Below, in pieces: positions 1 through 64,000 of a stretch of DNA of 64,000 nt. Numbering within the stretch: position 1 is the first letter of the stretch; the number at the start of each line of letters is the position of its first letter. A program made the position numbers and the translations under genes. The notes below the pieces were generated by a model. The model did not search any database. It saw nothing but the letters and a program-made list of their open reading frames with translations, and was not told the origin of the DNA. The stretch comes from Candidatus Poribacteria bacterium (GTDB lineage: Bacteria; Poribacteria; WGA-4E; WGA-3G): assembly GCA_965218285.1 (NCBI GenBank), contig OZ244616.1, forward strand, positions 5,635,757-5,699,756, read 5' to 3'.

Positions 1-1
1 T

Positions 2-1630
2 TATATTCTCAGAACAGGATTACCAACCATTGACAATTCTGACCTATATGTTGGGCAAATTCAACACAGTTACGGTATTGGAGATGGGCAACGGTTTACC
101 TACGGATTAGATGTGTTGCTCACTCGTCCGGATACTGAAGGCACGATTAATGGTGCTAATGAAGAAAACGACGACATCAACGAGATAGGCGTTTATTTGC
201 AGTCGGAAACCAATATCCTGCCACAGTTAAAGTTGCTTGCTGCAGGTAGAGCGGATAATCATAACCATCTCAACGATATTGTGCTATCACCGAGGGTCGC
301 ACTTGCGTTTCAACCAAACGATGACCATAACATCAGGGTAACCTATAACCGCGCTTTCAATACGCCAGGAACTTCAAACCTATTTCTTGATATTCTGTCA
401 AAAGAAAACCCATTTATGGTAGGAATCGATATACGGGCACAGGGTGTCCCCTCCGAAACGGGATTTACTTTTAAAAGAAGTGTAGATGGTCGACCAGAGT
501 TTCGATCCCCCTTCTCACCCTCAGGTGACAATTTCATCCCGCTTGATAGCCCCGCATTTACCGACGTCATGTGGAACGTTGCCAGAAGTGCTGTGATGAG
601 TGGCGCGAAACCGGTTTTTGAAGCGGGTTTAGCCGCACAAGGACTTCCTGCAGAGACCGTGGCAGCACTCTCCGCAGGATTTGAAAGTATTATCCCGCAA
701 CAAGTAGCAGGTGTGGAAAACGTTTTACGCGCACTTGATCCAGCAACATCAGGCTTTATTGACGTTGAAGATGTAAATGACGTTGACACGCTTAAGCCAA
801 CCATCACGCAGACTTATGAGGTTGGCTACAAGGGGATTATACTGAATAGATTGGTTTTTTCTGCTGATGTGTATCACTCAAGAATTAACAATTTCATCGC
901 TCCGTTGGCAGTCGAAACTCCTAATGTGTTCTTGGACGCTCCAACGTTAAGTGCTTCTCTCGGTCAGCAGATCGGAGCGGCATTAGCCGATCCGCAAAAC
1001 GCACAACTTGCGCAAGCACTGCTTGCGTTAGACGCACCTACTCAGGGTGGAAACGGCGATGGTTCGCCTATTGATGAGTTGGTAACGTTGTTCGTGGCAG
1101 GAACTGCAAACAACGGTGCTGCTTACATCCCATTTGGCACAGTGACACCCGAACAGGCAGCAGACCCAAACGCTGTCATGCTAACCTATCGCAACTACGG
1201 TGACATATCGCTCAACGGATTAGACCTGAATTTCACCTTTTTCCTCAATCCGAGTTGGAGTCTCGGTGCAAATTATTCGTTTGTCAGCAAAGACCTCTTT
1301 GAGAACGTTGATAGAATCGGTGACATTGCCCTAAATGCACCTAAAAACAAGTACGGTGCGAATGTTCAATACATTAACACGGGGCTTGGATTAGGAGTCG
1401 GACTCCGCGCGCGTTATGTGCAAGGATTTCCTGTCCGATCAGGGGTTTATGTCGGCGAAGTCGAATCGTATTGGACGGTTGATCTAACTGCAGGCTACGA
1501 TATTCCACTCGGTCCCAAGCCACGTCTTTCGGTGACTGTCCAAAATCTGCTGGATCGTAAACACCAACAATTTGTCGGAACACCCGAAATTGGTAGGTTG
1601 GCAATTGCACGTTTGACGCAAACTTTTTAA
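2..1630 (+). CDS. TonB-dependent outer-membrane receptor, C-terminal about 540 aa (5' end lies outside window)
   Basis: Frame is open from position 2 with no upstream stop. Sequence shows alternating amphipathic beta-strand character (e.g. RVTYNRAFNTPG, VGLRARYVQGF) and ends with a terminal aromatic residue (..ARLTQTF), as TBDR barrels do. Confidence 0.55.
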   Translation, partial: YILRTGLPTIDNSDLYVGQIQHSYGIGDGQRFTYGLDVLLTRPDTEGTINGANEENDDINEIGVYLQSETNILPQLKLLAAGRADNHNHLNDIVLSPRVALAFQPNDDHNIRVTYNRAFNTPGTSNLFLDILSKENPFMVGIDIRAQGVPSETGFTFKRSVDGRPEFRSPFSPSGDNFIPLDSPAFTDVMWNVARSAVMSGAKPVFEAGLAAQGLPAETVAALSAGFESIIPQQVAGVENVLRALDPATSGFIDVEDVNDVDTLKPTITQTYEVGYKGIILNRLVFSADVYHSRINNFIAPLAVETPNVFLDAPTLSASLGQQIGAALADPQNAQLAQALLALDAPTQGGNGDGSPIDELVTLFVAGTANNGAAYIPFGTVTPEQAADPNAVMLTYRNYGDISLNGLDLNFTFFLNPSWSLGANYSFVSKDLFENVDRIGDIALNAPKNKYGANVQYINTGLGLGVGLRARYVQGFPVRSGVYVGEVESYWTVDLTAGYDIPLGPKPRLSVTVQNLLDRKHQQFVGTPEIGRLAIARLTQTF

Positions 1631-1702
1631 CGCTCTTCCATCAAATCCCCATGCTTTAGCTTGTGGGATGTAGATGGCGCATGATGTGTGTGAAAAATAA
1701 AC

Positions 1703-1732
1703 TTGACAAACGCCCCGAAAATGTAGTATAAT
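1703..1732 (+). promoter_or_regulatory. consensus sigma70-type promoter inside element left end (TTGACA 1703-1708, 18-nt spacer, TATAAT 1727-1732)
   Basis: Read directly. The same hairpin-then-promoter arrangement recurs in every element of this family. Confidence 0.5.
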
Positions 1733-1899
1733 TATAGCAACTTGCTGGATAGGAATACTACCCTGCATACTTATGCAGGTCCTATCCTTACCAGTAGTAT
1801 GGTGTGTGGCAAGTTGCAAGTGAGACCTTGTCCAACATCTATTATTTCGGTGTCGTTCATGTAAGTCGCAAGCGGAGTAATAACCCCGCGCCTTGTATC

Positions 1900-2088
1900 G
1901 GCACCCCCATTTATTATTTTTTGCAGGCTGGGGTGCCCAGGACAAGAATGCCTGATAAAACCGATCTGATTCGGAATAATAGCCTGCTGGTGGAGCGATA
2001 ATAAGACGGTGGACTCTCTGAGAAAACCGCAGTTGCTACGAAGCCGAGGTCTCCCCTACCTTTAGGTAGTGGGTGGTATCACAATATA
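1900..2088 (+). ncRNA. putative TnpB-type omegaRNA (reRNA) scaffold. Boundaries approximate.
   Basis: Homologous to the region downstream of the tnpB remnant at 30420-30608. Ends in the RE hairpin cccctacctttaggtagtggg. Confidence 0.35.
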
Positions 2089-2092
2089 AAGA

Positions 2093-3025
2093 CTAAGGCT
2101 TTACCGGCTTCACACACCGAAAACCGGCGGGAGAAAAGCTGCTGTCTTCTGGAGCCTGTCTGCTACGCCTGGAAACTCTTACATGATCAGGTCCAAAGAT
2201 AAATCCACCACCACGCGACACACGGGGACTTTTAACATCTTTATAGTTTTTTACTATATCCGTAATGCTATCCGCACCCGCAATCGGATTTCGATCCGGT
2301 GAATCCTTATAAAAATTAGCTTGATATTCATCAAGACACCACTCTTCCAGGTTACCCGCCATATCATACAAGCCATAGTCGTTAGGAGGGTATGACCCTA
2401 CAGATACTGTAGAAGGATTCACCTCGTAATTTGCCATACTGGTATCAATTGAATCGCCCCGCGGGTAATCTTTATTTTTCAAACCACCGCGAGCCGCTTT
2501 CTCCCATTCCGCTTCTGTCGGCAAACGTTTCCCTACCCATTTTGCATAAGCCATTGCTGCATACCAGTCCACATTAACGGGATGATTACCCTGTCCTTCT
2601 GGATAGTCATTTCCATTCCAATAGCCCAGGTAAGTTTCGTTACCTACAAATCTAACATTGTCCTTTTGCCACTCCGGATTAGCATCAAGGAATTTTTTAA
2701 ATTCAGCATTTGTTACTTCGTATTTATCTATATAAAAAGCGTCTACATAGACGGTATGCACTGGGACTTCGTCTGCCTGAGGACCATACGGACCATACTT
2801 TTCAACTTCAACAGGTCCATTGTTTCCCATCTGAAATTTGCCTATGGGAATCAGGACCATACCCGTTTCATCGTTGGCATCAGGATTCGGTGTTCTACAA
2901 CCAATAAAAGATACAAGCACCATGCAAGGAATTGAGATGAATTTTACCATTTTCCAGACATTTTGAAGTGTAACTACTGCAGTACCAGTAGCAGTTCTTT
3001 TTTCGAACGTGTTTTTATTATGCAT
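2093..3025 (-). CDS. formylglycine-generating-enzyme (FGE/SUMF1, DUF323) family protein, probable lipoprotein. True start likely near 2950 (MVKFISIPCMVLVSFIGC).
   Basis: FGE-sulfatase-domain motifs: GMVLIP...F.MG, YIDKYEVTNAEF, RLPTEAEWE.AARGG, YGLYDMAGN..EW. Lipobox FIGC. Confidence 0.65.
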   Translation of the reverse strand: MHNKNTFEKRTATGTAVVTLQNVWKMVKFISIPCMVLVSFIGCRTPNPDANDETGMVLIPIGKFQMGNNGPVEVEKYGPYGPQADEVPVHTVYVDAFYIDKYEVTNAEFKKFLDANPEWQKDNVRFVGNETYLGYWNGNDYPEGQGNHPVNVDWYAAMAYAKWVGKRLPTEAEWEKAARGGLKNKDYPRGDSIDTSMANYEVNPSTVSVGSYPPNDYGLYDMAGNLEEWCLDEYQANFYKDSPDRNPIAGADSITDIVKNYKDVKSPRVSRGGGFIFGPDHVRVSRRSRQAPEDSSFSPAGFRCVKPVKP

Positions 3026-3074
3026 TTTTTCTCCTAAAGAATTAAATTACATCAGAATTTTTACACTCTTCCTG

Positions 3075-3468
3075 TCAAATCCCCATGCTTTAGCTTGTGG
3101 GATGTAGACGGCTAAAATCGTTATTTGTCAAAAAACCTTGACATTTTCACTGACACTTGATATACTCTTTTTAGCAGTCGGCATTGGTTCTGATTGATGC
3201 GGTGGTAGACCGCTTGGCAGTGAAACAATCAGGTAAAAGCCTTGCGATTCAATACTGCTAAAGTTCTTTGTAACATCTATTGCACGTTTAGGATAGCACG
3301 TTTGAAAAGACAGCATCCGCTTGAAAATCACGTGTCAAAATAATTAGTTGCCTTCGGGCAAGTGGCTGGCTTAGCAGCCACTGTGGAGCAGACATAAGAC
3401 GCTTCTTCGGAAACGCTGACTGCTACGAAGCACAAGCCCCAGCCTTTAGGCTGTGGGTACTATGACTA
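3075..3468 (+). mobile_element. ORF-less TnpB-family derivative (LE hairpin, promoter, omegaRNA-like RE)
   Basis: Hairpin ccccatgctttagcttgtggg at 3081-3101 plus atgtagacggc. TTGACA(3138-3143)-17-TATACT(3161-3166). 3' end ...agcctttaggctgtgggtactatgac parallels the other right ends. Confidence 0.45.
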
Positions 3469-3962
3469 AAGCCTTTGCCAGAAGGTTGCATATATGCCCG
3501 TACTAACTCTGGTGATGCACTCCCACACGTAAACGAGTGGGCTTCTTGAAGAAGATCCGCCTCCACAAGGCACAACGACGAACCCAAGTGACGTAGGAGA
3601 TATGCAACACCTACGGTACGCACCACAGATACGACTACAGGGAGAGTTTTGAGTGTGGAACTCCCTGATACGTTACCGCTCAATTAGCGAGTATAACGGA
3701 GACCCTAAAAGTCTCACTTGCGTTTAGGCGAAACAAAACTTTTGTTGTTTCGGTATCTAAATCGGGGTTTTCCCAGCAACAAGCAAAGTCCTCTATGCAA
3801 TTTGGATGGGGAGACACTTTCGTAAGGATACGAAAGATTGCATTGCCTCCCACTGCTTGATACTCCAATTATACCACATTTTTTTGTTTTGTGTCAACTT
3901 TTTTTTTGACTTTGGCACGGGCGTTACTGGGTTGGACCCACAGCTAAAGCAGTGGGATTGTT
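3469..3962 (-). mobile_element. probable minus-strand ORF-less TnpB-family derivative (LE hairpin at 3937-3956, promoter on minus strand)
   Basis: Hairpin cccacagctaaagcagtggg with flank attgttag. On the minus strand it is followed by TTGACA-17-TATAAT (plus-strand complements TGTCAA 3892-3897 and ATTATA 3869-3874). The same hairpin and flank occur at 53061 (+) and 62898 (-). Confidence 0.3.
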
Positions 3963-4589
3963 AGACAATGCCCTTCAGTAAAAGCACTTAATTATTAGGA
4001 TGGCGTCGCGTGGTTTGTTGATGAAGTTACGAACCTCGTTACAGGCAACAATCCAGCAAATGTCTACATGTTTATTTGAGATTTTACATTTTACTATAAA
4101 TCGGATCACTTCGTTATTTGAGCAAGTTTCGTGCCAATGTTTCTAAGAATGCGTAATATTGTGTCAGGAAAGATGAAATTCTATGCATATTTTTATCATC
4201 TGTCTTAAACATAGACTCAGACTAAGTTTATCAAGTGAGCGGATATCTTAATTTTTTCGAGAAAAATCACATTAGCGTTCGTTTTCCAACCTTTGCTTTT
4301 TATGGTGTGCAAAAATTGTGGTAGAGTCCTGCATAAATTGCTGCATTATAGTAAGGTCTATAATTATTTACATAATTTGACCTTTGGACAACTTCAAAAC
4401 ACGACTATAAATGTAAGAGGCGCAATGAATTGCGCGACTACAAACGCAGTAAACCCAAAGAAAAGTGTATAGGTATTTTTGGATTTCACTATAAGCAATT
4501 TTGGTAGTGGATATTTGGAAGAAATTTACCATTAGTAGCAGGCGAACGTAGTCATTATTGGAGTGGGTCGAACTGTCCTTATACTGGAC

Positions 4590-5381
4590 TCAGGTTCTAG
4601 GGTGCTCTACTCTCCTGGCTTTAACAGCATACATAGGCCACGAAAAATAGAAATCGTCCTCAGAGGCTTCAACTGTGTAATGCTTTTTTGCATCATCAGG
4701 TGAAAGTTTAGCAAACGCATCACGGATTTCTTGGACCACTTCTGGTGGGTTTTTCTGTGGACGTACCCACCACAAAAACGACATTTGTGCATTTCGCACA
4801 TGCGCTGTTTTCTCAATCTCAAAATCCGCATTCGCAATCATCGCATCCCACTGAGATGGCGGATACCCAAATACATGAGAATCGTCGCGTAATTTCTCTA
4901 CGCGGTTCTGCCATGCTATTAACTGTTCTGATTCAGGGGAAACGGAATCGACGAGACAAAAAAGTCCAGCTATTCGTAGAACCCGATGGACCTCAGACAA
5001 GAATTTTGGGACGTTTTGAAAATGGTGAGGGGCAAGTCGACAGGTCACTAAATCTAACGACGCAGTAGCAAACGGTAGAGATTCTGCAGCGGCAACAGAA
5101 AACGCGATATTCTCTATCGTTTGTTCCTGTGCGAGTTCGGATGCTTTCGTTACCATCTCCGGTGTTAAATCAGTAGCGACAACATGCGCTACTTTTGGAG
5201 CAAGTGCGAACGCTGTAAAACCTGTGCCTGTCGCAATATCCAGTGCTTTTTCTGTCCCTTTTGGATCCGCAAAGTTAAGGATTACCTCAAGGGTATCACC
5301 TTTTGCATGCGCACTGCTTTGCGCGTAGTACTCAGCATGTTGGCTAAACTGGTCTCGGACAGTGGTATGGATGGATTTCAT
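4590..5381 (-). CDS. class I SAM-dependent methyltransferase
   Basis: Motif I LDIATGTGFTA, acidic motif II VATDL, Methyltransf_11-like layout. Confidence 0.7.
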   Translation of the reverse strand: MKSIHTTVRDQFSQHAEYYAQSSAHAKGDTLEVILNFADPKGTEKALDIATGTGFTAFALAPKVAHVVATDLTPEMVTKASELAQEQTIENIAFSVAAAESLPFATASLDLVTCRLAPHHFQNVPKFLSEVHRVLRIAGLFCLVDSVSPESEQLIAWQNRVEKLRDDSHVFGYPPSQWDAMIANADFEIEKTAHVRNAQMSFLWWVRPQKNPPEVVQEIRDAFAKLSPDDAKKHYTVEASEDDFYFSWPMYAVKARRVEHPRT

Positions 5382-5466
5382 ATATTAGTTGTCGGGTAAA
5401 GAGGATTATTTCAAACTGGAAGAGGCACGATGTATTGCGCGACTACAAACGATTTATGAGAATGCG

Positions 5467-6594
5467 TTAGTTAAAGACAATAACGCCACGGGCATTTTCA
5501 CCGGCTTCCATATCCGCAAACGCCTCATTAATCTGATCAAGTTGATAATGTTTTGTGATCAGTTCATCTAACTTCAACTTCCCTTCCGTATATAGATTAA
5601 GAAGTTTCGGCATATCCACCCGGGGTTGACATGAACCGTAGAACGAACCGATTATCTGCCTTTCAGATGCGACGAAGTGTTGCGCTGGAATGCTGAATTC
5701 CATTTCATGGTGTGCCATTCCAACAATTACCGCAGTGCCAGCAGCGCGCACCATACGATATGCTTGAACGATAGTTTTCGGATTGCCGATGACTTCAAAA
5801 GCATAATCTACGCCGCGACCATCGGTTAATTCACGAACCGCTTCAATAGGATCACATTCAGCAGCGTTGACGACATCCGTAGCACCAAAACGTTTGGCAA
5901 AGTCAAGTTTTTTCTGAGCAATATCAACAGCGATAATCTTTTCTGCTTGTGCAAGCACAGCACCTTGAATGGCATTTAAACCTACACCGCCGGTTCCAAT
6001 AATCGCTACAGAACTACCGGGTTCCACCTTCGCTGTATTGAGAACTGCACCAACACCTGTTGTCACACCACATCCGACAAGCGCAGCTTGCGCTAACGAA
6101 TAATGATTATCTATTTTGACGAGGTTTTGTTGTGGCACGACCATATATTCCGACATCGTTGCAATCCGTGTCATCTGAAGGATACCCTCACCCGATTTGT
6201 TATATAAGCGATAAGTGCCATCTAATTGAAACCCGCGAGGTACATCGTAACTTTCGCAAAGGCAGACTTTCTCCATCTGACACATGTGGCAATCACCGCA
6301 ATATGTGACGAAGGATAGAATTACATGGTCACCCGGTTGGAAATCTGCTACATCCTCACCTACACGTTCAATTATACCTGCGCCTTCGTGTCCGAGTACG
6401 ACAGCAGCATCGTAGTAGATAGCACCCGTAACGACCGATAGATCAGAGTGGCACACACCACTTGCAGCAGTACGGACAAGGACTTCATTGGCTTTCGGTT
6501 CTTCTAAGTCCAGTTCCTCAACAACCACAGGTTGATTATGTTCATACATAACAGCGGCGCGTGTTTTCATCACTCTTCGGACTGGAGACCCCAT
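5467..6594 (-). CDS. zinc-dependent alcohol dehydrogenase family oxidoreductase. True start probably MKTRAAV near 6570.
   Basis: GHEGAGIIERVGEDV zinc-ADH signature, structural-zinc cysteines (CGDCHMC), GTGGVGL Rossmann motif. The first 8 codons of the listed ORF are supplied by an IS-derived repeat. Confidence 0.75.
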   Translation of the reverse strand: MGSPVRRVMKTRAAVMYEHNQPVVVEELDLEEPKANEVLVRTAASGVCHSDLSVVTGAIYYDAAVVLGHEGAGIIERVGEDVADFQPGDHVILSFVTYCGDCHMCQMEKVCLCESYDVPRGFQLDGTYRLYNKSGEGILQMTRIATMSEYMVVPQQNLVKIDNHYSLAQAALVGCGVTTGVGAVLNTAKVEPGSSVAIIGTGGVGLNAIQGAVLAQAEKIIAVDIAQKKLDFAKRFGATDVVNAAECDPIEAVRELTDGRGVDYAFEVIGNPKTIVQAYRMVRAAGTAVIVGMAHHEMEFSIPAQHFVASERQIIGSFYGSCQPRVDMPKLLNLYTEGKLKLDELITKHYQLDQINEAFADMEAGENARGVIVFN

Positions 6595-6908
6595 CCTTTA
6601 GGTTGGGGAGGAAAGCCCGCTCCTTTTATTTTTGGTATTAGGAGTTTAGTTTCCAATCAAATATAACTGAAAACTAAATCCCTAATATGCACAAACATAA
6701 GTTTGCGTTCTCCCTTTCGGGGTGTCTGTTGCCCCATCCAGATCACAGTATCCGAGAGGAATCGGACTTGGGGAGCATCCGAAACATCGTGCTGGCTACC
6801 ACGCCAAGATACTGCGATATTTTACTGTAGTCAACGGTTTAACTTGTGAAGTGGACGCTCGGATTGCGCTTTGCACAAGCCCCATGCTTTAGCTTGGGGT
6901 TATTGACC
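6568..6908 (-). mobile_element. ORF-less IsrB-type element: RE repeat (6568-6624) plus omegaRNA module (about 6715-6908), with no isrB gene
   Basis: 6568-6624 matches 14918-14973 (catcactcttcgg.ctggagaccccatcctttaggttggggaggaaagcccgctcc). 6722-6908 aligns almost base-for-base with 16000-16190, the region between the IsrB start codon and the LE terminus ...ccccatgctttagcttggggttattgac. Confidence 0.55.
6715..6908 (-). ncRNA. orphan IscB/IsrB-type omegaRNA scaffold copy
   Basis: Near-identity to the 5' UTR module of the intact isrB at 15977-16190. Confidence 0.4.
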
Positions 6909-6963
6909 ACTAACCGATGATATTAACCTGTATATTTTCGTGCAATGCTGTGCATTTCACTTC

Positions 6964-8055
6964 TTATACGGTTTGCAAGTTACTCATAGATAGTAACCAG
7001 GGTTCATCTACCAAAGCACGCAGGAATATCCCGCGTGCGCCATTCAAGTCTCTGTTCATCTTGAGTCCTGTGCTATCTTTGATTATCTTTCGTCCGCCGA
7101 GTGATTTTCTAATCTCACCATTCCAAGAAACTGTTTTTGATGTGTATGCTTCACAGACATCAACTACAATACATCCAGTTTCTTCTGCTTTATGTTTTAG
7201 AAATTGTTTGAATCTGTAGTGAGATAGTGTCAACATTTGTCTTGCAGACTTTTTTCGTAGTTTGCGTTTTCCACGCATCACCATATCTGAAGTCTCAAAT
7301 GTGGGGAGCAAGATAATATCAAAGTTATCAACAAGGTATCGTGCAACTTTATGGTGCAATTCATCAACAAGATTTCTGATACGTGTGCGTATTCTGTTTG
7401 CAGCACGTCTCATATTCTTGCGTGATTGTTGAGTCGCTTTTGTTGCATGGGATAAAAGATTATCAAGGTGTGAACAAAGTCTTTGAATCCGATTAATAGC
7501 ATGGTGTCCAAGCCATCCGAAACCACGCTCATGAAAATATGTGAGGAATGTTCTCACGCCAAGGTCTAAAGCAACAACACGTCCGTTTGACTTTCGCTTC
7601 GGAGTTGTCACAGTATAAGATACACATAGATAGTATTTATCATTCTCTTTTACCAGTCGGGAGTCACAGATATTATCAGGTAACATCTCTGACATCTTTA
7701 GCTCACCAAGTAAGGTATGATAGACACCGCGTGGTTTTATAGCAGACTTTGGAATGAAAATACTATCTGATGGATGACGTTTAGACTTGAAAGAAACAGA
7801 TTGAAACTCACCTGTTTTCTTACATTTTCGCTTTGCTTCTCTGACAGCAATAGACTTTATCTGATACGGAGTTTCTTTGCTCCAATCAGGTAGATCGTGA
7901 AGAATGCCTGTTTTTATCGCTTTCCAATTTGCTTTTGTGTCTGTTTCGTTCAACAAAGCAACGGTTTTATCGAGTTTCGGTGTCAAAACCCAATGCTTTA
8001 GCTTTGGGATGTAGACACCGCCCTCTTGTATTAGACCAAAACTTTTTCTTGACAT
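6964..8055 (-). CDS. tnpB: TnpB-like RuvC-fold nuclease (IS200/IS605/IS607 accessory protein). N-terminus probably disrupted; the annotated first ~25 codons run through another element's left end.
   Basis: RuvC-I VVALDLGVRTF, RuvC-II LLPTFETSDM, C-terminal ..CEAYTSKT..NRDLNGARGIF (RuvC-III D.N.A..I motif) with a degenerate zinc finger. The -35 box of an opposite-strand promoter overlaps the annotated ATG. Confidence 0.65.
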   Translation of the reverse strand: MSRKSFGLIQEGGVYIPKLKHWVLTPKLDKTVALLNETDTKANWKAIKTGILHDLPDWSKETPYQIKSIAVREAKRKCKKTGEFQSVSFKSKRHPSDSIFIPKSAIKPRGVYHTLLGELKMSEMLPDNICDSRLVKENDKYYLCVSYTVTTPKRKSNGRVVALDLGVRTFLTYFHERGFGWLGHHAINRIQRLCSHLDNLLSHATKATQQSRKNMRRAANRIRTRIRNLVDELHHKVARYLVDNFDIILLPTFETSDMVMRGKRKLRKKSARQMLTLSHYRFKQFLKHKAEETGCIVVDVCEAYTSKTVSWNGEIRKSLGGRKIIKDSTGLKMNRDLNGARGIFLRALVDEPWLLSMSNLQTV

Positions 8056-8411
8056 AAAACACGATTCTTGCTATAATCTCTTTTCGTAACTCCACGGGTT
8101 GTGAGCAGGCGTTCTGGGTGCTACATACCGAGTGAACTCACGTAAAGTTGCGACACAAGCGGTAGAAGTCTTTGACACCAGATAGTTGCTGATGGAAGCT
8201 TAGAGTGTAATGGGAAAGAGTGGTAGGACACCATCCCGAAAACAGCACTCTCAAAAATGTTCATAAGACACCTTCGGGTGTGCAGGCGGGGCATCGTCTG
8301 TTGGAGTAGAGGGTGTTAGACTTGCTTAGCAAGCAACCCTTGTTGATACCACAATCTACACAGCAGGTGGGACAAAAGAACCCCACTGCTTTAGCTGTGG
8401 GAGTATGTCAG
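7983..8411 (+). mobile_element. plus-strand ORF-less TnpB-family derivative lying between the tnpB body and its N-terminal fragment
   Basis: LE hairpin cccaatgctttagctttggg (7995-8014) plus atgtagacacc. TTGACA(8049-8054)-17-TATAAT(8072-8077). RE hairpin ccccactgctttagctgtggg (8388-8408) plus agtatgtcag, as at 63502-63530. Confidence 0.4.
8049..8077 (+). promoter_or_regulatory. consensus sigma70 promoter (TTGACA-17-TATAAT) on the plus strand
   Basis: Read directly. Confidence 0.45.
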
Positions 8412-8530
8412 TGTAAGTGAAACGTGCAGTGCCCAACCACTGCCGAAGTGTTTCACGTTGTTCTGTTGTCGGATAGACTCTTATCTTCTTTGATTTTGTC
8501 ACGGTAACTTCTGAGCCCGTGCATCCGGCA
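8356..8530 (-). pseudogene. tnpB: tnpB N-terminal fragment (..KKIRVYPTTEQRETLRQWLGTARFTYTD..) directly downstream of tnpA. Same frame as the 6964-8055 body, but separated from it by about 300 bp containing a stop.
   Basis: Canonical TnpB N-terminus pattern (Y.FRLYPT.EQ...L....G.ARFVYN). The listed ORF 8356-8967 ends inside hairpin 8388-8408. Confidence 0.45.
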
Positions 8531-9040
8531 ACTGAAGACATGCAAGATTGCGAGAAGATCCGCTGTGAGTTCTTCTTGTGGACTGTGTTCTGTTTTGTCC
8601 AAAACCACGAGTTCGCCACCGTTTTGTTCAATAAGGTATCGTATAAGGTCGATACCGAAGCGGGCGAGTCTATCCCAATGGGCAATAACAACTTGGAGCT
8701 TATCACCTCGCATAAGCCGTTCCAATAAGGTTCTAAGACCTTTTCTTTTGAAGTTGATACCACTTCCGATGTCTCTGATAACTGCTGCGTCGGGGTAGAT
8801 GCTTCGCATATACGCAACTTGTCGTTCAAGGTCATCTCTTTGCTTTGTGCTGGATACTCTGCAGTAGCAAACAGTTGTAATTGATTTGGATTTGCTTTTG
8901 ATGTATCCTTCAACATCATAGCGTCTGTGTCCGCCTCCTGTGCGGATAATATCAATCTTTCCTTCATTTGCTAACTTCCTTAAATGGTCGGGTGTATAAT
9001 CCAGCAGTTCACTTGCTTTACGGGCTGATACATAAGTCAT
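8453..9040 (-). CDS. tnpA: IS607-family serine recombinase TnpA (MerR-like HTH plus resolvase catalytic domain)
   Basis: N-terminal HTH (ASELLDYTPDHLRKLANEGKI). Catalytic-serine motif YCRVSSTKQ. tnpB starts overlapping its 3' end, as in IS607. Confidence 0.75.
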   Translation of the reverse strand: MTYVSARKASELLDYTPDHLRKLANEGKIDIIRTGGGHRRYDVEGYIKSKSKSITTVCYCRVSSTKQRDDLERQVAYMRSIYPDAAVIRDIGSGINFKRKGLRTLLERLMRGDKLQVVIAHWDRLARFGIDLIRYLIEQNGGELVVLDKTEHSPQEELTADLLAILHVFSCRMHGLRSYRDKIKEDKSLSDNRTT

Positions 9041-9099
9041 ACTATATTATAATATATATCAATAGAAATGTAAAGAAAAATATAGATTTTTAGATACTG

Positions 9100-9999
9100 T
9101 TACTCAACCTCTTTAAGCAATGCCTGTGTTTGCCGATTGGATGTTTTGAAGTACGTCGCTAAGGTTTGTTGTAATTTATCAAGTTGATGACGGTCACTTT
9201 CAAGAGAGTTAATTCGCTTTTCATAACTTTCTAAGTTGGTGAGACGTTCAAAGATATCTTGTAGTAGGTTTTCCAATTCGCGGTAGCGCACCTGCTCTTC
9301 TTCCAATAATTCCATTTTCTCTGCCATTAAGGTGAGCGTTTTCTTAGTCTTGTCCAACTCAGTCTGAAGCGTTCGTGTAAAAACGATTAATTTCTCCAGC
9401 GTATTAGTCGTTTTATAGACCGGTACCTCTGGATCCGTAGGAGGGAAACTTTTGGGGATAACATGGACATCATCTTTTTCTGGAATATCTTCTGAATTAT
9501 CTTCAGTTAAATCTATATCAGTTTTTTGGGGAATACCAAGTTCTGGATTTGGTGGAGTAACAGGTTGAATTTCAAAGACACCTAACAATTTGATATTATA
9601 TGTAGATGGAATATAGTTCTCTTTACGCTCAGTATAAGATATTTGGACACGAAGTTCCTGAGTAATCTTCAGAGAATTCAGACGGGTATGGATATTTCGG
9701 ATCGCAACCTCATTATACCCGAATGCTTGATTCGATTTCGGAGTTAACTGCCGGAGATAACGGTAGAGTTCCATCACATCAGAACTTTCCCGCGAGATAC
9801 CCTCTTTCGTTAAAATTCCGACTATGTCTTCATCTTCAGGATTTGTGGATGTTTGCAAACTCGGTATGACAATGTCCAGAGGCACTTCGCCTTGAATTGC
9901 CTTCATCCCAAGAGTCCAACTGTTCTCTGAAAGTCTACCGCTGAAGGCGATAAAGTCGTAACTTATTGTCATTGTTTTTTCAACCTTATCTTTTTTCAA
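9100..9999 (-). CDS. hypothetical protein with an acidic Pro-rich middle region and a C-terminal coiled coil
   Basis: Long ORF with no recognisable catalytic motifs. C-terminal heptad-like E/L/K-rich segment. Confidence 0.4.
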   Translation of the reverse strand: MKKDKVEKTMTISYDFIAFSGRLSENSWTLGMKAIQGEVPLDIVIPSLQTSTNPEDEDIVGILTKEGISRESSDVMELYRYLRQLTPKSNQAFGYNEVAIRNIHTRLNSLKITQELRVQISYTERKENYIPSTYNIKLLGVFEIQPVTPPNPELGIPQKTDIDLTEDNSEDIPEKDDVHVIPKSFPPTDPEVPVYKTTNTLEKLIVFTRTLQTELDKTKKTLTLMAEKMELLEEEQVRYRELENLLQDIFERLTNLESYEKRINSLESDRHQLDKLQQTLATYFKTSNRQTQALLKEVE

Positions 10000-10095
10000 T
10001 CTTTGAAATCACACAAGCAAGATTTTGGACACCTCACTTGCTTAGTGTTTAGGTGTTTTGGCTATAACTCAAACACAGGTTCCATTTGTGCCCAC

Positions 10096-10320
10096 CATTC
10101 ATCACTCTTCGGGCTGGAGACCTTATCCTTTAGGTTGGGGAGGAAAGCCCGCCTCCTTTTGTTAATAAGTGCAGGTGATTTAATCTTGCACCTGCTACGA
10201 GATGTCTGTGTTGGGTATCGCCCAGACGACGCGACCTGTAGTCAACTGTTTAACTTGTGGAGTGGACGCTTGGTATGCGCTTCGCACAAGCCCCATGCTT
10301 TAGTTTGGGGTTATTGACTC
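10096..10320 (-). mobile_element. truncated ORF-less IsrB-type element (RE repeat plus about 85 nt of the omegaRNA 5' region plus LE terminus)
   Basis: 10096-10150 matches the RE repeat. 10237-10318 matches 16105-16190 (ctgtagt.caac.gtttaacttgtggagtg.acgcttggtatgcgcttcgcacaagccccatgctttag.ttggggttattgac). Confidence 0.5.
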
Positions 10321-10740
10321 TAATCCTTCTAACGCCTTTTGAATAATTTCACTATGATCAAAGGCAAGTTGTGGCAAGCCTGATGTTGAAAACCATGCAA
10401 CTTCCGAGGCATCGGAGCCCGCTACGGTTTTCTGTTGTTCCGATTTAATGATTCCAACGTAGGCGACGGTGATAACACGTCCACGTGGATCACGGTCAGG
10501 ATGTCCAAATGTCCCTATCTGTGTCAATTGCACTTCAGATATACCTGTTTCCTCATGCAACTCGCGAAGAGCACTCTCCTTAAGAGTTTCATCCATTTCC
10601 AGAAACCCACCTGGCAATGCCCACAAGTCTTTGAAAGGTGGATTCTTACGACGAATTAATAAGACTTGTGGATGCAGTGCATCCATCAATAGTACAACAT
10701 CAACAGTAACTGAGGGACGTGGATAATCATAACAATACAC
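10300..10740 (-). CDS. NUDIX hydrolase
   Basis: Nudix box GG.LE..E....A..REL.EETGI (ALPGGFLEMDETLKESALRELHEETGI). The last 5 codons and the stop are supplied by the terminus of the adjacent IS-derived element. Confidence 0.75.
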   Translation of the reverse strand: MYCYDYPRPSVTVDVVLLMDALHPQVLLIRRKNPPFKDLWALPGGFLEMDETLKESALRELHEETGISEVQLTQIGTFGHPDRDPRGRVITVAYVGIIKSEQQKTVAGSDASEVAWFSTSGLPQLAFDHSEIIQKALEGLESITPN

Positions 10741-11000
10741 TTAGAAAATATAATATCAGATTACAACGGTTTGTGTCAACACTTTTATTTTTTATGGGGT
10801 GTGTAAAGTTTTTGTCACAGATGTTCAATTTACCAAGAAAACTTCACTTTTTCTATTGTAGAGCGGAATCAACGCAGCGTGCACGTTTGGCACGTTGCGG
10901 GGTCTCTGTGTCCCGACAGGCTTCTTGTCTGAACCAGGATTTTTAGGATCTTATGTTTATAGAGACAGATATAAACATAACCAGATAGTGCAAAACATTT

Positions 11001-12077
11001 CTATGCCTTGACAATATTCACTGACTGTCCATTTTCTGATGACTCATAGATGCCATCAAGCATCTGCATCAACATTACACCTTGTTCTGCTGAGGAGATA
11101 GGTTCTGTCCCGTCTACTATACACCCTACGAAATGTTTTACTTCTTCATCAAAGCCATTAATTGAGGGTGCTTCAAGCTGCTTATTGAGTTCCTTTCCAT
11201 CTTCCTCTGTGTAAAGCATGAAAGGATTGAGGGTTGCGCCGGCTTTAGTCCCAGCAATTTTAATGTAGTTGTCTCCGGGTAAGTTGAGTGACCACGTCGT
11301 TTCAAGGATTACGGTGGCCCCATTTTCAAAAAGGATTTGGGCAAAGGTTGCATCATCAACATCGTATTTTACGTCTTTTGGCACAAGGTGTGAAAAGTGT
11401 GAATATGCTGCACCCATAACCGCCACGGGTCTTGGTGAACCCATTAACCACCATACACAATCTAAAGCGTGAACTCCAATATCAATAAGTGCTCCACCGC
11501 CAGAACGTTCTTTATCGACGAACCAACCGCCTTTACCGATAGGAATACCACGACGGCGTACATAAGCAGCTTTGCCAAAATAAACGTCACCGAGTTCACC
11601 TTCTTGAACCAGTTGTTTGAGTTTCTGGCTATTTCCGCCGAACCGCTGCACGAGGGCGTACATCAAAGTCTTGCTGTTTTGATGCGCTGCATCCGCTATT
11701 TCTCTGGCTTCCTGTGTACTCCGAGCAGGCGGTTTTTCACAAAGCACATGTTTTCCGGTGTTGAGTGCATCAATAGCAATAGGTGCGTGGAGGAAATTCG
11801 GCAGACAGACACTAACAGCATCAATATCTTTGTTTTCCAACATCTCCAGATGGTTTGTATAGGCATTAGGGATGTCATGTTCCTTAGCTACTTCTTGGGT
11901 ACGCTTTTCATCAAGATCGCAGACTGCAATGACTTCAGAACGAGGGTCAATGGTATAGCCTTTGAGGTGTTGCATCCCGGGCCAACCGAGTCCGACGACA
12001 GCCGCTCTTACCTTTGTGGTTTTATTTTTCATGGTATTTGCTCCTTTACGGATTTTGTTTGTGTATATTATACCCAA
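11001..12077 (-). CDS. Gfo/Idh/MocA family NAD(P)-dependent oxidoreductase. Start probably MKNKTTKVRAAVVG.
   Basis: N-terminal Rossmann AVVGLGWPG, EKP motif (CEKPPAR), typical C-terminal alpha/beta domain. Confidence 0.7.
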   Translation of the reverse strand: MGIIYTNKIRKGANTMKNKTTKVRAAVVGLGWPGMQHLKGYTIDPRSEVIAVCDLDEKRTQEVAKEHDIPNAYTNHLEMLENKDIDAVSVCLPNFLHAPIAIDALNTGKHVLCEKPPARSTQEAREIADAAHQNSKTLMYALVQRFGGNSQKLKQLVQEGELGDVYFGKAAYVRRRGIPIGKGGWFVDKERSGGGALIDIGVHALDCVWWLMGSPRPVAVMGAAYSHFSHLVPKDVKYDVDDATFAQILFENGATVILETTWSLNLPGDNYIKIAGTKAGATLNPFMLYTEEDGKELNKQLEAPSINGFDEEVKHFVGCIVDGTEPISSAEQGVMLMQMLDGIYESSENGQSVNIVKA

Positions 12078-12162
12078 TTAACTTGATTAGAAGTTTTCCG
12101 ATAAAGTCAGCATTGCGAGGAGGACCCAGAGACCTCACGCTACAAATCCCGTTAATTGGGTA

Positions 12163-13404
12163 TTAATCATGGCGAAGTGCTTCGGTTGGGGTGAGACTTG
12201 CAGCTTTGTTTGCGGGATAGATACCGAAAAATACGCCGATGAACGCTGAAACACAGAACGCGATAACAGCTGCCTGAACAGATACAACTGCAGGCCAAGT
12301 TGCATCTTTAATCATGAATGTTGAGATGACCCAACCTGATCCGGTAGCAAGCGCACTGCCAATAAAAATACCGATAAGACCCCCACAAATGCTTAAGACA
12401 ATTGATTCAATCAGAAATTGTATAAGGATGTCGGCACGTCTTGCCCCGATAGATTTGCGTAACCCGATTTCTCGGGTTCTCTCTGTTACGGAAACCAACA
12501 TGATATTCATAATACCGATCCCACCGACAAATAGGGCAATACTGGCAACTGCACCGAGAAGAATCTGAATTATCCGACTTACACTGCCAACCTGCTTTAT
12601 TATCTCCTTGGCCGTAAAAAAATCAAAATATTTTTCATCACCGTGTTGTTGGCGAAAGGCGACTTTGATTTCAGCGACAGCTTGCTCAACTTTATCATAA
12701 CTCTCTGCTTGTGCAAACAGCATGATCCAGCCTTTCTGCTTGCCGATAAAACGCGCCCCCATTGTGGTGATCGGTATAATCACACGATTATCCCACCCCT
12801 CACTTGCCATCTTATTGCCTTTTGCCTCCATGACTCCGATGACGGTGAACCGTTCTCTGTCAATTTTTAACTCCCTACCAATAGGATCATCCATCTGAAA
12901 TAGGTCTTTATGCACTTCAGAACCGATCAAACAGATAGGGTCATCCCGTCCCATGTCTTCTTCGGTAAAAAACCTTCCTGAATCAACATACCAGTTATTG
13001 ACATCTTGAAAATAGGGTGTCACGCCATGCACTTGAAGCGATTGATTAACATGTCTGTGTGATACGCGGCGCACCATGCGAGATTGCGCGGTAGCTGTTT
13101 TAAGAGAGGGGCACATTTTAAGTATAAAGGCGAGGTCTTGATACTCAATATATTCCGGATGCTTATTTTTTATATAAGAACCATCTGTTCTACGAATATG
13201 TTCCTTACGGAAGCAGACGATCATGCCTGCGCCACCGACCCGTTCCAGTTCAATCAGTACTAGGTGTTCGGCACCACCGCCGACTGAAACTACAGCGACA
13301 ACAGCCGCAATGCCGATGATGATTCCAAGTGTTGTAAGCACGGAACGTAATTTGTTACGTCTTAGTGCTGCTAAGCCAACGCTAATGCCTTGCGTAATCT
13401 GCAT
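12163..13404 (-). CDS. ABC transporter permease, MacB/FtsX family
   Basis: N-terminal TM helix plus periplasmic MacB_PCD-like domain. C-terminal FtsX 3-TM bundle (..GIGIMNIMLVSVTERTREIGLRKSIGA..). Confidence 0.7.
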   Translation of the reverse strand: MQITQGISVGLAALRRNKLRSVLTTLGIIIGIAAVVAVVSVGGGAEHLVLIELERVGGAGMIVCFRKEHIRRTDGSYIKNKHPEYIEYQDLAFILKMCPSLKTATAQSRMVRRVSHRHVNQSLQVHGVTPYFQDVNNWYVDSGRFFTEEDMGRDDPICLIGSEVHKDLFQMDDPIGRELKIDRERFTVIGVMEAKGNKMASEGWDNRVIIPITTMGARFIGKQKGWIMLFAQAESYDKVEQAVAEIKVAFRQQHGDEKYFDFFTAKEIIKQVGSVSRIIQILLGAVASIALFVGGIGIMNIMLVSVTERTREIGLRKSIGARRADILIQFLIESIVLSICGGLIGIFIGSALATGSGWVISTFMIKDATWPAVVSVQAAVIAFCVSAFIGVFFGIYPANKAASLTPTEALRHD

Positions 13405-13433
13405 AGTTTTCTAAGTTATCGTAACAGGTAATG

Positions 13434-14597
13434 TTACTCAGGTTTCATGGACTCTCCGCTTAATAGAAATGCACGGATGTCATACCTACCAGGACGTTCA
13501 ATCGGCAAATCACCGCTCTCAATCATTAAATCGAGGGGGTTTGCATGTGTCCGCAACGGCAATTGCACCACTTCATGCATACGCGCGGATTCATAGATCG
13601 CCATGATAATCTCAATAGCGGCGCGACCGTGTTTTGCTTCTCCCCGGTGTTCTGGACCGCCAGCAAACCATTCGACTAATTCCTTTGCTTGGGCAACGTG
13701 CTGGTTAGTTCCATCAGAGGGACGTTCTTCCCAATCCGTAGATTTATTGTTGAGGAGACGAACACGTCCCTCTGTCACATCTACAATTCCATCTGCCCCA
13801 TAGACAATGCCACCTTGATAGTTAGGTCTTCCGATCTCTTGCATTAGCATGCCGAGGCACCCGTTCGAAAAACCTACTATTCCAGCACTCCGATCCTCAA
13901 TCTGAATATCGCGTTCGAAACGATCCGTTTTGCGTTCAACATTGCCAATAACCCACTGAGGAGCAGGGTCACTGAGCACATATCGCATCATATCAAAGAG
14001 ATGTGAGCAGTCATTCAACAATCCTTGTCCACCGTGACAAACTATCTGTCTTGGCTCACCAATTGCCCCATCAGCGATGAGATTGCGTGCATCTGTCCAA
14101 GCGGAATTAAAACGACGTTGATGTCCAATCACAAGCTTGACACTATTTCGGCTTGCAGCGATTAACATCTCATCGCACTCACCGAGATTCACCCCCATCG
14201 GTTTTTCACATAGGATTACTTTCGGTCCCCTTGAACACGCTGCAATTGTCATCGGTGCATGAAGTTTGTGCCACGTTGCGATGCTGACAATATCAAGATT
14301 TTCGTTACCTAACATCTCCCGTGCATCCAAATAGCAGTTTTGCTCGGATACGCCGTAGGTGTTTGCAAACTTGTCAAGCGCAGCTTGAACGGGGTCTGCA
14401 AGCGCAACAATTTCTGTTTGTTCAACACCCTGATAGCCACGTGCATGTGCATTGGCAATCCCACCACACCCAATGATTCCGACCCGATATTTTGACGCCA
14501 TTTTCTTCTCCATATCTCCGATTAGTGATTTTTGGCTCATGTCAAGACTAAGTGCGGAGGCTTCTAGAGAATCCAAGTGTACAGCGAGTTTATTCAA
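13434..14597 (-). CDS. Gfo/Idh/MocA family oxidoreductase. Start probably near MASKYRVGIIG.
   Basis: GIIGCGGIANAH Rossmann motif, CEKPMG motif. Confidence 0.7.
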   Translation of the reverse strand: MNKLAVHLDSLEASALSLDMSQKSLIGDMEKKMASKYRVGIIGCGGIANAHARGYQGVEQTEIVALADPVQAALDKFANTYGVSEQNCYLDAREMLGNENLDIVSIATWHKLHAPMTIAACSRGPKVILCEKPMGVNLGECDEMLIAASRNSVKLVIGHQRRFNSAWTDARNLIADGAIGEPRQIVCHGGQGLLNDCSHLFDMMRYVLSDPAPQWVIGNVERKTDRFERDIQIEDRSAGIVGFSNGCLGMLMQEIGRPNYQGGIVYGADGIVDVTEGRVRLLNNKSTDWEERPSDGTNQHVAQAKELVEWFAGGPEHRGEAKHGRAAIEIIMAIYESARMHEVVQLPLRTHANPLDLMIESGDLPIERPGRYDIRAFLLSGESMKPE

Positions 14598-14947
14598 ATA
14601 AAACGCACTTACTTTTTACATGAGCCTGATTTTTTACTATAGACTTATTATTCTTCGGCACACAACGTATGCATGCTAATCGTTATAGAAAACCCACAAT
14701 CATTCTTATGATGTGGTAGATGCCGAATTCTAAAAGCGTATCTGCTGTTAATTCACCACGCGTTTCCCTACCGAATAATCTATTCGTGTAACGTTTCTTC
14801 AAAGACTTCAAGGTTTTGTGCCTGAGCTGCATCGAGGAGCAGCTGTTCCAGGCGTTGCAAATCTTCTATGTTTTGAAGTGCCGGTGTTAAGGCATTCACG
14901 GCTTCTACATGGAATTTCATCACTCTTCGGGCTGGAGACCCCATCCT

Positions 14948-15976
14948 TTAGGTTGGGGAGGAAAGCCCGCTCCTATAGTTAAAATTCAGACGCGTAAGAA
15001 CTTTGAAATCCTGTCGTTTCGCGCCTGTGGTGATTCGTTTCCCATCCAAACTGTAGATAGAAAACAAACCTTTTGCGTTAATACCTGAAAGTCTTGTTAA
15101 TCCGTGTTTGACATGCTTCACCAAAGTGTTCTTGACCAAGCCTTGTGCTAATATGGTGCCACCATATCGCGAACGAATGCCGTTCTTTTGTGGGTTCTGC
15201 CGATGAAGTTCACGTCTTGAAACAGGTATCGGTGCGATGCAGAATATATCTGTGTTGTCGGGGACATCCACCCCACCGACAGTGTGATATGCCAAACACC
15301 AACTATCTACACAGTGTGCATCAAACGTCTCTGTGAGTTTCTTGAAAGACTTCTTGAGTCCAAGTCTATCTCGAAGTTCTTTCGTCTCCCAACCTTGAAG
15401 TGTGAACAATGTCCATCGCTTTTGTATCTCACTATAGAACCAAGACTTTCCGACTTCAAGAGGACTGAAAGAACTATTCCACTTTTTCGCACGTTTGATA
15501 GTCCTTGCTCTAATATCCTCTACACAGACATGTGTGACAGGATACATATTAGACAACCAATCCAAAATACGCAGTTTCCAATCCCATCTCGCACGCGTGC
15601 CAGCCGGTATCCTTTCTTTATTAGCAGGGTGCCGATTAGTTCGGTTCTTTCGGTTTGGACACGAACGACTCCGACGGGTTCTCCGAAGTTCGCGACGCTT
15701 TTCTATTTTTTTACCCACTTTGCTATGTGCATCAGTTTGAACATTCAAATACGTGTGTGCCTCAGACTTCACCGTGAACCCTTCTTTCTTGCTGCCAGGG
15801 TCTACACCTACAGCAATCTCTTGTTTGTATTCTGTTGTTTCGTAGTTTAATCGAATACAGAAGATACCATTATTCCAATACGGGGTCGCCTTACCACTTT
15901 TGATAAGGTGCCTCGCAACTGGCGGAGAAGTGGGCATCAGTTGTTCACCATCCTTAGATTTCACTGGAACGAACAT
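14948..15976 (-). CDS. isrB: IsrB: RNA-guided RuvC nuclease/nickase of the IscB family lacking the HNH insert (342 aa)
   Basis: N-terminal PLMP domain (KSKDGEQLMPTSPPVARHLIKSGKA). RuvC-I AVGVDPGSKKEGFTV. Arg-rich bridge helix KRRELRRTRRSRS. RuvC-II CVEDIRARTIKRA. RuvC-III DAHCVDSWCLAY. No HNH/Cys4 segment. Size typical of IsrB. Confidence 0.7.
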   Translation of the reverse strand: MFVPVKSKDGEQLMPTSPPVARHLIKSGKATPYWNNGIFCIRLNYETTEYKQEIAVGVDPGSKKEGFTVKSEAHTYLNVQTDAHSKVGKKIEKRRELRRTRRSRSCPNRKNRTNRHPANKERIPAGTRARWDWKLRILDWLSNMYPVTHVCVEDIRARTIKRAKKWNSSFSPLEVGKSWFYSEIQKRWTLFTLQGWETKELRDRLGLKKSFKKLTETFDAHCVDSWCLAYHTVGGVDVPDNTDIFCIAPIPVSRRELHRQNPQKNGIRSRYGGTILAQGLVKNTLVKHVKHGLTRLSGINAKGLFSIYSLDGKRITTGAKRQDFKVLTRLNFNYRSGLSSPT

Positions 15977-16190
15977 GTCGTTAGAACTCCTTTTCAGGGT
16001 ATGTGTTTCCCCATCCAGATCACAGTATCCGAGAGGGATCGGACTTGGGGGGCATCCGAAACATCGTGCTGGCTACCACGCCAAGATACCACGATATATT
16101 ACTGTAGTACAACGGTTTAACTTGTGGAGTGAACGCTTGGTATGCGCTTCGCACAAGCCCCATGCTTTAGCTTGGGGTTATTGACCTTCA
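15977..16190 (-). ncRNA. IsrB omegaRNA (5' of isrB, same strand). Guide segment expected immediately beyond 16190.
   Basis: About 215-nt conserved structured module between the LE terminus and the start codon. Copied without the ORF at 6715-6908, 10237-10320 and 30635-30800. Confidence 0.5.
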
Positions 16191-16411
16191 ATAATGTTAA
16201 GATGGACTTAATCGTAGCATCCCTCGCCCCTTGGGTGATGAATTCTTCGCGTAGAAGTTGGTAATATTTAGATTCACGCATAAACTCCTCCGGTATGATG
16301 GTGCTTCGGAAGAACTCCCTATATCCTCTGATAAGGAGGATATAGGGGGTTGGAAACTGATAAAGGGTCTATGACCAACGATCCGACAATTCTATAGTTT
16401 CGAATTTGAAA

Positions 16412-19400
16412 CTACTGATTTGCTTGGACAATTTCCGCGTGTGTTTTACCGAAATAGGAGGCAACCTGAACGAGGTCAAGGATATTTACCTCACCATCCA
16501 TGTTCACATCGCCAGAAAGTCCTTCGCCAGATTCGCCGAATTGGTTTGCAACCGCAACCAAATCCAAGATATTCACCGTGCCATCTGCATTGAGATCCCA
16601 CGGCACTGGTTCAATCGTAGTATTAGTTGTAAGTTCAGCAGTTTTCGTGCTATCACCTTGCGAAGTTGCCGTAACTTTGGTTTCATATTCACCTGGTTTT
16701 GTGAAGAAATCACCTGCTGCTGTAAATATAACTTCAGCAGAAGCACCGGCAGCAAGCATAATTTCCAACTGACTTGTAGTAGGTTCCTGATCGGCAGATT
16801 CACTGAATGATCCAAGGACGCTACCTTCAATGCCTACTTCAGCAGAAGATCCAAGCACTACCGTATCTTCTGTGTTACCGGTGTTTGTCACTGTGAGGGT
16901 ATAACTGACACCTGCAAGCATATCCATCGTTGCGCCTTTGAGTTCACCTTCACTTTGCAACGTAACGCCGTAAACAGGGAGAATAGTTGTCTTTGTTGAA
17001 ACCTCCGCAGTTTTCGTGCTATCGCCTTGCGAAGTAGCCGTGACTTTGATTTCATATTCACCTGGTTTTGTGAAGAAATCACCTGCTGCTGTAAATATAA
17101 CTTCAGCAGAAGCACCGGCAGCAAGCATAATCTCCAACTGATTTGTAGTAGGTTCCTGATCGTCAGATTGGCTGAATGAACCAAGAACACTCCCTTCAAT
17201 CCCAAACTCTGCAGAAGATCCAAGCACTACCGTATCTTCTGTATTACCGGTGTTTGTCACTGTGAGGGTATAACTGACACCTGCAAGCATATCCATCGTT
17301 GTGCCTGTGAGTTCACCTTCACCTGTCAATGTAACACCATAAACAGGGAGAATAGTCGTGTTCGTTGAAATCACAGCAGTTTTCTTGCTATCACCTTGCG
17401 AAGTTGCTGTAACTTTGATTTCATATTCACCTGGTTTTGTGAAGAAATCACCTGCTGCTGTAAATATAACTTCAGCAGAAGCACCGGCAGCAAGTATAAT
17501 CTCCAACTGACTTGTAGTAGGTTCCTGATCGGCAGATTGGCTGAACGAACCAAGAACACTCCCTTCAATCCCAAACTCTGCAGAAGATCCAAGCACTACC
17601 GTATCTTCTGTATTACCGGTGTTTGTCACTGTGAGGGTATAACTGACACCTGCAAGCATATCCATCGTTGCGCCTTTGAGTTCACCTTCACTTTGCAACG
17701 TAACGCCGTAAACAGGGAAAACAGGGAGAATAGTTGTCTTTGTTGAAACCTCAGCAGTTTTCTCGGTATCGCCTTGCGAAGTAGCCGTAACTTTGATTTC
17801 ATATTCACCTGGTTTTGTGAAGAAATCACCTGCTGCTGTAAATATAACTTCAGCAGAAGCACCGGCAGCAAGCATAATCTCCAACTGATTTGTAGTAGGT
17901 TCCTGATCGGCAGATTCACTGAATGATCCAAGGACGCTACCTCCAATGCCTACTTCAGCAGAAGATCCAAGCACTACCGTATCGTCTGTATTACCGGTGT
18001 TTGTCACTGTGAGGGTATAACTGACACCTGCAAGCATATCCATCGTTGTGCCTTTGAGTTCACCTTCACCTGTCAATGTAACACCGTAAACAGGGAGAAT
18101 AGTCGTGTTTGTTGAAACCTCAGCAGTTTTCGTGCTATCACCTTGCGAAGTTGCCGTAACTTTGGTTTCATATTCACCTGGTTTTGTGAAGAAATCACCT
18201 GCTGCTGTAAATATAACTTCAGCAGAAGCACCGGCAGCAAGCATAATTTCCAACTGACTTGTAGTAGGTTCCTGATCGTCAGATTCACTGAACGAACCGA
18301 GAACACTCCCTCCAATCCCAAACTCTGCAGAAGATCCAAGCACTACCGTATCTTCTGTATTACCGGTGTTTGTCACTGTGAGGGTATAACTGACACCTGC
18401 AAGCATATCCATCGTTGCGCCTTTGAGTTCACCTTCACTTTGCAACGTAACGCCGTAAACAGGAAGAATAGTTGTCTTTGTTGAAATCACAGCAGTTTTC
18501 GTTTTATCGACTTGTGAGGTTGCTGTAACGTTAACTTCGTACTGACCAGCAATCGCAAGGTCATCACCGGAAATCGTTAATATTATTTCTGCTGAAGCCC
18601 CCGCGGCAAGCGATACAACGGTCTGACTTAAGGTAGCAGCATCACCTGACGTTGTTAAATCTATCACGTCATCTGTGTTACTAATATTTGTGATTTTGAG
18701 GGTATAACTGACACCTTCCCTTGCATCAGATGTCTCGGTGGTCAAGACTCCTACGCCAACTAACGTAACACCATGAACAGGAAGAATAGTTGTGGTCGTT
18801 GAGACCGCAGCCGTTTTCGTGTTATCTCCCTGTGAGGTAGCTGTAACTTTGACTTCATAATCCCCTGCAGTTGTAAGCACAGCATCGGAAACAGTCAATG
18901 TCACTTCAGTTGAAGCACCCGCGGCAAGCGAGACAGATGTTTCACTTAAGGTCGCTGTGGCATCGCCTGACGTTGATAAATCTACAACGTCATCTGTGTT
19001 GCCGGTGTTCGCGATGGTGAGCATATAACTGATACCTTCACTTGCATCAGATATTTTAGTAGTCAACTCATCTACACCTGCTAACGTAACACCATAAACA
19101 GGGAGAATAGTTGTGTTCGTTGAAATCACAGCAGTTTTCGTTTTATCGACTTGTGAGGTTGCTGTAATCTTAACTTCGTAGTTGCCTGCTGTCGCAAGGG
19201 CATCACCAGAAAGCGTTATTGTTACTTCCGCAGAAGCACCCGCAGCAAGCGACACAGATGTCTGACTCAAGATAGCAGCATCATCTGATGATGTTAAATC
19301 AATGACGTCATCTGTATTCCCAGTGTTCGTGGCGGTGAGCATATAACTGACGCCTTCACTTGCATCAGTTGTTTCACTGGTCAATTCACCTACGCCTGCT

Positions 19401-22400
19401 AACGTAACACCATAAATCGGGAGAATAGTTGTTTGGGTTGTGACCTCAGCCGTTTTCTCCTCATCCCCTTGTGAGGTTGCTGTAACGTTAACTTCGTAGT
19501 TGCCTGCTGTCGCAAGGGCATCACCAGAAAGCGTTATTGTTACTTCCGTAGAAGCACCTCCGGCAAGCGACACGGATGCCTGACTCAATGTAGCAGCATC
19601 ATTTGATGATGTTAAATCAATGACGTCATCTGTATTCCCCGTGTTCGTGGCGGTGAGCATATAACTGACACCTTCCCTTGCATCAGATGTCTCGGTGGTC
19701 AAGACTCCTATGCCAACTAACGTAACACCATGAACAGGAAGAATAGTTGTGGTCGTTGAGACCGCAGCCGTTTTCGTGTTATCTCCCTGTGAGGTAGCTG
19801 TAACTTTGACTTCATAATCCCCTGCAGTTGTAAGCACAGCATCGGAAACAGTCAATGTCACTTCAGTTGAAGCACCCGCGGCAAGCGAGACAGATGTTTC
19901 ACTTAAGGTCGCTGTGGCATCGCCTGACGTTGATAAATCTACAACGTCATCTGTGTTGCCGGTGTTCGCGATGGTGAGCATATAACTGATACCTTCACTT
20001 GCATCAGATATTTTAGTAGTCAACTCATCTACACCTGCCAACGTAACACCATAAACAGGAAGAATAGTCGTTTGGGTTGTGACCTCAGCAGTTTTCTCCT
20101 CATCCCCTTGTGAGGTTGCTGTAACGTTAACTTCGTAGTTGCCTGCTGTCGCAAGGGCATCACCAGAAAGCGTTATTGTTACTTCCGTAGAAGCACCTCC
20201 GGCAAGCGACACGGATGCCTGACTCAATGTAGCAGCATCATTTGATGATGTTAAATTGATGACGTCATCTGTGTTTCCAGTGTTCGTTATGGTGAGCGTA
20301 TAGGTGACACCTTTACTTGCATCAGATGTTTCGGTCATCAAATCGCCTACACTTGCCAACGTGACACCGTAAACAGGAAGAATAGTCGTGGTTGTTGTAA
20401 CCACAGACGACATCGTGCTATCGCCTTGCGAGGTAGCGGTAACCGTAACTTCGTAGTCCCCCGCTGTCGCGAGGTCATCACCGGAAGTCGTTATCGTTAC
20501 TTCCGCAGAAGCACCTGCAGCAAGCGAGACAGAAGTCTGACTCAATGTAGCAGCATCATTTGATGATGTTAAATTGATGACGTCATCTGTGTTTCCAGTG
20601 TTCGTGGCGGTGAGCATATAACTGATGCCTTCACTTGCATCAGATGTTTTACTGGTCAATTCACCTACGCCTGCTAACGTAACACCGTAAACAGGAAGAA
20701 TCTTCGTGTTCGTTGAGACTTCTGACGACATCGTGTTATCGCCTTGCGAGGTAGCGGTAACCGTAACTTCGTAGTCCCCCGCTGTCGCGAGGTCATCACC
20801 GGAAGTCGTTATCGTTACTTCCGCAGAGGCACCCGCAGCAAGCGACACAGATGTCTGACTCAAGATAGCAGCATCATCTGACGTTGTTAAATCAATGACG
20901 TCATCTGTGTTGCCGGTGTTCGTGGCGGTGAGCATATAACTGATACCTTCACTTGCATCAGATGTTTTAGTAGTCAACTCATCTACACCTGCCAAGGTAA
21001 CGCCATAAACAGGGAGAATAGTCGTGGTCGTTGAGACCTCAGCCGTTTTCTCCTCGTCCCCTTGCGATGTCGCGGTAACCTTGACTTCATAATCGCCCGC
21101 TGTCGCGAGGTCATCACCAGAAATCGTTATTGTCACTTCCGCAGAAGCACCTGCAGCAAGCGACACAGAAGTCTGACTCAATGTAGCAGCATCACCTGAC
21201 GTTGTTAAATCTATCACGTCATCTGTGTTGCCGGTGTTCGTGACGGTAAGCATATAACTGACACCTTCACTTGCATCAGATGTTTCAGTGGTCAACTCAC
21301 CCACACCGGCTAATGTAACGCCGTAAACAGGGAGAATAGTTGTCTTTGTTGAAACCTCCGCAGTTTTCGTGCTATCGCCTTGCGAAGTAGCCGTGACTTT
21401 GATTTCATATTCACCTGGTTTTGTGAAGAAATCACCTGCTGCTGTAAATATAACTTCAGCAGAAGCACCGGCAGCAAGCATAATCTCCAACTGACTTGTA
21501 GTAGGTTCCTGATCGTCAGATTGGCTGAACGAACCAAGAACACTCCCTTCAATCCCAAACCCTGCAGAAGATCCAAGCACTACCGTATCTTCTGTATTAC
21601 CGGTGTTTGTCACTGTGAGGGTATAACTGACACCTGCAAGCATATCCATCGTTGCGCCTTTGAGTTCACCTTCACTTTGCAACGTAACGCCGTAAACAGG
21701 GAGAATAGTTGTCTTTGTTGAAACCTCCGCAGTTTTCGTGCTATCGCCTTGCGAAGTAGCCGTGACTTTGATTTCATATTCACCTGGTTTTGTGAAGAAA
21801 TCACCTGCTGCTGTAAATATAACTTCAGCAGAAGCACCGGCAGCAAGCATAATCTCCAACTGACTTGTAGTAGGTTCCTGATCGTCAGATTGGCTGAACG
21901 AACCGAGAACACTCCCTTCAATCCCAAACTCAGCAGAAGATCCAAGCACTACCGTATCTTCTGTATTACCGGTGTTTGTCACTGTGAGGGTATAACTGAC
22001 ACCTGCAAGCATATCCATCGTTGCGCCTTTGAGTTCACCTTCACTTTGCAACGTAACGCCATAAACAGGGAGAATAGTTGTGTTCGTTGAAATCACAGCA
22101 GTTTTCGTTTTATCGACTTGCGAGGTTGCTGTAATCTTAACTTCGTAGTCACCTGCTGTCGCAAGGGCATCACCGGAAGTCGTTATCGTTACTTCCGCAG
22201 AAGCACCTGCAGCAAGCGAGACAGAAGTCTGACTCAATGTAGCAGCATCATTTGATGATGTTAAATTGATGACGTCATCTGTGTTTCCAGTGTTCGTTAT
22301 GGTGAGCGTATAGGTGACACCTTCACTTGCATCAGATGTTTCGGTCATCAAATCGCCTATACTTGCCAACGTGACACCGTAAACAGGAAGAATAGTCGTG

Positions 22401-25378
22401 GTTGTTGTAACCACAGACGACATCGTGCTATCGCCTTGCGAGGTAGCGGTAACCGTAACTTCGTAGTCCCCCGCTGTCGCGAGGTCATCACCGGAAGTCG
22501 TTATCGTTACTTCCGCAGAGGCACCCGCAGCAAGCGACACAGATGTCTGACTCAAGATAGCAGCATCATCTGACGTTGTTAAATCTATCACGTCATCTGT
22601 GTTGCCGGTGTTCGTGACGGTAAGCATATAACTGACACCTTCACTTGCATCAGATGTTTCAGTGGTCAACTCACCCACACCGGCTAATGTAACGCCGTAA
22701 ACAGGGAGAATAGTTGTCTTTGTTGAAACCTCCGCAGTTTTCGTGCTATCGCCTTGCGAAGTAGCCGTGACTTTGATTTCATATTCACCTGGTTTTGTGA
22801 AGAAATCACCTGCTGCTGTAAATATAACTTCAGCAGAAGCACCGGCAGCAAGCATAATCTCCAACTGACTTGTAGTAGGTTCCTGATCGTCAGATTGGCT
22901 GAACGAACCAAGAACACTCCCTTCAATCCCAAACCCTGCAGAAGATCCAAGCACTACCGTATCTTCTGTATTACCGGTGTTTGTCACTGTGAGGGTATAA
23001 CTGACACCTGCAAGCATATCCATCGTTGCGCCTTTGAGTTCACCTTCACTTTGCAACGTAACGCCGTAAACAGGAAGAATAGTTGTCTTTGTTGAAACCT
23101 CAGCAGTTTTCTCGGTATCGCCTTGCGAAGTAGCCGTGACTTTGATTTCATATTCACCTGGTTTTGTGAAGAAATCACCTGCTGCTGTAAATATAACTTC
23201 AGCAGAAGCACCGGCAGCAAGCATAATTTCCAACTGACTTGTAGTAGGTTCCTGATCGTCAGATTGGCTGAACGAACCGAGAACACTCCCTTCAATCCCA
23301 AACTCAGCAGAAGATCCAAGCACTACCGTATCTTCTGTATTACCGGTGTTTGTCACTGTGAGGGTATAACTGACACCTGCAAGCATATCCATCGTTGCGC
23401 CTTTGAGTTCACCTTCACTTTGCAACGTAACGCCGTAAACAGGGAGAATAGTTGTCTTTGTTGAAACCTCCGCAGTTTTCGTGCTATCGCCTTGCGAAGT
23501 AGCCGTGACTTTGATTTCATATTCACCTGGTTTTGTGAAGAAATCACCTGCTGCTGTAAATATAACTTCAGCAGAAGCACCGGCAGCAAGCATAATTTCC
23601 AACTGACTTGTAGTAGGTTCCTGATCGTCAGATTGGCTGAACGAACCGAGAACACTCCCTTCAATCCCAAACCCTGTAGAAGATCCAAGCACTACCGTAT
23701 CTTCTGTATTACCGGTGTTTGTCACTGTGAGGGTATAACTGACACCTGCAAGCATATCCATCGTTGCGCCTTTGAGTTCACCTTCACTTTGCAACGTAAC
23801 GCCGTAAACAGGGAGAATAGTTGTCTTTGTTGAAACCTCCGCAGTTTTCTCGGTATCGCCTTGCGAGGTTGCTGTGACTTTGATTTCATATTCACCTGGT
23901 TTTGTGAAGAAATCACCTGCTGCTGTAAATATAACTTCAGCAGAAGCACCGGCAGCAAGCATAATCTCCAACTGACTTGTAGTAGGTTCCTGATCGTCAG
24001 ATTGGCTGAACGAACCGAGAACACTCCCTTCAATCCCAAACCCTGTAGAAGATCCAAGCACTACCGTATCGTCTGTATTACCGGTGTTTGTCACTGTGAG
24101 GGTATAACTGACACCTGCAAGCATATCCATCGTTGCGCCTTTGAGTTCACCTTCACTTTGCAACGTAACGCCGTAAACAGGGAGAATAGTCGTTGTGGTC
24201 GTGATTTCAGCGGTCTTTGCGTTATCGCCTTGCGAGGTTGCTGTGACTTTTGCCGCATAATCACCAGCAGTGGCAAGCGAAGAACCGGGGATCGTCAATA
24301 CGACATTCTCTGAAGCACCTGCAGCGAGCGGGACAGAAGTTTTGTTTAATGTAGCTTTAGCGATGCCCGATACTGCTAAACTTATCTTATCGCTTGTATT
24401 CCCGGTGTTTGTGACTCGGAGGGTATACTTCATTCCACCACTTGCATCTGTCGTTTCGGTTGTCAAGTCACTTACCCCTGTTAACGTAACCTCATAAACA
24501 GGAGGAACAGTCGTTGTGGTCGTAACTTCTGCAGTTTTCGTGCTATCTCCCTGGGAGGTTGCCTTAACCTTGACTTCATAATCGCCTGCTGTTGTCAAAA
24601 CATTACCGGAAACGGTCAATGTTACGTTCCTTGCAGCACCTGCATCAAGCGGGACAGTGGTTGGACTTAGGGTAGCAGAAGCATCGCCTGAAGTACTCAA
24701 ATTTATCGTATCGTTTGTATTACCGGTATTTGTGACCTTGAGTGTATATGTGACTGCAGCACTTGCATCTGTTGTTTGGGTTGTCAAAGAGCCTACGCCG
24801 GCTAACATAACACCGTAAACAGGAACTTCTGATGTGTTACTTTGGGTATAGATGTAATCACCCGATGTGCGAAAATCGCCATTTGCAGCGTTTCCTGTAG
24901 CATAAAACGTAATAGGTCCCACATCATTAGTAGGGGCAGTCCATTTAAACGTCCACTGGTTTTTGTCTCTTGTTCCGCTTGCACTTCCTTGAGTAGTCTG
25001 CTTAATATATTGTTTACTGTTTGCTGCTGTAACCTGTGTATTCCCATTATTCGCTGGAGTAAAGGTGCCAGCACGTGCGCCATTGCCGTTCAGCGCGGTC
25101 ATCTCAAATCCCCATCGACTTTGCCCGGAACGTGATAAATCAACAACAATATCATACATCTCACCCGGCAAATAGGTTCTAGGGACTCCTAACATCAGTG
25201 AACCACCTGCAGCGTTCAGATCGTTGCCGACGTGGCAGTTTTTACAGGTGCCTTCACCGGGAGCTTCAGTTAGTCCATCTGGTGGACCACTAGAAAAAGC
25301 AAATACACTGCTGTTGCTTGCAGCAAAAAAGAACACCATTACACTGCAAATAGAAAAGATTTTTTTCAGATAATTCAA
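16412..25378 (-). CDS. giant secreted repeat protein (2988 aa). Signal peptide, then an N-terminal about 170-aa domain with a CxxCH motif (PSCyt1-like). Then about 25 tandem CARDB/DUF11-like Ig-fold repeats of two subtypes (about 100 and 115 aa). C-terminal type-I dockerin.
   Basis: SP MNYLKKIFSICSVMVFFFAASNSSVFA. Motif GTCKNCHVG....GGSLML. Repeat consensus PVYGVTL..G.L....SDAS.GVSYTLTVTNTGNTDD...L.....A.LS..SVSLAAGAS.EVT.T.SGD.L.TAG.YEV.VTATSQ. C-terminal DLNADGTVNILDLVAVANQFG ... DVNMDGEVNILDLVQVASYFG (duplicated calcium-binding dockerin segments). Confidence 0.8.
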   Translation of the reverse strand: MNYLKKIFSICSVMVFFFAASNSSVFAFSSGPPDGLTEAPGEGTCKNCHVGNDLNAAGGSLMLGVPRTYLPGEMYDIVVDLSRSGQSRWGFEMTALNGNGARAGTFTPANNGNTQVTAANSKQYIKQTTQGSASGTRDKNQWTFKWTAPTNDVGPITFYATGNAANGDFRTSGDYIYTQSNTSEVPVYGVMLAGVGSLTTQTTDASAAVTYTLKVTNTGNTNDTINLSTSGDASATLSPTTVPLDAGAARNVTLTVSGNVLTTAGDYEVKVKATSQGDSTKTAEVTTTTTVPPVYEVTLTGVSDLTTETTDASGGMKYTLRVTNTGNTSDKISLAVSGIAKATLNKTSVPLAAGASENVVLTIPGSSLATAGDYAAKVTATSQGDNAKTAEITTTTTILPVYGVTLQSEGELKGATMDMLAGVSYTLTVTNTGNTDDTVVLGSSTGFGIEGSVLGSFSQSDDQEPTTSQLEIMLAAGASAEVIFTAAGDFFTKPGEYEIKVTATSQGDTEKTAEVSTKTTILPVYGVTLQSEGELKGATMDMLAGVSYTLTVTNTGNTEDTVVLGSSTGFGIEGSVLGSFSQSDDQEPTTSQLEIMLAAGASAEVIFTAAGDFFTKPGEYEIKVTATSQGDSTKTAEVSTKTTILPVYGVTLQSEGELKGATMDMLAGVSYTLTVTNTGNTEDTVVLGSSAEFGIEGSVLGSFSQSDDQEPTTSQLEIMLAAGASAEVIFTAAGDFFTKPGEYEIKVTATSQGDTEKTAEVSTKTTILPVYGVTLQSEGELKGATMDMLAGVSYTLTVTNTGNTEDTVVLGSSAGFGIEGSVLGSFSQSDDQEPTTSQLEIMLAAGASAEVIFTAAGDFFTKPGEYEIKVTATSQGDSTKTAEVSTKTTILPVYGVTLAGVGELTTETSDASEGVSYMLTVTNTGNTDDVIDLTTSDDAAILSQTSVSLAAGASAEVTITTSGDDLATAGDYEVTVTATSQGDSTMSSVVTTTTTILPVYGVTLASIGDLMTETSDASEGVTYTLTITNTGNTDDVINLTSSNDAATLSQTSVSLAAGASAEVTITTSGDALATAGDYEVKITATSQVDKTKTAVISTNTTILPVYGVTLQSEGELKGATMDMLAGVSYTLTVTNTGNTEDTVVLGSSAEFGIEGSVLGSFSQSDDQEPTTSQLEIMLAAGASAEVIFTAAGDFFTKPGEYEIKVTATSQGDSTKTAEVSTKTTILPVYGVTLQSEGELKGATMDMLAGVSYTLTVTNTGNTEDTVVLGSSAGFGIEGSVLGSFSQSDDQEPTTSQLEIMLAAGASAEVIFTAAGDFFTKPGEYEIKVTATSQGDSTKTAEVSTKTTILPVYGVTLAGVGELTTETSDASEGVSYMLTVTNTGNTDDVIDLTTSGDAATLSQTSVSLAAGASAEVTITISGDDLATAGDYEVKVTATSQGDEEKTAEVSTTTTILPVYGVTLAGVDELTTKTSDASEGISYMLTATNTGNTDDVIDLTTSDDAAILSQTSVSLAAGASAEVTITTSGDDLATAGDYEVTVTATSQGDNTMSSEVSTNTKILPVYGVTLAGVGELTSKTSDASEGISYMLTATNTGNTDDVINLTSSNDAATLSQTSVSLAAGASAEVTITTSGDDLATAGDYEVTVTATSQGDSTMSSVVTTTTTILPVYGVTLASVGDLMTETSDASKGVTYTLTITNTGNTDDVINLTSSNDAATLSQASVSLAGGASTEVTITLSGDALATAGNYEVNVTATSQGDEEKTAEVTTQTTILPVYGVTLAGVDELTTKISDASEGISYMLTIANTGNTDDVVDLSTSGDATATLSETSVSLAAGASTEVTLTVSDAVLTTAGDYEVKVTATSQGDNTKTAAVSTTTTILPVHGVTLVGIGVLTTETSDAREGVSYMLTATNTGNTDDVIDLTSSNDAATLSQASVSLAGGASTEVTITLSGDALATAGNYEVNVTATSQGDEEKTAEVTTQTTILPIYGVTLAGVGELTSETTDASEGVSYMLTATNTGNTDDVIDLTSSDDAAILSQTSVSLAAGASAEVTITLSGDALATAGNYEVKITATSQVDKTKTAVISTNTTILPVYGVTLAGVDELTTKISDASEGISYMLTIANTGNTDDVVDLSTSGDATATLSETSVSLAAGASTEVTLTVSDAVLTTAGDYEVKVTATSQGDNTKTAAVSTTTTILPVHGVTLVGVGVLTTETSDAREGVSYTLKITNISNTDDVIDLTTSGDAATLSQTVVSLAAGASAEIILTISGDDLAIAGQYEVNVTATSQVDKTKTAVISTKTTILPVYGVTLQSEGELKGATMDMLAGVSYTLTVTNTGNTEDTVVLGSSAEFGIGGSVLGSFSESDDQEPTTSQLEIMLAAGASAEVIFTAAGDFFTKPGEYETKVTATSQGDSTKTAEVSTNTTILPVYGVTLTGEGELKGTTMDMLAGVSYTLTVTNTGNTDDTVVLGSSAEVGIGGSVLGSFSESADQEPTTNQLEIMLAAGASAEVIFTAAGDFFTKPGEYEIKVTATSQGDTEKTAEVSTKTTILPVFPVYGVTLQSEGELKGATMDMLAGVSYTLTVTNTGNTEDTVVLGSSAEFGIEGSVLGSFSQSADQEPTTSQLEIILAAGASAEVIFTAAGDFFTKPGEYEIKVTATSQGDSKKTAVISTNTTILPVYGVTLTGEGELTGTTMDMLAGVSYTLTVTNTGNTEDTVVLGSSAEFGIEGSVLGSFSQSDDQEPTTNQLEIMLAAGASAEVIFTAAGDFFTKPGEYEIKVTATSQGDSTKTAEVSTKTTILPVYGVTLQSEGELKGATMDMLAGVSYTLTVTNTGNTEDTVVLGSSAEVGIEGSVLGSFSESADQEPTTSQLEIMLAAGASAEVIFTAAGDFFTKPGEYETKVTATSQGDSTKTAELTTNTTIEPVPWDLNADGTVNILDLVAVANQFGESGEGLSGDVNMDGEVNILDLVQVASYFGKTHAEIVQANQ
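16860..24230. repeat. intragenic tandem repeats, about 300-345 nt units, many copies more than 95% identical at nucleotide level (e.g. 21310-21576 equals 22684-22950)
   Basis: Identical antisense ORF artefacts recur every about 340/370 nt in the ORF track. Direct sequence comparison confirms this. Confidence 0.85.
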
Positions 25379-25496
25379 AACGTCTCCTTATGCATGTACG
25401 CGAAAAAACGCCCCACCGCCGACGCCAATTGGGTTGATTCGCAATCGGAAAACCAGCAGTCGGGGCGTTTTTGTTAAAACGTCTAAGTCACTAAAC

Positions 25497-28205
25497 TTAT
25501 TTTAGGATGACCATTCGACGGGTAGCAGAGAAATACTGAGTTTGGAGGGCATAGAAATAGATGCCGCTCGAAACATGTTCACCTGCTGTATTTTTACCAT
25601 CCCAATAAGCAGCACTGGAGTTTGTCGTGTATGCGCCAGTTGACTTATGACCGAGATTTAGCGTCCGAACCGAATGACCGGAAACATCAAAAATCTGAAT
25701 CGTTACGTTGGAACCGCGATTCAGTTGATAAGGTATCCAAGTCTCAGGGTTGAACGGGTTCGGGAAGTTTTGTCCTAGCATGGTTTCTTTAGGACGCACA
25801 TCGCCAACACGCATCTGGACACTCATAAATGCATTGTGAATATCCGTAGTTTGGACTGTGCGTTGGAACGGACCGGACACAATAGTGCCACGTTCGTCAA
25901 GAAGTGCGATCTCAACTTTATCACCGGCTTCGACAACACTCTTATGATTTAGGTCTGCCCATACAGCAGAGACGTATCCATCTTCGCTTGAAACTTTCTC
26001 GGTTGTCGTAACGCCTGTGCGGATGTTTTTGGCAACCATGGTGTAAGACGCACCAGTCTCTTTATTCTGTAAGTCGCTGGCAACTATAAACGCCCAAGCA
26101 CTCTTAGTTGCAGAGATCTTAGGTGCTGCAGCTGCGCTTTCCGTAGGCATTTCAGCCGGTTCGTTTGACCACGCAGTACCAGAAAACGTTACCGTTCCAC
26201 CTGCAGGTGTATTGACAATATATCCCTTTCCACCTTCAATACCAAAATTGTAGCCACCTTCAATACCAGCAACATAACCAACGAAACTCTGCGTTGCTGC
26301 ATTTAACTTGATGACAACTGTCGAACCTAACATATCGGCAAGAGATTGTGCAGTGTAAGGTTCTGCAGGCATTAACGGAACAGAAATCATGTTCAATCCC
26401 GCTTCAAGTGTGACATCATAGGTAGGTAGCGGTGGTGGTGGTTCTACTGGCACTACTTCCGGTGCTGGGACATAAGGTGCGATCATCAGCATTGCTGTCG
26501 GTTCTGTCCAAGCAAAAGATGCAGCAACATCACCAACACCTTGGATACCAGCGTGATGTGTAATTACGCCACCTTCTGTGGGAACACGTGCATTGCTACC
26601 CATCGGGTCTTCATCCGCAGGTAAACCGACTGGACCGGGAATATCAGTCCCGCGCTCGGTATTCTGTTCACTACCTGCGTCGTAAGATCTGAGTTCCAAA
26701 GTCGTTGAAATCGGCATACCTGCTTCATCAAAGAGTGCTAAGTCTGTAGTCCCGATGAATGCATCATTTGTTGAGACCAACATTGTCGCAAGAGAAAGCG
26801 CAGAGTTCATCGCATCTGCTGTTAACATAACCGTGACTGAAGCACCGGGTAAGACCATGCCTTCTCCGACAGTACTGTTTGCGCCTGCAGCTACTGTGAG
26901 TGCGGCGAGCCCTGAGACATCTCCACCTTCAGCAAGCGCGACAAGAGCAGCATTAGCGGGTTGACCGACTTCGTAGAGCTTGATACCTGCAGCATGCGTT
27001 GCAAAGATTGGTGGTGAGAAGATTTGTCCACCCATTCCCGGTTCACCTGTGGTGAGGTTGGTCAGGGTAATACTGAATATTTGTGGTTCGGGAACAACGG
27101 GTTCAGGCACTACGACATCATCCACTGGAGGTGTATCATCTGCCGGAGGCGTATCATCTGCCGGAGGTGTGTCATCCGCAGGTGGCGTGTCATCTGCTGG
27201 AGGCGTATCATCCGCAGGTGGCGTGTCATCTGCCGGAGGTGTGTCATCCGCAGGTGGTGTGTCATCTGCCGGAGGTGTGTCATCCGCAGGTGGTGTGTCA
27301 TCTGCTGGAGGCGTATCATCCGCAGGTGGTGTGTCATCCGCAGGAGGCGTATCATCCGCAGGTGGCGTGTCATCTGCCGGAGGCGTATCATCCGCAGGTG
27401 GCGTGTCATCCGCAGGTGGCGTGTCATCTGCTGGAGGCGTATCATCCGCAGGTGGTGTGTCATCTGCCGGAGGCGTATCATCCGCAGGTGGCGTGTCATC
27501 TGCCGGTGGTGTGTCATCCGCAGGTGGTGTGTCATCTGCCGGAGGTGTGTCATCCGCAGGTGGTGTGTCATCTGCCGGTGGTGTGTCATCCGCAGGTGGT
27601 GTGTCATCTGCCGGAGGTGTGTCATCCGCAGGTGGTGTGTCATCTGCCGGAGGCGTATCATCCGCAGGTGGTGTGTCATCTGCCGGAGGTGTGTCATCTG
27701 CCGGAGGCGTATCATCCGCAGTGGGAACAGTAACCGATCCATCTGCAGTTGTACTTTCCAAAGCACTTCCGCCGGCACCGGAGATAAGTACATCTGTCAA
27801 GGTAATAGCGGACGCTTTTACCTCAACGACTTCAAACGTTACCGTAGCGAGAGTGTGATCACCATCCGGTGCATTACCGAATGCGTAAAATTCAACTTTA
27901 TTCTCAGATATAGTAACAGGGTCAACACCGGGAAGTGCAGGCTTAGGAAGATACTCTCCATAAGCAATAGAAACATAACTGAGAGCAGTTGAATCAAAAT
28001 TTACATCAACTTCGTAGCCTGCGACACCTGCGCCACCCGCGATATTAATATTCACGGTGAGTTGTTCCCCGACTGCCGGGGATTCAATCGTAGCGGGATC
28101 AACAGAAACGGTGGCTGCACCGTAACTCATCGCTGTCCATCCCAATAACATTACAACAGCCATTAAGGAAAATAGTATATTCCTATTGAAAAGCTGGTTT
28201 TTCAT
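25497..28205 (-). CDS. secreted modular surface protein: signal peptide, cohesin-like domain, (DDTPPA)x35 linker, Spondin_N-like domain, beta-sandwich region, T9SS C-terminal sorting domain (Por_Secre_tail)
   Basis: SP MKNQLFNRNILFSLMAVVMLLGWTAMSYGAA. Cohesin-like ..GYEVDVNFDSTALSYVSIAYGEYLP...ENKVEFYAFGN...TLATVTFEVVEVKA. Spondin_N-like FSITLTN.T..Q.FSPP..ATH..G..LYE.GQPA..AL..LAEGG...L...TND.F.G. C-terminal FPNPFNP.T.I.Y.L......IQIFD..G..V..L....WDG.N..GE.VSSGIYFY. Confidence 0.7.
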   Translation of the reverse strand: MKNQLFNRNILFSLMAVVMLLGWTAMSYGAATVSVDPATIESPAVGEQLTVNINIAGGAGVAGYEVDVNFDSTALSYVSIAYGEYLPKPALPGVDPVTISENKVEFYAFGNAPDGDHTLATVTFEVVEVKASAITLTDVLISGAGGSALESTTADGSVTVPTADDTPPADDTPPADDTPPADDTPPADDTPPADDTPPADDTPPADDTPPADDTPPADDTPPADDTPPADDTPPADDTPPADDTPPADDTPPADDTPPADDTPPADDTPPADDTPPADDTPPADDTPPADDTPPADDTPPADDTPPADDTPPADDTPPADDTPPADDTPPADDTPPADDTPPADDTPPADDTPPADDTPPVDDVVVPEPVVPEPQIFSITLTNLTTGEPGMGGQIFSPPIFATHAAGIKLYEVGQPANAALVALAEGGDVSGLAALTVAAGANSTVGEGMVLPGASVTVMLTADAMNSALSLATMLVSTNDAFIGTTDLALFDEAGMPISTTLELRSYDAGSEQNTERGTDIPGPVGLPADEDPMGSNARVPTEGGVITHHAGIQGVGDVAASFAWTEPTAMLMIAPYVPAPEVVPVEPPPPLPTYDVTLEAGLNMISVPLMPAEPYTAQSLADMLGSTVVIKLNAATQSFVGYVAGIEGGYNFGIEGGKGYIVNTPAGGTVTFSGTAWSNEPAEMPTESAAAAPKISATKSAWAFIVASDLQNKETGASYTMVAKNIRTGVTTTEKVSSEDGYVSAVWADLNHKSVVEAGDKVEIALLDERGTIVSGPFQRTVQTTDIHNAFMSVQMRVGDVRPKETMLGQNFPNPFNPETWIPYQLNRGSNVTIQIFDVSGHSVRTLNLGHKSTGAYTTNSSAAYWDGKNTAGEHVSSGIYFYALQTQYFSATRRMVILK
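27122..27720 (-). repeat. 18-bp tandem repeat x about 34 (encodes DDTPPA hexapeptide linker)
   Basis: ggaggcgtatcatctgcc / ggtggtgtgtcatccgca periodicity read directly. Only synonymous third-position variation. Confidence 0.85.
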
Positions 28206-28519
28206 AAAACACTCCTTAACTAAATTTATTTACATTGTAACTTTTCTCTACCTTTCGGTACAGGTTTGATTTTCTCGTTTGAGGGGGAGTTCACCGGAAA
28301 CCTACGGGGCACCATTCGCTTCAACTTGCCACTACTATAAAAACAAAGGCGAATCGCTCAAACGTAACTTTTCACTTAACTGATAAGTTTATTCTAACGT
28401 AAAAACGTTGTTAAGTCAAATTAGATTTCAAATAGATAGAACATTTTTTGATAAGTTAGGATACTCTAATTTCAATTATACTACAAATTACAAAAATAAA
28501 GCAAATTAAAATAACCCTA

Positions 28520-28747
28520 TTAGGTTACACGAAGCGCAAGTTGATTCCAAATATCACCTAATTTTGAAATGGCTTTGTAAACGGGATAAATTGCCTCCCA
28601 CATCGCCTTGCGAGCTGCAGTAGCAGTCTGCTCATCACCCTTGGCAACAGCAGTTCTGAGTTGATGTCCCATCTCCTCTTGAACCGCTGCACACGTTTGT
28701 GTGAGTTCTGCAAGTCGTTGTGCTGCATGTATTTGACGTGTTACCAA
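28520..28747 (-). CDS. small hypothetical ORF (75 aa), low support
   Basis: ORF only. Lies at the edge of a 1.4-kb AT-rich noncoding region. Confidence 0.15.
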   Translation of the reverse strand: MVTRQIHAAQRLAELTQTCAAVQEEMGHQLRTAVAKGDEQTATAARKAMWEAIYPVYKAISKLGDIWNQLALRVT

Positions 28748-29246
28748 TTCCGCTGATATTTCTCAAAATCGCCAGGAACCCACTAACTATCAAGGCTAAA
28801 AGAGTATAACAACATGAAAATGCGCTTTGTCTTGGACAGTTTTGCTTGATTTTTGCGTATTCATGACCACTCTAATTGACAATACAGTGTTATTAGGATT
28901 GAAAATCAGGAGAAAATCTAAAATCATATCCGATTTTCAGAAAGCATTTTCATGACATCAATTCAAGAGAACCCTTGTCTATATTGACATCTAAGCCACT
29001 TGAGAAATGTAAGTTAATTATAAGTTAAAACTAATTTAATATAAAATTAATTTTTATTTGTCTTTATATTAATAAAGAGGACTCCATAACGGAACATATC
29101 AGTTTGTCTATGTTGTACATATTTACCAACACCTATTCTATGTGCGTCCAAGGTTTTGGTTCGCTACTCCGACACTTGAAGTTTCATATTGAACGGATAT
29201 TAGTTTAACATTAAACTTAATTTTAAGCAAATTATTTTTTTATCTA

Positions 29247-29478
29247 TATATCCTACACTCCGCACTTCTGATTTCCGATTTTCGGTATTTATTTCTCAAA
29301 CCTGCGTGGTCCCTACATTGAGTAAGCAATTTCAGGTGAACCGGAAAAAAGACAAGTGGAAAATAGAATCTTAATTCACAACTCCAAATCTCCCCTACCC
29401 TGTGCGAATCCTTTCGTGACGCGGGTTTGTCGTAAAAATACCAAAATGTGTCAAAACAAGTGCGGAGTGTAGGATATA
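29247..29478. mobile_element. 232-bp MITE-like element with perfect 21-bp terminal inverted repeats (atatcctacactccgcactt)
   Basis: 29247-29267 is the exact reverse complement of 29458-29478. AT-rich interior. No ORF. Confidence 0.45.
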
Positions 29479-29644
29479 CATTCATAATATGTCTTAAATT
29501 GCGTTCTCCAAATTGCTTTTAAGTTAATATGCCATTTTTTTGAAAAAATGTCAAGCAAATAGTTTTGATGTCCAGGGTTATTTAGTTTTAAGAATTATCA
29601 GTTGATGAGTGTTACTGATAGTTTATTTCGTAGGTCGGGTAGAG

Positions 29645-29884
29645 CGGTAGCGAAACCATAGGCGTCAATTTAAGGAAAGAACTCGTTTGTAGTCGCGCAC
29701 TTCATAGTGCCTCGGACATTCAAAGAAAAGAGGCGCTATGAATTGCGCGACTACGAACGCTGATATTCTCGTCCTTTGCGTTATTTGAGATGTTGATACA
29801 AAAAGGTGCGGTTAGGAAACCGCACCTACCGGGTTGGGAACCGCTAAATTGACGCTTATGGTGCGGTTAGGAAACCGCACCTAC
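29645..29884. mobile_element. MITE of the ggtgcggtt-palindrome TIR family (type 2 interior with a 29-bp-stem hairpin). Left TIR truncated.
   Basis: Shares ataggcgtcaatttaaggaaagaactcgtttgtagtcgcgca...gaggcgctatgaattgcgcgactacgaacgctgatattctcgtcctttgcg with the units at 45412-46524. Right end has two copies of ggtgcggttaggaaaccgcacc. Confidence 0.5.
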
Positions 29885-29939
29885 CAGGTGTGTTCATATA
29901 TTAATTTTGGCTATATATTATTAACGTGTGTGACAAAAT

Positions 29940-30040
29940 GCGCCCAAAAAGTCGCGATTCGGAGATCGCTCCTACAGCGGAGAGTCTTGAGCAAAAGTTC
30001 AAAATTATTGGAAAACTAAATAACCCTGCCTTTAGCCGAA
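29940..30040. repeat. partial copy of the cagggctatttagtt-TIR MITE family (compare 49002-49123)
   Basis: aaagtcgcgattcggagatcgctc...aactaaataaccctgc matches the interior and right end of the 49-kb copies. Confidence 0.3.
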
Positions 30041-30243
30041 TTGATCTTTACTTTAACGATCTTCCGTCAAATCCCCATGCTTTAGCTTGCGGGATGTAGA
30101 TGGCAACCTTTGGTTTACTTCGTGAAAAAAGATTTGACTTTTTTCTAAAGATGTTGTATGATTAGAGTATCAAGTTGACAGGCATTTTCAGCGTAGTCGC
30201 AAGACTATGTGCCTGTCTTACCCACTGAAAAGGGGTTAAGTGC

Positions 30244-30474
30244 TTGATACTTGAGACATCGTCCATGAAAACCTATAAATATGAGTTTTCTCATCAATCT
30301 AACTTGATACAGATTGGCAATCTGATAGACGATGGACATAGCGTACATGTCCATTTATTGCGTCTACAACCGCTTTCAGACCGATATTGGACATGTCCAG
30401 AATGCAGCACACACCACGATAGAGACGTAAATGCTGCCATAAACATTTTGCAGGCTGGGGTGCCCGTGTCTTGA
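30244..30474 (+). pseudogene. tnpB: internally deleted tnpB (76 codons: N-terminal segment fused to the zinc-finger/RuvC-III C-terminus)
   Basis: [21 protein letters not shown] is a canonical TnpB C-terminus. The RuvC-I/II regions are absent. Confidence 0.6.
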
Positions 30475-30608
30475 TGCACGATAAAACTGCTCTGATGCAG
30501 AATAATAGCCTGCTGGTGGAGTGATAATAAGACGGTTGACTCTTTGAGAAAACCGCAGTCGCTATGAAACCTAAGCCCCTACCTTTAGGTAGTGGGTGGC
30601 ATCACAAT
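30440..30608 (+). ncRNA. putative TnpB-type omegaRNA (reRNA). Boundaries approximate.
   Basis: Overlaps the tnpB 3' end and runs to the RE hairpin cccctacctttaggtagtggg, as in characterised IS605/IS1341 TnpB systems. Duplicated at 1920-2088. Confidence 0.4.
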
Positions 30609-30634
30609 TAGAATATGATATAATTACCACTAAA

Positions 30635-31052
30635 GTCAATAACCCCGCGCTAAAGCATCGGGGCTTGTGCGAAGCGCATGCCAAGCGTCCACTCCACAAG
30701 TTAAACGGTTGACTAGACGATATATCGCGGGTCTTGTCGTGGCAGGAAACCACAAGATGTTACGGATGCTCCCCAAGTCTGTATCCGCTCTGATCCCGTG
30801 ATGTCGATGGGGAAACATATACCGCGAGAGCGTGGGCTTATAGCCATTATTTTCTGGTAAAGACATCGTGTCAGGTCAAGTAAGCGAGTAGTGACAGTCT
30901 CACTGAACGAAGCAGCACAACTGAATCCAGACTCCCAGTGTGCAGGTGGAGATAAAACAGCACTCCCCCTTTTGGGGACAAATTATAACTATAATAGGAG
31001 CGGGCTTTCCTCCCCTGCCTAAAGGCGAGGGGTCTCCAGCCCGAAGATTTTG
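30635..31052 (+). mobile_element. ORF-less IsrB-type element in plus orientation (LE/omegaRNA module at 30635-30800, RE repeat at about 30995-31052)
   Basis: Reverse complement of 30635-30800 aligns to 16020-16190. Reverse complement of 30997-31048 matches the RE repeat (ggagcgggctttcctcccc..cctaaagg..ggggtctccagcccgaag). Confidence 0.5.
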
Positions 31053-32294
31053 ATGAACTGCGGTCGGGAGAAATATATGAGTAGCAGTCCTGCTTATAAT
31101 CTGTTAGCTGAAACGTTAGAAAAACACGGAATTCAGGTTGAGGCAGTTAAGGCACACCTCAAACAACAACATATTGAAACACCATCATGGGGTTACGGTA
31201 ATTCTGGCACCCGATTCGGCGTGTTTGAGCAACCCGGTTTAGCAAGGAACGCTGCCGAACGTTTGGAAGATGCCGCCACCGTGCACCGATTCACTGGTGT
31301 TGCACCTACCGTCGCGCTTCACATTCCATGGGACAAAACTGATGACTGGGGCGCATTGAAACAATACGCCGCAGATGTCGGCATCGGTATCGGTGCGATT
31401 AACCCGAACGTCTTTCAAGACCAAGTGTACAAACTCGGTAGCGTCTGCAATCCGAATGCAGAAATACGCCGTCTTGCAATTGATCACATGTTAGAATGTG
31501 TTGACATCATGGAGAAAACGAGGTCAGATTTACTCAGTTTATGGTTTGCCGATGGCACTAACTTTCCTGGGCAAGCCAACTTCAGAAAACGTAAGCAGTG
31601 GATGACAGAAGCGTTAGGTGAAGTGTACGATGCACTTCCTGATGCCACCCGCATGTTGATTGAATATAAGTTCTTTGAACCGGCATTCTATCATACCGAT
31701 TTAGCGGATTGGGGTACTGCTTACCTTATGGCAACAAAACTGGGTCCGAAAGCACAAGTCCTCGTTGATCTCGGTCATCATCCGCAAGGCACCAATATTG
31801 AATTTATCGTTGCATATCTAATTGACGAAGGTAAACTTGGCGGATTCCACTTCAACTGTCGAAAATACGCAGACGATGATCTGACCGTAGGGTCTATTAA
31901 TCCACAAGAACTCTTCCTAATCTATACTGAACTTGTTGCCGCAGAACTTGATCCTGAAACAGAAACCGACATCGCTTATATGATTGACCAGAGTCATAAT
32001 TTGAAACCGAAGGTTGAAGCGAGCATCCAATCGGTTTGCAATCTGCAAAAAGCTTATGCAAAGGCACTGTTAGTTGACCGCGATGCATTGGCAGAAGCAC
32101 AAGATGCAGCAGACTTGGTTGAAGCAGAGAGCATCTTACAACGCGCCTATGAAACAGATGTTAATCCACTACTTGAGCAGGTACGTTTGGAGATAGGGCG
32201 GGACCCGCACCCGCTGACAGCGTATCGGAAAAGCGGATATTATGAGAAAATTAGTAAAGCACGCGTCGGTGGCGAGAGTCAAGGCTGGGCATGA
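31050..32294 (+). CDS. xylose-isomerase-like TIM-barrel sugar isomerase, probable L-rhamnose isomerase (P. stutzeri type). Likely true start MSSSPAY at 31078.
   Basis: About 410 aa. Motifs [14 protein letters not shown] and ALHIPWDK recalled from L-RhI-type enzymes. Metal-binding His/Asp/Glu pattern (DLGHH, DQSH). Confidence 0.45.
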
Positions 32295-32348
32295 GGAACA
32301 TTAGAGCGTATCTCGTAAATACAATATGTTGGTATTCACTGCGTTTAA

Positions 32349-32441
32349 CTTAACCTACAGTGTATATAAGAGGCGCAATGAATTGCGCGACTACAAACCT
32401 ACAGTGTATATAAGAGGCGCAATGAATTGCGCGACTACAAA
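32349..32441. repeat. tandem duplication (2 x 44 bp) of ctacagtgtatataagaggcgcaatgaattgcgcgactacaaac. Contains one arm of the 29-nt MITE hairpin.
   Basis: Read directly. The same arm occurs singly at 4416-4445 and 5423-5450, and as hairpin pairs at 29690-29760 and throughout 45412-46524. Confidence 0.5.
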
Positions 32442-32550
32442 CGCGCCTCTTTTCAAGTCAACATTCCATGAAAATCGGGCGGACAAAGCCTTCCTACCAT
32501 TTTTGCTTCGGCAAAGTCAATATGCGAAAACCGACAGATAGAGTTATGAA

Positions 32551-33225
32551 ATGAATAAAGAACATCTGAAAAAAATTGCTGCAGAAAAAGCCACTGAGGA
32601 GATCCGAGAGGGTATGGTTGTTGGATTAGGTACCGGCTCTACCGTCTACTACGCGCTATTGAAACTTGGAGCAATGGTCCGAGATGGGCTTAATATCATC
32701 GGAATTCCTACATCCGATGGCACAGAGAAAATCGCCATTGAACAAGGTATCCCACTTTCAACACTTGCTGCTCATCATACAATAGAATTAACAATTGATG
32801 GTGCCGACGAAGTGGATGCACACTTAAATTTAATTAAGGGTGGTGGTGCAGCACTTGTCAGAGAAAAGATTATTGCCAATGCCTCAAAACGAATCCTGAT
32901 TGTTGTTGATGAAAGTAAGGTTTCACACATTCTCGGCACCTCGTTCGCGCTACCAGTTGAAATTGTGCAGTTCGGTTGGGAGGCAACAAAACGTGTGGTC
33001 GATAAAATATGCGGACAAACAGAATTACGCGGCGGAATTCAAAACCCGTTGATTACAGATAACGGAAACTATATTTTGGATTGCCACTTCAATGGAATTC
33101 CTGAACCTGAAAAGATTGAGTTACAACTGAACAACATCCCCGGTGTCGTTGAGAACGGTATTTTTGTGAATCGCGCGGGCAAAGTTATTATCGGTACACC
33201 TTCCGGTATCCGATACATGGAGTAA
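32551..33225 (+). CDS. rpiA: ribose-5-phosphate isomerase A
   Basis: GLGTGST motif, DGADEVD, KGGGAAL, about 224 aa. Confidence 0.8.
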   Translation: MNKEHLKKIAAEKATEEIREGMVVGLGTGSTVYYALLKLGAMVRDGLNIIGIPTSDGTEKIAIEQGIPLSTLAAHHTIELTIDGADEVDAHLNLIKGGGAALVREKIIANASKRILIVVDESKVSHILGTSFALPVEIVQFGWEATKRVVDKICGQTELRGGIQNPLITDNGNYILDCHFNGIPEPEKIELQLNNIPGVVENGIFVNRAGKVIIGTPSGIRYME

Positions 33226-33230
33226 CATCA

Positions 33231-34055
33231 ATGGTCCGACATCTGATCTTGTTCTGTTTACTGTTTTCTGTTTCTCTCACGTTCTCTGGTCCCGTTAGCG
33301 GTGAGATATTTACTGACAGTGGATTGATGGATATTCCAACAGGTAAGGTGCTAAAACACGGCATTTTTGGGGCGGGTGTATCTGCGTTCTTCCAAAATTC
33401 ATCAGATTTTCCGGGCGATGCTGCGGCGTTCCGACTCAACTTCGGGATGTTTGATAGGGTTGAATTCGGCTTGTCAAACCTATTGCTTCAGGATAAAAAC
33501 TATTCTCGTTATGCTTTTGCTCACTTAAAAGCGCAACTTTTAGCGGAGTCAGGGTTAATCCCTAATGTGGCATTAGGTATTGAGAATCTCGGCGATGAAG
33601 TCAGTCACAAGTGGAAAACCTACCAATCCGAATCAGCATTCCTCGTTATCAGTAAGACGTTCAATCTGCCACGAATCCATCTAATTTCAGGACACATCGG
33701 TGTCGGTAATCACCGTTTTGCTTCTGGCGACCGTCCTGTTGGACTATTCGCGGGTATTAGCACAGAATTTCACCCGGCTTTCGCCAGAGGCGATATTGCA
33801 CTCAGTTTGGAATTTGATGGAGCGGGTATAAACGGTGGTGTACGTCATACTGCCGATAGTGGATTACAAGTTGCGCTCGGTGTTGAGACATTGAACAAAC
33901 CGGAAGATATCCGCTACCTCATCTCAATTTCATGGACAAATGCACAGATGATGGAACAGATAGCAGGCGCGAAGCGACTTGCACGACAGGCAGGGAAACT
34001 CGCAAGTCAGGCTAAACGCACACAAACGAAAGAAGAAGAAACGTCAGAACGGTAG
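33231..34055 (+). CDS. hypothetical exported protein
   Basis: N-terminal signal peptide (LILFCLLFSVSLTFSGPVSG). No recognisable catalytic motif. Confidence 0.4.
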   Translation: MVRHLILFCLLFSVSLTFSGPVSGEIFTDSGLMDIPTGKVLKHGIFGAGVSAFFQNSSDFPGDAAAFRLNFGMFDRVEFGLSNLLLQDKNYSRYAFAHLKAQLLAESGLIPNVALGIENLGDEVSHKWKTYQSESAFLVISKTFNLPRIHLISGHIGVGNHRFASGDRPVGLFAGISTEFHPAFARGDIALSLEFDGAGINGGVRHTADSGLQVALGVETLNKPEDIRYLISISWTNAQMMEQIAGAKRLARQAGKLASQAKRTQTKEEETSER

Positions 34056-34066
34056 GACAATTCTTC

Positions 34067-35014
34067 CTACTTTACCTCAATAGATTCCATTGCATTCTGA
34101 AGCGACTTGAGCAACTCTCCTAAGAAATCTTGCGGCGGTACAAGGATAATTTCAATTCTACGATTTTTTGCCTTCGCCTCCGCCGTTTCTGCCATATCTA
34201 TCGGTTGGTAAAACGCATATCCCGTTGCTGCTAAACGTTCTGGAGCAACTTTGGCATTTTCTTGCAGATACTTTACTGCGGAGATTGCCCGCTGTGTTGA
34301 GAGATCCCAGTTCCGTAGTGCCGAACCAGCGATCGGGTTGTTGTCTGTATGTCCTTCAATACGAATTGCGTAATCTGAATAATCAGCGTTTAGCAGGACC
34401 TCTTCTGCAATTGCGTCAAGGAGCTTTTTGCCTTCTGTACTCAGAACATCGCTACCTGTTTCGAACAGAATTTTACCTTTGACGTCAAGCGTCAGTCGTC
34501 CTGCTTCATCCAACACAGCCCCGACTGTATCTTTAAACCTATCTTGGATAGCCGCTATTGAACGTTGTGATTGATCGCGAATCCGCTGCAATTCGGTTTC
34601 AATCTTGGTCAGTTTTGTGCGGAGACTCTCCTTTTCGCTTTCAAGCGCGCTTTTGTCCTGTTGCAGTTTGTTCCGTTCAGCAGCAATTTTCCGTGCTGCT
34701 TCGCTGGCATTTTCCAATATTTCTTTCGTTTGGCTCAGTTCAGTCTGCGTGCCTTTGAGATTCTTCTCGGTTTCAGTTAACTTCTTTTCCAACTCGGTTT
34801 TCGCAGTTTCAGTCTCTTGCAATGTTGTCTTGGTCGTAGACAAGTCTGTTTCAGTAGCAGACAGTTCTGTCTGGGTCTGCTCAAGTTTGTCAGAAGTTGT
34901 ATAAAGTAAAACACCCAGCACGATTGCTGCAATAACAGTAATGATTATAGATATGACTGCAATGATTCCTTTTTTACCCATCTTATTCTCCTTGTAAGCT
35001 AAGTATGATATCAA
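34067..35014 (-). CDS. OmpA/MotB-domain protein with an N-terminal TM helix and coiled coil. Start probably MGKKGIIAV at 34981.
   Basis: C-terminal OmpA-like motif ..RIEGHTDN.PI.....NW.LS..RA..V..YL. Ends RRIEIIL. Confidence 0.7.
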   Translation of the reverse strand: MISYLAYKENKMGKKGIIAVISIIITVIAAIVLGVLLYTTSDKLEQTQTELSATETDLSTTKTTLQETETAKTELEKKLTETEKNLKGTQTELSQTKEILENASEAARKIAAERNKLQQDKSALESEKESLRTKLTKIETELQRIRDQSQRSIAAIQDRFKDTVGAVLDEAGRLTLDVKGKILFETGSDVLSTEGKKLLDAIAEEVLLNADYSDYAIRIEGHTDNNPIAGSALRNWDLSTQRAISAVKYLQENAKVAPERLAATGYAFYQPIDMAETAEAKAKNRRIEIILVPPQDFLGELLKSLQNAMESIEVK

Positions 35015-35279
35015 AACTATCGTATTTTGATGTCTTATTCTTTTTTGTTATGTCGCACACGGTGCAACGGTGGATAAGGATATAATCACCCTGCTTCATG
35101 GTGAACCCAATCGGTTCCATTAATCCGCAACAGGTCTCAGCGCGATCACCTGGATGGACATCTACATGTTGACTCCAGAGACATTCCGGACAGTGGTTGG
35201 TATAGCCATTTCCCTCCACAAATACACCGCAATTCCCGCATGTAAAATCTTCAATGTGACGTTGAAATTTCTTGTTCAC
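34983..35279 (-). CDS. RNHCP-domain zinc-ribbon protein
   Basis: FTCGNCG....YTNHCPECLWS.H.D...GDRAETCCGLM ... HRCTVC cysteine pattern. Confidence 0.5.
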   Translation of the reverse strand: MNKKFQRHIEDFTCGNCGVFVEGNGYTNHCPECLWSQHVDVHPGDRAETCCGLMEPIGFTMKQGDYILIHRCTVCDITKKNKTSKYDSFDIILSLQGE

Positions 35280-35297
35280 GAACTGTCATCTGCTCCT

Positions 35298-35498
35298 TTA
35301 GCATGTGTGATTCGGTATAAAAACACCACATTCTTCATGTGCTGCTTCGTTGAAACTCTGTGCCTTTCGTTGGAGGTAGGAGTTGCCTTTATACCCAGTT
35401 TTTCGCGAGATTTCAACATTAAAATGCTCAAGAATTTTAGTCGCAACTGTATCACTGAGTCTATCCTCAATCGCAAGAATTACGTTTTTTAATCCCAT
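35298..35498 (-). CDS. small ORF (66 aa) immediately downstream of the AAA ATPase. Possibly a truncated partner-protein N-terminus (DUF4276/TOPRIM-like VILAIEDRLSDTVATKIL).
   Basis: The 4-bp overlap with the ATPase gene suggests translational coupling. The ORF ends 18 bp before the next gene. Confidence 0.3.
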   Translation of the reverse strand: MGLKNVILAIEDRLSDTVATKILEHFNVEISRKTGYKGNSYLQRKAQSFNEAAHEECGVFIPNHTC

Positions 35499-36637
35499 TC
35501 CAATAAACTCAATTGTTTGGGGTATCTGGTTAACACGATTTCACCCACTGTAATCCCATTTTTAAGGAGGACACACACTTCCTCAAAATCGGAGGCGGGT
35601 TTAACCACTGTCCCTCCTTTGCCAGGTGTGAGCATTAGTACTTCTCTACCATCAATGCCAGGTTCAATAAGAAGCACATCACTTTGTGTGCTAATTAAAA
35701 CTTGGCATCCACTGTTTCTCCGCATCCGAGAAATCAGAGGAGCAAGTTGAGAAACAATTCCGAGATTCAATGAGAGTTCAGGTTCTTCTAACAATACTAT
35801 TGAATCGTTTTCGAGAAGTGCCCACAAGAGTCCAATAAGCCGAAGCATCCCATCCGAAAATTGATCTTCTTGATGTCCATCTTCATTTGAACCCCAGTGC
35901 GAATAATGTGCCTGTAAATGTGGTTGTCCCGTCGTTTTGTCGCGAACAAATTCCAATTTTTCGAACTGTGGAACTGCTACTTTAAGGGCATATTCAATTT
36001 TTTTGAGACAGGAACGGCGGGTGCTCGGATGGGTACTTGCGACTCTTTCAAGAAATCCCTGCCCAAAGGGATCGTCTTCAATAATTTTGCCCTGAATTGC
36101 ATCCGAAAATCGGATAAATTGTGGCACCAGATGGAGATAGGTGACGTGTCGGAGGAATCTGCCAATCTCTCGGAATTTTGCATTGGAACCACTCTGTTCA
36201 AGGGCGGTCTGGGTAAGGCGATCTGGATCCTGGTTATCGTCTGAATCGGGTCTATCAAGAAGCAGTTCACCTTCTCTCCAGACGCGTTCATACGTGAGAT
36301 AGGCTTGGCAATCGTCGCGAGTCTCTTGGCGAAATCCTACACCATATTGCCACGTAGCAGGTTCATCTGGTGTTTCCGCGATGTGAATTTCGATTGCAAC
36401 TTCTGGTTCATGTCCCGCGGACAAACACCTTATTTTGGAGACACCGCCCCGATCTTTGACTGCTTTCTGAAATCCACCACCATCCACTTTGACAATATCG
36501 CGGAGAAAGCGGAAAATGTCAAGCAGATTGGATTTACCTGATGCGTTTGGACCAACGATAAACTGCCGCTCCCTAAGGGGAACATTAACCTGTTGAAAAT
36601 TTCGCCAGTTTTTGGCAATAAGTCGATTGATTATCAT
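35489..36637 (-). CDS. AAA_21/ABC-type ATPase (SMC-like P-loop ATPase)
   Basis: Walker A GPNASGKSN. ABC-signature-like FSDGMLRL. Walker B IVLLEEPE. D-/H-loop STQS. No transmembrane or transporter partner. Confidence 0.7.
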   Translation of the reverse strand: MIINRLIAKNWRNFQQVNVPLRERQFIVGPNASGKSNLLDIFRFLRDIVKVDGGGFQKAVKDRGGVSKIRCLSAGHEPEVAIEIHIAETPDEPATWQYGVGFRQETRDDCQAYLTYERVWREGELLLDRPDSDDNQDPDRLTQTALEQSGSNAKFREIGRFLRHVTYLHLVPQFIRFSDAIQGKIIEDDPFGQGFLERVASTHPSTRRSCLKKIEYALKVAVPQFEKLEFVRDKTTGQPHLQAHYSHWGSNEDGHQEDQFSDGMLRLIGLLWALLENDSIVLLEEPELSLNLGIVSQLAPLISRMRRNSGCQVLISTQSDVLLIEPGIDGREVLMLTPGKGGTVVKPASDFEEVCVLLKNGITVGEIVLTRYPKQLSLLEWD

Positions 36638-36778
36638 AACAAGTTTCCTCTACAATAGATATGTTCGCGAACGTGATGTGAAAATGATAACATGATTAAG
36701 TAATAGATTCCAACCAAAACACCCGTGAAGATTCCAGCAGAAAAGCAACACTATCAGATAGTTTCTCAAGCCATATCT

Positions 36779-38962
36779 TTACATATCTAAATAAGGTGTC
36801 ACATCCCAAAGCAAGATAGTGCCATCAAAACCGCCACTTGCCAGCAGCGTGCTATCCGGTGAAAACGCAAGTGACTGAACGTCTGTCGTATGTCCCCAGA
36901 AGGTATGGATATTCTCACCGGTAGCAACGTCCCACAGACAGATTGCCATTTTCTTCGTTCCACCCCACCATGCACCAGAGGCAAGGTGCCTACCGCACGG
37001 TGAAAATGCAAGCGCATAAGCCCTTTGGTTGTTCTCAGGCTGCGGTATCGTCCGAATTAGACTCAAGTTTTCAGCAGACCACAAACGGATTTCTCCTTCT
37101 ATTGCACCAGCAATCACATTGCCACATGGCGAAAAGGTTATTCCCCGAATTGTATCACAAGTTTCTGATGCAGCAATTTCTTCACCGATCTCAACATCCC
37201 ACAGTCGAACAATTCCATTCCATCTACCCAATACCAATTGCCTTCCATCGGGGGAAAACATCATAGAAGTAACGTCATCACTATGTCCTGTGTCTAATTC
37301 CATATTTTCGTGAGACTGAATATTCCAGATATAGAGGGGACGCTCATCATTACCATCCTTGTTTGACGTGACACGCGCCATCGCAATCCTATCGCCCGTA
37401 GGTGCAAATACTATAGGACATGATAATCCAGGTATTGAGATACTATCAATTATCTTATTAGGTTTTCGTATATCACACACTTTAAGTGAATTTTCATCGG
37501 TTCTGTCAACCACAAGTAAACTGCCATTAGCCAAGAAAGTGAAAGAACGTATATGTCTATCTTTCATCAATATTTTATGTCCGTGCTTGCCTTCAACATT
37601 CCAAAATACAATGCCGTTCCGCACACCCGTGCTTGCTAACGTCTTTCCATTCGGTGAAAACGCTAACGGTTCTGGAAAACATGTAGGTTCACGAAGCGTT
37701 AAAAATGTATGCGTTTTATCAGATGTTGCCGAATTATTAGAAAGTGTGTGAGCAATTGCCAATTGTGGGCATTCTGAAAACCACTCCGCCCCAATGCTTT
37801 CCGTTTGTCGTTCATAAGTGCTAAGTTTTTCGCAGCGATCCACATCCCATACTTCGATTATTTCAGTACTACGAGGGAACACCGTGGTATATAGTGTGCC
37901 TTCCGGTGAATAGAACGGTTTTACCCACGGCATGTATCGTCCCGCATTCTCAGAAGCAACCTTTTTTAGCATCCAGCGTAAAAAGTTCACTAACAAATTC
38001 TTTGAATCAACTCCATAGTACGTATAATCCTTCTTCTGCACACCCGTTGTGATTTCCCATACTCGTAAGGTCCCGCCGCTATCACTTGAGGCGAGAAACT
38101 GTCCGCACGGTGAGAAGATGAGATTATCAACCCGATTTTTGTGTTCTCTAAAACAAGCGATGCGATCCTTTGTTTCTATATCCCACACTGAAACACAGCG
38201 GTGAACGCCGACTGCACCATTTTCAGTATCGTCAGGACTTGCACACGCCAGCAAACGACTATCTGGTGAAAAAGTGAATTTTCCGCCAGCAAACTTGGCT
38301 ATCCGTTCACCAGTCTCCGGATGCCATAGGTAGGTATATGGTTCTTTTGTTGCAACGCTAACTATGTTGTCATACGCTTCCACAGGAGTAGTGAATGTCG
38401 CAGCGATGATTTTGCTATTAGGTGAAAATGCAAGTTCGAAAGTAGTGTTACGATCTTTTCCTCTTGCATCTGGTTGAGGTTGAGAAACACATTCACCACA
38501 CTTAGCACCAAACACCTCAATAACGCTCATATTCGATACAGCAGTGGCAACCCACTTACTATCCGGTGAAAAAGCAATATAATCAGCCGCTAAATATATT
38601 TTCCGCTTCATTTTCGCGAGGCAATCGCCGCTTTGAACATCCAGTACCTTAACGATGCCGTCCCAATTTGTTATTGCAATTCGCTTACCATCCTTTGAGA
38701 ACTCAACGCCGTTAATCAGTCCTTGTTCTGTTTCCCACAACGCAATCGGTAACATTGACGAAACATCGTACCACCAGAGTCCCATGCCAGTCCCAGCGAC
38801 AAAATGAGTGCCATCCGGGGACAGTGCAACATCACCTAAGGATGCGTGCCTACTGTGTGTCCCTTTACCCAACCGGAAAATTGCCCCCTCCGGTAATGCC
38901 CAGGTTGTTCCTGTAGTGTCGTTTGGTACGACATTAAATGGTGCGGGTTTTGGGTTTGACAT
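36779..38962 (-). CDS. WD40-repeat beta-propeller protein (727 aa, at least 12 blades)
   Basis: Recurrent GH...V..FSPDG.......DG..R(L/V)WD motifs. Confidence 0.8.
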   Translation of the reverse strand: MSNPKPAPFNVVPNDTTGTTWALPEGAIFRLGKGTHSRHASLGDVALSPDGTHFVAGTGMGLWWYDVSSMLPIALWETEQGLINGVEFSKDGKRIAITNWDGIVKVLDVQSGDCLAKMKRKIYLAADYIAFSPDSKWVATAVSNMSVIEVFGAKCGECVSQPQPDARGKDRNTTFELAFSPNSKIIAATFTTPVEAYDNIVSVATKEPYTYLWHPETGERIAKFAGGKFTFSPDSRLLACASPDDTENGAVGVHRCVSVWDIETKDRIACFREHKNRVDNLIFSPCGQFLASSDSGGTLRVWEITTGVQKKDYTYYGVDSKNLLVNFLRWMLKKVASENAGRYMPWVKPFYSPEGTLYTTVFPRSTEIIEVWDVDRCEKLSTYERQTESIGAEWFSECPQLAIAHTLSNNSATSDKTHTFLTLREPTCFPEPLAFSPNGKTLASTGVRNGIVFWNVEGKHGHKILMKDRHIRSFTFLANGSLLVVDRTDENSLKVCDIRKPNKIIDSISIPGLSCPIVFAPTGDRIAMARVTSNKDGNDERPLYIWNIQSHENMELDTGHSDDVTSMMFSPDGRQLVLGRWNGIVRLWDVEIGEEIAASETCDTIRGITFSPCGNVIAGAIEGEIRLWSAENLSLIRTIPQPENNQRAYALAFSPCGRHLASGAWWGGTKKMAICLWDVATGENIHTFWGHTTDVQSLAFSPDSTLLASGGFDGTILLWDVTPYLDM

Positions 38963-38993
38963 TGTATTAATGTATTAATTCCTTACTATACAG

Positions 38994-39747
38994 ATCGCTG
39001 AGGCACGGGGACCTTGCGCTACACTTTTTTGACTGCGCTGAGGCACGGGGACCTTGCGCTACACTTTTTTGACTGCGCTGATGCACGGGGACCTTGCGCT
39101 ACACTTTTTTGACTGCGCTGAGGCACGGGGACCTTGCGCTACACTCTTTTTTGACTGCGCTGAGGCACGGGGACCTTGCGCTACACTCTTTTGACTGCGC
39201 TGGGGCACGGGGACCTTGCGCTACACTTTTTTGACTGCGCTGGGGCACGGGGACCTTGCGCTACACTCTTTTGACTGCGCTGGGGCACGGGGACCTTGCG
39301 CTACACTCTTTTTTGACTGCGCTGGGGCACGGGGACCTTGCGCTACACTTTTTTGACTGCGCTGGGGCACGGGGACCTTGCGCTACACTCTTTTGACTGC
39401 GCTGGGGCACGGGGACCTTGCGCTACACTTTTTTGACTGCGCTGATGCACGGGGACCTTGCGCTACACTTTTTTGACTGCGCTGATGCACGGGGACCTTG
39501 CGCTACACTTTTTTGACTGCGCTGGGGCACGGGGACCTTGCGCTACACTTTTTTGACTGCGCTGATGCACGGGGACCTTGCGCTACACTTTTTTGACTGC
39601 GCTGGGGCACGGGGACCTTGCGCTACACTTTTTTGACTGCGCTGATGCACGGGGACCTTGCGCTACACTTTTTTGACTGCGCTGGGGCACGGGGACCTTG
39701 CGCTACACTTTTTTGACTGCGCTGAGGCACGGGGACCTTGCGCTACA
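38994..39747. repeat. tandem array of about 19 copies of a 40-42-bp unit gcgctg(a/g)(g/t)gcacggggaccttgcgctacac(tc)ttttttgact, with no intervening unique spacers
   Basis: Read directly. Unit-length jitter (40/41/42) and 3 variable positions. Lies between the WD40 gene start and the M20 peptidase gene end. Confidence 0.85.
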
Positions 39748-39753
39748 ATGTAC

Positions 39754-40995
39754 TTACGAAAGTGATGCACGCGTCATAAAGGTTGCATAGATAGCAGAAG
39801 TCCGCACCAGATCAGGAATATGAACCCGTTCATTTATTGCATGACCTCCCTCACCCCTCGGTCCATAGCCAATTCCCGGCAAGCCTATATTGACAAAATA
39901 GTGCAAGTCTGTAAAACCAGTAGTGCTTTTAAATCGCGGTTGATTGTATCTTATAGTACGCACTGCATTGGCAAAATCTTGCGCTAAAGGAGATTCGGTA
40001 TCCGTTAAGCACGGTTCAATTCGTAAAATAACTTGCACTTCAGTCTTCAAATCCGAATAGTACTCACACGCCCCTAAAATCGCCTCCCGTAACTCAAGTT
40101 CAGCAAACTCCAATTTTTCATTCGGTGTAACCCGTCGATCAATCGAGAACGTGAGACGTGCCGGAACAGTGTTGACTTTATCTCCCTCAGTTCCACAAAA
40201 CGTTCCGCCAATGTTCAACGTCGGATAACGATCAGAACCATCAGGCAGTTTAAATGCGCGTTCAGGCGACTTCAAATCCCGTTTAACTCTTTGTAATGCC
40301 GATACAAGTTCAGTTGTTTTCTCAAAGGCATTTATCCCTTTACCCGGCTGTGACCCGTGTGCTGCTTTCCCCTGAACTTCAATTTCCAACCAAAGTACAC
40401 CGTTATGCCCGTTGCCGATGTACATCTCCGATCCACCCTCGCAATTGACAACGTAGTCCGCGTTGACCAATCCCTTCTCAACAATATATCCGGCCCCTAA
40501 CTGACCACCAGTCTCCTCATCACAAGTAAACGAACATTCAATGTTAAACAAAGGCTCTATACCACTCTCCTGCACAGCCTGAATTGCAAATAGAAGGGCA
40601 GCAATAGCATCCTTCATATCATCGGCACCGCGCCCGTAAAGCCATTCACCTTCAATCTTTCCGCTAAACGGATCATTGAAACGCCACTCCCCTGCCACTG
40701 GCACTACATCGTAATGTGCATTGAAATGTACTGTTTTTTCTGCACCAACATCCCAGCGTGCAATCAGGTTCAACCGTGGATGGCTTGATGCGTTTGAAAT
40801 CACTTGTTCAGCCTGTCGTTTTGGAACCTTCACAACTTTTGTCTTCATCCCCAACGTCTTGCACTTCGCTTCAAGTAACTCAACAATCTCGGCATAATTC
40901 TCACCCGGTGGATTCACAGTAGGAATTCTAACGAGTTCTTGTAGCAACCTACACAACGAAACTTGATTGTCCTTAATATAGGTTTGTACAGACAT
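39754..40995 (-). CDS. M20-family metallopeptidase (ArgE/DapE/succinyl-DAP desuccinylase-like)
   Basis: HFNAHYDVVP, GRGADDMKD, dimerisation-domain layout, HG..PG metal-site motifs. Confidence 0.7.
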   Translation of the reverse strand: MSVQTYIKDNQVSLCRLLQELVRIPTVNPPGENYAEIVELLEAKCKTLGMKTKVVKVPKRQAEQVISNASSHPRLNLIARWDVGAEKTVHFNAHYDVVPVAGEWRFNDPFSGKIEGEWLYGRGADDMKDAIAALLFAIQAVQESGIEPLFNIECSFTCDEETGGQLGAGYIVEKGLVNADYVVNCEGGSEMYIGNGHNGVLWLEIEVQGKAAHGSQPGKGINAFEKTTELVSALQRVKRDLKSPERAFKLPDGSDRYPTLNIGGTFCGTEGDKVNTVPARLTFSIDRRVTPNEKLEFAELELREAILGACEYYSDLKTEVQVILRIEPCLTDTESPLAQDFANAVRTIRYNQPRFKSTTGFTDLHYFVNIGLPGIGYGPRGEGGHAINERVHIPDLVRTSAIYATFMTRASLS

Positions 40996-41024
40996 ATCTC
41001 ATGTCTCCTTTAGCAGTTCCCTGT

Positions 41025-41438
41025 TTAGGGGACAACTGCTTGGTCACCCGAAGACAAATGCCCAACCGTTTCACCGGTTTCCGTAAAGGTACGTGTCACC
41101 TCAACAGAGGCGTACGTCCACAAAATCTTCATTGAGGCATTGCTTTCATTCCAAAACCGGTGCGGGATACCAGCAGGAACAAACGTTGTGTCGTAGGTAT
41201 TCATTGTAAAGATTTCGCCATCAACTTCGCAGGTGGCTTCACCTTCAAGAATTGTCACAGATTCATCGCAGTTATGGTAGTGGCGAGCGATCACAGCCCC
41301 TGGTTCAAACATTGTAATGCCATTCGTGAGCGATGTAGAATCAAGCCATTTACCTGCTAACGGCACCGTTTTCACACCGGTGCCACGGTCAATAGGGTTC
41401 TGTTTATCAAAATCAATTACATGTGCTTTTGTGCTCAT
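41025..41438 (-). CDS. cupin-domain protein
   Basis: Cupin_2 motifs: G.V.ARHYH...E..TILEGE and P.GIPHRF. Confidence 0.65.
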   Translation of the reverse strand: MSTKAHVIDFDKQNPIDRGTGVKTVPLAGKWLDSTSLTNGITMFEPGAVIARHYHNCDESVTILEGEATCEVDGEIFTMNTYDTTFVPAGIPHRFWNESNASMKILWTYASVEVTRTFTETGETVGHLSSGDQAVVP

Positions 41439-41536
41439 TTTGGACAGTCTCTCTTAACGTGTATTTGTCATATTTTCACACAAATACACAAAAATTTCAA
41501 CAACTAATACCCAATTAACTGGATTCTAATCTATCA

Positions 41537-41928
41537 GTGCGGTTAGGAAACCGCACCATTGGCGTCAATTTAAGAAAAGTCTGTATTTTTTTGAACACCC
41601 CTCAATAAGCATGATTATTGAGACTGTCCCATATTTAGTCCCGTAGGGACGATATGTTTATAGTACACCGTCCAGACACGTCTCTTTAGCTCCGTCCGAG
41701 CGACATATCCCGATTGGTAACCCATTGCTATAAACATTCCGCCCCTACGGGGCTGAAGAGATTGGGGTTACCACGTTTTCTATAAACATATCGTCCCTAC
41801 GGGACTAAAGAGGGTTTCTCATATTTGAAAAACCGCTAAATTGACGCCAATGGTGCGGTTAGGAAACCGCACCTACCGGGTTGGGGACCGCTAAATTGAC
41901 GCTAATGGTGCGGTTAGGAAACCGCACC
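41537..41928. mobile_element. MITE of the ggtgcggtt-palindrome TIR family (type 1 interior with nested 28-bp inverted repeats tagtcccgtagggacgatatgtttatag)
   Basis: TIRs ggtgcggttaggaaaccgcaccattggcgtcaatttaag at 41537 and the reverse complement cttaaattgacgccaatggtgcggttaggaaaccgcacc at about 41835-41874, plus an extra TIR copy to 41928. Near-identical copy at 51162-51499. Confidence 0.55.
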
Positions 41929-42193
41929 TACCGAGTGGAATCAAGTTAATTGGGTATAACGCCCATTATTAGTAGCAATATGTATATGAATTTGTAAATT
42001 CAGTTGCTATTAAGTAAAAAGTATGTTATAATTCATTCATAAAGTACTAAATATATCCATAAACAGACACTGAGCAAGAAGATTACCACTTAAATTGCTT
42101 GAACGTGCTCACTTTGAGTACCTATCTTGGATGCGCGCCATAGTCTGCAGCATCGTTCTAAATTTGATAATTCTTTAAAGTAAAACGAGGCGA

Positions 42194-44095
42194 TTGGTTG
42201 TGAACAAGAGCACAAAAAACATGTTCGTGTGGTTTATTTTGGGATTGGTTGTTGTTGTCGCTATCTACCAACTTGTCAACCGTAGCGACCAAGTTTACGA
42301 GTTAGCAACATCCGATTTTCATAACTACATAGGACAGGATAAGAACTTCTTTGAAGGCTATCTAATTCTTGATGACGAGTGGGTTGAAGGTAAGTTTGCA
42401 GAGAATTACCGGCCAGGAATTATACAAGACCTAACGTATAAAGAAGCACTCCTCCCCCCAAAGTGGCAGGGAGGTTTTAAAGCAAGTCGTGATACAAATG
42501 ATGATTACAATATACAAGAGAAACTTGATAAATCCCGTATTCCCTACCAAGTAAAGCCAAGGTCTAATTTTCCGGATTTTTTACTCATTTTTGGTACAAC
42601 AGTAGTGCCCTTGTTAATATTTTTAGGTTTGATGATATTTCTATCCCGCCAGATGCAAGGGAGCGGAAATCGTGCGCTCTCTTTTGGCAAAAGCAAGGCA
42701 AGACTCCATACTGAAAATGAAAACAGAGTTACCTTTGAAGATGTAGCAGGGGTTGACGAGGCAAAAGATGCACTTGAAGAGGTTATTGAATTCCTTAAAG
42801 CACCTAAGAAGTATGAACGTCTGGGTGGAATCATTCCCAAAGGTGTATTGTTAGTTGGTCCTCCCGGTACTGGCAAAACAATGCTGGCGCAAGCTGTCGC
42901 AGGTGAAGCGGATGTCCCATTTTTTAGCATTAGCGGCTCCGACTTTGTCGAAATGTTTGTCGGTGTTGGCGCATCAAGAGTTCGCGATCTGTTTGAGACT
43001 GGAAAGAAAAGCGCACCTTGTATTATTTTTATTGATGAATTGGATGCGGTTGGACGCCATCGCGGTGCAGGTATCGGTGGCGGACACGACGAGCGAGAAC
43101 AAACCTTAAACGCACTGCTTGTACAGATGCAGGGGTTTGAGCCGTCTAGCAACGTTATTTTGATCGCAGCTACGAACCGTCCCGATGTCCTGGACCCTGC
43201 CTTATTACGGCCCGGTAGATTTGATCGACAAATCATTGTTGATCTGCCTGATGTCCGTGGTAGACAAGCAATTCTCGTTGTCCACACAAGAGACCCCTAT
43301 AAAATTGCCGATGATGTCAGATTGGAGATTTTAGCAAAAGCGACACCAGGATTTTCAGGTGCAGATCTGAAAAATATGGCGAACGAAGCCGCACTGCTCG
43401 CTGCGAGACAGGACAAAGATATGATTGACATGGCATGCTTTGATGAGGCTAAAGATCGTGTCTTGATGGGACCTGAACGTCGTAGTTTGGTCATCAGTGA
43501 TGAAGAGAGACGCATCACAGCATATCATGAAGCAGGACATGCGCTCATGCTGCATTTTGTGCCAGAAAGCGATCCTAACTATAAATGTACAATTGTACCC
43601 CGTGGTAGAGCTCTCGGTGTAACCGCTAAACTCCCACTTGAAGAACGGCATAATCTAAGTAAGAAGGGACTCCTTGCCCATATTATCTTCGCGTTAGGGG
43701 GTCGAGTTTCTGAAGAAATTATTTTCGGCGAACAGACAACCGGTGCGCAAAACGATTTTGAACAGGCGACTCATCTTGCACGTCGAATGGTCACTCAGTG
43801 GGGTATGAGTCCATTAGGACCATTGACTTTCGGCAGAAGAGACGAGCAAATCTTTCTCGGTAAAGAATTGGCAATTCACCAAGATTATAGTGAACAGACC
43901 GCTATCGCTATTGATAAAGCAGTTTACGACATCGTAATGGAATGTTACGACAAAGCGAAAGAGATTATAGAGATAAACTTGGAAGGCTTGAAACTACTTG
44001 CAGACGCCTTGTTAGAACACGAAACTCTAATTACCGAAGAAATTGAAGACATTCTTGGTCCACGGCCACAATTGCCAGCTAAACCCCTTATATGA
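42194..44095 (+). CDS. ftsH: ATP-dependent zinc metalloprotease FtsH
   Basis: N-terminal TMs, AAA module [18 protein letters not shown] zinc site. Confidence 0.9.
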
Positions 44096-44943
44096 ACTGC
44101 CGAGGCAAACAACTCGTTTTTGGCGACAGCACCCATATCATGGGTGTCCTAAATGTCACCCCCGATTCATTTTCGGATGGTGGTGAATATCTAAACTTTG
44201 ATACTGCCGTTTTGCGTGCCAAGACCATGGTAGCAGAAGGAGCAACGATTATTGATATCGGAGGGGAGTCGTCTCGACCGGGGGCAGAACCGGTGCCAAC
44301 AGAAGTAGAATTGGATCGAGTCATACCGGTTATCCGCGCACTCGTTTCTGAACAACTGGACGTTCCACTCTCCATTGATACCACAAAAGCGGTTGTAGCA
44401 CAACGCGCACTTGAAGTTGGGGCACACATCATAAACGATATTACAGCACTTCGCGGAGATACTGCGATGGCACACGTCGCAGCTGAAATGGAAGCGGGTG
44501 TTATTCTGATGCACATGAAGGGCACACCGCGCACCATGCAACGTACCCCGCGGTATGAAAATGTCGTAAACGATATTTACGAGGCATTAGCGAATTGGAT
44601 TAGTGATGCCACGCAAAACGGTATTGACCCGAACCGAGTTATTATAGACCCCGGTATCGGATTTGGCAAAACTACTGAACAGAACCTACAGATTTTAAAA
44701 CACCTTGACGTATTCAAACGGCTAAACAAACCAATATTAATCGGCACATCGCGAAAATCCTTTATCGGCAACCTGTTAGATCTTCCCGTAACCGAAAGGG
44801 TTGAAGGTACTCTCGCAACGGTGTGCTGGGCAATTGCACATGGAGCAGATATTGTACGTGTTCATGATGTCCAAGCCACTACCCGAGCGGCACGGATGAC
44901 AGATGCCCTTTATCGCCAATGTGAAACCAACTTAGAAAAATAG
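44092..44943 (+). CDS. folP: dihydropteroate synthase
   Basis: IMGVLNVTPDSFSDGG start motif, pterin-binding TIM barrel. Overlaps the ftsH stop. Confidence 0.85.
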   Translation: MNCRGKQLVFGDSTHIMGVLNVTPDSFSDGGEYLNFDTAVLRAKTMVAEGATIIDIGGESSRPGAEPVPTEVELDRVIPVIRALVSEQLDVPLSIDTTKAVVAQRALEVGAHIINDITALRGDTAMAHVAAEMEAGVILMHMKGTPRTMQRTPRYENVVNDIYEALANWISDATQNGIDPNRVIIDPGIGFGKTTEQNLQILKHLDVFKRLNKPILIGTSRKSFIGNLLDLPVTERVEGTLATVCWAIAHGADIVRVHDVQATTRAARMTDALYRQCETNLEK

Positions 44944-45336
44944 ATGCTCCAACAAAAGATTCATGGGATCGGCATAGATATTATTGAAGTTGAACGGATT
45001 AGACGTCTCTGTCTGCGATGGGGCAGTAAGTTTGAGCATCGCGTCTATACGTCTCAGGAACTTACCTACTGTGGAAAAACCTCTACTCGTTATGCAAGAC
45101 TTGCCGTTCGGTTCGCTGCAAAGGAGGCAACTCTGAAAGCACTTGGTACTGGCTTAACGGTTGGGATGTATTGGCAGGATGTAGAAATTTGCGCCAATGA
45201 TGTTGGAAAACCATCACTCGTGTTACACGGACAAGTTGAGCAATGTGCCGCAGAACTCGGTATTGTTTCGACCTTTGTCAGTCTGTCACACGCTGTCGAT
45301 TATGCTGTCGCGCAGGTGACACTTTGTTCAGCTTAG
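44944..45336 (+). CDS. acpS: holo-[acyl-carrier-protein] synthase (4'-phosphopantetheinyl transferase)
   Basis: GIGIDIIEVERI and FAAKEATLKALG AcpS signatures, about 130 aa. Confidence 0.7.
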   Translation: MLQQKIHGIGIDIIEVERIRRLCLRWGSKFEHRVYTSQELTYCGKTSTRYARLAVRFAAKEATLKALGTGLTVGMYWQDVEICANDVGKPSLVLHGQVEQCAAELGIVSTFVSLSHAVDYAVAQVTLCSA

Positions 45337-45411
45337 TAGAATTAAACATGAAAACATAACCTAAGTTCAACTAATACCATATTAACAGGATTTATCTCAT
45401 TTTTCTTGGTA

Positions 45412-46524
45412 GGTGCGGTTTCCGAACCGCACCATTAGCGTCAATTTAAGGAAAGAACTCGTTTGTAGTCGCGCAATTCATTGCGCCTCGGACATTTGAA
45501 GAAAAGAGGCGCTATGAATTGCGCGACTACGAACGCTGATATTCTCGTCCTTTGCGTTATTTGAGATGTTGGGACAAAAAGGTGCAGTTAGGAAACCGCA
45601 CAGTCTCTTATGGAATATGCGTCCGATAACCATTTTCGCGAACGCCTCGGTGCGGTTCCAAACCGCACCATAGGCGTCAATTTAAGGAAAGAACTCGTTT
45701 GTAGTCGCGCAATTCATTGCGCCTCGGACATTTGAAGAAAAGAGGCGCTATGAATTGCGCGACTACGAACGCTGATATTCTCGTCCTTTGCGTTATTTGA
45801 GGTGTTGGGACAAAAAGGTGCAGTTAGGAAACCGCACAGTCTCTTATGGAATATGCGTCCGATAACCATTTTCGCGAACGCCTCGGTGCGGTTCCAAACC
45901 GCACCATAGGCGTCAATTTAAGGAAAGAACTCGTTTGTAGTCGCGCAATTCATTGCGCCTCGGACATTTGAAGAAAAGAGGCGCTATGAATTGCGCGACT
46001 ACGAACGCTGATATTCTCGTCCTTTGCGTTATTTGAGGTGTTGATACAAAAAGGTGCGGTTAGGAAACCGCACCATAGGCGTCAATTTAAGGAAAGAACT
46101 CGTTTGTAGTCGCGCAATTCATTGCGCCTCGGACATTTGAAGAAAAGAGGCGCTATGAATTGCGCGACTACGAACACTGATATTCTCGTCCTTTGCGTTA
46201 TTTGAGGTGTTGATACAAAAAGGTGCGGTTAGGAAACCGCACCATAGGCGTCAATTTAAGGAAAGAACTCGTTTGTAGTCGCGCAATTCATTGCGCCTCG
46301 GACATTTGAAGAAAAGAGGCGCGTGAATTGCGCGACTACGAACGCTGATATTCTCGTCCTTTGCGTTATTTGAGGTGTTGATACAAAAAGGTGCGGTTAG
46401 GAAACCGCACCTACCGTAGTTGGAAACTGCTAAATTGACGCCTATGGTGCGGTTCCAAACCGCACCTACCGGACCTGGAGGATCACTAAATTGACGCATA
46501 AGGGACGGTTAGGAAACCGAACCT
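45412..46524. repeat. tandem array (about 4.5 units of about 245-310 bp) of the ggtgcggtt-TIR MITE family, type 2. Each unit holds a perfect palindrome (ggtgcggtt-loop-aaccgcacc) and a 29-bp-stem hairpin (gtttgtagtcgcgcaattcattgcgcctc ... gaggcgctatgaattgcgcgactacgaac).
   Basis: Read directly. Units more than 95% identical. Immediately downstream of acpS. Confidence 0.7.
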
Positions 46525-46599
46525 ACGAAGCGTCCAAGTAATTCTAAAATCTACTATAGGTCGAACTCACGTTGGGTAAGCATCTCCGTTACATTTTCA

Positions 46600-47163
46600 T
46601 GACGGCTCCCAAAGCTAAAGCATTGGGTTTCCTTTAGTTCCTTCTCCGTTCTGAACTTTGGAAGGTGGGCATCTTTTGCATATTGTGATATGCTTCTGGG
46701 CTTTTACCGAGTGTTCGTCTGGTTTTTCAGCTGATAGAAAACTCGCCCATCGACTTGATAAACCTCAGCAATGTTGAGGTGGCACCCGCCAGCGGTGCGA
46801 CTACAGGGTCCTTGCTAAGCCCCAATTGAGCAACCCTGATACTTTGGTTCTTTAGCGTTCCGTTTAGTTCGCGGTTGTGGAGGGTTCTCCTACACAATCT
46901 CTAAAATGCGAATGCAGAACTCATCACAAACGAATGAAGGATCATAACCTTCGACGTATAGTCCGAATGTGGTATTGTTGGATTTACCAACACCAACTCT
47001 GTCCAAACAATTGGATTGGATAGGACACCTACGGGAAGTAGGCGATTGCTTTCCTATCCAGTTGGTAGAAATATAATACCACATTTCTTGAAATAAATCA
47101 AGGTTTTTTTGATAAATTGAGACGTTAGCGGTGTTTCATCCCAAAGCTAAAGCATTGGGCTTT
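46600..47163 (-). mobile_element. minus-strand ORF-less TnpB-family derivative (RE-type hairpin 46608-46627, LE hairpin 47138-47157 with minus-strand promoter)
   Basis: Both hairpins are cccaaagctaaagcattggg, the complement of the 7995-8014 LE hairpin. On the minus strand the 47-kb copy is followed by atgaaacacc and TTGATT-17-TATTAT. The 46.6-kb copy is followed by gagcc, an RE-style flank. Confidence 0.4.
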
Positions 47164-47221
47164 CACACCGAACGTTTGGTAATCTCTCTGATTCTCACAT
47201 TGTCACATTGTCAAAAGCGGT

Positions 47222-48412
47222 GTGTCTACATATATCTTGGAGTACGCCAGAACAGTGAAAAGAAAGTTAGATTTTTTGCAGAATTGGATTATATCACCAC
47301 AGCGTTTACAAATCTTGTTGTTAATTTTGGTGTTCTACCTATTCCTCTGTTTTTCTATTTCTGTAGGAATTGCCTCAGAGGTTAATACAACAGCAGAATC
47401 AGATGGATTTCTCAAACAGTTGCTTGGTGCTGAACATCGTGGAATGGGTGGTAGTTTTGTCGGATCGTCCGGAGGTGCAAATGCTCTCGGTAACAATCCT
47501 GCCGGTATCAGTGCTGCCCGAGGAGACCGGTTTGTTATTCAAATGACCCGTTTCCCGCGTACTATTGTCCTACTTTCCAAACCGAATTTTAATGCGAACT
47601 ACGAAGATTATAGGCGATATGAACAACGTGCATCTGGTATTGAAACTCTGAATTGGGCATTTCCTATGGGCAAATTTGGCACAATGGGTGTCGCTTTATC
47701 TACGGCACATGAGGGACCCTTTCGTCGCGTCAACCATCAAGGCAAAGCTTTAAACAATTTTCCAGAAAATAACCTTGCAATTGGACTCGGTTACGGTATA
47801 AATTGTTTTGAGGGCACCGTTGTTGGATTTGATGCGAAGTGGCTACGTTCTAAGGTCACCGACACGTCGGGTGACGAACATTTCGGACGTGGTTACGCGT
47901 ACAATGTTGGACTCATTCAACGTTTTGGTGATGCAATTCAGGTAGGCATTGTCGTTCGTAATTTAAGTAATGGGTTATCGTTTGTTGATCCTGCTATTCC
48001 AGATAATATTCGCCGTGATGTAATTGCCGGTGTAGCTTATCAGCGTGAAATTTTTTCAAACATAAATGTTCGCCTCGGATTAGATGTTCATCCACCTTTC
48101 AGTGATGGTGTCCGAACCAATCTCGGAGTTGAGGTTTGGTATCGCGATCGCATGGGTGGTAGAATCGGATACCTCAGGGATACTGAAAAACGTTACGCCT
48201 CGGTTATCCTTTTGGAAGATAATACGTTTGAAATGGAGGAACGTACGTGGAAAACGGAAGGTCTCTGCTTAGGATTTGGAGTTCGGGTAGCAAACATAAC
48301 GTTAAATGCCGCTTATACTCCCCAGTTTAAGCCGACTGTCTCCGAGAATGAACGTATTCACATCGTCCAAGGCACTTCTGTTTACACCTTTTCAATTGGA
48401 CAGGATTTTTAA
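47222..48412 (+). CDS. PorV/LptO-like outer-membrane beta-barrel (T9SS-associated, FadL-like)
   Basis: Signal peptide then ..LLGAEHRGMGGSFVGSSGGANALGNNPAGI.. (PorV-type GMGGA....NPAG motif). C-terminal ..TFSIGQDF terminal-Phe barrel signature. Confidence 0.5.
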   Translation: MSTYILEYARTVKRKLDFLQNWIISPQRLQILLLILVFYLFLCFSISVGIASEVNTTAESDGFLKQLLGAEHRGMGGSFVGSSGGANALGNNPAGISAARGDRFVIQMTRFPRTIVLLSKPNFNANYEDYRRYEQRASGIETLNWAFPMGKFGTMGVALSTAHEGPFRRVNHQGKALNNFPENNLAIGLGYGINCFEGTVVGFDAKWLRSKVTDTSGDEHFGRGYAYNVGLIQRFGDAIQVGIVVRNLSNGLSFVDPAIPDNIRRDVIAGVAYQREIFSNINVRLGLDVHPPFSDGVRTNLGVEVWYRDRMGGRIGYLRDTEKRYASVILLEDNTFEMEERTWKTEGLCLGFGVRVANITLNAAYTPQFKPTVSENERIHIVQGTSVYTFSIGQDF

Positions 48413-48549
48413 TCGGTCAAGTAACAAACATTGAATATGATCCAAACCCAATTATCGCAATACGGATTCAGCATAGTGTGCTGGAAACTTTCCAAGCACA
48501 ACTTCAGAACATTGGAAATACAACAATAAGTTTACAGTAAGGTTATAAC

Positions 48550-48999
48550 TTGTCGGAGGGATGCATGTTGAGTACGGTAAGATATACAACCACACATGAA
48601 TGGATTGAAGTTGTTGATACAGAGGGAACTATCGGCATTACAGAACGTGCCCAACACCTGCACGGTGAAATTGTTTTTGTTAATATATCCCCTGAACAAG
48701 AATGTGAACAAGGTGAAATTATTGGGAGAATTGAAACCGAAACAGGAGGGAATTTTTACCTCTATGCACCAGTCGCAGGAGAAATATACGAAGTCAACAC
48801 GTCACTTGAAGAAGAGGTAGAACTTATCAACAGTTTGCCTGAAAGCGATGGATGGATTTGCAAAATCTACATTGACAATCTTAGCGAACTTGACTCACTT
48901 CTGACTCTTGAAGATTATGAAGACTATGAAGAAGATGAACTGGATGAAGGTGAGTACTTACCAGAAACCGATTTTTTTGAAAATATTGACGACTATTGA
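48550..48999 (+). CDS. glycine-cleavage H-protein-like protein lacking the lipoyl-lysine, with an acidic C-terminal tail
   Basis: VRYTTTHEWIEV.DTEGTIGITE.AQ..GEIVFV ... YAPVAGEI.EVN ... DGWICKI align to GcvH. The conserved E-S-V-K-A is I-E-T-E-T here. Confidence 0.6.
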   Translation: MSEGCMLSTVRYTTTHEWIEVVDTEGTIGITERAQHLHGEIVFVNISPEQECEQGEIIGRIETETGGNFYLYAPVAGEIYEVNTSLEEEVELINSLPESDGWICKIYIDNLSELDSLLTLEDYEDYEEDELDEGEYLPETDFFENIDDY

Positions 49000-49001
49000 T
49001 T

Positions 49002-49123
49002 CAGGGCTATTTAGTTTTAGACTTTTTGTCCATTTTAGACGAAAAGTCGCGATTCGGAGATCGCTCGGATAGGGGAAAGTCTTAGATTGAAAATCTAAAT
49101 ATTCGGAGAACTAAATAGCCCTG
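49002..49123. mobile_element. 122-bp MITE with TIRs cagggctatttagtt / aactaaatagccctg (copy 1)
   Basis: Inverted termini read directly. Starts immediately after the gcvH-like stop codon. Confidence 0.45.
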
Positions 49124-49180
49124 CTATTGATTAGCGTTGCTGGCAATAAAAATACGTCGCACAAGACTCAGCTATTGATT

Positions 49181-49302
49181 CAGGGCTATTTAGTTTTAGA
49201 CTTTTTGTCCATTTTAGACGAAAAGTCGCGATTCGGAGATCGCTCGGACAGGGGAAAGTCTTAGATTGAAAATCTAAATATTCGGAGAACTAAATAGCCC
49301 TG
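49181..49302. mobile_element. 122-bp MITE copy 2. Part of a 175-bp tandem duplication (49008-49182 and 49183-49357) that also duplicates the last 15 codons of the downstream methyltransferase gene.
   Basis: Direct comparison of the two blocks. Confidence 0.45.
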
Positions 49303-50235
49303 CTATTGATTAGCGTTGCTGGCAATAAAAATACGTCGCACAAGACTCAGTTTTGGGACAGGAATAATAGTTTCGACTTGATATCCCAAATCATTCAGTT
49401 GCTGAGTAAGATCTCGAATGTCAATAAAACCGGCTTTCGGTGCACAGGTTCGCAGATTTGCTAATATTTCTGCCGTTGCGGTTGAATCTTTAACAAGATT
49501 TATGCCGTAAGGCAGATCTGTGGCAATTGCGTTGAATGTTCCCTGTACCGTCCTCGCATCCTCTAATTGCACGTCAGCTGTGAGTCCATAGTGTGCAAGA
49601 TTCTTCGTTGTTGCACCGACCATGCGCGGGTTGATATCGTAACCGGTTACCCGTAGACCACTATGTGCAGCAGACATAACAATCGTGCCGGTACCACAAC
49701 ACGGGTCAAGAATATGTTCACCCGGAGAAGCCACAAGGTTGACGAGAGCAAGTGCTAACCTTGTAGGAAGTGAGCTGGAAGTCATATAAGGTCTATGAAT
49801 ATACTTAACCCATATTCCATCGGATTCAGATAGGAGATGACCGAACCAGATTTTATCGGGAGTGACAACGGTTAGATAGACAACTTGTGGAAATGACAAA
49901 TTCGCTTTGCCACTAATCATATTTCCTATCTGCCGTGCCAATGCCATAGAGTCAAGGTCTATATTACGCGGCTTTTTTACAACGGATACCCGAAATTCGT
50001 CCGCATGTAAATCTGCAGAACGGATGTTTGCACAGAGTTCTGCAACGTTTGTAGTTTCGAAAATGATCTCGGTGCAACTTTTAAGATAAGCACCTCGGCG
50101 CACATCAACACAGGTGTCGGAAATCGCGATACCATGTTCATCTGGTGCAGCACCCATCAATGCAACCGATTCTGCGGATGCCAGTTCGTCCAGTTGAAAC
50201 GGAATCGCTACAAGGTAAAGATACTTTTGAACCGT
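49303..50235 (-). CDS. THUMP-like/UPF0020-family class I SAM-dependent RNA (guanine-N2) methyltransferase. Listed ORF start at 50352 is probably an over-extension.
   Basis: Motif I DPCCGTGTIV, motif IV DLPYG (N6/N2-type), GYDIN.RMV. Confidence 0.55.
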   Translation of the reverse strand, partial: TVQKYLYLVAIPFQLDELASAESVALMGAAPDEHGIAISDTCVDVRRGAYLKSCTEIIFETTNVAELCANIRSADLHADEFRVSVVKKPRNIDLDSMALARQIGNMISGKANLSFPQVVYLTVVTPDKIWFGHLLSESDGIWVKYIHRPYMTSSSLPTRLALALVNLVASPGEHILDPCCGTGTIVMSAAHSGLRVTGYDINPRMVGATTKNLAHYGLTADVQLEDARTVQGTFNAIATDLPYGINLVKDSTATAEILANLRTCAPKAGFIDIRDLTQQLNDLGYQVETIIPVPKLSLVRRIFIASNANQ

Positions 50236-50236
50236 C

Positions 50237-51130
50237 ATGTGTTTTATGATACCACAAACAGATGGAAATAACAATGTTAGAAAGGAAAACATGATGCCAG
50301 AGACTGAGATAATTAGGATCGGACATAGTCCTGATTCTGATGATGCCTTCATGTTCTACGCCCTTGCTAAAGGGCTTATTGACACTGAACCTTACGAAAT
50401 TGTCCACGTTGTTGAGGACATCGAAACTCTAAATAAACGCGCATTGGCAGCAGAACTTGAAGTTACTGCGATTTCCGTTCACGCATACGCCTACGTTGCA
50501 AATGATTATGCACTTATGCCGTGCGGCGCAAGCATCGGGGATCAGTACGGACCGCTCGTCGTTTCTAAAGCACCGATGGAAGACCTTACCGGCAAACGTA
50601 TTGCAATACCGGGAGAGATGACCACCGCGTATTTAACAATGAAACTTTTTCAACCGGATGTTGAAGTAGAAACATACCGTTTTGATAAGATTATTGAGGC
50701 TGTTCAGGATGGTAAAGTTGACGCAGGACTCATCATCCATGAAGGACAATTAACCTACGCACGCGAAGGTCTCCACAAAATCGTGGATTTGGGAGAATGG
50801 TGGTATGAGGAAACTGGATTGCCACTTCCTCTCGGAGCAAATGTTATCCGCCGCGACCTTGGTCCCGAGAAAATTCGCGTTATAACATCCTTGTTAAAGC
50901 AGAGCATCCAATATTCACTTGAACATCGTGAACGTGGACTTGAATACGCAATGACCTACGCACGAGACATGGAAACCGAACTTGCAGACAAGTTCGTTGG
51001 GATGTATGTTAATGATTATACCTTGGATTATGGAGAAAGCGGCAGAATTGCTGTGCAAGAATTGCTCAACCGTGGACACGAATCGGGTGTGATTCCCCAC
51101 CGTGTGGATGCCGATTTTGTTGATCTCTGA
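50237..51130 (+). CDS. MqnA/MqnD-family menaquinone (futalosine pathway) biosynthesis protein. Start probably MMPETEI at 50291.
   Basis: IRIGHSPDSDDAFMFYAL matches the SPCPND.F.F.AL signature of PF02621. PBP-like fold and length. Confidence 0.55.
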   Translation: MCFMIPQTDGNNNVRKENMMPETEIIRIGHSPDSDDAFMFYALAKGLIDTEPYEIVHVVEDIETLNKRALAAELEVTAISVHAYAYVANDYALMPCGASIGDQYGPLVVSKAPMEDLTGKRIAIPGEMTTAYLTMKLFQPDVEVETYRFDKIIEAVQDGKVDAGLIIHEGQLTYAREGLHKIVDLGEWWYEETGLPLPLGANVIRRDLGPEKIRVITSLLKQSIQYSLEHRERGLEYAMTYARDMETELADKFVGMYVNDYTLDYGESGRIAVQELLNRGHESGVIPHRVDADFVDL

Positions 51131-51161
51131 TATGTTAATGTAGGATTGTAAAGTACCGGTA

Positions 51162-51499
51162 GGTGCGGTTTCCTAACCGCACCATAGGTGTCAATTTAAG
51201 GAAACGTCTATGTTTTTATGAACCCTTATCAATAGGCATGGTTATTGATATTGTCGGACATTTAGTCCCGTAGGGACGATATGTTTATAGTACACCGTCC
51301 AGACACGTCTCTTTAGCTCTGTCCGAGCGACATATCCGGATTGGTAACCCATTGCTATAAACATTCCGCCCCTACGGGGCTGAAGAGATTGGGGTTACCA
51401 CGTTTTCTATAAACATATCGTCCCTACGGGACTAAAGAGGGTTTCTCATATTTGAAAAACCACTAAATTGACGCCTATGGTGCGGTTTTCTAACCGCAC
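51162..51499. mobile_element. MITE of the ggtgcggtt-palindrome TIR family, type 1 (second copy)
   Basis: About 97% identical to 41537-41874, including the internal nested inverted repeats. Confidence 0.55.
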
Positions 51500-51549
51500 T
51501 GCGTAAAATAAAATAGGCTTGTTATAATTCTCATCCTAAAGGTCTTGCT

Positions 51550-51762
51550 ATGGACGCGAAACGTCGCAGAAGTTTTCAGTTAGAAGATGATAAAGGTAAT
51601 AAACTTGCAACTGGTATTATCTATGATGAGGGTAATGTTCAGGTGCTGTGGCGAGTAGATCGCGGGTACACGGCTGAACAATATGCATCTCTCAATCCAA
51701 TATTAGATTTGATGCCGGGAGTGGTTGTCCTTCGCCTTCAAGGTTCCGAGTGCACATCTTAA
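51550..51762 (+). CDS. small hypothetical protein (70 aa)
   Basis: ORF with plausible spacing. No motif. Confidence 0.25.
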   Translation: MDAKRRRSFQLEDDKGNKLATGIIYDEGNVQVLWRVDRGYTAEQYASLNPILDLMPGVVVLRLQGSECTS

Positions 51763-52682
51763 CGTAGTCTCCGGTCAGCGAACTTAATAACCTGTCCGCT
51801 TTCTTGTGCGATGTACATATAACCGAGTCCATCTAATGTCACACCTTCTTGATCATTCCCTGGCAATAGGTATCGATGAAGCAAAGTGCCATCTCGTTTG
51901 AGTTCAACCAATAGGTTTGTTGTATCGCTGATTAACACAAGATAATCCGCTTGGGCATCGTAGGCGAGTCCAGATATATCAATGAAATCCATTTCGAAAA
52001 AACGGACAATAATCCCTTCTGCTGCTTGTGCTTCAGAAGTGTTAAGCGGCACGACCACTTCACATACAACTGAAGGCTCCCCGTTAGGTTTGAGATTAAC
52101 GGACTGATTACCGATCCAGAAAGTACCACCCTCTGGATGTGAAGTATCCGGTACGAATGTGATCGCTTCTACCCCCATGCCTCCCTCTTTCAGGAGTGTT
52201 TTGCCTTCAAAAGAACGGTTGATTTTAAATTCTCTACGAATCGTGAGTATTTGCGGATCAATCTCCAAAATCATTTCATCGTCTTCAACAACTGTGTAAA
52301 GCCATCCTGTGCCCGGATCCATCGTAATTCCTTCAAGGTCACGCGCTTGCAGATCCTTCGTTTTGATCTTCGTGCCATCAGGTCGGATTTCATGAATAAA
52401 ACCCCCATCATCTACCACAAACAGAGTTTTCCGCAACGGATGATAGGTTACCCCCGATGGTTCAGCAATTGGTACTTTGCTAATATTGCCTACCCAAGTA
52501 TAGGGAAGTTCAATTGTGAAAGAGGCGGCTCTCTTTTTTCTCTCGGAATCCTCAATTCTCAAGAGAAAGTAGACCATGAACGCGCTAATACCCATAAAGC
52601 AGAATAGAATAAAAATTTTGTAATAACGCATCGGTATTACTCTGAGTCTTTGAGTAGAAGATTTGCTAAAGTATGGAGACAA
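51759..52682 (-). CDS. SdiA-regulated/phytase-like beta-propeller domain protein with an N-terminal TM anchor
   Basis: EPSGVTYHP...LFVVDD.G.I.EI..DG......DLEGIT.D....LYTV.E.. repeats typical of PF06977. Confidence 0.55.
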   Translation of the reverse strand: MSPYFSKSSTQRLRVIPMRYYKIFILFCFMGISAFMVYFLLRIEDSERKKRAASFTIELPYTWVGNISKVPIAEPSGVTYHPLRKTLFVVDDGGFIHEIRPDGTKIKTKDLQARDLEGITMDPGTGWLYTVVEDDEMILEIDPQILTIRREFKINRSFEGKTLLKEGGMGVEAITFVPDTSHPEGGTFWIGNQSVNLKPNGEPSVVCEVVVPLNTSEAQAAEGIIVRFFEMDFIDISGLAYDAQADYLVLISDTTNLLVELKRDGTLLHRYLLPGNDQEGVTLDGLGYMYIAQESGQVIKFADRRLR

Positions 52683-52689
52683 GGATTGT

Positions 52690-53088
52690 TGACATCTCCC
52701 ACACCTTGAGGAGTGGGATTCTTAGGTCTTATATCAGTCCTTAATGTTTCTGAATGCCTTGTTCTTGCTTCTGCATCCACTGCTCCGTAGTTGAGTCTAA
52801 CACGGACTCCACAGGCGTTTAGACTCTCCCAGTGTCCCCAGGCGAGTTATTAGTGAATGTGGTAGGGATGTTGTAGTAACAACATATATTAAGTGTTCTC
52901 TACCACATTCTAATGTTTTGAGTGATTTCGCACCAGCACCACATACCTTATCACGGATGGGGACAGGACTCAACACAGGTAAGTGTTGAGGTGATAACCC
53001 TGTCCAACGATGCTACATATAGTATATACTATTTCGGTGCAAATGTCAAGCGTTTTTTGACCCACAGTTAAAGCAGTGGGATTATTAG
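52690..53088 (-). mobile_element. probable minus-strand ORF-less TnpB-family derivative bounded by two cccac..gtggg att.ttag hairpins (52698-52717, 53061-53080), with a minus-strand TTGACA-17-TATACT promoter (plus-strand complements 53044-53049 and 53021-53026)
   Basis: Hairpin-plus-promoter arrangement identical to 3937-3956/3869-3897. Hairpin family shared with 62898. Confidence 0.35.
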
Positions 53089-53330
53089 TTAATTCCCTTC
53101 AGTCCACGGCAATTAGATTCACGAATGTCCTAAAAAATGTGATGTGCATCAATTTCTTGCTTCTTGTAAAACTATCATATTTTATCTGAAATGTCAAGGT
53201 AAAAAAATATTACTTGCTTTCTCTTTTTCCTTGACAAACCTTTAATTTAATGATATAATAAATTGTTAAACTTGATACAATAGATATAATGATACAATAG
53301 ATATAATGACCTTCAGCGAAGGGCAGAAAT

Positions 53331-54749
53331 ATGGCGAGCAGGCCAAGGTTAGTTGTTGAAGTCTTTGAGCACGTCAACTATCAAGGACGCAAGATAACCC
53401 TAATAGAATCCATTCCAAATACTATTGAGATTGGTGCCCAAGACGTTATCTCTTCAGTTAAGATATACAAGGGACCCAGTTTCAGTGCGTCACCAAACTA
53501 TAAAGCGATTTTTCATGAGCACGTAAGTTATCAAGGAAGACGACTGGTTTTAGCACCAGGATTCTATCCGAATATCCATGAGATACCTTACAACTTCGGT
53601 GATGCAATATCATCTATAGGTTTCAGTCCTGCTGCGCATCCGACGCCGCCGGAGTATGGAGCAGTTCCTATTATCATTGAGGTGTTCCAAGATAATGATT
53701 TCAGTGGTCAGCGAAGCGTTATCTTACGGGACATCAGTTCAATGTTCGAAATTGGCATGAATGATGTGATATCCTCTATCCGTATTCAACGCGGTCCGAA
53801 TTTTCCTTTTAGCGGATGCCATGTCATCTTATACGAACATGTGAATTTCGAAGGACAGCGGATTAATTTAGACCTTAACTCTCGACAATACCAACAAGCA
53901 ATTAGGAATCTTCGCGCCCTTCCCCACTCACAATCGTTTTCTGACATCATATCTTCCATAAAGATTGTACCGTTAGGTGTTTTTCGTGTGTTAATTGTTG
54001 TTAGCGACAACCTAACTGGCGAACCTGCCGTTTTGGAGTCTCTCACTATTCTTGAAGGTTTAGTATTTCAATATACAACAGTCAAAATAAACGACAACCC
54101 CGATAACAGAGGCGATGCAAAGAATGCTATAAAACTTTCCAGCATAAACCTCTCTAATTTCGACATCATCTGGTTTACTTGGAATGCTCCAGGACATGAT
54201 GGAGAGTATTTCGTTGAAGACGCTGATGATGCAATCAAAGACTTCGTCAGAAAAGGCGGCATTGTGTGGGCATCGGCTATGGATAACAACATTGTCCCGC
54301 CTGATGGTGTACATAACCCTGAACCTACATGGCGAGGTGATTGGCTACCTGTGGATCAGCATCCAATCACAATTACAAATTCCAACGATTCAGACGTAAC
54401 CATTACTGAGGATGGGCAAAGAACGGGAATGTTTACATGGCCCCATAAGATCAATGTTGACGGTTTAGTAACTGACGACCATTGGGTTACGAATGACTCA
54501 AGTTACCGCAAGTTGGCGGTCAGAGAAGATAATGGTGATGCTGTCAGTATTGTGTTGCCGTGGGGTGAGGGGTACTACGTCGGTTTCGCCATAGATACAC
54601 GGGATGCACATCGTACAGCTGTCGCTAGACCTTTAATTGAAAATATCCTCTGTTATTTAGCAAACCTCGCGTGGCAAACCTCTCCACGACAACCGCTTAA
54701 GGGACGTCTTCGGACAGATCAAAAAAACAGTGAAATAATCTTCCAATAG
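53331..54749 (+). CDS. protein with three N-terminal beta/gamma-crystallin-like Greek-key domains plus an about 250-aa C-terminal domain of unknown function. No signal peptide.
   Basis: VFEHVNYQGRKITL...DVISSVKIY; IFHEHVSYQGRRLVL...DAISSIGF; VFQDNDFSGQRSVIL...DVISSIRIQ; ILYEHVNFEGQRINL...DIISSIKI (Y/F..NF.G....L......SS.). Confidence 0.55.
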   Translation: MASRPRLVVEVFEHVNYQGRKITLIESIPNTIEIGAQDVISSVKIYKGPSFSASPNYKAIFHEHVSYQGRRLVLAPGFYPNIHEIPYNFGDAISSIGFSPAAHPTPPEYGAVPIIIEVFQDNDFSGQRSVILRDISSMFEIGMNDVISSIRIQRGPNFPFSGCHVILYEHVNFEGQRINLDLNSRQYQQAIRNLRALPHSQSFSDIISSIKIVPLGVFRVLIVVSDNLTGEPAVLESLTILEGLVFQYTTVKINDNPDNRGDAKNAIKLSSINLSNFDIIWFTWNAPGHDGEYFVEDADDAIKDFVRKGGIVWASAMDNNIVPPDGVHNPEPTWRGDWLPVDQHPITITNSNDSDVTITEDGQRTGMFTWPHKINVDGLVTDDHWVTNDSSYRKLAVREDNGDAVSIVLPWGEGYYVGFAIDTRDAHRTAVARPLIENILCYLANLAWQTSPRQPLKGRLRTDQKNSEIIFQ

Positions 54750-54790
54750 AAGCAATTTCTAAAAGTGATGTTTTACCATAGGAGAAATTA

Positions 54791-57100
54791 ATGCGTCTCA
54801 TTCTTGCTGTTATCTTTTTAATTCTTGTTGTGAGTGTCATCGGTTATTTCGCCTACGACCTACTGATCGATGCGAATGACCAAGGTAACGCTCTGCGTTG
54901 GATGGGTGTTATAGCGGTCGTCTTCGTTGGAGGGTTGGCAGCAATTGTCGGTTCTGTTATCCGATATAGGATACCGAAAGCTGATGTCGCCTTGGTAAGA
55001 ACAGGTGGGGCAAGGGAAAAGATCGTTTATACCAGTGGTCTCTGGGTCAACACAATTATCCATGAAATTAAAGAGGTTTCTCTCAACACCATGCGAATTG
55101 AAGTTGTTCGTGAACAATCTGATTCCTTGATCACCAACGACTTCAACCGTGCCGATGTTGAAGTCGTCTTTTTTCTTAAGGTTACTCCAGAAGAAGATGG
55201 AGTGGATATGCTAAAAGCCGCCCAAGCCCTCGGTGATAAGTCAATGACACCGGAAACAATCCGTGAGTTGATTGAACCGATGTTAGATGGTGCATTGAGA
55301 AGCGTTGCTGCCGAAAGTGAAATTCAAGATCTCCTTCAAAAACGACTCGAATTTGCGGACAAAGTTTCAGATGCTTGTGGAGAAAGTCTGAAAGAACATA
55401 ACGGATTGACACTTGATACTGTTTCCATCATCCGAGTTGATCAAACACCCGTTAGCCAGTTAGATCCCACCAACCGATTTGATGCTGTCGGTATACGAGA
55501 AATCACTGCAATTACTGCTGAACAAGAACGTGAAAAAGAACGTATTGACCGAGAAAAAGAGGTTGCAATCGTACAAATTAATGTTGATAAGGATCTCCAA
55601 GAATTTGGATTGGAACAAAGTAGAGCCTGGGGGGAATCTGATCAACAGAAAAATATTGCTATCTATGCTGCAGATCGTGAAGCTGAAACCATCAAATTCC
55701 AGTATGAGATGGATCAGAGTATTCAAGAACGTGAATACGAAATGAAACTTGAGATTGAACGCGCCCGTATTGCTCAAGAAGAAGGCATGCAGTTGCGAGA
55801 AGTTGAGCAAGAACTCGCTGTGCAAACTGCTAAGTACGCACAAGAACAACAGGTACAACAACGCGAAATTGAGAAGAACCTCGTCGTTGAAACCGCACAG
55901 ATTGACCAAAACAAAGTTGTCCAACTCGCTGAAATACAACAGCATCTCACTGTTCAAATGGAAAAAATCGAACAGGAACAAACGATTGCTGTTCGTGATA
56001 TAGAAAAAGAGTTGTTCGTAGAGAAAGCGCGTATCGCTCAGGAAGAGGGCGTTATGTTGCGAGATGTTGAACGAGACTTGACCGTGCAAACCGCTAAGTT
56101 CGCACAGGAACAACAAGTGCAACAACGCGAGATTGAAAAGAACCTCGTCGTTGAAACCGCACAGATTGACCAAAACAAACATGTTGAACTTGCAGAAATC
56201 GCCAAGACATTAAACGTTGAAGTCAGCAAGATAAGTATGGAACAACAGATCCAAGAACGTGATATAGAAAAAGAGTTGTTCGTAGAGAAAGCGCGTATCG
56301 CTCAGGAAGAGGGCGTTATGTTGCGAGATGTTGAACGAGACTTGACCGTGCAAACCGCTAAGTTCGCACAGGAACAACAGGTGCAACAACGCGAGATTGA
56401 AAAGAACCTCGTCGTTGAAACCGCACAGATTGACCAAAACAAACATGTTGAACTCACTGAAATTGCCAAGATGTTGTCAGTGGAACAGTCCCGTATCAAT
56501 CAAGAATTACGCGTCGCTCTCACTGATGAGGACAGGAAAATTGAGGTTGCAGGCAAGCAACAACTTACAGCACTTGCAGAGAAAGAGCAGTTAGTTGCTG
56601 AAGCAGAACGTGTCGGAGCTGAAGTTGATGTTACTGCGACTGAACAGGTGAAAGGAGCTGAATGGCAACGCGATGTAGCGATCATCGGTGCCGAAGCACA
56701 AGCACAGCCGATTGAACGTCTTGCGGATGCTGTGTTGTCGGAAGCCCGTGCCAAAGCACAAGGTGAAATGGCTGAATACGAAGCCCGGAACGTTGCTGAA
56801 CAACGTGTTCTTGTTCAAGAAGCTATCCTTGAACTGATTGAGGAAGCACCAGAGATTGTTGAACAACTCATGCGTCCCGTAGAGAAAATCGACAGTATCA
56901 AGATTCTTGATATGGGTAATAATGATGGTAAAGGTGGCATCAACCGCAGCAGCATGGGGCGTCTTGCGAATGCGTTGCTTGACACAGGGGCAATATCACC
57001 GATGCTTAAGGAACTCTTTAACTTTGCTGATGTTGATGCCGAACAGATAACAGACAAAATCGCAGAATACCTTGCTGACCTTGTTAACCGCCCAAGTTAA
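54791..57100 (+). CDS. flotillin-like SPFH/band-7 membrane protein with a long coiled-coil containing three near-identical about 79-aa internal repeats
   Basis: N-terminal TMs, SPFH core (IPKADVALVRTGG...), EIEKNLVVETAQIDQNK.V.L.EI... repeated. 56000-56230 is near-identical to 56240-56470 at nucleotide level. Confidence 0.6.
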   Translation: MRLILAVIFLILVVSVIGYFAYDLLIDANDQGNALRWMGVIAVVFVGGLAAIVGSVIRYRIPKADVALVRTGGAREKIVYTSGLWVNTIIHEIKEVSLNTMRIEVVREQSDSLITNDFNRADVEVVFFLKVTPEEDGVDMLKAAQALGDKSMTPETIRELIEPMLDGALRSVAAESEIQDLLQKRLEFADKVSDACGESLKEHNGLTLDTVSIIRVDQTPVSQLDPTNRFDAVGIREITAITAEQEREKERIDREKEVAIVQINVDKDLQEFGLEQSRAWGESDQQKNIAIYAADREAETIKFQYEMDQSIQEREYEMKLEIERARIAQEEGMQLREVEQELAVQTAKYAQEQQVQQREIEKNLVVETAQIDQNKVVQLAEIQQHLTVQMEKIEQEQTIAVRDIEKELFVEKARIAQEEGVMLRDVERDLTVQTAKFAQEQQVQQREIEKNLVVETAQIDQNKHVELAEIAKTLNVEVSKISMEQQIQERDIEKELFVEKARIAQEEGVMLRDVERDLTVQTAKFAQEQQVQQREIEKNLVVETAQIDQNKHVELTEIAKMLSVEQSRINQELRVALTDEDRKIEVAGKQQLTALAEKEQLVAEAERVGAEVDVTATEQVKGAEWQRDVAIIGAEAQAQPIERLADAVLSEARAKAQGEMAEYEARNVAEQRVLVQEAILELIEEAPEIVEQLMRPVEKIDSIKILDMGNNDGKGGINRSSMGRLANALLDTGAISPMLKELFNFADVDAEQITDKIAEYLADLVNRPS

Positions 57101-57475
57101 CAGGTACGCTTTTTTAGGTTCGGCTGCGGGTGTCGTTCGTTAACACCAAAAGTAGTGCACACTTGCCGTTCGAATTGCACCCGTATACAAGCGGAAAGTC
57201 ATAAACCCATGCGCCATCAGAGACTTCTTACCAGACAAAAACGCACAAAACGGCAAAGGTGTCGTACATGCCGTTCCAATAATGGAAAGCGCGCGTGTCC
57301 GGCTCTCAGCGGCATGGTCATCTGCCCGGAATGCTGTAGTGCCAAACGCGCCAAAATACCTGGTTGCGACCATCACTGCCGTTATTATAGTCCGCTCATC
57401 GTAAAAAGCCGAAAAGTTGCCTCCCCCGAATTTCCACTACATCTATGCCTTGTCAGTCGTTCACGAGATACCGGC

Positions 57476-58525
57476 ATGCTTATTGTCGTTGGCACCCGTA
57501 AACGACCTGATGGAAATCTTAAGGCTATGTTTGTCCTGCTTGACCTTTGGAAGAAAGGGGTTCGAGATTGCTTCTACGATGCTAACCTTTCCGAAAAACA
57601 GTTTGAACGTGCATGTCAACGGTTCGGGAATAGTTATGTTGAACCCGACCAAGCGTTACCAGAAGAAAAAAAAGAAGAAACTGACGCGGAAAATATAGAC
57701 GCGAAGCATGAACCAATTCGCATTCCAAGAAATACCCTTATCATTGAGGCAGAAACTGCAATGCATTTTGATAACGGTGTAAATATTGTGGAAGACGAAG
57801 AAGCCTCTAATCGAAGAGCAATTGATAGCGCGAGAGGTGCTCGCGCTATTTATGAAGTAAACATCCCGAAAACTGGTAAATGGTATGTATGGATTCGCAC
57901 CTACTATAAAACCAGCAGTCAAGACTCCTATTGGATCGGCATTGAAGATGTAGCACCATATCCTTGGGACCAAGAGGGTGGACCGAACGCGATCAAAATT
58001 TGGGCTGTCCCCGGCGATAACTCCAAATGGAATAGATGGTTGTGGGATACTTCAACACATCCGCTCGGTAAGAAAATTCCCGGCTATTTTAACGTCAAAC
58101 ACAAGGGGTACTACCGCCTCTGGTCAAAAGGCAGAGAGCCAGGTACACGCTTAGACCAAATTTTGCTGACACGTTCCCGTAGATTCAATCCGCAAAACGC
58201 TTCCGAAGGGAAACCTATCCCTGTGCTAACAGTACCACATCCCTATGAACCTGCTACCTTTGAAGAATGCAGGAAATTAATTCGGCATGCAGTTGAGATT
58301 TCAAAAGCAGTTGAGACAGAATTTCCTTGGGAATTTAAATACTGGCTAAACGATATATGGGGCGATATTAGAAAATTTCCTGAACTTGAAGGTTCGCTCT
58401 ACAAATGCCATAAATGTGAAGAAGATTTGCCGGACCAAGCAGTCGATCTCATCAAACAACATGCCCATTCTACCGACATCCAATTTTATATCTTATGCAG
58501 GAAATGTGGTGGTGAATTTGATTGA
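57476..58525 (+). CDS. hypothetical protein with a C-terminal CxxC...CxxC zinc ribbon. The listed ORF start (57155) is probably an over-extension.
   Basis: Trp/Tyr-rich central region (WYVWIRTYYK...YWIGIEDV...WNRWLWD). KCHKCEE...CRKCGGEF. Confidence 0.35.
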   Translation: MLIVVGTRKRPDGNLKAMFVLLDLWKKGVRDCFYDANLSEKQFERACQRFGNSYVEPDQALPEEKKEETDAENIDAKHEPIRIPRNTLIIEAETAMHFDNGVNIVEDEEASNRRAIDSARGARAIYEVNIPKTGKWYVWIRTYYKTSSQDSYWIGIEDVAPYPWDQEGGPNAIKIWAVPGDNSKWNRWLWDTSTHPLGKKIPGYFNVKHKGYYRLWSKGREPGTRLDQILLTRSRRFNPQNASEGKPIPVLTVPHPYEPATFEECRKLIRHAVEISKAVETEFPWEFKYWLNDIWGDIRKFPELEGSLYKCHKCEEDLPDQAVDLIKQHAHSTDIQFYILCRKCGGEFD

Positions 58526-60686
58526 GAAGTCTTTTGCTTTGCGGCTGTTCTGTTTGGCATGTCTGCTCACGTTTACCACACTCAGCCTTGCTGCCCCGCC
58601 TCATCCCCATCTCTACTTTGACGTTGATCCGGCTAATGGAGAATTGAAGCCAAAAACCGCCACTGGACTTAATTCTGAGCTTGGTGTTTCAGCATATTTA
58701 CAAGCGTTGGATGGCTGTTGCTTCTCAAAAGAGTTGAGCGTCCTACAATCGGACGGTATAGAATATGTCCTAGCTCTCAAAATTGATTTTAGCGATCAAC
58801 CGGGCAAGAGAACCAGTGCGGAATTCAATACGTATCTATTCGCTGAAAAAGGGGTTTCATTAAAATCCTACTTTCGCGAAAACTCTTACAACCAGATGGA
58901 TGTGCAACCGGGACCCGTTGGAGGTGTTCTACCTGCTGGAGATACATGGATTCGTGCAAAGAATCCAATGCATTATTACGGAGAAGGAAGAATACATGTC
59001 CCACGGTATCAGGAACTAATCGCCGAAACGTGTCGTGCTGTAGATGCTACCGTTGATTTTTCAAAGTACGATCGTGATAAAGATGGAGTCGTTGACCATC
59101 TTTTTGTGATTCATGCGGGTAACGACGAAGCCTCTACAGGTGTAGTTGAGGATATCTGGTCTGTCTTAACACCAAACGTCAACATCATCGTTGATGGTGT
59201 TCGAGTTGATACTGCCATCATTGTCGCTGAAGAACCAGATTTTGATAAACCGCACTTAGGCATCTATTTTCACGAATTCTTCCACGACTTCGGTGCACCA
59301 GATGTCTATGGGTTAAACTTCACAGATGCTCGTGACCATAAGTGGGGATTGATGGGAGCATTCGGACCTTATCAGGGACCGGACATTGCCGGTATAGGAA
59401 ATGGGTTGGCACCCAGTCACATCATCGGTTATCTGAAATGGGACTTTGATGCGCGTCCCGAAAATGGGCGCGTCGGATGGATTGAACCTGTTAACATCAC
59501 ACAAAGTGGTCAGGTATCTATTCCAGCTTTTGAACTGCTTCCTAAAACAGACAAACTTTTCAAAATTGACATTCCACTTACGCGGGAAGCGCATAGCATC
59601 CTCAATAGTGAATCTTCTATTTCAAACGCTGCGGTTAATAGAGAATTTTTCCTTATTGAAAACCGCTATAAAGACTCTGGTGCTACTTTTGATGTCTATC
59701 TTCCCGAATCTGGCATCCTCATCTGGCATATTGATGAGACACAGGTGCGCCCACTTGGTAGTTATGATGCTGGACAACAGATTTGGCTTGAAGACCCAAA
59801 TGACCCCGAGCACCTTGGCATCCGACCTGATGACCCCGGCTTTATAGACATTCAAACCATTACTGAAGGTGCAGCCTATTCTGCGGATGACAACCAAACC
59901 GCCTTCACCCCAGGAACTTTGCCTAACAGTAGTGCGAACGATAGGACACCTTCCGGTATATCTATCACTAATATAGGTCCTGAGGGTATAATCATGCAGC
60001 TGCTCGTCTCATTTGGCGATACCTATGAACCGAACAACACCATAGAAACAGCATTTCCAATCTTCTACAACCAGCCATACTACTCCTTTTTATATGATGC
60101 TTCGGATATCCAAGATTTTTATCAAGTTGAGGCTGCTGGTGGCATAACAATTCGCGCTACGTTGTCAGAAATACCAGCGGACAAGAATTACCGTCTATCT
60201 CTTCTGAAGGCAACAGGTGAGACATTGGCAACAGGTGAAAAAGCTACCGATGCACTCGGATACCAAATTCTCTACCAACCCACTACACAACAAACGTTAT
60301 ATCTCATGGTAACATCCGATGGTGGATTCAGCAGCGTTGGGTCATATAGATTATCAGTAGAACAGATAGAACCTGAATCTTTCGCGCTTGCAAAGACCCG
60401 TGTTTATCCAAATCCTTTTCGTGCACCGGTAACGGAGATGACGTTTGCATATCAACTTTCTGCCTCCCAATCCGCAGAGACCGTGTCGCTTGAAATCTTT
60501 ACAATTAAGGGTGAAAAGGTCTACAGTAAAACACATCAGGCTGTGTTCGCTCCCGGTAAATTTCAATGGAACGGTTCGAACCTACGTGGAACTCCGCTTG
60601 CTTCCGGTATCTACATTTACAACATTACAGCAACCCAAGAAGATTCCGTCGTTAGAGACATCGGTAAATTTAGTATCCTCAGATAA
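58507..60686 (+). CDS. M6-family (immune-inhibitor-A-like) zinc metalloprotease with a pre-peptidase C-terminal (PPC) domain and a T9SS C-terminal sorting domain. Start is probably a GTG/TTG near 58507-58519, ahead of the signal peptide.
   Basis: HEFFHDFGAPDVYG (HExxH+D, M6 type). PPC domain EPNNTIETAFPI...YQV. C-terminal VYPNPF......F.Y.L......V.L.I.TI.GE.V......GIYIY sorting domain. Confidence 0.65.
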
Positions 60687-60727
60687 TTTTCCCTATTCTG
60701 TAGGAGCGACCTTTGATTTATATAGAA

Positions 60728-62659
60728 TCAGATCCAACTATACACTGATGACCGCAAAATTAAGCTCAACAGTGGCCAAAAACACCCCATCAACGCTTCC
60801 CCTAAAACCAACCCGATGAAAAACGGTATTGCCCGTCGATAAGCTTTGATCCCTCCGTTCCGCAAAATAATCCATTTTGCTACCATGGCAATTAGCAGCG
60901 GAAACCAGATTATATCAGTTGTCCCGGGGGCAACGCCAATAACATAACCTGCAGGGTGAAGTGGACACCAGACAAAACGTGATCGGAGAAACATAATACC
61001 TAAATTTGCGGCAAACGTTAACCCAAGCACAGTTGTTGCTAACCAATCCATTGGCTTTGGATTCACCAACCACGATGACAAGAAATTATATGTATCTGCC
61101 CCACCAGCGTGGATCTGTTCGGAACCTGCAGCCACACCCTCACGGTATATCGCGTAGGGATAGAGAATTAAGCTTGACAGAATACCGACGAGGCTTGCAA
61201 TGACTAACACGATGAACATCGTTCGGTTTCGGACACCGGTCCGTTCCCCAAGTTTGAACGCTTCCAACTGATCAGGCATAGGATGTGTGCGGAATGAAGC
61301 ATAACTTGCGCCGCTAAGCCAATTCAATAATGAGAGCATTGTAAGATTACCGGCACGTAGCCTCCGTGTGCCAAGAAGTGAAATCATCATGTATTGTGGT
61401 GTCAGATAGCCGATTGCGTGTATCGGCGGACCGAGTTCTGCACGCATACGGGTCAGACCGATAACAATTATCAGGTAAATACTGATGAAAACTGAAAATG
61501 CCCATAAAGACATGCCACCCCGAATACACAAAATAGCAAGCAAAAGCAAGCATAACCCCAATGTAACTAAAGTGCTGCGGTAGGAAAATGCCTCATTTTG
61601 TGTCCGCTCACGATTCTGTCGAATTACTTGTGAAAACACCGATGCAAAATACTTTCTCCCATTCCAACACGCTATAGCAAGGAGTGCAACCAACGCACCA
61701 GCACCTTGCTCCCCTAAAAATGGGTACCCTTGCAACTTTGAAACACCTGTTGCACTTCCAAATATCAGTTGCACCTTCTTCATCAAATAGAAGAACGAAC
61801 ATGAAAACGCTAAATCAAGTGGTAGAATGAACGAAAAGCCTATTAGGTAAGGATGAAACCGAAGCGGCGTGTTCCCCATGGCGTTCCACGGTTTCTGTGT
61901 GAAATAGATATTAAGGTTATATTTTTTTACAGGTATTTCGGGTAGTACTGGAAAAAAGAATTGTAACCCATTGAGTAGGTTTATCCCCATCGCTATGCCG
62001 AAACCAATCCAAAGCAGACGGTTTCTGAAGATACGACGGTTTGTCGTTATTTCAAGTGGAATCTGTATTATCGGATATGCAAGTTTTTCGTTTTCTATCC
62101 ACTGTTTACGGATCAAAGATGTCAAGCAGAGGAAGATTAGCATCAGCAGAAAGATAACTGCCGACCACGAAAGAATAGGGACAATCCAATATTGCACATA
62201 CCCCTCGGTAAAGAAGTTGACATTGCCCTCATAGAAATCGTTTACCGTTTTTGGATGTTTGACAACAAGCCATTCAGGAAGATGGTGAAAAAGCAGTGCT
62301 TCCCAATCATTCTCAGCAGTCGCAAAGCGAAAGGCGTACGGAATAAGCCCCATAAGCCGCGGAATACAATCGTGACCAGAAAACGCACTGCCGACTGCGA
62401 GCATGCTGTAAACAACGATCAGGTCGCGCTGCGTCAGCGAAAGACTCGGCGCAAAACTACGTATCCACATGTTTAGCACCGTGATGATAAAAATACCGAA
62501 CATGACATTAACAGACATAGCGACTGTTGTCAGATGTGCGGTGTGCCAGATCATCTCTACATAAGCTATCCAGTAACTATTGGCGATGATCAGAACAGTA
62601 CCAATTAATACTGCCCGTTTAGCTATTGGAGACGAGGGCTGAAAGTTTGTTTGACGCAT
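60728..62659 (-). CDS. large polytopic integral membrane protein of unknown function (at least 14 predicted TM helices)
   Basis: Hydrophobic periodicity throughout. No transporter signature recognised. Confidence 0.45.
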   Translation of the reverse strand: MRQTNFQPSSPIAKRAVLIGTVLIIANSYWIAYVEMIWHTAHLTTVAMSVNVMFGIFIITVLNMWIRSFAPSLSLTQRDLIVVYSMLAVGSAFSGHDCIPRLMGLIPYAFRFATAENDWEALLFHHLPEWLVVKHPKTVNDFYEGNVNFFTEGYVQYWIVPILSWSAVIFLLMLIFLCLTSLIRKQWIENEKLAYPIIQIPLEITTNRRIFRNRLLWIGFGIAMGINLLNGLQFFFPVLPEIPVKKYNLNIYFTQKPWNAMGNTPLRFHPYLIGFSFILPLDLAFSCSFFYLMKKVQLIFGSATGVSKLQGYPFLGEQGAGALVALLAIACWNGRKYFASVFSQVIRQNRERTQNEAFSYRSTLVTLGLCLLLLAILCIRGGMSLWAFSVFISIYLIIVIGLTRMRAELGPPIHAIGYLTPQYMMISLLGTRRLRAGNLTMLSLLNWLSGASYASFRTHPMPDQLEAFKLGERTGVRNRTMFIVLVIASLVGILSSLILYPYAIYREGVAAGSEQIHAGGADTYNFLSSWLVNPKPMDWLATTVLGLTFAANLGIMFLRSRFVWCPLHPAGYVIGVAPGTTDIIWFPLLIAMVAKWIILRNGGIKAYRRAIPFFIGLVLGEALMGCFWPLLSLILRSSVYSWI

Positions 62660-62897
62660 TCTGTCTTGTAGAGGAAGGTAAGATATAGTCGTAGGTACGG
62701 TTTCTGTGTCGAAACAGTTGAAGGCAATATATCAAAAAATAATGGATATATTTTCTATAGTATGTTATACTAAGCAATCAGAACTGTCAAGGTGAAAATC
62801 AGGGTGATCTGTTTTTAGCTTTTGCTAATATTAAGCGCGTGTTTCCGACACAATTCGCTCCTGCCTTTCCAGTATTTTGAAGTGAGTACTTAACAAT

Positions 62898-63530
62898 CCC
62901 ACTGCTTTAGTTGTGGGTCAAAAAAGTGTTTAAAGTTCTTGTTTTATATATGCAATTATGTTGGACTAATTAGACCGTTCAGTAGTCCGTGCTGATACAC
63001 GGACTATGCCTTATCGGAGGGAACGGAATCCTGTCAGAACGGTATATCATAATGTTCAAAACACACAAGATAGCGTTAAATCCAAATAAAAAGCAACGTG
63101 CGTGGTTTGCTCAACAATGCATCTATGATTGGTATTGAAACACTGAAAATAACGAACATGCTAAAGAACAGGAAATTAGCAAAAGCGTTATCTGATAGTG
63201 CGTTAGGTGGGTTTCTCACTAAACTCAAATGCAAAGCGGAAACGCTTGGTATTCCAGTTATTGAGGCACCACAATTCTTTGCGTCAAGCAAGACGTGCAG
63301 CAGTTGTGGACATAAGAAAACAGAGTTATCATTGGCAGAACGGCAATACAATTGTGATGTGTGTCAATACACAGAAGATCGTGATGTTAACGCTGCCAGA
63401 AATCTAAAACAACTCGCCGCGGGATACGCGGAGAGTCTAAACGCTTGTGGAGTCTAAGTCAGACCTCCACAAGAGGAGGCATCGGATGAAGAAGCAAGAA
63501 GCCCACGACTTTAGTCGTGGGAGTATCACA
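62898..63530 (+). mobile_element. TnpB-family element with disrupted tnpB: LE hairpin 62898-62917 (-35 box mutated), N-terminal tnpB fragment, fused C-terminal fragment, omegaRNA-like RE with hairpin 63502-63521
   Basis: MFKTHKIALNPNKKQRAWFAQQC (63052-) is a TnpB N-terminus that hits a stop after 28 codons. 63098-63457 ends ..CSSCGHKK....YNCDVCQY.EDRDVNAARN (zinc finger plus RuvC-III). RE flank gtgggagtatcac. Confidence 0.5.
63052..63457 (+). pseudogene. tnpB: tnpB pseudogene (N-terminal and C-terminal pieces in different frames, RuvC-I/II missing)
   Basis: See above. Confidence 0.5.
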
Positions 63531-63848
63531 ACTTTGATCATAGAATTTCAAATGTTTAATAACAAACCTGATTCTCTTCACATAAGTTAAATATATATTG
63601 ACTTTTAAATTTTTTAATGTATAATTTATTCAGGCTTACGTAAAAATCCAGCAAATTGCTTTCAAGTACATATCCAAGAAAGGATCCTGGATTAAAATTT
63701 AGCAAACGTAAGTCCTATTATCATACCGAATTACCCCGATTTGTCCTGTGAGGTCCCCGTGCCTTGCAATGCTAACTTTATCAGCAAACTTCAGATCCAG
63801 TTAATTTGGTATCAGTTGTTTTATATAAAATAAATAGGAGCACTTGGA

Positions 63849-64000
63849 ATGGAACTTGCTTTTGAAAAAGACGAATTCTTATATGCACTTCAAATGGTGC
63901 AGGGTGTAGCAGGTGGACGTAACACGTTACCAATTCTTTCAAACGTCCTGATTCGTGCACAAGATGGGAACATAGAATGTGCAGCGACTGATTTGGAAAT
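63849..64000 (+). CDS. dnaN: DNA polymerase III beta subunit (sliding clamp), N-terminal 50 aa. Continues beyond window.
   Basis: MELAFEKDEFLYALQMVQGVAGGRNTLPILSNVLIRAQDG is the canonical DnaN N-terminus. GGAG RBS 9 nt upstream. Confidence 0.8.
   Translation, partial: MELAFEKDEFLYALQMVQGVAGGRNTLPILSNVLIRAQDGNIECAATDLE

What the first reader, a model, noticed from the sequence alone, without database searches (positions are those of the whole stretch)
38994..39747. 40-bp x ~19 spacer-less tandem array between the WD40 gene and the M20 peptidase gene
The copies are near-perfect. Only three positions vary (gag, ggg or atg at one site, and a +/-ct indel). Unit length jitters between 40, 41 and 42 bp, so the array cannot encode a peptide repeat.

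There are no unique spacers, so it is not a CRISPR array. The core cacggggacc also occurs, inverted, 75 bp upstream of dnaN (63745-63770).

The array might be iterons, a protein-binding array, or a hypervariable satellite that changes WD40-gene expression with copy number. Arrays like this are also classic assembly-collapse sites.
Basis: seen in the sequence. Interest (0 to 1): 0.5.

Follow-up and report, generated by a model that had tools for sequence, protein, structure and literature searches.

The report
Copy-number-variable REP hairpin array in Poribacteria
The 40-bp array is real: it is one small palindromic "REP"-type repeat plus 12 bp of its flank, copied head-to-tail 19 times between two genes of a Poribacteria operon, and close relatives carry 0, 1, 4 or 5 copies at the same spot, so it is an ordinary bacterial minisatellite and not a new kind of system.

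Summary
Window 38996-39747 carries 18 full units plus one truncated unit: 16 of 40 bp, 2 of 42 bp, none of 41 bp. The array starts 6 nt after the stop codon of an M20 peptidase gene and ends 33 nt before the start codon of a WD40 gene. Both genes are on the - strand.

On that strand each unit reads TGTAG-CGCAAGG-TCCCCGTG-CCTCAGCG followed by CAGTCAAAAAAG. That is a GTAG-tagged imperfect palindrome of the REP type plus a short linker.

The same core sits in a dispersed ~90-95-bp MITE-like hairpin element. The "inverted core" near dnaN is one full copy of it (63723-63812). A Candidatus Poribacteria chromosome, OZ250160.1, carries more copies, including one in frame inside leuS.

Relatives whose flanks are ~96-97% identical have 0, 1, 4 or 5 units at exactly this site, so this is a variable-number tandem repeat. 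A 91%-identity relative has one degenerate unit followed by a linker-like flank, which explains where the linker came from.

I found no Rfam hit, ORF, promoter, terminator, cas gene, rep gene or DnaA-box cluster. The array most likely grows and shrinks by replication slippage or unequal recombination. It probably acts only as a transcribed intercistronic spacer that may loosen WD40 expression from the peptidase. That functional step is inferred, not shown. It is a new member of a known kind, of low to moderate interest.

The parts
38996..39747 (-). Head-to-tail array of 19 REP-type cores: 18 complete units of 40 or 42 bp plus a terminal core next to the peptidase gene. On the - strand each unit is a 28-bp core, TGTAG-CGCAAGG-TCCCCGTG-CCTCAGCG, followed by the 12-bp linker CAGTCAAAAAAG.
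   Evidence: The two end units carry the CCTCAGCG (AG) form seen in the relatives' units. The GG and AT variants are interior and partly alternate as 80-bp blocks in units 13-18.
39720..39747 (-). The REP core nearest the peptidase gene. TGTAG starts 6 nt after the peptidase stop codon (39754-39756) and the stem starts 10 nt after it.
   Evidence: This is the position typical of REPs lying between genes transcribed in the same direction, less than 20 bp from the upstream stop (PMC3733652).
38963..38995 (-). 33-nt leader between the array and the WD40 ATG. It holds a Shine-Dalgarno-like AAGGA (38980-38984) and an 8-bp tandem duplication, TTAATACA x2 (38963-38978), which widens the AAGGA-to-ATG gap from 9 nt to 17 nt.
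   Evidence: The duplication is absent from L007, L017 and L019.
39754..40995 (-). M20 peptidase (ArgE/DapE-type deacylase) gene, the cistron upstream of the array.
   Evidence: Pfam Peptidase_M20 E 2e-33 and M20_dimer. Homologues are named ArgE/DapE family deacylase [Candidatus Poribacteria bacterium].
36779..38962 (-). WD40 beta-propeller gene, the cistron downstream of the array.
   Evidence: Pfam WD40 E 6e-47 and many beta-propeller models. In L009, L012 and L018 a WD40 gene starts only 16 bp after the peptidase stop, which implies co-transcription.
63723..63812 (-). Dispersed ~90-bp MITE-like hairpin element carrying the same core, GGCACGGGGACC. It ends 36 bp upstream of dnaN.
   Evidence: it aligns end to end with eight copies from OZ250160.1, with terminal inverted repeats ATACCAAATTAAC...GTTAATTGGGTAT. 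dnaN is confirmed.
12070..12165 (+). Second copy of the MITE-like element, with a diverged central loop (TGCGAGG-AGGACCCAGAGA-CCTCACGCTACA).
32352..32442 (-). A different GTAG-tagged REP (TTTGTAGTCGCGCAATTCATTGCGCCTC) plus flank, repeated head-to-tail 2.1 times with a 44-bp period. It has the same architecture as the array at small scale.

Best explanation
The array is a variable-number tandem repeat seeded by a REP-type element.

**What it is made of.** A single GTAG-tagged imperfect palindrome belongs to a repeat family dispersed in this Poribacteria lineage. It sat just after the stop codon of the M20 peptidase gene, inside a same-strand gene cluster: cupin, M20 peptidase, WD40, AAA_21 ATPase, and further genes. 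That 28-bp core, together with 12 bp of its downstream flank, has been reiterated head-to-tail.

**How it changes.** Copy number drifts by replication slippage or unequal recombination between the near-identical 40-bp units. Conspecific populations carry 0, 1, 4, 5 or 19 copies.

**What it probably does (inferred).** The array has no promoter or terminator of its own, so it is most likely transcribed as part of the operon mRNA. It then acts only as a long, weakly structured intercistronic spacer. This stretches a 16-59-bp gap to 791 bp and so loosens or lowers expression of the WD40 gene and the genes after it relative to the peptidase.

**Status of each step.** The identity of the unit, its family membership and the copy-number variation are shown. 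The slippage mechanism follows from established knowledge of tandem repeats. Transcription and any effect on expression are inferred.
For: **Unit anatomy.**
- The unit starts with TGTAG and then forms a 4+3/4-bp stem with one bulge around an 8-nt loop.
- As single-stranded DNA the 33-nt core folds at -5.8 kcal/mol, z -2.4.
- CTACA (the reverse complement of TGTAG) is kept in 14 of 16 distinct copies.

**Dispersed family.**
- The exact 20-mer occurs at four loci of Candidatus Poribacteria OZ250160.1, and about ten cores lie in 32 kb sampled around those four matches, so the sample is biased towards the family.
- Most of these lie inside a ~94-nt hairpin element with 20-bp terminal inverted repeats, z -5 to -6.
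- They sit mostly just downstream of ORFs. One is in frame inside leuS.
- Window copies lie at 63723-63812 and 12070-12165.

**REP-rich window.** Another GTAG family has 16 copies, including a 44-bp x2 head-to-tail tandem and reiterated inverted dimers.

**Allelic series** at the identical site, in contigs 96-97% identical in the flanks:
- L009 and L018: 0 units.
- L005/L006 and L019: 1 unit.
- L007: 4 units.
- L017: 5 units.
- Window: 19 units.

**Origin of the linker.** L020-L023 (peptidase 91% identical) carry one degenerate unit followed by CAGCATAAACAG. The array linker is CAGTCAAAAAAG.

**Signs of stepwise growth.** The ancestral AG variant sits at both ends and derived variants sit inside, with 80-bp higher-order periodicity.

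**Nothing else detected.**
- No Rfam hit.
- No promoter-like or terminator-like site in the array.
- No ORF.

[quoted passage not shown] REPs between same-direction genes lie less than 20 bp from the upstream stop. Intragenic REPs occur in tRNA synthetase genes (PMC3733652).
Against: **Against full REP membership.**
- No RAYT or Y1 transposase was found in the window or in the related loci examined (and the gene tables). A whole genome could not be searched.
- Covariation for the hairpin is not significant.
- The 40-nt unit does not fold better than shuffled sequence as RNA on either strand, z +0.13 and -0.62.
- On the mRNA (-) strand the stem has an A.C mismatch where the + strand has G.U. 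Any RNA-hairpin function in the operon transcript would therefore be weak.
- Head-to-tail REP dimers are reported as rare in most genomes, so a 19-unit direct array is at the unusual end.

**Limits of the copy-number evidence.**
- The single-unit alleles lack the linker, so they may be collapses of arrays, not ancestors.
- L009 and L019 come from short contigs, apparently short-read assemblies, which can mis-resolve repeats.
- The window's own copy number cannot be checked against reads.
Confidence: 0.8

Rival explanations
1. Contingency-type regulator. Expansion and contraction of the array is selected because copy number tunes or switches expression of the WD40 gene and the downstream defence-like ATPase. 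It would do so through RNA processing, partial termination or altered DNA topology.
For: - The array sits directly upstream of the WD40 start, 33 nt away, in a region that varies between conspecifics.
- The WD40 allele itself is replaced in L009, L018 and L005.
- A second small duplication widens the Shine-Dalgarno-to-ATG spacing in the same leader.
- The downstream ATPase matches PADLOC HEC-01A at E 3e-136.
- Arrays of GTAG repeats flanking EPS genes in Thauera were suggested to modulate expression (PMC3733652).
Against: - No promoter or terminator signal lies in the units and the hairpins are weak.
- No expression data are available.
- Only five alleles have been seen.
- Variation of this kind is expected from neutral slippage alone.
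Confidence: 0.12
2. Assembly artefact. The true locus has one or a few units and the assembler inflated, or otherwise mis-resolved, the repeat.
For: - Tandem arrays are classic mis-assembly sites.
- Short-read contigs of relatives end just beyond this site (L010, L021-L023).
- The copy number in the window cannot be verified here.
Against: - Seven distinct unit variants are arranged in an ordered, non-random pattern. That is not what a collapsed or looped graph path gives.
- Two independent assemblies, whose contig names (ctgN_Nx_l) look like long-read metagenome assemblies, carry 4 and 5 units of the same unit and linker at the same site.
- At 752 bp the array is short compared with long reads.
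Confidence: 0.04
3. Iterons or another dedicated protein-binding array, for example part of a replication origin or a partition site.
For: - There are 19 direct repeats with an invariant 20-bp core and one A6 tract per unit.
- Cumulative GC skew in the window reaches its minimum near 40-44 kb, where gene orientation switches, a few kb from the array.
- dnaN lies 24 kb away.
Against: - No rep, par or dnaA gene lies nearby.
- DnaA boxes are not enriched and none lies in or beside the array.
- The array lies inside a same-strand gene cluster, and close relatives have no units or a single one. An origin component would not be dispensable in this way.
- The skew minimum coincides with the strand switch of the genes and may reflect only that.
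Confidence: 0.03
4. Degenerate or spacer-less CRISPR-like array, or a tandem array of small-RNA genes in the style of NsiR1.
For: - The unit length of 40 bp and the partly palindromic core recall CRISPR repeats.
- The + strand has TTGACT and TACACT hexamers and a T6 run in each unit.
Against: - There are no unique spacers and no cas genes.
- The hexamers are 25 bp apart, too far for a sigma-70 promoter, and the scan finds none.
- GGCACG-N6-TTGC is 2 bp too long for a sigma-54 promoter, and the GG is lost in the AT variant.
- The T-run starts 5 nt after a weak stem, and no terminator was called.
- There is no Rfam match even at E<=1.
Confidence: 0.01

Closest known systems
GTAG-tagged REPs and REP clusters (Di Nocera, De Gregorio & Rocco 2013, PMC3733652), for example the Thermomicrobium roseum GTAG-23 blocks and the Thauera GTAG-1 arrays
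   Same: - The 28-bp core is an imperfect palindrome with a terminal GTAG.
- G.T pairs occur in the stem.
- The family is dispersed and mostly extragenic, with copies just downstream of ORFs and one in-frame copy in a tRNA synthetase gene.
- The cluster is built from a singleton reiterated in tandem with a piece of flanking DNA.
- Several REP families coexist in the same genome.
   Different: - The array is purely head-to-tail with 19 copies, and head-to-tail dimers are reported as rare.
- The loop is 8 nt and highly conserved, whereas most REP loops are 2-4 nt.
- The stem is short and bulged.
- No RAYT has been found so far.
- Poribacteria is not named in the sections of that survey read here.
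E. coli BIMEs (bacterial interspersed mosaic elements) and intercistronic REPs such as malE-malF
   Same: These are clustered REPs between genes of one operon. They are classically held to protect the upstream mRNA from 3' exonucleases and so set differential expression (Newbury et al. 1987, as cited in PMC7509114).
   Different: BIMEs alternate REP orientation and bind IHF, gyrase or Pol I. Here all units are direct, the hairpins are much weaker, and no function has been shown.
MIRU-VNTR minisatellites of Mycobacterium tuberculosis
   Same: These are 40-100-bp units in direct tandem in intergenic gaps, often inside operons, with copy number polymorphic between strains. The typing use is in PMC1988810. 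The operon location is from my own knowledge of Supply et al. 1997/2000.
   Different: MIRUs are not GTAG palindromes, and some carry short ORFs that couple translation. This array has stops in all frames.
MITEs, and the palindrome-associated elements derived from IS200/IS605
   Same: The dispersed ~94-nt relatives of the unit are long hairpins with 20-bp terminal inverted repeats. TnpB genes of IS605 type are frequent nearby.
   Different: The array units lack the terminal inverted repeats. No link between the unit and the ends of the TnpB elements was found: in L005 the element simply abuts the unit's flank.
CRISPR arrays
   Same: Regular ~40-bp periodicity with a partly palindromic repeat.
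   Different: No unique spacers, no cas genes and no leader. The 'spacer' is the same 12-14 bp every time.

Membership tests
GTAG-tagged REP superfamily | A 20-40-bp imperfect palindrome (stem-loop) | tested here: met
   The 28-bp core has a GCGC / A-AGG stem around an 8-nt loop. The ssDNA fold is -5.8 kcal/mol, z -2.4. The MITE-type copies have 7-8-bp stems.
GTAG-tagged REP superfamily | A largely unpaired GTAG motif at one end | tested here: met
   TGTAG precedes the stem in every unit. CTACA is kept in 14 of 16 distinct family copies.
GTAG-tagged REP superfamily | Many dispersed, mainly extragenic copies per genome | tested here: inconclusive
   About ten cores lie in 32 kb sampled from OZ250160.1 around four exact matches, which is a biased sample. 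In the 64-kb window there are only two further copies outside the array.
GTAG-tagged REP superfamily | Stem kept by compensatory changes across copies | tested here: inconclusive
   75.8% of cells are paired, but covariation is no better than shuffles. The two sub-types use different stem registers.
GTAG-tagged REP superfamily | An associated RAYT (Y1 tyrosine transposase) gene in the genome, typically flanked by REPs | not testable with these tools
   No Y1_Tnp hit appeared in the window ORFs or in the ten larger ORFs of L001, L003 and L004 that were scanned, and none is listed among the called genes of the peptidase loci L005-L012 and L017-L023. Only TnpB (OrfB_IS605) was found. The full genome is not available.
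VNTR / minisatellite | Direct tandem copies of a 10-100-bp unit with high identity | tested here: met
   18.7 copies at 95% matches; seven unit variants.
VNTR / minisatellite | Copy number differs between closely related genomes at the same locus | tested here: met
   0, 1, 4, 5 and 19 units between flanks that are 96-97% identical.
CRISPR array | Repeats separated by unique spacers of similar length | tested here: not met
   The 12-14 bp between cores is the same in all units.
CRISPR array | cas genes nearby | tested here: not met
   No Cas effector or adaptation domain appears in any window ORF scanned. The only related hits are TnpB-type Cas12f1-like_TNB domains of IS605 elements, far from the array.
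Iterons / replication origin | An adjacent initiator (rep or dnaA) gene, DnaA boxes, and indispensability | tested here: not met
   No such gene is present. DnaA boxes are at chance level and none is near the array. Close relatives have no units or a single one.
BIME | REPs in alternating orientation with defined linker motifs | tested here: not met
   All 19 cores are in the same orientation.

The most novel reading that the evidence does not exclude
The REP-seeded array is a selected 'rheostat' in a Poribacteria variable island. Slippage-driven changes in unit number (0 to 19) would set how much read-through from the housekeeping peptidase reaches a WD40 protein of the eukaryote-like repeat class and a HEC-01A-type defence ATPase. 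Populations would then differ heritably, yet reversibly, in expression of these genes.
Probability: 0.1. Interest if true: 0.5.

Novelty: new member of a known kind. Interest (0 to 1): 0.25.

Why it matters
**What the result settles.** A striking-looking array turns out to be an ordinary object. It is a REP-type palindrome amplified into a minisatellite, and it needs no new biology.

**What it adds.**
- It documents a GTAG-tagged REP and MITE family in Candidatus Poribacteria, a phylum for which a full-text search paired with 'extragenic palindromic' returned only an unrelated review.
- It gives a clean natural series of 0, 1, 4, 5 and 19 units showing how a single REP plus a few bases of flank grows into an array.

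**Practical uses.**
- The locus could serve as a strain marker for these uncultured bacteria.
- It is a warning site for short-read assemblies.

**If copy number did affect the WD40 gene and the defence-like ATPase,** it would be an example of repeat-driven expression variation in a bacterium that cannot be manipulated genetically. Nothing here shows that.

Tried and rejected
- **Structured RNA.** Rfam at gathering threshold over the whole window, and at E<=1 over 38900-39800, gave nothing. Single units do not fold better than shuffles as RNA.
- **tRNA or tmRNA.** None in the window.
- **Promoter or terminator array.** No site was called in the array. By eye, TTGACT-N25-TACACT is too widely spaced for sigma-70. 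GGCACG-N6-TTGC is 2 bp too long for sigma-54.
- **Coding repeat.** Rejected.
- **Exact look-up of the two flanking proteins.** Neither is on record. The syntenic loci were reached through homologues instead.
- **JGI metagenome and viral scans with GAGGCACGGGGACCTYGCRC.** The metagenome scan gave four hits, three of them in contigs of 65-77% G+C and none with the family's flanking sequence, which is about the number expected by chance. The viral scan gave none. The family was therefore seen only in Poribacteria sequences.
- **Covariation test of the hairpin in two registers.** Not significant.
- **RAYT search.** Nothing in the window or the sampled loci.
- **oriC idea.** No DnaA-box cluster. 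The skew minimum near 42 kb coincides with the gene-strand switch.
- **Link to IS605/TnpB ends.** In L005 the TnpB element abuts the unit's right flank, 17 bp away, but the unit belongs to the shared flank and not to the element.

Full report
**1. The observation**

- Window 38996-39747 is a tandem array: period 40, 18.7 copies, 95% matches, TRF score 1349.
- Splitting on the invariant 20-mer CACGGGGACCTTGCGCTACA gives 19 anchors. The spacings are 40 bp sixteen times and 42 bp twice. No unit is 41 bp.
- The variable sites on the + strand are:
  - positions 6-7 (AG, AT or GG);
  - a T>C substitution in the T-run (3 units);
  - a 2-bp CT insertion (2 units).
- There are seven distinct unit sequences.
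- The 12-mer GGCACGGGGACC with up to 2 mismatches occurs 21 times against 2.5 expected.
- The array is 58.8% G+C; the window is 44.6%.
- All six frames contain stops, and the longest open stretch is 53 codons.

**2. Setting**

- Both neighbouring genes are on the - strand. ORF 39754-40995 is an M20 peptidase of ArgE/DapE type. ORF 36779-38962 is a WD40 beta-propeller protein.
- They belong to a same-strand run of genes:
  - cupin, 41025-41438;
  - M20 peptidase;
  - WD40;
  - AAA_21 ATPase, 35489-36637;
  - a 66-aa ORF;
  - RNHCP, 34983-35279;
  - OmpA-like, 34067-35014.
- Read on the gene strand, TGTAG of the first unit starts 6 nt after the peptidase stop codon. The last unit ends 33 nt before the WD40 ATG.
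- Homologues of the peptidase are named Candidatus Poribacteria. The repeat core was found only in a Candidatus Poribacteria chromosome.

**3. What the unit is**

- On the gene strand the unit reads TGTAG-CGCAAGG-TCCCCGTG-CCTCAGCG followed by CAGTCAAAAAAG.
  - It has a GTAG tag, then a short bulged palindrome (GCGC plus AGG/CCT) around an 8-nt loop, then a 12-bp A-rich linker.
  - As single-stranded DNA the 33-nt core folds at -5.8 kcal/mol, z -2.4.
  - As RNA a 40-nt unit is no better than shuffles on either strand.
- A scan of one genome per species for GCACGGGGACCTTGCGCTAC returned four loci, all in Candidatus Poribacteria OZ250160.1 and each with a single match.
- Around those matches, and at further cores in the same 8-kb stretches, the core sits in the centre of a ~94-nt element.
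  - The element has 20-bp terminal inverted repeats, ATACCAAATTAAC...GTTAATTGGGTAT.
  - It is a strong hairpin, z -5 to -6.
- These copies lie mostly just after ORFs, including after a run of three WD40 genes. One bare core lies in frame inside leuS, where it encodes ...SVAQGPRASATTV....
A second copy with a diverged loop lies at 12070-12165, and a composite with the same inverted repeats lies at 41507-41958.
- The window also holds 16 copies of another GTAG-tagged palindrome, TTTGTAGTCGCGCAATTCATTGCGCCTC.
  - These include a 44-bp x2.1 head-to-tail tandem at 32352-32442.
  - They also include inverted dimers reiterated at 45412-46526.
- This matches the published description of GTAG-tagged REPs (PMC3733652):
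  - a terminal GTAG;
  - 20-40-bp palindromes with frequent G.T pairs;
  - several families per genome;
  - positions less than 20 bp after the upstream stop;
  - occasional in-frame copies, including in tRNA synthetase genes;

**4. The same locus in relatives**

The peptidase has many close homologues. I fetched the DNA around them.

| Locus | Units | Notes |
|---|---|---|
| window | 19 | the finding itself |
| L017 | 5 | flanks 96-97% identical to the window; same WD40 allele, same unit and same linker |
| L007 | 4 | as L017 |
| L019 | 1 | same WD40 allele; right flank like the window's |
| L005/L006 | 1 | same right flank, then an IS605-type TnpB element in place of WD40 and the ATPase |
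| L009, L018 | 0 | a different WD40 allele starts 16 bp after the stop codon; L018 is from a circular 5.93-Mb contig |
| L011 | 1 diverged | peptidase 86% identical |
| L020-L023 | 1 degenerate | peptidase 91% identical; unit followed by CAGCATAAACAG, positionally equivalent to the array linker CAGTCAAAAAAG, then a MITE copy |
| L008, L012 | 0 | peptidase 83-84% identical |

- Copy number at this site therefore differs among conspecific populations.
- The linker is most simply a piece of the original downstream flank that was duplicated together with the core.
- Within the window's array both end units carry the CCTCAGCG form seen in the relatives. The GG and AT variants are interior and partly alternate as 80-bp blocks. 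This is the pattern expected from repeated internal duplications.

**5. How it most likely works**

*Shown.*
- The element is a REP-family core amplified head-to-tail.
- Its copy number is polymorphic.

*From established knowledge of tandem repeats.* Near-identical 40-bp direct repeats expand and contract by slipped-strand mispairing during replication and by unequal recombination.

*Inferred.*
- In three relatives the WD40 gene starts 16 bp after the peptidase stop, so the two genes are co-transcribed.
- The array contains no promoter-like or terminator-like site.
- On the gene strand each hairpin is followed by A-rich sequence, not U-rich sequence.
- It is therefore probably transcribed within the operon mRNA.
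- Its likely effect is passive. It lengthens the intercistronic gap to 791 bp and adds weak stem-loops separated by A-rich single-stranded stretches. This may lower or uncouple expression of WD40 and the genes after it.
- The classical REP role is protection of the upstream mRNA from 3' exonucleases (Newbury et al. 1987, cited in PMC7509114). That role is possible, but the weak folding argues against a strong effect.
- From my own knowledge, unverified here: REPs within ~15 nt of a stop codon have been reported to reduce expression of the upstream gene through ribosome stalling (Liang, Rudd & Deutscher 2015). The first stem here starts 10 nt after the stop.

*My estimates.*
- About 0.8 that the identity and the dynamics are as described.
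- About 0.3 that the array has any measurable effect on expression.
- About 0.1 that copy number is under selection as a regulator.

**6. Rivals**

- **Assembly artefact.** Unlikely, given the ordered internal variants and the independent 4- and 5-unit assemblies. It cannot be tested without reads.
- **Iterons or an origin.**
  - There is no initiator gene, and DnaA boxes are at chance level with none nearby.
  - The array is dispensable.
  - The cumulative GC-skew minimum near 40-44 kb coincides with the switch of gene strand at 41.4-42.2 kb and may reflect only that.
- **CRISPR-like or small-RNA array.** There are no spacers, no cas genes and no Rfam match. The hexamer spacing is wrong for sigma-70 and for sigma-54.

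**7. Limits**

- Covariation support for the hairpin is absent.
- No RAYT was found in the sampled DNA.
- Genome-wide copy number is unknown.
- Two of the low-copy alleles come from short contigs.

**8. Verdict**

- It is explained as a REP-seeded, copy-number-variable minisatellite in a Poribacteria operon.
- It is a new member of a known kind.
- Interest is low to moderate (0.25).

Noticed in passing
window 38963-38979: An 8-bp tandem duplication (TTAATACA x2) lies between the Shine-Dalgarno-like AAGGA and the WD40 ATG. It widens the gap from 9 nt (as in L007, L017 and L019) to 17 nt. This is a second slippage event in the same leader and may weaken translation initiation.
   Followed up: partly
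window 35489-36637 (-): The AAA_21 ATPase just downstream of the WD40 gene matches PADLOC HEC-01A over its full length (E 3e-136). The next ORF is only 66 aa here and in L007 but 209 aa in L012, so a partner gene may be truncated. WD40 plus this ATPase are replaced by a TnpB element in L005/L006, so the block behaves as a variable island.
   Followed up: partly
L002 4440-4475 (OZ250160.1): A bare copy of the REP core (CTGTAGTCGCTGAGGCACGGGGACCTTGCGCTACAG) lies in frame inside an 873-aa leucyl-tRNA synthetase gene, in or next to the editing domain. It adds about 12 residues.
   Followed up: partly
window 45412-46526; also 29689-29880, 41507-41958, 51162-51500: These are complex clusters of two other repeat families. 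One is inverted dimers of GTAGTCGCGCAATTCATWGCGCCTC. The other is the palindrome GGTGCGGTTAGGAAACCGCACC with a TACC tail. They are reiterated with periods of 236, 169 and 56 bp. The window is unusually rich in REP-type elements.
   Followed up: partly
window 6964-8055 (-), 8356-8967 (-), 63098-63457 (+): One apparently complete IS605-type TnpB gene and two TnpB fragments are present, with no TnpA (Y1) gene in the window. TnpB genes also occur at different positions in the syntenic loci L005, L006 and L017.
   Followed up: no
window 16412-25378 (-) and 25497-28205 (-): A 2988-aa protein is built from about 20 Ig-like repeats (DNA periods 369 and 318 bp) and has a C-terminal dockerin domain. Next to it is a 902-aa protein with a cohesin domain, a 36-bp x16.6 coding repeat (27118-27716) and a Por secretion tail. 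They may be a cohesin-dockerin pair.
   Followed up: no
window ~40000-44000: Cumulative GC skew reaches its minimum here. Gene orientation switches from mostly - to mostly + at the 755-bp gap 41439-42193 between the cupin gene and ftsH. There is no DnaA-box cluster there. dnaN is 22 kb to the right and no dnaA gene was recognised in the window.
   Followed up: partly
L020 4070-4190: In the relative whose peptidase is 91% identical, a copy of the MITE-like element follows the single degenerate unit. Its central loop carries an extra ~45-bp insertion that is itself a hairpin. The short-read contigs L021-L023 all end inside this element.
   Followed up: no
window 48993-49350: A 179-bp unit is repeated exactly twice (99% identity). 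It spans the gap between the GcvH-like gene (48550-48999) and the start of the methyltransferase-like gene (49303-50352, - strand).
   Followed up: no

What the first reader, a model, noticed from the sequence alone, without database searches (positions are those of the whole stretch)
45412..46524. MITE family with 38-bp palindromic TIRs: two internal types, one forming a 1.1-kb tandem array of 29-bp-stem hairpins
The family's TIR is ggtgcggtt(a/t)(g/c)(g/c)(a/t)aaccgcacca..ggcgtcaatttaag.

Copies with type 1 interiors are at 41537-41928 and 51162-51499. Type 1 is a highly nested inverted-repeat structure with 28-bp perfect arms.

Copies with type 2 interiors are a single copy at 29645-29884 and about 4.5 tandem copies at 45412-46524. 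Type 2 contains a perfect 29-nt inverted repeat that would form a very stable RNA or DNA hairpin. Solo arms of that hairpin are scattered elsewhere (4416, 5423, 32369, 32413).

Tandemly arrayed MITEs are unusual. The superficially CRISPR-like regularity (29-nt repeated arms) could mislead automated CRISPR callers. The extreme secondary structure suggests a structured ncRNA or a replication/recombination hotspot.
Basis: seen in the sequence. Interest (0 to 1): 0.5.

Follow-up and report, generated by a model that had tools for sequence, protein, structure and literature searches.

The report
Transposon fragments chained through host palindromes
The 1.1-kb array is real: it is a chain of short non-coding transposon derivatives from an IS4-type insertion sequence in a sponge-symbiont (Poribacteria) genome. 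The "palindromic ends" are copies of a host palindrome that this transposon duplicates whole (20 bp) each time it inserts.

Summary
The anatomy needs re-reading.

- **The "38-bp palindromic TIR" is two things.** It is a 20-bp palindrome, GTGCGGTT-nnnn-AACCGCAC, plus the true 18-bp terminal inverted repeat, CATAGGCGTCAATTTAAG.
- **The palindrome is a host repeat.** It is a GTAG-tagged REP found across Candidatus Poribacteria. It is mostly solitary and lies next to REP-associated tyrosine transposase (RAYT) genes.
- **The palindrome at the element ends is a target duplication.** The two copies flanking an element are direct repeats that share private variants. Related elements in non-palindromic sites also carry exact 20-bp duplications.
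- **The autonomous partner is an IS4-family element.** It is about 1.47 kb and encodes a 442-aa transposase. Its end signature is IS231-like.
- **The "29-nt hairpin arm" is a second GTAG-tagged REP.** The stem is 27/29 paired, not perfect.
- **Why arrays form.** Each insertion regenerates two intact targets, so elements chain through shared palindromes. The array periods (169, 236 and 56 bp) equal the spacings of direct palindrome copies. This points to local amplification.
- **Recent turnover.** A relative with about 97% identical flanking genes has one type-1 element at the same site.
- **Not CRISPR.** There is no evidence for an ncRNA.

The 20-bp duplication lies outside the 7–13 bp range reported for the IS4 family. 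I file this as a new variant of a known kind.

The parts
45413..45432 (+). REP-A palindrome R1 (GTGCGGTT-TCCG-AACCGCAC), preceded by the GGTAG tag at 45408-45412. It is the left boundary of the array and a copy of the insertion target.
45433..45581 (+). Left unit 1. It has the true left inverted repeat CATTAGCGTCAATTTAAG (45433-45450) plus the type-2 interior, which carries an inverted REP-B dimer (45465-45489 +, 45506-45530 -).
45582..45649 (+). Mutated REP-A (GTGCAGTT-AGGA-AACCGCAC, 45582-45601) plus the 45-bp module X (gtctcttatggaatatgcgtccgataacc...). Together these make the extra 67 bp of the 236-bp period. Module X recurs between REP-A copies in L043.
45650..45885 (+). Second 236-bp unit. 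Order: REP-A with CCA loop (45650-45668), left inverted repeat (45669-45686), interior with REP-B dimer (45701-45725 +, 45742-45766 -), mutated REP-A (45818-45837), module X.
45886..46053 (+). Left unit 3, a hybrid. Its left part resembles unit 2 (REP-A with CCA loop) and its right part resembles unit 4. It has the left inverted repeat at 45905-45922 and a REP-B dimer at 45937-45961 / 45978-46002.
46054..46222 (+). Left unit 4, one 169-bp period. Order: REP-A with AGGA loop, left inverted repeat (46074-46091), REP-B dimer (46106-46130 / 46147-46171).
46223..46390 (+). Left unit 5, one 169-bp period. Order: REP-A with AGGA loop, left inverted repeat (46243-46260), REP-B + arm (46275-46299). The second arm is damaged.
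46391..46522 (+). Two right-hand end units. Order: REP-A AGGA (46391-46410) + CTACC tail + right inverted repeat (46429-46446); REP-A CCA (46447-46465) + CTACC tail + degenerate right inverted repeat (46485-46502); degenerate REP-A (46503-46522). REP-A at 45650/45886 and at 46447 form a 19-bp direct repeat around an element.
29634..29881 (+). Single type-2 element. Order: non-REP-A left flank GGGTAGAGCGGTAGCGAAACC, left inverted repeat, REP-B dimer, internal REP-A (29806-29825), CTACC tail, right inverted repeat, REP-A (29861-29880).
41537..41927 (+). Type-1 element flanked by a direct 20-bp REP-A (AGGA loop) at 41537-41556 and 41853-41872. It is followed by a 56-bp solo right-end unit and a third REP-A at 41908-41927.
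51163..51499 (+). Type-1 element flanked by direct REP-A copies (loops TCCT and TTCT). The GGTAG tag is kept only on the left.
4417..4441 (-). Solitary REP-B (GTAG-TC-GCGCAAT-TC-ATTGCGC-CTC).
5422..5446 (-). Solitary, diverged REP-B.
32370..32438 (-). Two REP-B copies head-to-tail, 44-bp period.

Best explanation
**What it is.** The region is a chain of non-autonomous derivatives (MITEs) of an IS4-family insertion sequence in a Candidatus Poribacteria chromosome.

**Element ends.** The true ends are the 18-bp inverted repeats CATAGGCGTCAATTTAAG.

**How it inserts.** The transposase makes an exact 20-bp target duplication. It prefers a 20-bp host palindrome, REP-A (GTGCGGTT-TCCT-AACCGCAC). REP-A is a GTAG-tagged REP of the host's separate REP/RAYT tyrosine-transposase system. 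The whole palindrome is duplicated, so every element ends up bracketed by two intact palindromes. This mimics a 38-bp palindromic TIR.

**Why chains form.** Each insertion doubles the target, so later insertions chain elements through shared palindromes.

**The type-2 interior.** It carries an inverted dimer of a second REP (REP-B, the '29-nt hairpin') and an internal REP-A.

**How this array grew.** The direct REP-A copies lie 169, 236 and 56 bp apart. They then served as anchors for slippage or unequal recombination, possibly with some nested insertion. That amplified the left half of the element to five copies.

**Shown here.** The composite ends, the IS4-family partner, the 20-bp duplications, the REP identity and RAYT linkage, and the turnover against a close relative.

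**Inferred.** The amplification route, and any activity of the transposase today.
For: **Organism and REP identity.**
- The palindrome is found overwhelmingly in Poribacteria MAGs.
- 91 of 111 copies carry GTAG on the TCCY-loop side. Only 16 of 111 abut an IS end.
- GTAG-tagged perfect hairpins number 26 in the window, against 1-6 for control tags that do not overlap the REP-A tag; GGTA and TAGG, which overlap it, give 13 each.

**RAYT linkage.**
- L031:2012-2485 scores 128 bits on NCBIfam NF047646, REP-associated tyrosine transposase (cutoff 80).
- REP-A flanks RAYT genes in L245, L247 and L031. Sister REPs flank them in L241, L239 and L242.

**Target duplication.**
- The two palindromes around one element share loop orientation and private variants. 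Examples: L002 GTGCGATTAGAAACCACAC at both ends; L038 CGGA/CGGA; L083 GGGA/GGGA; L043 TCCG x4.
- Exact 19-20-bp direct repeats flank about 20 copies. These include the full-length ISs L034, L136 and L236.
- Non-palindromic targets show them too: L027 GTGGCGTTAAGTATGTTATC and L236 GGACTTGATGGGGATTACCC.
- Empty versus filled sites: L045 against L038 and L040.

**Autonomous partner.**
- The L034 442-aa ORF scores 201 bits on NF033592, IS4 family transposase (cutoff 115), and hits Pfam DDE_Tnp_1.
- A second, frameshifted copy is in L067.
- Transposases 31-100% identical sit within the matched terminal repeats in eight full-length copies.
- The TIR fits the IS231 end signature CAT-------AA--TAA--- (PMC2266710).

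**Array.**
- The three periods equal the REP-A spacings.
- Units differ by 2-12 positions with adjacent units closest. They share private states against the dispersed copy at 29634.
- Chains through shared palindromes recur in L002, L043, L067, L128 and L178.

**Turnover.** L112 has flanking genes 97.2-97.3% identical. It carries one type-1 element at the same site, between the same flanks.
Against: - The array units are not complete elements: five left ends against two right ends. Simple repeated insertion therefore cannot explain it, and the amplification step is not observed.
- Several full-length IS copies lack matching flanks (L067, L124, L146, L147, L152, L160, L174). I attribute this to recombination between copies, without proof.
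- Three related elements show only 9-10-bp duplications centred on hairpins (L150, L220, L229). The 20-bp rule is therefore not universal for this terminal repeat.
- No transposase or RAYT gene of these families was found in the 64-kb window itself. The source genome could not be searched whole.
- The copy number of a 98%-identical array could be mis-assembled.
Confidence: 0.75

Rival explanations
1. The whole 38 bp (palindrome plus GGCGTCAATTTAAG) is the element's own terminal inverted repeat and moves with it.
For: The palindrome abuts the IS end in every copy in the window. In several full-length ISs from other metagenomes, both ends are flanked by different 20-bp hairpins (L160, L174). That could be read as hairpins belonging to the element.
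Against: Loops and asymmetric private variants are direct at the two ends, not inverted. 86% of palindrome copies in other genomes have no IS end beside them and carry a GTAG tag instead. Non-palindromic 20-bp direct repeats flank related copies (L027, L236, L172).
Confidence: 0.07
2. A REP cluster of the BIME or REPtron kind. The array was built by the REP/RAYT tyrosine-transposase system or by REP-driven recombination. It reiterates a REP together with whatever DNA flanks it. The IS fragment is a passenger.
For: REP-A is linked to RAYT genes. REP clusters reiterated in tandem with flanking DNA are described for GTAG REPs (PMC3733652). They are seen here upstream of RAYT genes (L247, L031, L244). 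The window also has a 40-bp x 18.7 array at 38996-39747 and a REP-B doublet at 32352-32442. All array periods begin and end at REP-A.
Against: This explains the amplification but not the dispersal of whole elements with 20-bp duplications at non-REP sites. No RAYT activity is shown. The REP-A copies in the array are direct, not alternating as in BIMEs. This rival overlaps with the amplification step of the best explanation.
Confidence: 0.15
3. The array, or its copy number, is an assembly expansion of a single type-2 element.
For: Units are 98% identical. A 97%-identical relative assembled from a 10-kb contig has only single elements.
Against: Units differ in an ordered way: 236- versus 169-bp forms, a hybrid unit 3, a gradient of substitutions, and a damaged arm in unit 5. 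Chained elements occur in several independent assemblies, including complete chromosomes (L002, L043, L067).
Confidence: 0.08
4. A CRISPR array, or a functional structured RNA or terminator array.
For: There are regular 20-29-nt palindromic repeats. One 191-nt unit folds as single-stranded DNA at -60.6 kcal/mol, z = -11.8. The internal REP-A followed by TTTTTG reads as a terminator on the minus strand, five times.
Against: The 'spacers' are themselves repeated. No cas gene turned up among the ORFs scanned, and Rfam gave no match. No minus-strand gene reads into the array. The stability comes from REP dimers that occur across the phylum in unrelated contexts.
Confidence: 0.03

Closest known systems
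IS231 subgroup of the IS4 family and its non-autonomous cassettes (MIC231) in the Bacillus cereus group
   Same: It has a single-ORF DDE transposase of the IS4 family. The ends start 5'-CAT and fit the IS231 signature CAT-------AA--TAA--- (PMC2266710). Non-autonomous derivatives are bounded by the IS ends. Per my own recollection, IS231A prefers a symmetric target, GGG(N)5CCC; this was not checked here.
   Different: The target duplication is 20 bp, not 10-12 bp. The transposase is only about 27-28% identical to the Bacillus elements. The first residue of the YREK motif is I, not Y. The host is Poribacteria and various metagenomes. The target is a host REP hairpin.
REP/RAYT systems and REPINs (Nunvar 2010; Bertels and Rainey 2011; Di Nocera 2013, GTAG-tagged REPs)
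   Same: REP-A and REP-B are 20-25-nt palindromes with a GTAG tag. They are numerous and extragenic. RAYT genes are flanked by REP-A or sister REPs. REP-B forms inverted dimers that fold into long hairpins, as REPINs do. Clusters are reiterated in tandem with flanking DNA.
   Different: Poribacteria are not named among the phyla in the parts of PMC3733652 I read. Here the REP serves as the landing pad of a different, DDE-type element. The REP-B dimers seen here sit inside the MITE. The cognate RAYT of REP-B was not identified.
Insertion sequences that target REP sequences (IS1397/ISKpn1, ISPpu9/10, IS621; from my own knowledge, not checked here)
   Same: They are mobile elements that use host REP palindromes as preferred insertion sites.
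   Different: As far as I recall, those insert inside the palindrome with short or no duplications and split it. Here the whole 20-bp palindrome is duplicated and stays intact on both sides, so the target is regenerated.
MITE with an internal minisatellite in Porphyromonas gingivalis (PMC4596501)
   Same: It is a precedent for tandem repetition associated with a bacterial MITE (title and abstract only).
   Different: In that case the repeat lies inside one element. Here the repeated unit is a target palindrome plus the left half of the element.

Membership tests
MITE (non-autonomous derivative of an insertion sequence) | Short, non-coding, present in several dispersed copies | tested here: met
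   Elements are 200-340 bp and carry no credible ORF. There are four sites in the window and copies in other genomes at 76-96% identity.
MITE (non-autonomous derivative of an insertion sequence) | Terminal inverted repeats shared with an autonomous element that encodes a transposase | tested here: met
   L034 1884-3353 carries a 442-aa IS4-family transposase between the same terminal repeats. L067 holds a frameshifted copy. Further full-length copies are in metagenome loci.
MITE (non-autonomous derivative of an insertion sequence) | Target-site duplication flanking the terminal repeats | tested here: met
   19-20-bp direct repeats flank about 20 copies, including window 41557-41852 and 51183-51479.
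IS4 family | Transposase matches the family model | tested here: met
   NCBIfam NF033592 scores 201 bits (cutoff 115). Pfam PF01609 gives E = 6e-24.
IS4 family | Motifs D(60-110)D(100-150)E and Y(2)R(3)E(6)K | tested here: inconclusive
   R, E and K are present as IGIRWQIELMFKSFKS, but Y is replaced by I. Candidate D121 and D198 (my reading of the ADLAY match that starts at residue 197) and E327 give spacings of 77 and 129. They were picked by pattern, not by alignment. Criteria are from PMC2266710.
IS4 family | Target duplication of about one helical turn (7-13 bp across subgroups) | tested here: not met
   The duplication is exactly 20 bp in most informative copies. Table 1 of PMC2266710 gives 7-13 bp. 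Three related copies do show 9-10 bp.
IS231 subgroup | End signature CAT-------AA--TAA--- | tested here: met
   CATAGGCGTCAATTTAAGGA has CAT at positions 1-3, AA at 11-12 and TAA at 15-17.
IS231 subgroup | Close transposase relationship (many pairs above 50% identity) and 10-12-bp duplication | tested here: not met
   Identity to Bacillus cereus-group elements is 27-28%. The duplication is 20 bp.
GTAG-tagged REP (for REP-A and REP-B) | Short palindrome (20-40 bp) with an unpaired GTAG at one end | tested here: met
   REP-A: 91 of 111 copies are tagged. REP-B: GTAG is present on nearly all copies in about 40 loci. GTAG is enriched against control tags.
GTAG-tagged REP (for REP-A and REP-B) | High copy number, mostly extragenic, in one genome | tested here: inconclusive
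No whole genome could be counted.
REP/RAYT system | A RAYT (Y1 HUH transposase) gene flanked by the cognate REP | tested here: met
   For REP-A: L245 has variants on both sides, L247 has seven copies upstream, and L031 has two copies upstream. The RAYT call rests on NF047646 at 128 bits. REP-B was not tested.
REPIN (for the REP-B dimer) | Two inverted REPs with a short spacer, replicating as a unit independently of other elements | tested here: inconclusive
   The dimers have a 16-nt spacer and 93% pairing. The dimers seen (window, L112) lie inside type-2 elements. L002 has the same element with one REP-B only. Most REP-B copies are singletons.
BIME | Regularly spaced REPs in alternating orientation | tested here: not met
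   Within each run of identical units (169-bp and 236-bp periods), corresponding REP-A copies keep the same loop orientation; along the whole array the loops are mixed (tccg, agga, cca...), but not in regular alternation.
CRISPR array | Direct repeats separated by unique spacers, usually with cas genes nearby | tested here: not met
   The spacers are repeated. No cas domains were found in the ORFs scanned; there is only a TnpB at 6964-8055.

The most novel reading that the evidence does not exclude
A clade of IS4-like transposases makes exact 20-bp (two helical turns) target duplications and uses host REP hairpins as landing pads. Members are 31-100% identical and share the terminal repeat CATAGGNGTCAATTTAAG. 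Because the whole palindrome is duplicated, each insertion regenerates and doubles its own target. This yields self-extending chains of elements. It also couples two unrelated selfish systems in one genome: REP/RAYT and a DDE-type IS with its MITEs. Neither the 20-bp duplication nor REPs in Poribacteria turned up in the literature I could search.
Probability: 0.4. Interest if true: 0.6.

Novelty: new variant of a known kind. Interest (0 to 1): 0.45.

Why it matters
- **Annotation.** The apparent long palindromic TIRs are an artefact of target duplication. Tools that define MITEs by their terminal repeats would mis-set the boundaries, and CRISPR callers could be misled.
- **Transposition mechanism.** A fixed 20-bp duplication in an IS4-type enzyme implies target cuts two helical turns apart, outside the family's documented 7-13 bp. 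It is directly testable with a small transposase and a defined 20-bp target.
- **Genome biology.** It shows one mobile element exploiting the repeats of another. It also gives a simple reason why elements pile up into arrays and turn over quickly between 97%-identical genomes of uncultured sponge symbionts.

Tried and rejected
- **Rfam and tRNA scans** of the window found nothing.
- **Cyanobacterial origin** was my first guess. I dropped it: there is one HIP1 site in 64 kb, and the hits are Poribacteria.
- **Exact-protein look-up** of the window's AcpS is not on record. I used homologues instead.
- **A regex for RAYT motifs** found nothing because the motif is YCYANP. tblastn with E. coli RayT worked.
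- **A RAYT-mobilised 'giant REPIN'** (a Y1 transposase moving REP-to-REP segments) was my working model for a while. I set it aside as the dispersal mechanism once the IS4 partner and the non-REP 20-bp duplications appeared. I keep it as a rival for the amplification step only.
- **A 10-12-bp duplication at the palindrome centre**, with element ends that mimic the outer stem, was considered. I rejected it because of shared asymmetric variants (L002) and non-palindromic 20-bp duplications.
- **Full nested-insertion parsing of the array** fails. Five left ends need five right ends, and only two are present.
- **A clean orthologous empty site for 41537** did not hold. L112 differs by further rearrangements there.
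- **Literature searches** for REPs or MITEs in Poribacteria and for 20-bp duplications returned nothing relevant.
Full report
**1. Observation**

The array is real. Tandem Repeats Finder reports three overlapping arrays:
- 236 bp x 2.8, at 98%;
- 169 bp x 3.1, at 98%;
- 56 bp x 2.5, at 76%.

Together they cover 45412-46526. The palindrome GGTGCGGTTnnnnAACCGCACC occurs 13 times in the window, with none in shuffles. GGCGTCAATTTAAG occurs 11 times, against 0.6 expected. The hairpin arm GTAGTCGCGCAATTCATTGCGCCTC occurs 15 times.

The dispersed copies at about 29634-29881, 41536-41928 and 51162-51500, and the solo arms, are as described. The 29-nt stem is 93% complementary rather than perfect.

The array lies in a 1.9-kb gap between acpS (44944-45336) and a 396-aa gene (47222-48412). 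Both sit in a housekeeping stretch: ftsH, folP, acpS, gcvH and a futalosine-pathway gene.

**2. Organism, and what the palindrome is**

About nine in ten of the loci came from Candidatus Poribacteria MAGs, many of them complete chromosomes.

I oriented the copies by their asymmetric loop. 91 of 111 copies outside the window carry GTAG immediately 5' of the palindrome. The consensus is CCGGTAG-GTGCGGTT-TCCT-AACCGCAC-CG. Only 16 of 111 abut the GGCGTCAATTT motif.

This is the format of the GTAG-tagged REPs of Di Nocera et al. (PMC3733652). I call it REP-A.

The hairpin arm is a second such family, REP-B: GTTYGTAG-TC-GCGCAAT-TC-ATTGCGC-CTC. It is present, mostly as singletons, in about 40 of the loci fetched. 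In the window, perfect hairpins tagged by GTAG number 26, against 1-6 for control tetranucleotides that do not overlap the REP-A tag.

**3. RAYT linkage**

tblastn with E. coli RayT found two 157-aa ORFs, in L031 and L089.
- The L031 protein scores 128 bits on NCBIfam 'REP-associated tyrosine transposase' (cutoff 80). It also matches Pfam Y1_Tnp.
- It has 91 homologues at E <= 1e-25. All those that carry a source name come from Poribacteria.

The genes sit in REPtron-like settings:
- L241 has REP-C (GCACGGTT-TCCT-AACCGTGC), inverted, on both sides.
- L239, L240, L242 and L243 have GCGAGGTT-TCCT-AACCTCGC on both sides.
- L245 has REP-A variants on both sides.
- L247 has seven REP-A copies directly upstream.
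- L031 has two REP-A copies upstream.

REP-A is therefore one member of a set of poribacterial REP families with RAYT partners.

**4. The palindrome at the element ends is a duplicated target**

Three lines of evidence support this.

*Direct repeats at the two ends.* Where both ends of an element are present, the two palindromes have the same loop orientation. They also share private, asymmetric variants:
- L002 6496/6672: GTGCGATTAGAAACCACAC at both ends;
- L038: CGGA/CGGA;
- L083: GGGA/GGGA;
- L043: TCCG x4;
- window 41537: AGGA x3;
- window 51163: TCCT/TTCT.

True inverted repeats would read as reverse complements.

*Twenty-bp repeats at non-REP sites.* A metagenome scan with the inner motif gave 120 further loci. 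Measuring direct repeats just outside CAT...ATG gave exact 19-20-bp repeats in about 20 copies. They include three full-length elements:
- L034, in REP-A;
- L136, in GGACACCCCGTTGGGTGTCC followed by CTAC, which is another organism's REP;
- L236, in the non-palindromic GGACTTGATGGGGATTACCC.

They also include MITEs in non-palindromic sites (L027 GTGGCGTTAAGTATGTTATC, L172, L167). In L113-L116 a sister element with the repeat CATAGGTGTAAACTTAAG is flanked by a 19-21-bp non-palindromic repeat.

*Empty and filled sites.* L045 has an empty version (gtaggatgcg-REP-ctaccgcccttg). L038 and L040 have filled ones.

The true terminal repeat is therefore 18 bp, CATAGGCGTCAATTTAAG, and the duplication is 20 bp.

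There are exceptions. Several copies have unmatched flanks. Three relatives show 9-10-bp repeats centred on hairpins.

**5. The autonomous partner**

L034 1884-3353 is a 1.47-kb element bounded by the same repeats and by REP-A on both sides. Its 442-aa ORF scores 201 bits on NCBIfam 'IS4 family transposase' (cutoff 115). It also matches Pfam DDE_Tnp_1. L067 holds a frameshifted copy flanked by MITEs. Eight loci in which paired terminal repeats were matched also encode transposases 31-100% identical; 14 loci in all hold a homologue.

The repeat fits the IS231 subgroup end signature CAT-------AA--TAA---. However, all IS4-family subgroups are reported to duplicate 7-13 bp (PMC2266710, Table 1).

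Other differences:
- The transposase is only 27-28% identical to Bacillus cereus-group elements. It is 31-35% identical to Chloroflexi plasmid copies.
- Its YREK motif reads I-R-E-K.

I therefore file it as an IS4-family relative with IS231-like ends, not as a member of the IS231 subgroup.

**6. Anatomy of the array**

In order:
1. REP-A (TCCG loop, GGTAG-tagged).
2. Left repeat + interior.
3. Mutated REP-A.
4. 45-bp module X.
5. REP-A (CCA loop).
6. Items 2-5 again.
7. Three units of [left repeat + interior + REP-A (AGGA loop)].
8. CTACC tail + right repeat.
9. REP-A (CCA loop).
10. CTACC tail + degenerate right repeat.
11. Degenerate REP-A.

Every TRF period is a spacing between successive direct REP-A copies.

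The basic type-2 element is seen singly at 29634-29881 and at L112 2305-2550. It contains an internal REP-A 169 bp from its left target copy and 56 bp from its right one.

Several observations bear on how the array grew.
- The five left units differ at 2-12 positions, with neighbours most alike.
- Unit 3 is a hybrid of the two unit types.
- All five share states that differ from the dispersed copy.
- The REP-A copies at 45650/45886 and at 46447 form the 19-bp direct repeat expected around one inserted element.
- Five left ends with two right ends cannot come from nested insertion alone.
- The 56-bp 'solo right end' units at 41873-41928 and in L043 look like the reciprocal deletion product.

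I infer local amplification by slippage or unequal exchange between direct REP-A copies, after one or two insertions. This step is inference. Chains of elements sharing one palindrome recur in L002, L043, L067, L128 and L178.

**7. Turnover**

L112 (GCA_047516045.1) is 97.2-97.3% identical across ftsH-folP-acpS and the downstream gene.
- At the same site, between the same flanks, it has one type-1 element in the opposite orientation. That element is flanked by direct REP-A (TCCT) copies.
- Its single type-2 element sits upstream of ftsH, where the window has type 1.
- More distant relatives have either a 134-bp intergenic region with no repeat (L117, L118) or a different MITE family (L113-L116).

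The site is thus a recently active hotspot. Independent insertion, and replacement by recombination through the shared 38-bp ends, cannot be told apart here.

**8. Other readings**

- *CRISPR* is excluded. The spacers are repeated, and there are no cas domains in the ORFs scanned.
- *A functional RNA* has no support. Rfam is empty. One 191-nt unit folds strongly as single-stranded DNA, at -60.6 kcal/mol with z = -11.8. But that follows from REP dimers that occur everywhere.
- *Terminator-like sites.* The internal REP-A plus a T-run scores as a minus-strand terminator five times. No gene reads into it.
- *Assembly expansion* cannot be excluded without reads. It is made unlikely by the ordered differences among units.

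**9. Verdict**

The headline feature, the palindromic TIR, is a duplicated host REP. The array is a by-product of a transposon that regenerates its own target.

The kind is known. The 20-bp duplication, the REP landing pad and the poribacterial REP/RAYT background appear undescribed in the literature I could search.

Noticed in passing
window 38996-39747: A head-to-tail array of 18.7 copies of a 40-bp unit (CGCTGAGGCACGGGGACCTTGCGCTACACTTTTTTGACTG, 95% identity). It lies between a WD40-repeat gene and an M20 peptidase gene. On the minus strand the unit reads GTAG-CGCAAGGTCCCCGTGCC..., so it looks like another GTAG-tagged repeat. A single related copy sits in L112 near 6900.
   Followed up: partly
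window 46601-47179: A roughly 580-bp non-coding insert that is absent from the 97%-identical relative L112. It is 85% identical to L043 550-1134. It is bounded by identical direct 20-nt hairpins, CCCAAAGCTAAAGCATTGGG, at 46608 and 47140. The same hairpin family occurs at about 15 sites in the window, including the ends of the TnpB element at 6880, 7989 and 8382. It may be a non-autonomous IS605/IS607-type element.
   Followed up: partly
window 6600-9100: An IS607-like element. It has a serine recombinase with MerR and Resolvase domains (8453-9040, minus strand). It also has a TnpB (OrfB_IS605 + Cas12f1-like TNB, 6964-8055, minus strand). The TnpB HTH part lies in a separate ORF (8356-8967), so the gene looks split.
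   Followed up: partly
window 41600-41830 and 51230-51450; L008 5540-6330, L031 6800-7760, L062 240-1060: The type-1 interior is built from units such as CTATAAACATATCGTCCCTACGGGACTAAAGAG. Units of the same design (CTATAGACATATTGCTCC-nnn-GGAGCAA) flank a second family of Y1 transposase genes. These encode 158-159-aa proteins that match NCBIfam IS200/IS605 at 71 bits, in three Poribacteria loci.
   Followed up: partly
L002 6530-6727 versus window 45433-45581: The same type-2 element in another genome has one REP-B instead of the inverted pair. The difference is a clean indel of about 34 nt that contains one REP-B. This suggests REP-B was added, or lost, as a single unit inside the element.
   Followed up: partly
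window 41500-41960; L001, L026, L032, L076, L079, L106, L112 2930-3020: Solitary REP-A copies often sit at the centre of longer imperfect palindromes, with arms such as TAATACCAAATTAAC...GTTAATTTGGTAT. Between the window and L112, the central REP with its tag appears flipped within the same arms.
   Followed up: no
window 48993-49350 and 29940-29975: A 179-bp x 2 tandem repeat (99%) lies between gcvH and a methyltransferase gene. It is 96% identical to L002 2379-2503. It contains the motif AGTCGCGATTCGGAGATCGCTC, which also occurs next to the type-2 element at 29940. It may be a further dispersed repeat family.
   Followed up: no
window 16412-25378: A 2988-aa ORF on the minus strand made largely of 318- and 369-bp coding tandem repeats at 80-97% identity. 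The next gene (25497-28205) has cohesin, FlgD-Ig and Por-secretion-tail domains and its own 36-bp coding repeat.
   Followed up: no
L150, L220, L229 (metagenome loci): Elements with the same terminal repeat show 9-10-bp duplications centred on GTAG-tagged hairpins, instead of 20 bp. The clade may therefore contain both one-turn and two-turn enzymes.
   Followed up: no
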